25,752 nucleotides of DNA from Deinococcaceae bacterium (GTDB lineage Bacteria > Deinococcota > Deinococci > Deinococcales > Trueperaceae), in contig JBDZWC010000010.1 in the NCBI GenBank assembly GCA_040256005.1, positions 1 through 25,752 of the forward strand, read 5' to 3'. This document shows positions 1-25,752 of this stretch, piece after piece (position 1 is the first letter of the stretch; each line of letters begins with the position of its first letter). The notes under the pieces were generated by a model that searched no databases, was not told the origin of the DNA, and saw only the letters and a program-made list of their open reading frames with translations. Both the position numbers and the translations under genes were made by a program.

Positions 1-226
1 TTCTTTATTTTCCTCCAGGTACTTAGATGTTTCAGTTCCCTGGGTTCCCTCCACACAGCCTATGTATTCAGCTGAGGGTAGTGGGGGTTCGCCCCACTGG
101 GTTTCCCCATTCGGAAATCCCCGGATCAAAGCTTGCTTCCAGCTCCCCGAGGCTTATCGCAGGTAGCCACGTCCTTCATCGGTTCGGCTGCCAAGGCATC
201 CACCGTGTGCCCTTAGTAACTTGACC
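1..226 (-). rRNA. rrl: 23S rRNA, 5' portion (runs off the window's left edge)
   Basis: Reverse complement from 226 reads GGTCAAGTTACTAAGGGCACACGGTGGATGCCTTGGC...GGATTTCCGAATGGGGAAACCC...GAACTGAAACATCTAAGTACC, the conserved 23S 5' domain. Confidence 0.98.
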
Positions 227-410
227 TACTTCTTTCTTTTCAATGGGTTGAATGTAGAGCAGATGCGCGATGTTGGTCTTTCGGCTCGCGGCCATACGGC
301 CGCTTACTTTTCGACTCGGTTGGGTAATGCTTTACCCCATCGCGTCCTCGATCGTGCCGTCCCTGACGGGACAAACTTCGATCGAGCACTGATGCTCTTG
401 CCTTCTATTC

Positions 411-444
411 GCCTGTCAAAGAACGCGCCGCCTTTTCAAGCGGC
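411..444 (-). promoter_or_regulatory. rRNA antitermination elements boxB hairpin and boxA
   Basis: Minus strand: GCCGC-TTGAAAAG-GCGGC hairpin (444-427) followed by GTTCTTTGACAGG (424-412), a boxA-like sequence. Confidence 0.75.
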
Positions 445-451
445 AAAGAAA

Positions 452-481
452 AGAGTACACCTTTGGAACACGCCGTGTCAA
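452..481 (-). promoter_or_regulatory. Sigma70-type promoter of the 23S rRNA transcript
   Basis: TTGACA (481-476), 18-nt spacer, TACTCT (457-452), immediately upstream of boxB/boxA. Confidence 0.8.
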
Positions 482-543
482 GGCTGGGATACAGAGACAC
501 GCCGCTCTTGGTAGGCCCGACTCCGCGAGCCCGGCTCACGCGC

Positions 544-759
544 CTAGTGGCCGGCGGCCTGCAGGTGCCATGCCGCGCTCAGGGCCGCCTCGAAGGACCC
601 GGCATCGCCGGCCTGAAGGTCTCCCACCACGATCATGTGAGTGACGAACCTCTTGGGGACCGAGAAGACACGCGGGAACCGCTCGACCAGTGCCGCCCGA
701 GCGTCGAAGCCGCTGCGGATCGCGACCTTCCGCCTCGACCTTAGCCGCCGCTGCTTGCG
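544..759 (-). pseudogene. 5'-truncated remnant resembling the C-terminal half of a MmcQ/YjbR-family protein
   Basis: Manual translation: ...KVAIRSGFDARAALVERFPRVFSVPKRFVTHMIVVGDLQAGDAGSFEAALSAAWHLQAAGH*. In-frame TGA upstream and no start codon before the homologous part. Family resemblance is from memory. Confidence 0.45.
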
Positions 760-858
760 TCAGCTGGAAGTCCGCCCTTTGACCTCTTAAATGGTGGCAA
801 TGCGAGTCCTACCTATGGCGGAGGAGGTCCATCCGCGCCGGCCGGTAGGGTCCTTCGC

Positions 859-1704
859 GTGACAGACGCACCCATTCCCACACCGACCGCCTCTCCTTCC
901 CGCCTCCCACGATCCGGCCGGCGTCCCCCCTCACGGAGCGGCCTGATGGCTCTTACCGTGCTGGCAGCGCTCGTGTGCAGCGCCGTCGTGACGCAGGTGT
1001 TCCTGGCAGGGCTCGGCCTGGTCGTCGATCCCGGCTACCTGGCCTGGCATTCGAGCTTCGTTCACGTCATAGAGCTGGCGGTGATCGTCATGGTCGTGCT
1101 CGCCGTGTTCGTAGGGGGCGTGCGCATCGCGGGCCTAAGTGCCGTCACCTTCCTGCTGATCGGCACGCAGTACGCCCTGATACACGGCTTCGATGGTCCC
1201 GTCCGCGCGCTGCATGCCGTGAACGCCCTGGTGTTGTTCGCCGTCAGCTGGGCGATCGCCCGCCAGGCTGCGGCCAGGGCGGCCGAGGCCCGCGCGCGGG
1301 GAGCAGCCGTGGTCCGCTCCGAAGGGTCGCGGACCATCGCGGGCTTGGGCCTCTCGGTCGCGCTGATGGCAGCAGCCTTCATCTTCATAGCCAGCATCCT
1401 GCCCGGCGGCAGCCTGGCGGCGCACGGCGCCAGTGATCCAAGCGCGGCCGCCCACAGCGCGGAAGGGACAGCGCTTGGCGCGAGCGTGTTCGCCCAGAAC
1501 TGCGCTGGCTGCCACGGCGCCAGCGGACAAGGGGCCGTCGGGCCGAGGCTGGCCGGCAACGAGGACCTGGCCGACCGCGCGTTCGTCGAGACGCGGGTGC
1601 GAGAAGGAGAGGGCATCATGCCGGCGTTCCGGGGGCGCCTCTCCGACGAGCAGATCGCGGCCGTGGTGGACCACGTCAGGTCCAGCTGGGGCAACGACTT
1701 CTGA
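859..1704 (+). CDS. DUF6220-like membrane domain fused to a C-terminal class I cytochrome c
   Basis: About 5 hydrophobic helices with QVFLAG...WHSSFVH and ALHAVNA motifs; C-terminal CAGCH heme-binding motif and distal Met in GIMPAF; TAGGGT 7 nt before the GTG. Confidence 0.85.
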   Translation: MTDAPIPTPTASPSRLPRSGRRPPSRSGLMALTVLAALVCSAVVTQVFLAGLGLVVDPGYLAWHSSFVHVIELAVIVMVVLAVFVGGVRIAGLSAVTFLLIGTQYALIHGFDGPVRALHAVNALVLFAVSWAIARQAAARAAEARARGAAVVRSEGSRTIAGLGLSVALMAAAFIFIASILPGGSLAAHGASDPSAAAHSAEGTALGASVFAQNCAGCHGASGQGAVGPRLAGNEDLADRAFVETRVREGEGIMPAFRGRLSDEQIAAVVDHVRSSWGNDF

Positions 1705-1753
1705 CGACTGCCAGCGGCCCCGCCGCCTCATAGCGCCAGCGGTCGGTGGACCC

Positions 1754-2503
1754 CTACCTGGCGAGCCCCAGGCCGGTACGGCGCAGGTATTCGAGGCTCC
1801 GGCCCACGGCCGTGAACATGTCGGTGGCGCACTCGTCCAGCTCGACGATGAGCCACTCCGCGCTGGCAGCGCGCACGACCCGCTCGATGTCGAGGGCGCC
1901 GTCGCCGACCGCGACCATCGGCTCACCTTGCCTCGCCGGCCCGTCCTTGACATGCAGCAGCGGCGCGCGCTCGCCTAGGTCGGCCACCAGCGCCGCGGCG
2001 TCGACGCCTGCCGTCTCGGCCCAGTAGACGTCTACCTCGAAGAACACGTCCGCCGGCAGACGCTCGCGCAGGACGGCGAAGGGCACGCGGTCACCGGCGG
2101 CCTCGAACTCCCACCAGTGGTTGTGCAGGCCTGTCGCCACCCCATGCTCCGCCAAGGCGGCGTGCGCTTCCAGCACCCGCTCCACGAAGCGCCCCAGCGC
2201 GGCCTCGTCCCTGACGTCCTCCGGCCGGCTGCTCGCGACCACGCGCGGTGCGCCGAGCGCCGTCGCCGTCTCCACCACCGCCGACCGTGCCTCCCCGGCG
2301 GCGAGTGGAGCGTGGAGGCTGGGGACGGCGAGGCCCAAAGAGTCGCAGGCGGCCCGGGTCCGCTCGGCGCTCTTCGGATCGAGGCCGAAGGGCTCGACGC
2401 CCAGGTAGCCCAGCGCGGCGACACGCTCCAGGACGGGTTCGAGGCCGGAGGCTCTCAGGTCTGCCCTCAACGTGTAGAGCTGGAGTGCGATGGGGACGGT
2501 CAC
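1754..2503 (-). CDS. Sugar phosphate isomerase/epimerase (xylose isomerase-like TIM barrel)
   Basis: IALQLYTLR, GYLGVE, LHNHWWEF, FEVDVYW, LLHVKDG, WLIVELD motifs. Confidence 0.9.
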   Translation of the reverse strand: MTVPIALQLYTLRADLRASGLEPVLERVAALGYLGVEPFGLDPKSAERTRAACDSLGLAVPSLHAPLAAGEARSAVVETATALGAPRVVASSRPEDVRDEAALGRFVERVLEAHAALAEHGVATGLHNHWWEFEAAGDRVPFAVLRERLPADVFFEVDVYWAETAGVDAAALVADLGERAPLLHVKDGPARQGEPMVAVGDGALDIERVVRAASAEWLIVELDECATDMFTAVGRSLEYLRRTGLGLAR

Positions 2504-2525
2504 CAGCCCAGCGTATCCCTACTTA

Positions 2526-4037
2526 TCAGGCGGGCTCGGGCTGAACGCCCTCCTCGTCGCGGGCCGGCGCTTGCCGGCGCGGCAGGAAGGCTGTCGGGGT
2601 GCTGGCGTCGATGCGGTCGCTGATCAGGTAGACGTGGTCACCGGCCTGGAAGACCGTGCTGCCCCTGGGCGTGACCAGTTGACCCTCGCGGAGCACCGCC
2701 GCGATCACCACGTCGTCGGGCAGGTCGAGGTCGACGATGCGCTGGCCCACCGCGCGGCTCTCGGCGGTGAGGTAGACGTCCGTGACGGTGGCACCGATCG
2801 GAGCGTCACCCCCGAGCTCCAGCCTCAGGGGACTACGGGCGGGCTCCTCGACGGCCAGCCCGAGCCAGTGCGCCAAGGGCGCGAGGCTGAACCCCTGGAT
2901 CAGCGTGCCCACGATGACCACGACGAACACGATGTTGAAGATGCTCTCGGCGCCGGGGATGCCGAAGCTGAGCGGGATGATCGCGAGGATGATGGGCACG
3001 GCGCCCTTGAGACCGGCCCACGACAAGAGCGTGCGCTCCGGCACCGTGAAGCCGTAGCGCCCGAGCGACAGCGCCCTCAGGATGCCCAGCGTGCCGAACA
3101 CCGCCAAGGGGCGAGCGACGAACAGCACGACGCCCGTGATCGCCAAGGCGATACCCAGGTTGGGTAGGAGCCGCTCGGGGAACACGAGCAGGCCCAGGAC
3201 GACGAACATCAGGATCTGCCCGCCCCATGCCAGGGCCTCGGTGAACGCGGCGATGGAGTGCCTGTGAGCCAGTTTCGCGTTGCCCACGATGAGGCCAGCC
3301 GCGTAAGCGGCGATGAAGCCGTTCCCGCCCAGTAGGTTGGTCACCGCGTAGATGAGCAGCCCACCGCTGAGGGCCAGGATCGGGTACAGCCCGTACGCCT
3401 CCAGCCGAAGGTGGTTGATGACCCACACGAGCAGGCGTGCGAGCACGACGCCGGCCAGCGTGCCTATCGCGAGCTGGATCACGATGCTCACGATCAGCGA
3501 GGCCACGTCGAGCGACCCGCTGGTGATCGCGCGAGAGAAGGCCAGCGTCATGAGCAGGGCGATGGGGTCGTTGGTGCCGGACTCCGTCTCTACGATCCCC
3601 CGCAGCCGGGACGGAAGGCCCCTGCCCTTCAACGACGAGAAGATCGCCGCCGCGTCGGTGGAGGCCAGGACCGAGCCGAGCAGCATGCTCGAGAGCAGGT
3701 CGAGGTTCGTGAGCCACCACGCGGCCAGGCCGATCACGCCCATGTTGATGAGCGTGCCGATCGTCGCCATCAGGCTGGCGGGCATGATGGCGACGCGGAA
3801 CAGGCGCATCCTCGTCTCCATGCCGCCCGAGTAGAGGATCACCGCCAGGGCGAGCAGGCCGATGTCGTACGAGAGCGCGTAGTCCGAGAACTCGATGCCG
3901 ACGGGGCCGCTACTGCCGGCGAAGATCCCGAGGCCGACGAAGAGGACGAGGGCGGGCAGACCTAGACGCGTCGAGAAGCGCGTGCTGGCGATAGCCGCGA
4001 TGGCGAGCATGCCGAAGATCGCGATGCCGATGTCCAC
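2526..4037 (-). CDS. cvrA: Potassium/proton antiporter (CPA1, NhaP2/CvrA) with TrkA-C domain
   Basis: STDAAA, ESGTNDP, WAGLKGAVPIILA; C-terminal PRGSTVFQAGD. Start moved from TTG 4055 to GTG 4037, which follows a TACACT -10-like box. Confidence 0.92.
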   Translation of the reverse strand: MDIGIAIFGMLAIAAIASTRFSTRLGLPALVLFVGLGIFAGSSGPVGIEFSDYALSYDIGLLALAVILYSGGMETRMRLFRVAIMPASLMATIGTLINMGVIGLAAWWLTNLDLLSSMLLGSVLASTDAAAIFSSLKGRGLPSRLRGIVETESGTNDPIALLMTLAFSRAITSGSLDVASLIVSIVIQLAIGTLAGVVLARLLVWVINHLRLEAYGLYPILALSGGLLIYAVTNLLGGNGFIAAYAAGLIVGNAKLAHRHSIAAFTEALAWGGQILMFVVLGLLVFPERLLPNLGIALAITGVVLFVARPLAVFGTLGILRALSLGRYGFTVPERTLLSWAGLKGAVPIILAIIPLSFGIPGAESIFNIVFVVVIVGTLIQGFSLAPLAHWLGLAVEEPARSPLRLELGGDAPIGATVTDVYLTAESRAVGQRIVDLDLPDDVVIAAVLREGQLVTPRGSTVFQAGDHVYLISDRIDASTPTAFLPRRQAPARDEEGVQPEPA

Positions 4038-4112
4038 TTGGCGCGAGTGTATCAACGGTCAGTGGAAGCGCTCCGGACGGGGCAGCGGCTCTCGAACCCG
4101 CTAACGTAGGGC

Positions 4113-4511
4113 ATGGAGACGGGCAGCCGTACCGTGGCGCTGATCGCTCACGACCGCATGAAGCTCGACCTCGCGATGTTCGCCCGCGACCACGCGGACG
4201 TCCTCAACCGGTTCGAGCTGATCGCCACCGGGACGACCGGGAAGGTGCTCATCGAGAAGACCGGCCTCTCGGTCGAGCGCCTGCGCTCCGGCCCCGACGG
4301 AGGGGACCTTCAGGTGGGCGCCCGGGTAGCGGAGGGCCGTGTGCTAGCCGTCATCTTCTTCAGGGACCCACTGACCGCCCAACCCCACGAACCCGACGTA
4401 TCGGCGCTCCTGCGCATCTGCGACGTCCATCACGTGCCCCTGGCGACGAACCTGGGCACCGCAGAAGCCGTCGTCGCCTGGCTGGAAGAGCGCCCCATGG
4501 AGGCCGACTAA
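4113..4511 (+). CDS. mgsA: Methylglyoxal synthase
   Basis: [44 protein letters not shown]. Confidence 0.97.
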
Positions 4512-4763
4512 GTGAGCAAGCAGATGATCGAAGCGTTCCTCCGCGAGATGAAGGGCCGCTACCAGGAGCACATCGACGCCGTGGCCCTCCCCGAGGGGAC
4601 GTTCGAGTACGTGGAGGAGCTGGCGAGAAACGGCGACACCGAGACGCTGCTCTTCATGTTGAAGCTGGGCTACCTGATGGGCCTGCAGACCGGCTACGCC
4701 GCGGCCATGAGCGGCGAGGAAGGCCCCAACCCGAGAGGCACACCGGGGCCGCTACAGGCCTGA
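4512..4763 (+). CDS. ddrH: DdrH-like protein (Deinococcota DNA-damage response family)
   Basis: 83 aa; Y.E...LPEG...L...GD.E..LFMLKL...G.Q.G.AA...(L/V)QA pattern matches remembered Deinococcus DdrH; GTG directly follows the mgsA stop. Confidence 0.7.
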   Translation: MSKQMIEAFLREMKGRYQEHIDAVALPEGTFEYVEELARNGDTETLLFMLKLGYLMGLQTGYAAAMSGEEGPNPRGTPGPLQA

Positions 4764-5222
4764 TCAGACCTTCTCGGCTGCCACCTGTTCCACGGTCGAG
4801 GTCACGACCTCGTCGTGAAGGAGCACGACCTCGAACTCGAGGTCGGCCTTCAGGCTCGCACCCACCGAGCAGTACTTGTTCATGGACAGGTCGACCAGGC
4901 GCTCGGCCTGCTCGCGGGTGAGGCCTGGTACGTCGAACACGTGCCGGGCCTTGATGCGCACGAACGGGGAAGGCACGTCCTCGGGCCTCTCGCCCTCCAG
5001 CTCGATCGTGTAGCTGTTCACCTTGAGGCGGCGCTTGGCCAACATGTGGCTGACGTCCATCCCGGCGCACGCGCCCAGCGCGTTGAGCACCAGCTGCATG
5101 GGGCTCATACCCGTGCGGGCCGTCTTCTCGTTGTCGATCATCACGCGCAGGCCGTCGGGCGTCTCGCCCATGAAGCGCAGGCCGCCCAGGTTATGCAGCG
5201 TCGCGGTGTTCGTCTTCGCCAT
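4764..5222 (-). CDS. OsmC family protein (YhfA-like)
   Basis: GMSPMQLVLNALGACAGMDV and LSMNKYCSVG carry the two conserved Cys. Confidence 0.93.
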   Translation of the reverse strand: MAKTNTATLHNLGGLRFMGETPDGLRVMIDNEKTARTGMSPMQLVLNALGACAGMDVSHMLAKRRLKVNSYTIELEGERPEDVPSPFVRIKARHVFDVPGLTREQAERLVDLSMNKYCSVGASLKADLEFEVVLLHDEVVTSTVEQVAAEKV

Positions 5223-5260
5223 ACCCGAGGGTACGCCGCCCCGCCGCGCTTAGACTCGTC

Positions 5261-5887
5261 GTGGAGAACGGTTTGGGCACCTCGACACCGGCAGTGGGCG
5301 GCGCGAACACGTGGGACAAGACGGCCTGGAGAGCATGGGCCCGCAGGCGACGGCGGACCCTGCGAGCCGAGGCGGGGGCGAGCGCCGACGCCGCGATCAC
5401 GGCACACCTGCGAGCCTGGCGGCCCTACGTCGATGCCAGCGTCGTGGGCGTCTACCTGGCGTTCGGGCACGAGGTCGACCTGAGCGCGCTCATCGCCGCC
5501 GGCCAGCGGGAAGGAAGGCTCGTCGTGGCGCCGCGCGCCCATGATCTGCCCGCGCCCCTACTCACCCTCCACGAGTTGAGGCCGGACGTGCCGCTGGAGA
5601 GGCATGCCCTGGGCCAGCCGGAGCCGCCAGCAGACGCGGCCCAGGTGGATCACGCTCTGGTGGACGTGCTCCTCGTGCCGGGCCTCGCCTTCGACGAGCT
5701 GGGTCATCGGCTGGGCTACGGTCGCGGCTACTACGACCGCCTCCTGCCACGGCTCAGGCCGGACGCTCACGTCGTTGGCGTGACCTTCGAGGATCTGCTC
5801 GTACCGGCGCTGCCTGCCGAGCCCCACGACGCCAGGGTGGGGCACCTCGCCACGGAACGCGGTCTGCGGGCCGCCCGGGCGGTCTGA
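5261..5887 (+). CDS. ygfA: 5-formyltetrahydrofolate cyclo-ligase
   Basis: YLAFGHEVD, LVPGLAFD..GHRLGYGRGYYDR, LPAEPHD. Confidence 0.95.
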   Translation: MENGLGTSTPAVGGANTWDKTAWRAWARRRRRTLRAEAGASADAAITAHLRAWRPYVDASVVGVYLAFGHEVDLSALIAAGQREGRLVVAPRAHDLPAPLLTLHELRPDVPLERHALGQPEPPADAAQVDHALVDVLLVPGLAFDELGHRLGYGRGYYDRLLPRLRPDAHVVGVTFEDLLVPALPAEPHDARVGHLATERGLRAARAV

Positions 5888-6035
5888 ACGGGCCGCGCGG
5901 CGGCCGCACGGGCGCCTTGATGATCCCGAGCTCGCCCGACAGGCATCGCGAGAGGCGCCCGGACCGCGTATATTCTTCGCAGTGATCCTTCACATCTAGG
6001 GCACGGGCCGACCCCGGCTCACGAAAGGGTGGACC

Positions 6036-7298
6036 ATGAAGCTAGCCTTACGACTAGGAGCGGTTCTCACCTTGGCGATCGGCTTCGCCCAGGCTCAGGA
6101 CCCCGTCGAGATCGTCTACTGGCAGTACGTGTTCGACACGCGGGTCCAGGCCATGGACCAGCTCATCGAGCAGTTCAACGCCGAGAACCCTGATGTGGTC
6201 GTGCGCCAGGAGACCTTCCCGTTCGACTCCTACCAGCAGAGCGTGGCGGCGGCCATCAGTGCCGGTCAGGGCCCCGACGTCGTTCAGCTCTTCTACGGCT
6301 ACGTCGCGGCCTGGCAGCGGGCCGGCTACGTCGAGCCGCTCCCGCAGGAGTACCTCTCCAACGAGTGGATCGAGAGTTACTTCGTCCCCATGGTCGAGTC
6401 GGTGAAGATCGACGGCGAGTACTACGGGCTTCCCACGGCAGTTCGCTCGCTGGCGCTGTTCTACAACAAGGACCTGTTCGAGGAGGTCGGCCTCGACCCC
6501 GACTCGCCGCCCACGACCTGGGACGAGTTCGTGGAGGTCGCCAAGGCCCTTACCATCCAGCGCGGTCCGCTGTACGAGCGCATCGGGTACGGCTTCGGCG
6601 GGCAGGACCACCATCTCATCCGCACCGTGCTCATGAACCAACTGGGCACCTCGCCCTACAGCGCCGACGGCACCGAGGTCCTCTACGGCAACGAGATCGG
6701 GGAGCAGGCGCTGCGCACCTGGACCGACTGGCAGCTGGTCGACCAGATCGGCATGGTTGAGTTCATCCCGGGCACGAGCGGCTACCGCGACGGCTTCATC
6801 AACCAGCAGAACATCGCGATGATGATCGACGGCTCCTTCGCCATCGGCCAGGTCGAGAACGGCGCCCAGTTCGAGTGGGGCGTCGCCGAGCTACCCACCT
6901 TCGACAACGGCGTGAAGTCCAACTACGGCTCGTTCTGGATGAACGGCGTCACGCCGCGCGCCTACGAGAGCCCCGAGAAGCTCGAGGCCGCCGCGCGCTT
7001 CATCCAGTTCGTGACGAGCCCCGAGGCGATGAGGCTGTGGCTCGACGTCGTTGGCGAGCTGCCCGCGGCGCGCGAGCTCATCGCGGACCCGGAACTGCTG
7101 GCCGACCCTGTCTACGGCCCGTTCATCGCCGGCCTCGAGTACGCCGAGGCCACCCAGTTCGTCGACGAGCTCGCCCAGCGCGACGTCATGCTCGACGCCT
7201 ACAACCGCGTCCTGCTCGAAGGCATGGACCCGGCGGAGTCGATAATGATCGCCGCCCAGGAGGACCAGGCGCTTCTCGACCAGTTCAACGCCGAGTAG
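6036..7298 (+). CDS. Carbohydrate ABC transporter solute-binding protein (family 1)
   Basis: Sec signal ending AQA (no lipobox); GPDVV, YYGLP, LFYNKDLF, PPTTWDE. Confidence 0.93.
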   Translation: MKLALRLGAVLTLAIGFAQAQDPVEIVYWQYVFDTRVQAMDQLIEQFNAENPDVVVRQETFPFDSYQQSVAAAISAGQGPDVVQLFYGYVAAWQRAGYVEPLPQEYLSNEWIESYFVPMVESVKIDGEYYGLPTAVRSLALFYNKDLFEEVGLDPDSPPTTWDEFVEVAKALTIQRGPLYERIGYGFGGQDHHLIRTVLMNQLGTSPYSADGTEVLYGNEIGEQALRTWTDWQLVDQIGMVEFIPGTSGYRDGFINQQNIAMMIDGSFAIGQVENGAQFEWGVAELPTFDNGVKSNYGSFWMNGVTPRAYESPEKLEAAARFIQFVTSPEAMRLWLDVVGELPAARELIADPELLADPVYGPFIAGLEYAEATQFVDELAQRDVMLDAYNRVLLEGMDPAESIMIAAQEDQALLDQFNAE

Positions 7299-7318
7299 CC
7301 GTCTGAGGTGATACGACG

Positions 7319-7356
7319 AGAGCGCACGCCGCGGCATGCCGCCCGGCGTGCGCTCT
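7319..7356 (+). promoter_or_regulatory. Intercistronic stem-loop after the binding-protein gene
   Basis: Perfect 13-bp inverted repeat AGAGCGCACGCCG (7319-7331) / CGGCGTGCGCTCT (7344-7356); no U tract. Confidence 0.7.
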
Positions 7357-7410
7357 GAAGTTCCAGGCGCCCAGGATGTGCGGGCGGGGCACGACCTTCA
7401 CGGAGGAAGG

Positions 7411-8364
7411 ATGACGAGCAGTACCTCACGGCGGCGGCGCGGCTTCTCCCTGGCGCAGCGCGAGACCGCCTGGGCGTATACCTTCCTCGCCCTGCCCATC
7501 TTCTTCTTCATCGCCGTGCGCTTCTGGCCGGCCATACAGTCGTTCCGCCTGTCCCTGTACACGTGGCACGTGAACCCCGACCAGCGGCGGTTCATCGGCC
7601 TCGACTACTACCGGGAGATGTTCGGCAACCCCATCTTCCATCAGGCCCTCAAGAACACCCTGCTCTACGCCCTGGTGACTGTGCCCATCTCGATCGCGCT
7701 CGGCCTCGGCATCGCGGTGCTCCTGCAGTCGATAGCCAGGGGTCGTGGCCTGTTCCGCGCCATCTACTTCGCCCCCTACATAACGCCGGCCGTCGCCGTC
7801 GCGTGGGTGTGGGGCTGGATGTACAACCAGAACTTCGGCCTCTTCAACCGCCTGATCATCGAGTGGTGGGACTTCGCCGAGAGGATCGGGGCCGAGTGGC
7901 TGATCGTCCAGCCGCAGGCGTTCCTGAGGAACCCCGACACCGCGCTCTACGCCGTGGCGGCCGTGATCATCTGGCAGCAGCTCGGCTTTCAGGTCGTGAT
8001 CTTCCTCGCCGGGCTGCAAGGCATCCCCAGGTCCTACTACGAAGCCGCGAAGATCGACGGCGCCGACGGCTGGCAGCTCTTCAGGCACATCACCCTGCCG
8101 CTCCTCAACCCGGTCATGGTGTTCGCGGTCATCATCACGTCCATCACGGTCCTGCAGCTCTTCGATCAGATCGTGAACATCAACTTCACCGACCAGGGCG
8201 GGCCCCTCAACCGCACACTGTCCCTGGCCCTCTACATGTTCAACGAGGCGTTCGGGCGCGCGCGGGTGGGCTACGCCGCGGCGATCACGGTGGTCCTGTT
8301 CCTGATCATCCTGACCATCACCCTCATCCAGCTGCGCGTGACGCAGAGGCGGTTCGAGTACTGA
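7411..8364 (+). CDS. Carbohydrate ABC transporter permease (MalF/UgpA-like)
   Basis: EAA loop YYEAAKIDGA..WQLFRHITLPLL; GGAGG SD upstream of ATG 7411, preferred over 7336. Confidence 0.93.
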   Translation: MTSSTSRRRRGFSLAQRETAWAYTFLALPIFFFIAVRFWPAIQSFRLSLYTWHVNPDQRRFIGLDYYREMFGNPIFHQALKNTLLYALVTVPISIALGLGIAVLLQSIARGRGLFRAIYFAPYITPAVAVAWVWGWMYNQNFGLFNRLIIEWWDFAERIGAEWLIVQPQAFLRNPDTALYAVAAVIIWQQLGFQVVIFLAGLQGIPRSYYEAAKIDGADGWQLFRHITLPLLNPVMVFAVIITSITVLQLFDQIVNINFTDQGGPLNRTLSLALYMFNEAFGRARVGYAAAITVVLFLIILTITLIQLRVTQRRFEY

Positions 8365-9245
8365 TGGTCACCTCCACGGGTCCCATCACCAGGCGCGACG
8401 TGCGGGCGGTCACCGAACGCACGCGCCGGCCGCGTCGCCGCGGGCCCATGATCGCCGCCTACGTGATCCTGTCGCTGGGTGCGCTCCTGATGGTCTTCCC
8501 GTTCATCTGGATGCTGCTCTCCTCTTTCAAGGACGCGCGCGAGGTGCTCTCGCCCGGCATCTGGCCCAGCCGTTTCACCCTCACCAACTACATCGAGGTC
8601 GTGACCCGAACGTCCTTCCCGCGCTGGTTCCTCAACAGCCTCATCGTCGCCACGGCGACCACGGCCTCGGTGTTGCTGCTGTGCTCGCTCGTCGGCTACG
8701 TCCTGGCGCGCCTGCGGTTCCCTGGCAAGAACCTGATCTTCATCCTGATCCTCTCGACGCTGATGATCCCGACCGAGATGCTCGTCATCCCCTGGTACGT
8801 GATCTCGAGCCGCTTCGACTGGATCAACACCTACTGGGGCCTCATCTTCCCTGGTCTCATCCCCGGGTTCGGCGTCTTCCTCATGCGGCAGTTCTTCCAG
8901 ACGGTGCCGCGGGACCTGTTCGACGCCGGTCGCATAGATGGGGTGTCAGAGCCAGGGCTCTTCTTCCGCATCGGCCTGCCGTTGGTGGGGCCCGGCTTGG
9001 CGGCTCTCGGCATCTTCTCGTTCATAGGCAACTGGAACGCCTACCTGTGGCCGCTCATCGCCGGGCAGGCACCGTCCATGCGCACGGTACCGGTGGGCAT
9101 CTCGCTCTTCTCCGGTGAGGCGGGAGCCGCCTGGCACCTCATCATGGCGTCGTCGTCACTGGCGATCGTGCCGGTGCTCATCGTCTTCGTGCTGCTCCAA
9201 CGCCAGATCATCGAGGGCGTGGTGCTGACGGGGATCAAGGGGTAG
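8364..9245 (+). CDS. Carbohydrate ABC transporter permease (MalG/UgpE-like)
   Basis: FLMRQFF, DAGRIDG, WNAYLWPL; starts at the TGATG overlap at 8362-8366. The ORF-track extension to 7563 is spurious. Confidence 0.93.
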   Translation: MVTSTGPITRRDVRAVTERTRRPRRRGPMIAAYVILSLGALLMVFPFIWMLLSSFKDAREVLSPGIWPSRFTLTNYIEVVTRTSFPRWFLNSLIVATATTASVLLLCSLVGYVLARLRFPGKNLIFILILSTLMIPTEMLVIPWYVISSRFDWINTYWGLIFPGLIPGFGVFLMRQFFQTVPRDLFDAGRIDGVSEPGLFFRIGLPLVGPGLAALGIFSFIGNWNAYLWPLIAGQAPSMRTVPVGISLFSGEAGAAWHLIMASSSLAIVPVLIVFVLLQRQIIEGVVLTGIKG

Positions 9246-9248
9246 GGC

Positions 9249-9992
9249 TCAACCCGCGCGCTCCAGCCAGTCGTCCACCAGCCGCGCGAGCTGTTCCGTC
9301 ACCTCCCGCGCGATCTCCTCGCCCTTGGCCACGTCTATCTCCGAGACGTTGCCGTGGTACCCGGCGAAGCCCAGCGGCGCCTGACCCCGGCCCACGACCT
9401 GCGCGGCGCCCCGCCACCACGGGGCCTCGTACGGCACGTCTTGCGGTCGCTCCCCCGGCTGTGCCACACCGCGCGGATCCAGCGCCGCCGTGGTCGAGAT
9501 CTCCAGCGGGCCGCCATGCCCGTGGCCGCCCGCGTCGGTGAAGAGGCCGGCGGGGGCCAGGCGCCACCAGTTGCACACGAGGATCGACGCCTCCGGTGAG
9601 CCGGACGTGACCTCCTCAGCGGCCAGTCGCAGGGCGTACTGGTTCTCGCTGTGGCCGTTGAGGACCAGCAGCCGACGGACCCCGAGGCCCACGATGGAGG
9701 CCATCACCTGCGTGACGTAGGCGAGGAACGCCTGCGGCGCCACCGAGACACCCGGGCCGTGGTCGGTCGTGAGGCGCGGCACGAAGGTGTACGCGATCGC
9801 GGGGAACACGAGGCAGTCGCGCCTGTCCGCCAGGCGCCGAGCGAACCCGGTCGCCAGGGTCGTGTCTGTCCCGAAGGGCGCCGCCGGCCCGTGGTACTCG
9901 ATGCTGCCGACGGGCAGGACGCAGAAGGGGGCGTCGGCGAACCGCTGCGCCGCCATGCCACCCAGGTACAGGACGTCCCGTTCCTCGCTCAT
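9249..9992 (-). CDS. Creatininase/creatinine amidohydrolase family protein
   Basis: LPVGSIEYHG...GTD, LNGHSEN, HGGPLEIS metal-binding motifs; 4-nt overlap with the upstream lyase. Confidence 0.88.
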   Translation of the reverse strand: MSEERDVLYLGGMAAQRFADAPFCVLPVGSIEYHGPAAPFGTDTTLATGFARRLADRRDCLVFPAIAYTFVPRLTTDHGPGVSVAPQAFLAYVTQVMASIVGLGVRRLLVLNGHSENQYALRLAAEEVTSGSPEASILVCNWWRLAPAGLFTDAGGHGHGGPLEISTTAALDPRGVAQPGERPQDVPYEAPWWRGAAQVVGRGQAPLGFAGYHGNVSEIDVAKGEEIAREVTEQLARLVDDWLERAG

Positions 9993-11443
9993 GCTCCCGC
10001 GGGCACCCCCGCGTACCCCACGCCACGCAGCGCGGCGATCGCGCGTTCCACGCTCCCGACCCTGGCGCCCAGCGCCTCGGCGTCGGACCCCACCCTCGAC
10101 CTGGCGCGTCTCAGGTTCTCGGCCATGCTCTTCGCAGCCGGCATCCCGAAGCCGGCGCGGCGCTCGACGAAGGCCCGCGGGTCGACCGCTCCCTGCAAGG
10201 CGTCAGACGCCAGCGGCGGGCCGCCGGCCGCAGCCAGGTCGTCCGGTGTGGCCTCCGCCAGGGGGCGCCCCGCGGCCTGCAGCGCGCGGAGGAGGGTCGC
10301 CACGACCCGGTGAGCCCGCGGGAAGTCGAGGCCAGCCTCCCGTACCAGGACGTCGGCCAGCTCGGTTGCCGTCGTGTCGGTCTGGCGAGCGACCTCGGCC
10401 AGCCGCGCCGTGTCGAAGTCACCGCCGCTCACGCAGGCCGACATGAGGTCGAGGGCGCCCATGAGCTGCTTGTGCTGGGCCACCAGCCCGCCCTGTATGT
10501 CCGGCCCGAAGTCGTTGAGGTCGGTGAACGGGATGTTGTGGCTCGAGAAGGTGACCATGGCAGCCGACCCGATGGCGCGCGACAAGCGCGTGCGCACGTG
10601 CTCGAGCGCGACCGGGTTGCGCTTCTGCGGCATTATCGACGACCCCTGCACGAGCCCATCGGGCAGCGCGAACAGGTCCTGGGATGCCCAGGTGAGCAGG
10701 TCGTCCACGACGCGGCCGAGGTTCAACGCCACGCTCTGGCCCACCATGGCCAGGTCGAACTCCCAGTCGGCCGAGGCGACGGCGTCGTACGTGTTCTCTA
10801 CCGGCCCGTCGAAGCCGAGCGCAGCCGCCGTGCGCAGCCTGTCCAAGGGGTGGCTCGTGCCGGCCAGCGCGGCCGCGCCCAGCGGGCAGAGGTTCGCCCT
10901 GTCGTAGGCCTGCAGCAGCCGCTCGGTGTCGCGCGCCAGGAGGTCCTGGGCGGCACCCAGGTAGTGCGCGACCGTCGTGGGTTGGCCCGGGCGATGGTGA
11001 GTGTGCGCGATGAGCACCGTGCCAAGGTGGGCGTCGGCCTTGTCCAACAGCAGGCCGCGCAGCTCGATCAGCGCGGCGCCCAGTCGACTGAGGAGGGTGC
11101 GCCCATGCATCTTGTAGACCGTCATGTCCAGGTCGTTGCGGCTGAGGCCCAGGCGGATGAGCCCGACGGCATCGCCGTGCTTGGCCTCCAGGGCCCGCTG
11201 CATCGCGAAGTAGAGGTCGGGCACGTCCTCCACGTACGGAGGGGCCGGCTCGTCGTGCAAGCGGACGAGCGTTACTCGCAGCTCTCTCCCGGCGGCCAGG
11301 GAGGCGTCGCCGTGCCCTGGGAGCCTGAGCACCTCGTCGAGGTGAGCGGTCATGGCGTCCACGAAGTGGTGTCTTAGGTTCTCGACCGCGAAGCGGTAGT
11401 CGGGAGCCAACACGCGCTGGGAGTAAGCGGAGTGCCAAGCCAT
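9989..11443 (-). CDS. Argininosuccinate lyase-like C-N lyase (fumarase/aspartase superfamily), non-canonical
   Basis: SRND, HTH..P.QP, PLGAAALAGT, GSSIMPQKRNP; ATG 11443 has GGTGG upstream (alternative GTG 11455). Confidence 0.88.
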   Translation of the reverse strand: MAWHSAYSQRVLAPDYRFAVENLRHHFVDAMTAHLDEVLRLPGHGDASLAAGRELRVTLVRLHDEPAPPYVEDVPDLYFAMQRALEAKHGDAVGLIRLGLSRNDLDMTVYKMHGRTLLSRLGAALIELRGLLLDKADAHLGTVLIAHTHHRPGQPTTVAHYLGAAQDLLARDTERLLQAYDRANLCPLGAAALAGTSHPLDRLRTAAALGFDGPVENTYDAVASADWEFDLAMVGQSVALNLGRVVDDLLTWASQDLFALPDGLVQGSSIMPQKRNPVALEHVRTRLSRAIGSAAMVTFSSHNIPFTDLNDFGPDIQGGLVAQHKQLMGALDLMSACVSGGDFDTARLAEVARQTDTTATELADVLVREAGLDFPRAHRVVATLLRALQAAGRPLAEATPDDLAAAGGPPLASDALQGAVDPRAFVERRAGFGMPAAKSMAENLRRARSRVGSDAEALGARVGSVERAIAALRGVGYAGVPAGA

Positions 11444-11497
11444 CGAGCGGACCACCGTCCTTAGGGTTGGCTCACGGTACCCCGCTGGCGGTCCCGC

Positions 11498-12943
11498 TCA
11501 CCACGGCAGGGAGCTGCCTTTCCAGACGGTGCGCGCACGCCTGAGCAGGTCGCGCGTGCGCCAGGCGTTGGGCTCGTGGACTCCTCTCAGCAGCACCCAG
11601 GCGGCCATGCGGCCGATCCCGGAGACGGCGAACAGGGTATGGAACCCGTTCCAGCCCGCCACCGAGTAGTCGAGGCCCTGGAAGGCCGTCAGCAACGGCC
11701 CGGAGAGGGAGCCTCCGGCGAAGCCTGCCAGCCCGGTGATGACCGAGTACGCGGCGATGAAAGACACGCGCCCCACCTTGGGCGCCGTGACGATGGCCAG
11801 GTTGAACAGCGCCAGGCCCACGGCGCCGAACGCGACGGCGTCGCATAGCGCCGCGATCCACACGAAGGTGAGGTTGCCGGTCAGGCCGGCCAGGATCCAG
11901 TTGGTGGGGAGCAGCGCGCCGTGGAGGAACGTGCCGACGGCGAGCATGCTCTTGTTGCCCACCCAGTCGGAGATGCGGCCCCAGCGGCTGGTGGTGAACA
12001 CCGCGGCGGCCGCCGTGATGGAGGTGTAGACGGCGACCTGCGTGAACGACATGCCGAGGCTCTCGAGGAAGTAGGCCGTGGTGAACGGGCCCGAGAGCAT
12101 CACGACGAACTGCCAGAAGACCGCGAAGCGCAGGAAGCGCCTGAAGTTGTCGTTCTTGAGAGGGGCCAGCAACACCGTCCCGAATGGGACGCGCCGCTTC
12201 TCCGTCGGCGGGTCGTGATGGAACAGGATGAGCACAGCGCCGACCAGGGAGCAGACGACGCCCACGAGGATGACGAGCTGGAAGCTGAGGGGCGCGCCCA
12301 CCCGGTCGAGGAACGCACCGGCGGCGAGGTTCGCCACCATGCCGATGAGGCCCATGATCCCGCTGCGCTTGCCGAAGTACCGGCCGCGCCTGTCGGCCGG
12401 GACCACGTCGCCCATCCAGGCGGTCCAGATCGTCGACGTGGCGGCGTTGAAGGTACCGGCCACGAACACGAGTCCCACCAGGATCGTCGGCCTGGCGGCG
12501 TCGGGCACGGGCAGTTGCGGCAGTTGGGCTGCCAGCAGCCAGCACAGCCGCCCCGCCGTCGCCAGCGCAGCGTTGAGGACGCGGCGGCGGCCCACCGCCT
12601 CGGCGATCCAGGCGCCAACCGGGCTGGCCATCTGGGCCAGGAAACCGACGCTGCCCACCATCGCGATGTGGAACGGCGTGGCGCCCAACTGCAGCAGGTA
12701 GCCGATGAGGACTCCGCCCGTGGTCCAGTTGATGAAGACCTGCACGAGCCCGCCCTCGATCAAGGACAGCCGCAGCGTGCGCTCGACCTCGGGTGGCGCC
12801 GGAGCGGGCTCCGACCAGGGCGGTGCGACCGTGGCGCTAGTCGAGTCGTCGCCGGTCTGGTCGGCCACCGCGCCCGAGTGCGTCGCAGGTCGCGCGTCGA
12901 GGGAGGTGTCGTCTATGCCGACGCTGTCGCCGCGAAGTGGCAT
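11498..12943 (-). CDS. MFS transporter (paralog 1)
   Basis: About 12 TM helices; WMGDVVP..RRGRYFG.R and WGRISDWVGNK loop motifs. Confidence 0.92.
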   Translation of the reverse strand: MPLRGDSVGIDDTSLDARPATHSGAVADQTGDDSTSATVAPPWSEPAPAPPEVERTLRLSLIEGGLVQVFINWTTGGVLIGYLLQLGATPFHIAMVGSVGFLAQMASPVGAWIAEAVGRRRVLNAALATAGRLCWLLAAQLPQLPVPDAARPTILVGLVFVAGTFNAATSTIWTAWMGDVVPADRRGRYFGKRSGIMGLIGMVANLAAGAFLDRVGAPLSFQLVILVGVVCSLVGAVLILFHHDPPTEKRRVPFGTVLLAPLKNDNFRRFLRFAVFWQFVVMLSGPFTTAYFLESLGMSFTQVAVYTSITAAAAVFTTSRWGRISDWVGNKSMLAVGTFLHGALLPTNWILAGLTGNLTFVWIAALCDAVAFGAVGLALFNLAIVTAPKVGRVSFIAAYSVITGLAGFAGGSLSGPLLTAFQGLDYSVAGWNGFHTLFAVSGIGRMAAWVLLRGVHEPNAWRTRDLLRRARTVWKGSSLPW

Positions 12944-13017
12944 CGGTCGGGAGTGTAGGCGTCGTCTTGCGGGGTTGTCGGTCGCCCAGCCTGCGGCCCC
13001 CGGCTAGGCGGCTTGCC

Positions 13018-14430
13018 TCAGCGCCACTGCTTGCCGGACACCCGCCAGGCCGTACGCGCCGAGCGCAGCAGGTCCCGAGTGCGCCAGGCGCGCTCCTCGG
13101 ACACCCGCCTGAGCAGGACCCAGGCGAAGACGCGCCCGAGGGCCGAGACCGCGAACAGCGTGTGGTAGCCGGTCCAGTTGGCTGCGAACGAGGGCGCAGG
13201 CAGCGATTGGAACAACGCCAGCAGGGGACTGGAGAGGGCGCCGCCGACGAACCCCGCTACGCCCGTGACGAGCGAGTAACCGGCCACGAACGACACCCGC
13301 CCCTCCTTGGGGGCGGACACCAGGGCCAGGTTGAAGATCGCCGGCGTGATCGCGCCCCAGGCGACGGCGTCGAAGAACGCCGAGATCCAGACGAACGTCA
13401 GGTCGCCCGTCAGCCCCGCGAGGATCCAGTTCGCCGGCAACAGCGCTCCGGCGATGAAGGTGCCTATGGCCAGCACACCCTTGTTGCCCGCGGCGTCCGC
13501 GACCCGGCCCCACAGGGTCGTGGTGGCGAGCGAGGTGAGCGCGGCGATGCTGCTCCAGTAGGCCACCTGCGTGAAGCTCATCGAGAGCTCCTCGAGGAAG
13601 TAGGGCAGGACGAACGGCGCCCCCAGCAGCACCATGAACTGCCAGTAGACGGCGAAGCTCAGGAAGCTGCGGAAGTTGCGGTCGCGGAAGGGCGTCATCA
13701 GGACCGCGAGCGGGGCCACCTGGCGCCGCGGCGTGGGCGGGTCGTAGTGGAGCGACAGCAGCCCGGCGCCCAGCAGAGCGGTGAAGACGCCGACGGCGAT
13801 CACGACCTGGAAGCTGAGCGGTGCCGCGACGGCGTCGAGGAACGCCCCGGCGCCCAAGTTCGCACCCATGCCCACCAGCCCCAACACGCCGGTGCGCAGG
13901 CCGAAGTAGCGGCCCCGCCGGCCCTCTGGCACGACGTCGCCCATCCAGGCCGTCCATACCGTGCCGATCGCCGCCTGGAAGCTGGAGGCCACGAACACGA
14001 GCAGCACGACGACGGTGGGTGCCGCACCGGCGGGCAACCCCATCTGCGGCACGAACGCCGCCACCAGCCACAGAAGCCGTCCGACCACGCTGAGCAGGAC
14101 GCTGAGGCTCCTTCGCCTGCCGAGGACCTCGGCCGCCCACGCGCCCAGCGGGCTGGCGACCTGGGCGAGGAACGGGACGCTGCCCACCAGAGCGATGTGC
14201 GTGGGAGAGGCTCCGAGGGTCAGCAGATAGCCGATGAGGACGCTGCCAGACGTCCAGTTGAGGAACACCTGGACGAGGCTGCCCTCTGCCAGGGAGAGGC
14301 GCATAGTGCGTCGCACGGCGCCTTCCGGGTGCCCGTCGCGATACGACGGCTCCCCGCCGACTTGCGGTGCGGCGTCAGCGGAAGGTGGCTCCCGTTTGCG
14401 GAGGGTGGTGGACGCAGGTGCGCCCGGCAT
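13018..14430 (-). CDS. MFS transporter (paralog 2)
   Basis: Colinear with 11498-12943; WMGDVVPEGRRGRYFGLR, WGRVADAAGNK. Confidence 0.92.
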   Translation of the reverse strand: MPGAPASTTLRKREPPSADAAPQVGGEPSYRDGHPEGAVRRTMRLSLAEGSLVQVFLNWTSGSVLIGYLLTLGASPTHIALVGSVPFLAQVASPLGAWAAEVLGRRRSLSVLLSVVGRLLWLVAAFVPQMGLPAGAAPTVVVLLVFVASSFQAAIGTVWTAWMGDVVPEGRRGRYFGLRTGVLGLVGMGANLGAGAFLDAVAAPLSFQVVIAVGVFTALLGAGLLSLHYDPPTPRRQVAPLAVLMTPFRDRNFRSFLSFAVYWQFMVLLGAPFVLPYFLEELSMSFTQVAYWSSIAALTSLATTTLWGRVADAAGNKGVLAIGTFIAGALLPANWILAGLTGDLTFVWISAFFDAVAWGAITPAIFNLALVSAPKEGRVSFVAGYSLVTGVAGFVGGALSSPLLALFQSLPAPSFAANWTGYHTLFAVSALGRVFAWVLLRRVSEERAWRTRDLLRSARTAWRVSGKQWR

Positions 14431-14915
14431 CAGCCGAGCAGTCTACGCCCTACTCCGTGCCTGAAGCGATGCAGGCGGCAACAAAGTGGCCGGGCCCACT
14501 CGCCCAAGTCCAAGCGGTGAATGCGGCCGGGATGACCGAACGCGGGCGGCCGGCCCAACGTCACAAGCCACGGCGCATCATGTATGGCAGCGAACCGCTG
14601 CACGATGCTATGCGAATCTACGAAGATCCTGCCCAGCTCATCGTGCCTGGCGTCTCCAACTCGAATGAACAACACTCGTGACCGGCTCGCACGGAGCGCT
14701 TCCCTTTCAACAGTTCGGTACCGGATCAGCCTGTCGCCCGTAACGATGATGAGTCCCAACCTGGTGACGCGTGGAATCCAGACAGCGTCCGGGACGGCTC
14801 TGAGGTTTAGCTCTCTACACCTGACGACATCTACACCACCAGCTTCAAGGACATCAGCGAACCGGCCATCGAGGTTCTCGTCAACATAGAACCGCGCACT
14901 AGGCGGCGTACTCAT
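14430..14915 (-). CDS. PIN-like domain toxin (VapC45/DUF5615-like)
   Basis: FYVDENL, PDAVWI, IIVTGDRLIRY..EREAL acidic PIN motifs; 17-nt overlap with the upstream antitoxin. Confidence 0.82.
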   Translation of the reverse strand: MSTPPSARFYVDENLDGRFADVLEAGGVDVVRCRELNLRAVPDAVWIPRVTRLGLIIVTGDRLIRYRTVEREALRASRSRVLFIRVGDARHDELGRIFVDSHSIVQRFAAIHDAPWLVTLGRPPAFGHPGRIHRLDLGEWARPLCCRLHRFRHGVGRRLLG

Positions 14916-15621
14916 AGCGGATGGCGGACGTCACTAGGTGGTGGGCGATGTCGTAGTCGCGCGCGACCTCTTCTGTCGATTCGCCAGCGTCGATGCGAGC
15001 AGCGATCACGCTCGTTTTGATCCCAGTTCCCCTCACTATCGGCCTTCCGAAGGCCACGAACGGCGAGATCGCCACGGGCCTTCGCTCTGGGTCGTGTTCC
15101 ATTCCCGGGAACTCCGGATAGAACCGAACCGGGCCGAAGGCGTCCTCCCGATCTACCCTGCGCAGGTAGCTCTCAACGACATCGCGCAGAGCCACCTGTC
15201 CGGCGCCTGACAGGGACACAAGGTCCCCGAGGTGAGCCAGGAAGATCTGATCTCCAAACGTTGCCAGGTCATGTCGCAACAGCACCCTGGTGACCCCGAG
15301 GTCGCTTTCTGCGAAGCGTACGGCCCTACGGACGGCCTGGAGCCCTACGCCATGTACCTTTCTTAGTTGCTTCACCGCATACAACTCAAGGAGGTCAAGG
15401 AAGCTTAGCCCCCTCGACTTCTCGGTCGGTTCGGTGAGAAGTACGGGTTCATGACCATCTGACCTGCGCCCCTGCACCCACCAGCGCGCGGTTGACGCCG
15501 GTACGCCAATCATGCGACCGGCGTCGGCGAAGGTGTAAAGGGGCGAGTCGACGGGCGACACGCCAGCGTAGAACCGCTCTACCGCGTGGGCGTAGTCAAC
15601 CTGGCCGAGGGTCACTAGCAT
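14899..15621 (-). CDS. HTH + DUF433 antitoxin (VapB45-like)
   Basis: N-terminal PLYTFADAGRMIGVPAST..WW and LSFLDLLE; C-terminal ISPFVAFGRPIVRGTGI...AGES.EEVARDY. GGAGGAGG SD supports ATG 15621 over 15708. Confidence 0.85.
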   Translation of the reverse strand: MLVTLGQVDYAHAVERFYAGVSPVDSPLYTFADAGRMIGVPASTARWWVQGRRSDGHEPVLLTEPTEKSRGLSFLDLLELYAVKQLRKVHGVGLQAVRRAVRFAESDLGVTRVLLRHDLATFGDQIFLAHLGDLVSLSGAGQVALRDVVESYLRRVDREDAFGPVRFYPEFPGMEHDPERRPVAISPFVAFGRPIVRGTGIKTSVIAARIDAGESTEEVARDYDIAHHLVTSAIRYEYAA

Positions 15622-15639
15622 CCACCTCCTCCGTGGGCG

Positions 15640-15713
15640 ATTGTAGGCGCTCGCCGCCGATGGCCAAGCCACATCACGGTGATTGAGAAAGCTTCCTAGG
15701 TCATCCACCGTGA
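15640..15713 (-). promoter_or_regulatory. Candidate TA promoter with upstream inverted-repeat operator
   Basis: TTGGCC (15667-15662), 16 nt, TACAAT (15645-15640); inverted repeat 15674-15686 / 15701-15713 (11 of 13 match). Confidence 0.55.
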
Positions 15714-15744
15714 CCGAGACATCGAGTCAACCTAGAGCTGGACC

Positions 15745-17229
15745 TCACACCTGCACGCCCCCGATGTAGATGGCCTTCTGCTCCAGGTACTCGCTCAGGC
15801 CCTCGGAGCCCGTCTCGCGACCCATGCCGGAGCCCTTGACGCCGCCGAAGGGCGCCTCGGCCGTCACCGGCATCCAGTCGTTGATGGCGACCATGCCCGC
15901 CTCGATGCGCTCGGAGAGCACGAGCGCGGTGTTCAGGTCCTGTGTGAACACGTACGCGGCCAAGCCGGCCTCGTAGGCGTTGGCGCGCTCGATCACCTCG
16001 TCGAGGTCGTTGAAGGAAGCGACCGGCATCACCGGCCCGAACACCTCCTGCGAGTCGAGCGGCATGCCGGGCTGGACGCCGGTGACGACGGTGGGCTCGT
16101 AGAAGTAGCCCTTGCGATCTGGCCGCTTGCCGCCCACGGCGACGCGCGCGCCGGCCGAGGCCGTGGCGGCGACCAGGTCCTCCACCCGCTCGCGCTGCTT
16201 GGCGTTGATGAGCGGGCCCACCATCGCCCCCTCCTCGGTGCCGTGCCCCACCTTCATGCCCTGCATGGCGCCGACGACGGCCCCCGTGAAGTCGTCGGCG
16301 ACGTCCCGGTGCACCAAGAAGCGCTGCGGCGAGATGCACACCTGGCCGGCGTTGCGGACCTTGAAGCGGGCCGCGAGCTTGGCGACACGCTCCAGGTTGG
16401 CAGCGTCCGGCATGACGATGACGGGAGCGTTGCCGCCCAACTCCAGCGCGAGGCGCGTGAGCGTCTTGGAGGCGCCGTCCATGAGGATCTTGCCGACCCG
16501 CACGCTGCCCGTGAACGCCAGCTTGCGCAGGCGCGGGTCGTCGAGCATGGCCTGGCCCATGGCCTCGGGAGCGCCGTTGACGACGTTGATCACGCCGGCT
16601 GGCGCGCCCGACTCCATGAGCGCGTGGCCCAGCAGGAACGCCGAGCGGGGCGTGTACTCGGCCGGCCTGCCCACCACAGTGTTGCCGGCGGCCAGGGCGG
16701 CGGCCCAGGTGCGCACGATGTTGTAGACGGGGAAGTTCCAGGCCGTGATCGTGCCCACCACGCCGAGCGGCTGCGGCACGACCCAGATCCTGCGCTTGGG
16801 CGCGCTGGGCGGCACGATGCGGCCGTACGCCCGCACGCCTTCGCCGGCGAACCACCGCAGGTAGGAGGCGGCCGAGAGCCACTCGCCCTTCGAGTCGCTA
16901 AGCGGCTTGCCTGACTCACCGGTGGTGACGGCGGCCAGGTCGTCGGCATGCGCCTCCACCCAGGCGGCCGCCTTCTCGAGGACGGCGGCGCGCTGGTACG
17001 CCGTGCGACCGGCCCAGTCAGGGAACGCCGCCTGTGCCGCGTCGATCGCCGTGACCACGTCCTCTGCGCCACCGAAGGCCACCTCGTCGATGACCTCCTC
17101 GCTCCCTGGATCGACCAGGTCCCAGGTGCCGCCGCCGCGGGCGTCCACCCACTCCCCGCCGATGAGCATGCGCCGCTGCGGTGCGCCGAAGTCGTTGCCG
17201 TGCGTGCCGGTCTTGTCGCCGTCAGGCAT
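15745..17229 (-). CDS. gabD: NAD(P)-dependent succinate-semialdehyde dehydrogenase family aldehyde dehydrogenase
   Basis: AWNFP, FTGS, LELGGNAP, catalytic Cys in RNAGQVC, EVFGPV, PFGGVKGSGMGRE. Confidence 0.88.
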   Translation of the reverse strand: MPDGDKTGTHGNDFGAPQRRMLIGGEWVDARGGGTWDLVDPGSEEVIDEVAFGGAEDVVTAIDAAQAAFPDWAGRTAYQRAAVLEKAAAWVEAHADDLAAVTTGESGKPLSDSKGEWLSAASYLRWFAGEGVRAYGRIVPPSAPKRRIWVVPQPLGVVGTITAWNFPVYNIVRTWAAALAAGNTVVGRPAEYTPRSAFLLGHALMESGAPAGVINVVNGAPEAMGQAMLDDPRLRKLAFTGSVRVGKILMDGASKTLTRLALELGGNAPVIVMPDAANLERVAKLAARFKVRNAGQVCISPQRFLVHRDVADDFTGAVVGAMQGMKVGHGTEEGAMVGPLINAKQRERVEDLVAATASAGARVAVGGKRPDRKGYFYEPTVVTGVQPGMPLDSQEVFGPVMPVASFNDLDEVIERANAYEAGLAAYVFTQDLNTALVLSERIEAGMVAINDWMPVTAEAPFGGVKGSGMGRETGSEGLSEYLEQKAIYIGGVQV

Positions 17230-18583
17230 GTGTCAGTGTCCCCTTCCCGAGCCTGGCCTCGGCGGCGGCGATCGCCTCGCCGATCACCGCGGTCGCCTCG
17301 TCGATCTGTTCGTCGGTGATGCCCAAGGGCGGCAGGAACCGCAGGCAGTTCGAGTACAGGCCGGCGCGGATGACGATGACGCCGCGAGCGAGCGCCTGCT
17401 TGGTCACCTCGAGGACGAGCTCGGGCCACGGGGTTTTGGCGTCGTCCGTCACGAACTCCACGGCCAGCATCGGCCCCAGCCCGCGTACGTCGCCGATCGA
17501 GGGGTGAGCCTTGGCGAGGTCCTCCAGGCGCGCCCGCAGCCTCGCGCCGACCTCGCGCGCACGGCGCAGGAAGGGCTCGGAGGCGATCTCGTCGAGGGTC
17601 GCCAGCGCCGCCGCGCAGGCCAGCGGGTTGCCCGAGTAGGTGCCACCCAGCCCGCCGGGATGCGGGGCGTCCATGACCTCGGCACGGCCCACGACCGCCG
17701 CTATGGGCATGCCCGAGCCCAGCGACTTCGCCGTCGCCAACAGGTCCGGCGGCGCTCCCAGGTGATCGACTGCCCATAGGCTGCCGGTGCGGCCCATGCC
17801 GCACTGGACCTCGTCGGCGACGAGCACGATGCCGTGCCTGTCGGCGAGGTCCCTCAGCGCCCGCCAGTAGCGTGGGTGCAACGGGACGAACCCGGCCTCG
17901 CCCTGCACCGGTTCCACCACGATGGCTGCGATCGCGGCGGGATCCACCTGGGCGACCATGGCCCTCTCGAGGAACTCGAGTGCCGCGGTCACGTACTGGT
18001 CCTCCGAGAGGCCCTTCGGGCGCCGGAACATGTTGGGGAACGGCAACCGGTAGATCTCGGACGGGAACGGCCCGAAGCCCTTCTTGAACAGGCCGTACTT
18101 GCTGGTCATGCCCAGAGTCATGTTCGTGCGGCCGTGGTAGGCACCCTCGAACACGACGATGGCCTGGCGGCCCGTGTGGGCCCTGGCGATCTTCACGCAG
18201 GTCTCGATGGCCTCGGCGCCGGAGTTGAGCAGGACCGCCTTCTTGGCGAAGTCGCCCGGCGCCAGCTCGCACAGCCGCTCGAGCAGACGTACCTGTGGCT
18301 CGTAGCTGGCGACGATGCCACACATGTGGATCAGGTCCTCGGCCTGCCGCTTGATCGCGTCGACCACGGCGGCCGGCGTGTGGCCGAGGGCCAAAGCGCC
18401 GATCCCGCCGGCCATGTCGATGAGGCGGTTGCCGTCGACGTCTTCGACTACGGCGCCGTGGGCCCTGGCAACGGCTACGTCGGTGAGGCGCGATGCCCCG
18501 CGGGCTCCGGCGGCGTCTCGCCTGGCTGCCAGCTCCAGGCTGCGCGGACCCGGCACGGCTGTCCTGAGGGCGATGCTTGACAA
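17222..18583 (-). CDS. gabT: 4-aminobutyrate aminotransferase (class III PLP enzyme)
   Basis: NSGAEAIE, AYHGRT, EPVQGEAGF, DEVQCGMGRTG, AKSL, GGLGGTYSGNP; TTG start with AGGAGG SD. Confidence 0.93.
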   Translation of the reverse strand: MSSIALRTAVPGPRSLELAARRDAAGARGASRLTDVAVARAHGAVVEDVDGNRLIDMAGGIGALALGHTPAAVVDAIKRQAEDLIHMCGIVASYEPQVRLLERLCELAPGDFAKKAVLLNSGAEAIETCVKIARAHTGRQAIVVFEGAYHGRTNMTLGMTSKYGLFKKGFGPFPSEIYRLPFPNMFRRPKGLSEDQYVTAALEFLERAMVAQVDPAAIAAIVVEPVQGEAGFVPLHPRYWRALRDLADRHGIVLVADEVQCGMGRTGSLWAVDHLGAPPDLLATAKSLGSGMPIAAVVGRAEVMDAPHPGGLGGTYSGNPLACAAALATLDEIASEPFLRRAREVGARLRARLEDLAKAHPSIGDVRGLGPMLAVEFVTDDAKTPWPELVLEVTKQALARGVIVIRAGLYSNCLRFLPPLGITDEQIDEATAVIGEAIAAAEARLGKGTLTHA

Positions 18584-18618
18584 GCTGACTACCTCCTAAG
18601 TGCTGTCACGAACCCAAG

Positions 18619-18645
18619 GCGCGCGAACGACTTCGCGCGCGCGAA
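18619..18645. repeat. Overlapping inverted repeats between the oxidase gene and gabT
   Basis: GCGCGCGAA (18619-18627) / TTCGCGCGC (18632-18640); also the perfect palindrome TTCGCGCGCGCGAA (18632-18645). Confidence 0.7.
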
Positions 18646-18649
18646 CCGT

Positions 18650-19954
18650 CTACAGGACGACCTCGCTGCCATCATAGGCGCGCGGCTTGAGCAGCTCGAG
18701 GACCTCCATGGCCGCCCGGCGACCGCTCTGGAGCGCGCCGTGGACGGTGGCGGCGTCGGCCTCGGGAGCCGTCGCCTCGCCAGCCCACAACACTGGCGGG
18801 GACGGCTGGGCCAGCAGCTCGCGGGCACCCTTGTGCCCCGGCCGCACGTAGCTGTAGCCGCCGCGGGCGAAGGGGTCGCTCACCCAGTCGACCAGTCGAG
18901 CGTCCACGGCCTGCAGACCCGGCCTGCCGAGCTCGCGCCTCAGGCTCTCGAGCGCGTCGTCGAGGGCCTCCTCCTCGCCCCGCCGCAGGAGGTCCATGGC
19001 GGCGTCGCCCGTCACGAAGGCCGTCCACACGACCGCGTCTGTCTCGTGTCCGAACGACGGTGTCCACCACATGGGCGCCCGGCCGGAGGCGTAGATGGCC
19101 TTGACGCCTGGCGGCGTCAACGGCTCGCGGAAGCGGTACACGCACTTGACGGCAGGGCCCATGCCGAGGCCGCGCAGGGCGTTCAGCTTGTCGGCAGGCA
19201 GCCCGGGCGCGAAGTCCACGTCACCCGCTGCCAGCACCCCGACCGGGAGCGTGCAGACGAGCAACTTGGCGTCGTATCGCTCGCCGCCGGCGGTGTAGAC
19301 GCGGACACCCCCTGACTCGAGCTCCACGCGCTCGACGACCGCTTGGGTCCGGATCTCGGCGCCGATGCCCAGCGCCTCCAGCACGGCCCCGTAGCCCTCG
19401 ACGATCCGGAAGTCCTCGTGGCCGGTCTGGGCTGAACCTGCGATGGAGTCGAGCATGCTGGCCGCGTCGAGATGCCGCAGCGACTCGCCGGCCGCGTTCG
19501 CGAACGAGCGGCGCACGTAGTCGACCTGCGCCGACTCGAAGCCGATGCGTTGCAGGTAGAGGCCGAAGGACTCGAGCGGGCGGGCAGGCACGTCGGGCAG
19601 CGCCCACGACCGGGTGACGTCGAACCGCGGATCGGACTCCCTGGCCTCGGCCATCGTGAGCCTGCTGCCGTCCGCCATCCGCACCCACGAGTCGTCGCGC
19701 TTGTTCCAGTGGACGGTGGCGAGGCCCAGGCGCTCGAGCCACTCCCAGGTAGGTGCGCGCTCCCCGTGGACGAACTCGGCGCCGAACTCCAGGGGGAAGC
19801 CGGCGAAGCTCCTATCGGTGTGGACGCGGCCGCCGAGGCGATCCCTGGCCTCGAGCACGACGACGTCCAGCTCGGTGTCAACCAGCGCTTGGGCCGCCGC
19901 CAGGCCTGCCACGCCGGCGCCCAGCACCACGACGTCTGCTGTCTCGATCACCAT
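18650..19954 (-). CDS. Flavin-containing amine oxidase (monoamine/polyamine oxidase family)
   Basis: GAGVAGLAAA, LEARDRLGGRVHT, EFGAEFVHG, W.SDPFARGGYSY, WAGEAT...TVHGALQSG. Confidence 0.92.
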   Translation of the reverse strand: MVIETADVVVLGAGVAGLAAAQALVDTELDVVVLEARDRLGGRVHTDRSFAGFPLEFGAEFVHGERAPTWEWLERLGLATVHWNKRDDSWVRMADGSRLTMAEARESDPRFDVTRSWALPDVPARPLESFGLYLQRIGFESAQVDYVRRSFANAAGESLRHLDAASMLDSIAGSAQTGHEDFRIVEGYGAVLEALGIGAEIRTQAVVERVELESGGVRVYTAGGERYDAKLLVCTLPVGVLAAGDVDFAPGLPADKLNALRGLGMGPAVKCVYRFREPLTPPGVKAIYASGRAPMWWTPSFGHETDAVVWTAFVTGDAAMDLLRRGEEEALDDALESLRRELGRPGLQAVDARLVDWVSDPFARGGYSYVRPGHKGARELLAQPSPPVLWAGEATAPEADAATVHGALQSGRRAAMEVLELLKPRAYDGSEVVL

Positions 19955-19991
19955 CGGTCCTCACACCACGAGGCGAGAAGGCCTCGTCCCG

Positions 19992-20762
19992 TCAGGCCTT
20001 CCCGTGTTGAACGGCCACGCGGTGACCGTGGAGCGCGCGGGTCGCAGGCAGAGCCGAGACCGTCTCCGTGCCGCCCTGGGTCCGCGGCCGGCGGACCCGC
20101 CGCAACGAGCGACCCGGCCGGGGCTCGTAGGCCAGGAGCACGGCCGCGTGACCGGCCTTCCACTCGGGGTAGTAGTTCTCGATGATCCCCCGGGCCTCGA
20201 AGCCCCTGTTCAACTGCATGCTCACCGTGGGGTCGTTGAGCCCGCCGGCGATGACGAGCCTGGCGTACTCGGCGGTGCTGAGCGAGTCGCGGTAGCGGTC
20301 GTAGCCCATGAGCATGCCGCCCGCGTACCAGCCGCGCAGGTCCAGGTCGTCGATCAGAGCGAGCCGCGCCTTGTACAGAGCCGACCCGACGCCGTGACGC
20401 TGGTGCGCGGGGTGAACGGCGATCTCGACGCCGTAGAGCCACTCGCCGTCAGGTTCGTGGTTGCGCAGCCCGAAGCTGCCGATCATGTCGTACCAGGCCA
20501 GCGGGGGCTCGTCGGGCGAGCGCGCCGTCAGCATTGTGGAGGCCATCCCGATGACCTTCTCCGCGCCGTCCTCGTACGTGACGGCGACGAACTGGCCCTC
20601 CGGGAAGCGCTCCAGTTGCTCTGCCACGGCCTCGGGGTTGATGCAGTGGCAGTACCTATCGGTGGGGTATCCGTTGGCGAGCCGGATGACGTCATAGACG
20701 CCTTCGGCATGGCGGAGGCGCGTTGGCACCACCGCGAAATCCAGGGGATCCTTGCCTCTCAT
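19992..20762 (-). CDS. GNAT N-acetyltransferase (YkwB-like/nitrilase-associated type)
   Basis: FPEGQFVA, H.PDG.WLYGVEIAVHPAHQRHGVG, EY...V..G.L.DPT.SMQLNRGF. Start placed at ATG 20762; the in-frame extension to 20918 is lower-GC and looks non-coding. Confidence 0.85.
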   Translation of the reverse strand: MRGKDPLDFAVVPTRLRHAEGVYDVIRLANGYPTDRYCHCINPEAVAEQLERFPEGQFVAVTYEDGAEKVIGMASTMLTARSPDEPPLAWYDMIGSFGLRNHEPDGEWLYGVEIAVHPAHQRHGVGSALYKARLALIDDLDLRGWYAGGMLMGYDRYRDSLSTAEYARLVIAGGLNDPTVSMQLNRGFEARGIIENYYPEWKAGHAAVLLAYEPRPGRSLRRVRRPRTQGGTETVSALPATRALHGHRVAVQHGKA

Positions 20763-20763
20763 A

Positions 20764-20946
20764 ACGTTGCTTCTGACAACCAACGCCTGTTGAGGATGTG
20801 AGCCCGTAAAAGGGGGAAACTGAAACGGTCTGGGTCCTATGGAGCCCTGTACCGGAAGAGCTTCTCCACAACCTTTACGCGAGAGTTTCGCCTCCCGAGA
20901 CCATCCACGATGGCTCATTCGGTCTTACTCACACTTTAGGGTTGTC
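20764..20946 (-). ncRNA. Candidate structured cis-regulatory 5' leader (not matched to a riboswitch class I recognise)
   Basis: Six largely nested helices found by eye, several with G-U pairs that work only on the minus strand, plus an alternative hairpin over the translation-initiation region. Confidence 0.45.
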
Positions 20947-20987
20947 TCGAAGTGATCTCACGCTCCTTCTTGCCCGTTTGACAGCGG

Positions 20988-20996
20988 ATGGTAGCA
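20988..20996 (-). promoter_or_regulatory. Candidate extended -10 promoter for the GNAT-oxidase-gabT-gabD operon
   Basis: TGcTACCAT on the minus strand. A second candidate, GTGAGA-17-TAAAGT, has its -10 at 20938-20933. Confidence 0.5.
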
Positions 20997-21063
20997 CGCG
21001 TTTCCGGAAGTGGAGGTTCGCCGCTTCACACGAACGCCGTCTGGAACGCGGTTCTCGAGGGGG

Positions 21064-21092
21064 TTGACAAGCGCGACCACAGACGCTAGAGG
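21064..21092 (+). promoter_or_regulatory. Candidate promoter for potBC
   Basis: TTGACA (21064-21069), 17 nt, TAGAGG (imperfect -10). Confidence 0.4.
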
Positions 21093-21175
21093 TCCGCGGG
21101 CCGCCTGCTGGTCGTCCGGGCGCCCGGGGTAGACTCCGGCCTGATGCTCTTCATGGGCGAGCGGGACGGCGCCTG

Positions 21176-22036
21176 ATGGCGCGGCGGCGCGGCGCAAGCG
21201 GCGATGCCGCCCGCGCCTTCGGGCAGGCGTTGCCCGCCACGTTCTGGCTGGTGGCCTTCTTCCTGCTGCCGCTGATCTTCATCGCCGTGGCGAGCTTCAT
21301 GTCGCGCGGGGCCGGAGGGGCACCGGTACCGCCCGCCACGCTCGACCAGTACGAGCGCACGTTCACGGTCTTCGCGCCCGTCATCTGGCGCAGCATCAGC
21401 GTCGCGCTGCTCACGACGGTGGTGTGCCTGCTCCTGGGCTACCCGCTGGCGTTCTTCATCAGCCGGCGCCGCGACCCCCGCGTACGGCTCCTCCTGCTGT
21501 TCCTGATCATGCTGCCGTTCTGGACGAACTTCCTGGTGCGTACCTACGCCCTCATCACGATCCTGCAGCGCGACGGGCTCCTCAACGGTCTGCTGCAGTC
21601 GCTGGGCGTGATCGCCGAGCCGCTGCAGATGCTGTTCACGCCAGGCGCTGTGCTCGTTGGCCTCGTCTACGGCTACCTGCCGTTCATGGTGCTGCCCATC
21701 TACGCCTCGGTCGAACGGCTCGACATGCGCTACGTGGAGGCAGCCAACGACCTGGGAGCGAACGACCTGCGAGCGTTCTGGCGCGTGGTGTGGCCCCTCA
21801 CCCTCCCGGGCGTGATCGCCGGCTCGATCCTGGTGTTCATCCCCGCCATCGGCGCCTTCGTCACGCCTGACCTGATGGGCGGCACGCGCGGGCTCATGAT
21901 CGGCAACCTGATCCAGAGCCAGTTCGGGGGCCGGGGCAACATCCCGCTCGGCAGCGCCGTGTCGATGGTCCTCCTCGCCCTGGTCTTCGTCGGCGTGCTC
22001 ATCTACACCCGCTGGGGTCAGGAGGAGGACGCGTGA
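21176..22036 (+). CDS. potB: Spermidine/putrescine ABC transporter permease PotB-like
   Basis: LLGYPLA, LPFWTNFLVRTYA, YGYLPFMVLPIY, EAANDLGA, FVTPDLMGG. Confidence 0.9.
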   Translation: MARRRGASGDAARAFGQALPATFWLVAFFLLPLIFIAVASFMSRGAGGAPVPPATLDQYERTFTVFAPVIWRSISVALLTTVVCLLLGYPLAFFISRRRDPRVRLLLLFLIMLPFWTNFLVRTYALITILQRDGLLNGLLQSLGVIAEPLQMLFTPGAVLVGLVYGYLPFMVLPIYASVERLDMRYVEAANDLGANDLRAFWRVVWPLTLPGVIAGSILVFIPAIGAFVTPDLMGGTRGLMIGNLIQSQFGGRGNIPLGSAVSMVLLALVFVGVLIYTRWGQEEDA

Positions 22037-22962
22037 GCGTGCGCACGGCGAGTGGGCCCGCGCGCGACCGGGGCGAGGTCGACAGCGGGCGGCTGCGGCG
22101 CGACCTGGCGATCAGGCGCATCGGACGCGTTCTGCTGTGGGCCTCGCCGTTCGTCGTGTACCTCGTGCTGTGGGTGCCCATCGTGGTGCTGGTGGCGTTC
22201 TCGTTCAACGACGGGGCGTCGGTGTCCGTGTGGAACGGGTTCACCACACGTTGGTACGAGAACATCCTGAAGGGCACCATCACCGCCGGCACGGAGGCCG
22301 CGCGTTTCCAGACCAGCCTGCTGCTCAGCGCCGTCCGGAACTCCGTGTTCGTGGGCGTGGTCTCCACCGTCGTGGCGACGACGCTGGGGACCATGCTGGC
22401 GCTGGCGCTGGGCCGCGGCCGCTTCCCGGGGCGACAGACCCTGAACGCGCTGTTCTACCTGCCCGTCGTGATCCCCGACATCACGCAGGGCGTGTCGCTG
22501 GCGATCTTCTTCAACCTCGTGTTCGACGCCGTCCAGCGGGCGCTGGGCGTGAGGCTGGTACCGGGTTTCGGGACGATAATCATCGCCCACATCGCTTTCA
22601 ACGTCTCGTACGTGCTCATCGTCGTGCGCGCTCGCTTGGCCACCATGGACCCCTCGCTGGAGGAGGCGGCCAGCGACCTGGGCGCGAACCGCTTCCAGGC
22701 GTTCTGGCGCGTGACGTTCCCCATCCTGATGCCGGGGATCCTCGCCGGCGCCCTGCTCGCGTTCACCCTGTCGCTCGACGACTTCGTCATCACGTTCTTC
22801 AACGCCGGCGTGGGCACGACGACCCTGCCGCTCTTCGTCTACGGGATGCTCAAGCAGCGCGTGCCGCCGGAGATCAACGCGATCTCCACGCTGATGATCC
22901 TCGTCTCGATAGTCCTCGTCGGGGCTTCTCTGCTGCTGCAGAGGCGCAGCGCGCGAACCTAG
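22033..22962 (+). CDS. potC: Spermidine/putrescine ABC transporter permease PotC-like
   Basis: FSFN...W.GFTTRWY, LEEAASDLGA, FTLSLDDFVITFF, PEINAIST; GTGA overlap with potB. Confidence 0.9.
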   Translation: MSVRTASGPARDRGEVDSGRLRRDLAIRRIGRVLLWASPFVVYLVLWVPIVVLVAFSFNDGASVSVWNGFTTRWYENILKGTITAGTEAARFQTSLLLSAVRNSVFVGVVSTVVATTLGTMLALALGRGRFPGRQTLNALFYLPVVIPDITQGVSLAIFFNLVFDAVQRALGVRLVPGFGTIIIAHIAFNVSYVLIVVRARLATMDPSLEEAASDLGANRFQAFWRVTFPILMPGILAGALLAFTLSLDDFVITFFNAGVGTTTLPLFVYGMLKQRVPPEINAISTLMILVSIVLVGASLLLQRRSART

Positions 22963-24771
22963 TTACCCCTTGAGGTGACGCTCCAGGAACGCGGCGGTCA
23001 TGCGCAGCCAGGCGACCCAGCCGTCCCGCCCGGGCGGCCCATGACCGGCCTCCTCGTCGACGTAGTACTCGACGGGCACGCCGCGCTCCCGGAGCCGCTC
23101 CACCATCTGGTCGCTCTCCGCCTTGACCACTCGTGGGTCGTTGGCTCCTTGGATCACGAGTAGCGGCGCTCTGACCTGATCGACGTACGTGATGGGCGAG
23201 CGCTCGATGAGCATCTCCCTGTCCTCTTCGGCGTCGCCCACCCAGTCCTTCATGAACGAACGCCAGAACGGCGGCACGCTGCCGACGAACGTGATCAGGT
23301 TCGAGGGGCCCACGATGTCGACGCCCACGGCCCACCTGTCCGGCAGGCGCGTCACCGCCGACAGGGTCGCGAAGCCACCGAACGACCCGCCGAACACGCC
23401 CAGCCGCTCGGCGTCGACCCAGTCCAGCGTCGTGAGGTAGTCGGCCGCCGCCTCTATGTCCCGCAGCTCGCCGCCGCCCCAGTCGCGGTGGATGAGCTTC
23501 TGGTAGCTCTTCCCGTAGCCGGTGGAGCCGCGGATGTTGGGCGCCAGGATGCCTATTCCGCGCGAGAGCAGGTACTGGTAGAGCCCGTAGTAGGCGTAAC
23601 CGGTCAGCTCCTGCGATTCGGGGCCGCCGTGGATCGAGAGGACGACCGGGAACGGCCCCTCGCCACGCGGCCGGTAGAGCCAGGCCGGTACGTCGCGGTC
23701 GAAGCTGGGGTACGCGATGGGCTCCGGGTCCACCATGTCGGCAGGGTCGAGGCCGCCCAGCATGCTCTGCTCGACGGCACGCATGTCACCCGTCCCCAGG
23801 TCGACGAGGAACAGGTTGCCTGCCTCCCGGGGCGTCGCGTAGGCCAGGAGGAGGGTCTTCCCACCCGGATGGACGGACGCGCCGAGCGGCTCGCCGAACG
23901 GCAGGTCGAACCCCGCGACCTCGCGCTCGCCGTCCGCTCCCACGGCGTACGCCTTCACGGCGAACATGCCGCGGTCGTTGACGACCGCCACCAAGACGTC
24001 CCTCGGGTGGTTGAGCAACGCGCCCGCGACGTCGGCATCGAGCCTGAGCACGGAGCGGCGCTCGGAGCCGTCCAGCGGGACATGCGCGAGGTACGTGTAC
24101 TCGTGGTCGGCGTCGGTGAGCACGTAGATGCCGCGGCCGGAGGCGTCCCAACCGACTGGTGAGCGCTTGGCCTCCTCCTCACCGTCGCCCATGACGCACT
24201 TCTTCTCGCCCGTGGCCGTGTTCACGACCCACACCTTGTGGTGCGTGTTGCTGAGGATCTCGCGCACGATGAGCTGCTCCCCGTCGGGCGAGAAGTCGCC
24301 GGCGTAGAACTGGCCACCGGTCATCACGCGCTCCACCGCGCCGCTGGCGAGGTCCATGACCATCGCGTCCTGCTGCATCGGGTCACGGTCGTTCCCCGTG
24401 AAGGCCAGACGGCTCGAGTCAGGCGACCAACTGCCCAGGGTGTACTGAACCTGCGGGGCCGAGGTGACCGACCTGGGCCAGCCACCGACGTCCATGACGT
24501 GTATCTGGAACATCTCGTCGCCGTGGTGGTCGACCATCATGGCGATCCGGCGGCCGTCAGGCGACCACATGAACTCGTTGACCCTGTCCTGGCCCAGGAC
24601 GGTCAGCTGACGGGCGAAGCCGCCCTCGGCCGGTTGGAGCCACACGCCGGGCAAACCCGTGGTGTTCGCCACGTAGGCGAAGGAGTCGCCGCCCGGCGAG
24701 TAGGCCGGCACGCTCAGCGCCCGCACCGCGACGTAGCGCTCGAACTGAGGGAGCTGCAACTCGGTGGACAT
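22963..24771 (-). CDS. S9 family peptidase (acylaminoacyl/dipeptidyl peptidase-like)
   Basis: Beta-propeller WSPDG repeats; [16 protein letters not shown], nucleophile [19 protein letters not shown]. Start ATG 24771 or GTG 24774 follows a TATCGT box. Confidence 0.93.
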
Positions 24772-24817
24772 CACCCAGGACGATAACCGCCCGGCGCAGG
24801 CCGTGGCATACTCGTGG

Positions 24818-24863
24818 CCATCCGTTCCCACCGGGGCGCATCCGAAAGCCCACGACGAGCGTA
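24818..24863 (+). promoter_or_regulatory. Candidate ECF autoregulatory promoter(s)
   Basis: GCATCC (24838-24843)-N16-CGTA (24860-24863), plus overlapping CCATCC (24818-24823)-N18-CCGAA (24842-24846). Confidence 0.55.
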
Positions 24864-24887
24864 GAAGAGGTAGGTGCCTTAAGCGAC

Positions 24888-25439
24888 TTGAGCGAGACGA
24901 CGGTAAGCGACGCCACGCTCGCTTCGTCGCTGGCAGGCGGCGACGAGGGCGCCCTGCGTGAGCTGTACGAACGCCACGGCGGTCTGGTGCTGGCCCTCGC
25001 GACGCGCATGCTGGGCAGCCGCGAGGAGGGCGAGGAGGTGCTTCACGACACCTTCCTCAGGTTGTGGCGGAACGCAGCGAGGTTCGACCCGGACCTCGCG
25101 TCCGTGAGGACCTACCTCTACGCGGTCGCTCGCAACCTCAGCCTCTCGCGACTCAGGGCCCGGAAGGCCAGGCCCGTGAAGGCAGAACTGGACGAGCATC
25201 TGGCCGCCTATCAGGTGGCCCTCAGCGTGGACCCGGACCCGGTCCCACCGCTCATGGCGAAGCGGGCGCTGGCAGCGCTCGACGACGCGGAGCGCCTGCT
25301 GGTAGAGGAGGCGTTCTTCGGCGGTTGGTCCCACGCCGAGTTGGCCGAGCGACACGGGCTGCCGCTCGGCACGGTGAAGAGTCGGCTCAGGCGCGCGCTC
25401 GCCAAGATGCGCGCGGCTTTGGAGGAAGACAGGAAGTGA
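24888..25439 (+). CDS. ECF RNA polymerase sigma factor (SigK/RpoE-like)
   Basis: GDEGALRELYERH, EEVLHDTFLRLW, SHAELAERHGLPLGTVKSRLRRAL. Confidence 0.95.
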   Translation: MSETTVSDATLASSLAGGDEGALRELYERHGGLVLALATRMLGSREEGEEVLHDTFLRLWRNAARFDPDLASVRTYLYAVARNLSLSRLRARKARPVKAELDEHLAAYQVALSVDPDPVPPLMAKRALAALDDAERLLVEEAFFGGWSHAELAERHGLPLGTVKSRLRRALAKMRAALEEDRK

Positions 25440-25752
25440 AGGAAGAAGGACGGCGAGGAACTGAGCGTCACGGCGAGAACGAGCCTTGGCTCGAGGACGC
25501 CGATGCCGCGGTCGCCGCGGAGGTGATGACGTCGTCGCTGGAGCCGGCCGAGCTGCCCGCCGGCGGCTGGGAACGGTTGCAGGCGGCTCTCGCCACCCCG
25601 GTAGCGGTGGACGAACCGGAAGAGCCCGCGGTGGGGCGAGACGGACGCGGCCCTGCGGCCGCTGCGCCGGCCGCTGACCTGCCGTACCGGAGGTCGTGGC
25701 CGGGGTTCGCCTGGGCGGCCGCGGCCGCGGTGATCCTGGTGGTCGCCGGGCT
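25436..25752 (+). CDS. Putative membrane anti-sigma factor (RskA-like), partial
   Basis: Not in the ORF track. GTG overlaps the sigma stop (GTGA); frame is open to the window end: MKEEGRR...LEPAELPAGGWERLQAAL...RRSWPGFAWAAAAAVILVVAG (start of a TM helix). Confidence 0.8.
   Translation, partial: MKEEGRRGTERHGENEPWLEDADAAVAAEVMTSSLEPAELPAGGWERLQAALATPVAVDEPEEPAVGRDGRGPAAAAPAADLPYRRSWPGFAWAAAAAVILVVAG

Follow-up and report, generated by a model that had tools for sequence, protein, structure and literature searches.

Described RNA elements and the Trueperaceae leader

Among the RNA elements proposed to sense polyamines, a single spermidine riboswitch counts as validated in Salvail et al. 2023 (PMC10853860), where the earlier claims are judged unconvincing and more classes are expected. 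As described there, this rare SAM-I variant has four stems, is known from 13 Gram-positive examples, acts by transcription termination in front of biosynthetic genes and establishes that RNA can sense a polyamine selectively. Other candidate RNAs stand before polyamine or GABA genes, namely the motifs gabT (RF01738, Pseudomonas), potC (RF01751, marine), ldcC, potE (Veillonella) and odc1 (alpha-proteobacteria), and the polyamine-linked orphan motifs in the discovery papers belong to taxa other than the one considered here. A parallel of another kind is the yjdF riboswitch, a translational switch that contains a T-loop and is named for one downstream gene, whose natural ligand is still open according to PMC12641257. 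Regarding T-loops, bioRxiv 10.1101/2022.12.26.521914 gives YGNRA as the consensus of the FMN and cobalamin riboswitches, and assigns to the receptor a U-ANA terminal loop or a URA/RA internal loop, with a 2-bp auxiliary helix that follows the T-loop stem immediately on its 3' side.

The leader studied here lies on the minus strand of a contig of 25,752 nt (JBDZWC010000010.1; the window) from a Deinococcaceae bacterium of the Trueperaceae, upstream of a gene for a GNAT-family protein. It is real, and larger than the preliminary description of this DNA had reported. Our main reading, to which we assign a probability of about one half, is that it is a candidate for a new translational riboswitch, of an undescribed class, for an amine of the polyamine pathway. 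In agreement with the earlier statement that the SAM-I, lysine, glycine, guanidine-I, TPP, FMN, cobalamin and T-box cores are missing, none of the 4227 families of Rfam 15 matched at its gathering threshold; at E values up to 10 there were only three chance matches, all outside the element, and in six homologous loci (E up to 5) a single one, outside the motif. These scans led to the rejection of SAM-I, T-box, group I intron and HDV-type ribozyme identities.

The likeness to the described systems is thus partial. With the spermidine riboswitch the leader would share the logic of a riboswitch before polyamine genes, but that identity was rejected, as the leader has neither a SAM-I match nor a terminator and precedes likely catabolic genes. 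The gabT, potC, ldcC, potE and odc1 motifs have other taxa, genes and architectures, potE and odc1 being set apart by their descriptions only, and yjdF differs in gene and taxa and gives no Rfam match. Two short words around hairpin d (Table 1) presumably resemble the glycine aptamer; the AT-rich lineages of the leader do not preserve the pairing required for this aptamer, and the glycine riboswitch model (RF00504) finds nothing in 41 Trueperaceae genomes, this one included. FMN and cobalamin riboswitches (RF00050 and RF00174) are present in all five Trueperaceae genomes tested. The leader shares with them a loop of varying length that fits YGNRA in 40 of the 42 non-redundant representatives and a receptor-like UANA word in 32 of 42 (URNA followed by GU in 41 of 42). 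Unlike their module, it has one T-loop, not two, and its receptor-like word sits in an internal rather than a terminal loop, with the AC partner of the GU 3 nt from the stem instead of adjacent to it. Neither model matches the leader, which shows no local similarity beyond shuffles to five FMN and four cobalamin riboswitches of the family, and both identities were rejected.

No published description of the leader was found in a search that covered articles outside the large motif lists in the supplements of PMC5737381 and PMC11109978; a text search of PMC11109978 and of one supplement of PMC8632094 gave no match to the motif. The leader is therefore likely, although not certain, to be undescribed so far.

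Extent, promoter and occurrence

The coordinates of the element, its helices and the neighbouring genes are collected in Table 1. The preliminary description had drawn the leader from 20996 to 20762; its location stands, whereas 20996-20988 is the promoter box and not RNA, and the element itself runs from about 20980 to about 20755, into the first codons. A TGnTAnnnT box lies directly 5' of the motif in 60 of 64 unique homologues, which places the predicted start of transcription at about 20979-20981, rather than near 20926, the start that the same description had named as the one speaking against a leader. A sigma-70 promoter scan that required a -35 box and a terminator scan both returned no sites, the latter revealing no intrinsic terminator in the leader. 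The leader and the beginning of the GNAT gene are spanned by RNA contigs from four studies (four of 23 listed runs). The ends of the listed contigs fall at 20941-20966, and coverage is zero at 21028-21175. Because these contigs carry neither strand nor read ends and have no DNA control, their ends are a weak hint to the start site.

Table 1. Features of the leader and of its neighbouring genes (window coordinates)
Feature	Position	Strand	Content or pairing	Basis
Extended -10 promoter box, TG-n-TACCAT	20988..20996	-		TGnTAnnnT in homologues
Whole conserved RNA element	20755..20980	-	~218-nt 5' UTR and first GNAT codons	alignments A1, A2, A4
Helix P0, 5' strand	20974..20979	-	pairs with 20828-20823; missed in the preliminary description	
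Hairpin with T-loop-like UGARA loop	20949..20966	-		stem and loop conservation
Switch strand a	20940..20946	-	pairs with 20873-20868 (fold X) or 20781-20775 (P1, fold Y)	
C-U-R-N-A loop strand and switch strand b	20927..20939	-	b (20934-20927) pairs with 20885-20879 (fold X) or 20803-20796 (P2, fold Y)	
Variable-length hairpin d	20895..20925	-	holds the previously described GCCAUC/GAUGGU hairpin	
Near-invariant core	20868..20885	-	fold X: 3' strands with G-Y-R-A-A loop strand; fold Y: second hairpin of the preliminary description and P3	
Variable arm	20813..20867	-	purine strand, variable hairpin, P0 3' strand 20828-20823, pyrimidine tract	
3' strands of P3 and P2 (fold Y)	20796..20812	-		two-sided changes in P2
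Terminal hairpin over start codon	20755..20795	-	5' arm shares bases with, or encloses, the 3' strand of P1	
GNAT-family protein, 256 aa	19992..20762	-	AUG 20762	Pfam PF00583
Flavin amine oxidase	18650..19954	-		PF01593, E 1.6e-63
GabT-like class III aminotransferase	17222..18583	-		TIGR00700, 495 bits, just below the 506.65 cut-off
GabD-like aldehyde dehydrogenase	15745..17229	-		TIGR01780 best match, below cut-off
potB/potC-like polyamine ABC permeases, divergent	21176..22962	+		best NCBIfam matches PotB and PotC, below cut-off

In 63 of 64 unique homologues, the AUG at 20762 and the GNAT gene share one frame, the exception starting with TTG, and the N-terminal extension of the protein varies by up to about 40 codons among them. 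The leader, of about 218 nt here, measures 207-470 nt across the representatives. Translation from ATG 20918, which would have made the region coding, is possible in only one of the 42 representatives, where that codon is in frame and open, and that one is this very genome. Since the -10 box and the in-frame AUG bound the element and ATG 20918 lacks support, the element is a 5' UTR. It belongs to the 5' end of the GNAT mRNA that it would regulate, on the same strand, as riboswitches do. A leader-peptide attenuator was rejected, as no short ORF is conserved among the 42 representatives: an internal ATG is missing in 16 of them, and elsewhere the ORFs span 3-46 codons in all three frames.

Of the 25 top-ranking loci within the family, 23 have the leader directly upstream of the GNAT gene, one is cut by a contig end and one lacks the motif; the downstream GNAT itself is present in 34 of 61 related genomes. 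When 15 relatives are compared, identity in the 5' domain exceeds that of the coding sequence in every case, and identity over the whole leader does so in 14, and the DNA upstream of the leader drops to 47-78% identity. An exact 20-base pattern, run over 185,579 genomes, gave 81 stretches, comprising 64 full motifs and 17 chance matches, which were dropped; some of the genomes overlap with those sampled earlier. A same-strand GNAT gene follows 63 of the 64 full motifs, the remaining one ending with its contig, and their taxon labels read Trueperaceae, Truepera or, more broadly, Deinococcota.

A covariance model built on the 5' domain (R1) matches 20860-20971 at 120 bits, as a single site in this genome, and detects the motif in 74 of 128 Trueperaceae genomes, with a single copy in each except for one assembly with two. 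All 74 are among the 84 of these 128 genomes that carry the GNAT gene (by comparison of the two tables). In the ten genomes with GNAT only, the gene is at a contig edge (two), the match is at the level of a paralogue (two), degenerate remnants of the leader are present (three) or, within one genus, there is another leader (three). Outside the family, R1 found nothing in 138 other Deinococcota, with stricter filters, in two further small sets (0/5 and 0/4) or in 23 GNAT-bearing genomes (18 of another phylum and five other Deinococcota), and the exact 20-mer gave no match in viral contigs. A diverged form outside the family could be missed, because R1 scores divergent members of the family at only 38-57 bits and misses two degenerate ones.

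The three degenerate leaders (L209, at 1290-1440, L210 and L211, in genomes G259, G257 and G206) keep the promoter and the T-loop hairpin and have lost the 3' core, thus forming a natural deletion series. In L206 (G251) and L208 (G190) the upper half of the fold X arm is replaced by a variant, and L206 has an AT-rich stretch of about 600 nt between the motif and the GNAT gene, P0 being still complementary. The three loci of one genus (L212-L214, in G252, G254 and G017) keep the GNAT gene and the divergent potB and have another short leader, which looks conserved among these three genomes.

The two halves of the leader belong together, as shown by an unbiased check: a pattern for the 5' half retrieved 56 metagenome loci, of which 51 carry the exact 3' core, three a divergent one, one is cut and one is unrelated. 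The 3' core is invariant by construction in the loci found with the 20-base pattern, and not in L001-L025 or in the metagenome loci. In total there are about 94 distinct motif sequences. The alignments leave out near-duplicates (44 of 64 sequences in A1, 44 of 60 in A2 and 34 in A4), A1 and A4 omitting also most leaders with long inserts, and A1 and A4 contain 40-51 invariant columns, most of them in the 5' domain and loop bases included. Inserts of more than 100 nt are confined to loops and linkers; the variable hairpin within 20813..20867, for instance, ranges from 10 to more than 100 nt.

Two mutually exclusive helix sets

All the stems of the preliminary description lie where it had placed them on the minus strand, and the minimum free energy structure of 20762-20996 holds P1, P2, P3 and both hairpins as it drew them. 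A folding energy above background, on which the proposal had been made to depend, was not observed for the single sequence: the z-score of 20762-20996 is -1.04, 28 of 200 shuffles being as good, and that of the transcript-sized 20745-20980 is -0.97. The core 20936-20794 reaches -2.74 on the minus strand vs -0.96 on the plus strand, in a window picked after seeing the fold. That the leader goes beyond chance is therefore established by the comparison of homologues and not by single-sequence folding energy.

Fold Y comprises P1, P2, P3 and the second of the previously described hairpins. P1, P2 and this hairpin are paired in 95.7% of the alignment cells, with seven two-sided cells that none of 500 shuffles equalled, although no more than two to four lineages contribute the two-sided changes here and below, and the shuffle tests take no account of kinship. 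P2 is paired in 99.5% of cells, with two-sided changes in two of its six pairs (in one lineage G-C becomes A-U, in another U-A becomes C-G), and its one-sided changes give 23 G-U cells vs one unpaired cell. The early proposal of a structured, cis-acting leader on the minus strand is supported. With two-sided changes in both P2 and P1, the absence of covariation that would have spoken against this proposal is not what the homologues show. The pairing of P1 is conserved at about 5 bp, the 7-bp form originally drawn being limited to a few close relatives, and its 3' strand stays 16-24 nt from the AUG despite the inserts. P3 spans 8 bp in this genus and often only 3-4 bp elsewhere. The inner UGUGGAG/CUCCAUA stem had to be given up, since its 3' strand sits in a variable loop and is not conserved. 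The tip of hairpin d, on the other hand, changes in sequence and length while keeping its pairing (81% of cells paired, four of seven pairs with two-sided changes).

The G-U bias of P2 bears on whether the element acts as RNA at all. According to a DNA-level explanation, the region would hold operators for two divergent promoters, or else a coding 5' extension from ATG 20918. The T-loop hairpin is indeed an imperfect palindrome just 3' of the -10 box, kept in the degenerate leaders L209 and L211, and ATG 20918 is in frame in this genome; the spacing of the palindrome varies, however, one-sided changes take the G-U form expected for the minus strand, the variable hairpins stay paired, and the ATG is in frame and open in that one representative only. 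Such explanations are very improbable and already largely refuted.

The pairing of the 5' strand with an internal partner, which the preliminary description had listed as an alternative, is real and is not secondary: it is the RNAalifold consensus, here called fold X. It consists of strand a with 20873-20868, a 5x5 internal loop of C-U-R-N-A against G-Y-R-A-A, and strand b with 20885-20879 around a kept pyrimidine mismatch. Overall 96.4% of its cells are paired, the helix of strand b (99.5%) being near invariant. Its covariation is weak because the fold is nearly invariant (four two-sided cells, 15 of 500 shuffles as high), and one pair of the outer helix is broken in two lineages; the two most divergent members (L206 and L208) still retain this outer arm. 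The 5' domain would be closed by P0, with at most one mismatch in 35 of 42 representatives, a level reached in none of 2000 permutations; it is lost in three sequences and covaries from AAACGG/CCGUUU to AGACGA/UCGUCU, among other changes. In the T-loop-like hairpin, whose geometry is deduced from its sequence, the stem is paired in 98% and 93% of the cells in two counts and has one-sided changes only. Most helices gave a weak signal when a cruder duplex test was applied (P0 172, P1 74 and terminal hairpin 150 of 2000). In sum, P0, P1, P2 and hairpin d combine conserved structure with compensatory change, in few independent lineages, and the conserved unpaired bases and the tertiary-type motif suit an aptamer.

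The two helix sets, X and Y, are mutually exclusive and both conserved. The earlier suggestion of alternative pairings beside the start codon was borne out by the terminal hairpin, which competes with P1 for one strand. Its closing bases pair with codons 1-3; it has at most one mismatch in 36 of 42 representatives, appears in the minimum free energy structure of 20745-20980 and is conserved without a covariation signal, its permutation test not being significant (448 of 2000). In 36 of 42 the UGAG of the start region finds a fully complementary partner, and codon 2 is AGA in 32 of 42, a codon that makes up 2.6% of the Arg codons in a rough count of the genome. A joint change of strand a, of its partner in P1 and of the strand on the AUG side, from CAAC/GUUG/CAAC to CGAC/GUCG/CGAC, is seen in one lineage.

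Forcing fold X or fold Y costs a mean of 3.3 or 3.4 kcal/mol above the ensemble, respectively, in 41 of the 42 representatives (L167 left out). The region from -10 to +8 is unpaired with probability 0.36 in X vs 0.47 in Y and is more open in Y in 33 of 41, although the hairpin necessarily opens once P1 is imposed; for the AUG triplet itself, Y brings no gain in openness over X (0.52 vs 0.53). For most homologues P2 alone comes close to the computed minimum (mean distance 1.2 kcal/mol), so tertiary contacts or a ligand would be required for fold X.

In the mechanism that we propose, the first ~160 bases would form an independent, compact domain, the putative aptamer, with P0 as its closing helix; the T-loop-like hairpin would be part of it, and so would the long fold X arm, whose A-rich internal loop is conserved. 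As long as the aptamer is held, the terminal hairpin would keep the surroundings of the AUG closed. In the released state, strands a and b would pair with the 3' end (P1, P2 and P3; fold Y), and P1 would take the 5' arm of the terminal hairpin, thereby freeing the start of the GNAT gene. That fold X is the ligand-held state of low translation is slightly favoured over the opposite assignment.

The outer X helix could also form together with P2, as a pseudoknot, for which there is room because P3 often has only 3-4 bp; the two folds would then be one. In such a constant fold, the leader would be a self-cleaving or processing-directing RNA, a stability element, or a ribosome recruiter replacing the Shine-Dalgarno sequence, and not a ligand switch. 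This is coherent with the closeness of P2 to the computed minimum, with the short P3, with the lack of a Shine-Dalgarno sequence in 41 of 42 representatives and with an invariant GGAG near the 5' end. Nevertheless, we regard it as rather improbable: the terminal hairpin and P1 are rivals for a single strand and covary in one lineage, no ribozyme family of Rfam matches, and contigs from two of the RNA studies (among those listed, unstranded) run from the leader across the start codon into the coding sequence.

The operon and the possible trigger

As the preliminary description had recognized, a polyamine/GABA-type operon lies behind the leader, with profile matches for GNAT, flavin amine oxidase, GabT-like and GabD-like proteins. 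Among motif loci with sufficient DNA, the oxidase gene comes next after the GNAT gene in 57 of 59, and a divergent potB is present in 62 of 88. Here PotA scores above the TIGR01187 cut-off, potA and potD lying further along the contig. PMC9397018 describes both the acetylation of polyamines and the route from polyamine over GABA, GabT and GabD to succinate. The operon likely breaks down polyamines. By analogy with eukaryotic back-conversion, acetylation would precede oxidation here.

The structural model of the GNAT protein (pLDDT 88) shows no extra domain, the residues after about 215 being of low confidence, and its best structural matches are GNAT-like decarboxylases and N-acetyltransferases, from which no substrate assignment follows; there were no sequence matches in the PDB or NCBIfam. 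GNAT homologues in another phylum also adjoin GabT, GabD or oxidase genes. A Y-C-H-C-I motif at residues 37-41 (~20654-20640) is kept in close relatives and not in distant ones.

The amine- or polyamine-responsiveness put forward initially derives solely from this gene context, from which the ligand would be a small amine of the polyamine/GABA route (putrescine, spermidine, an acetyl-polyamine or GABA). If fold X is the off state, a downstream product would suit as ligand better than imported polyamine, and a ligand that turns expression off fits badly with a catabolic operon induced by its substrate. A more specific version of the riboswitch reading, which we hold only tentatively, is that of a purpose-built class unrelated to SAM-I, in which a candidate aptamer for polyamine, acetyl-polyamine or GABA, braced by a T-loop, would gate the translation of an acetyltransferase-plus-oxidase breakdown route at a start codon without a Shine-Dalgarno sequence.

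Against a riboswitch class stands the association of the leader with one gene, in one family only. Many riboswitches move between genes, and autoregulatory leaders typically have a single gene association. The two folds might be switched by a protein: in the simplest case GNAT would bind fold X and repress its own translation, its substrate or acyl-CoA releasing it, which would reconcile an off state in fold X with induction by substrate. The strict tie to one gene, and the persistence of the motif where the oxidase or potB is absent, speak for this explanation. Conversely, the GNAT homologues of the 23 outsiders lack the motif, one Trueperaceae genus keeps GNAT behind an unrelated leader, the protein model offers no additional domain up to its low-confidence end, and about 50 invariant bases over 220 nt are presumably more than the site of a small protein usually needs. 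A protein trigger is unlikely, albeit the most serious competitor of the ligand-sensing leader.

With its ~94 distinct sequences, a short list of ligands and defined switch mutations, the riboswitch candidate is concrete and testable. Knowing the ligand would, in addition, give a clue to the substrate on which an uncharacterised GNAT family, found beside GabT, GabD or oxidase in two phyla, acts. If a protein is the trigger, the leader would still be an undescribed two-state element at a start codon without a Shine-Dalgarno sequence.

Some observations concern the neighbourhood of the operon. On the plus strand, 21130-21178 holds a -10 box, an ATG 8 nt later and a 10-codon ORF that ends in TGATG over the potB start; this is likely a leaderless uORF coupled to potB, and a TTGACA near 21065-21070 may be the -35 of its promoter. 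The arrangement occurs in nine of 31 potB-bearing loci, all nine of this genus, with an unconserved peptide of 8-12 codons. An S9 peptidase gene occupies 22963-24831. Beyond the window (L112:1185-6201) there are potD, potA, a C45-family hydrolase, a second GNAT paralogue (~41% identical) and a ribokinase; the potD/potA cluster is seen again in L218-L220, with a second class III aminotransferase in two of these loci. On the other side, directly after gabD, a DUF433/HTH gene and a PIN-like gene (14430-15708, minus strand), with a G+C content visibly below that of their neighbours, likely form a toxin-antitoxin pair. Further along are two tandem MFS paralogues (11498-14430), an ABC sugar-type transporter beside creatininase-like and lyase genes (6036-11455) and, at 1-226 on the minus strand, the 5' end of a 23S rRNA gene.
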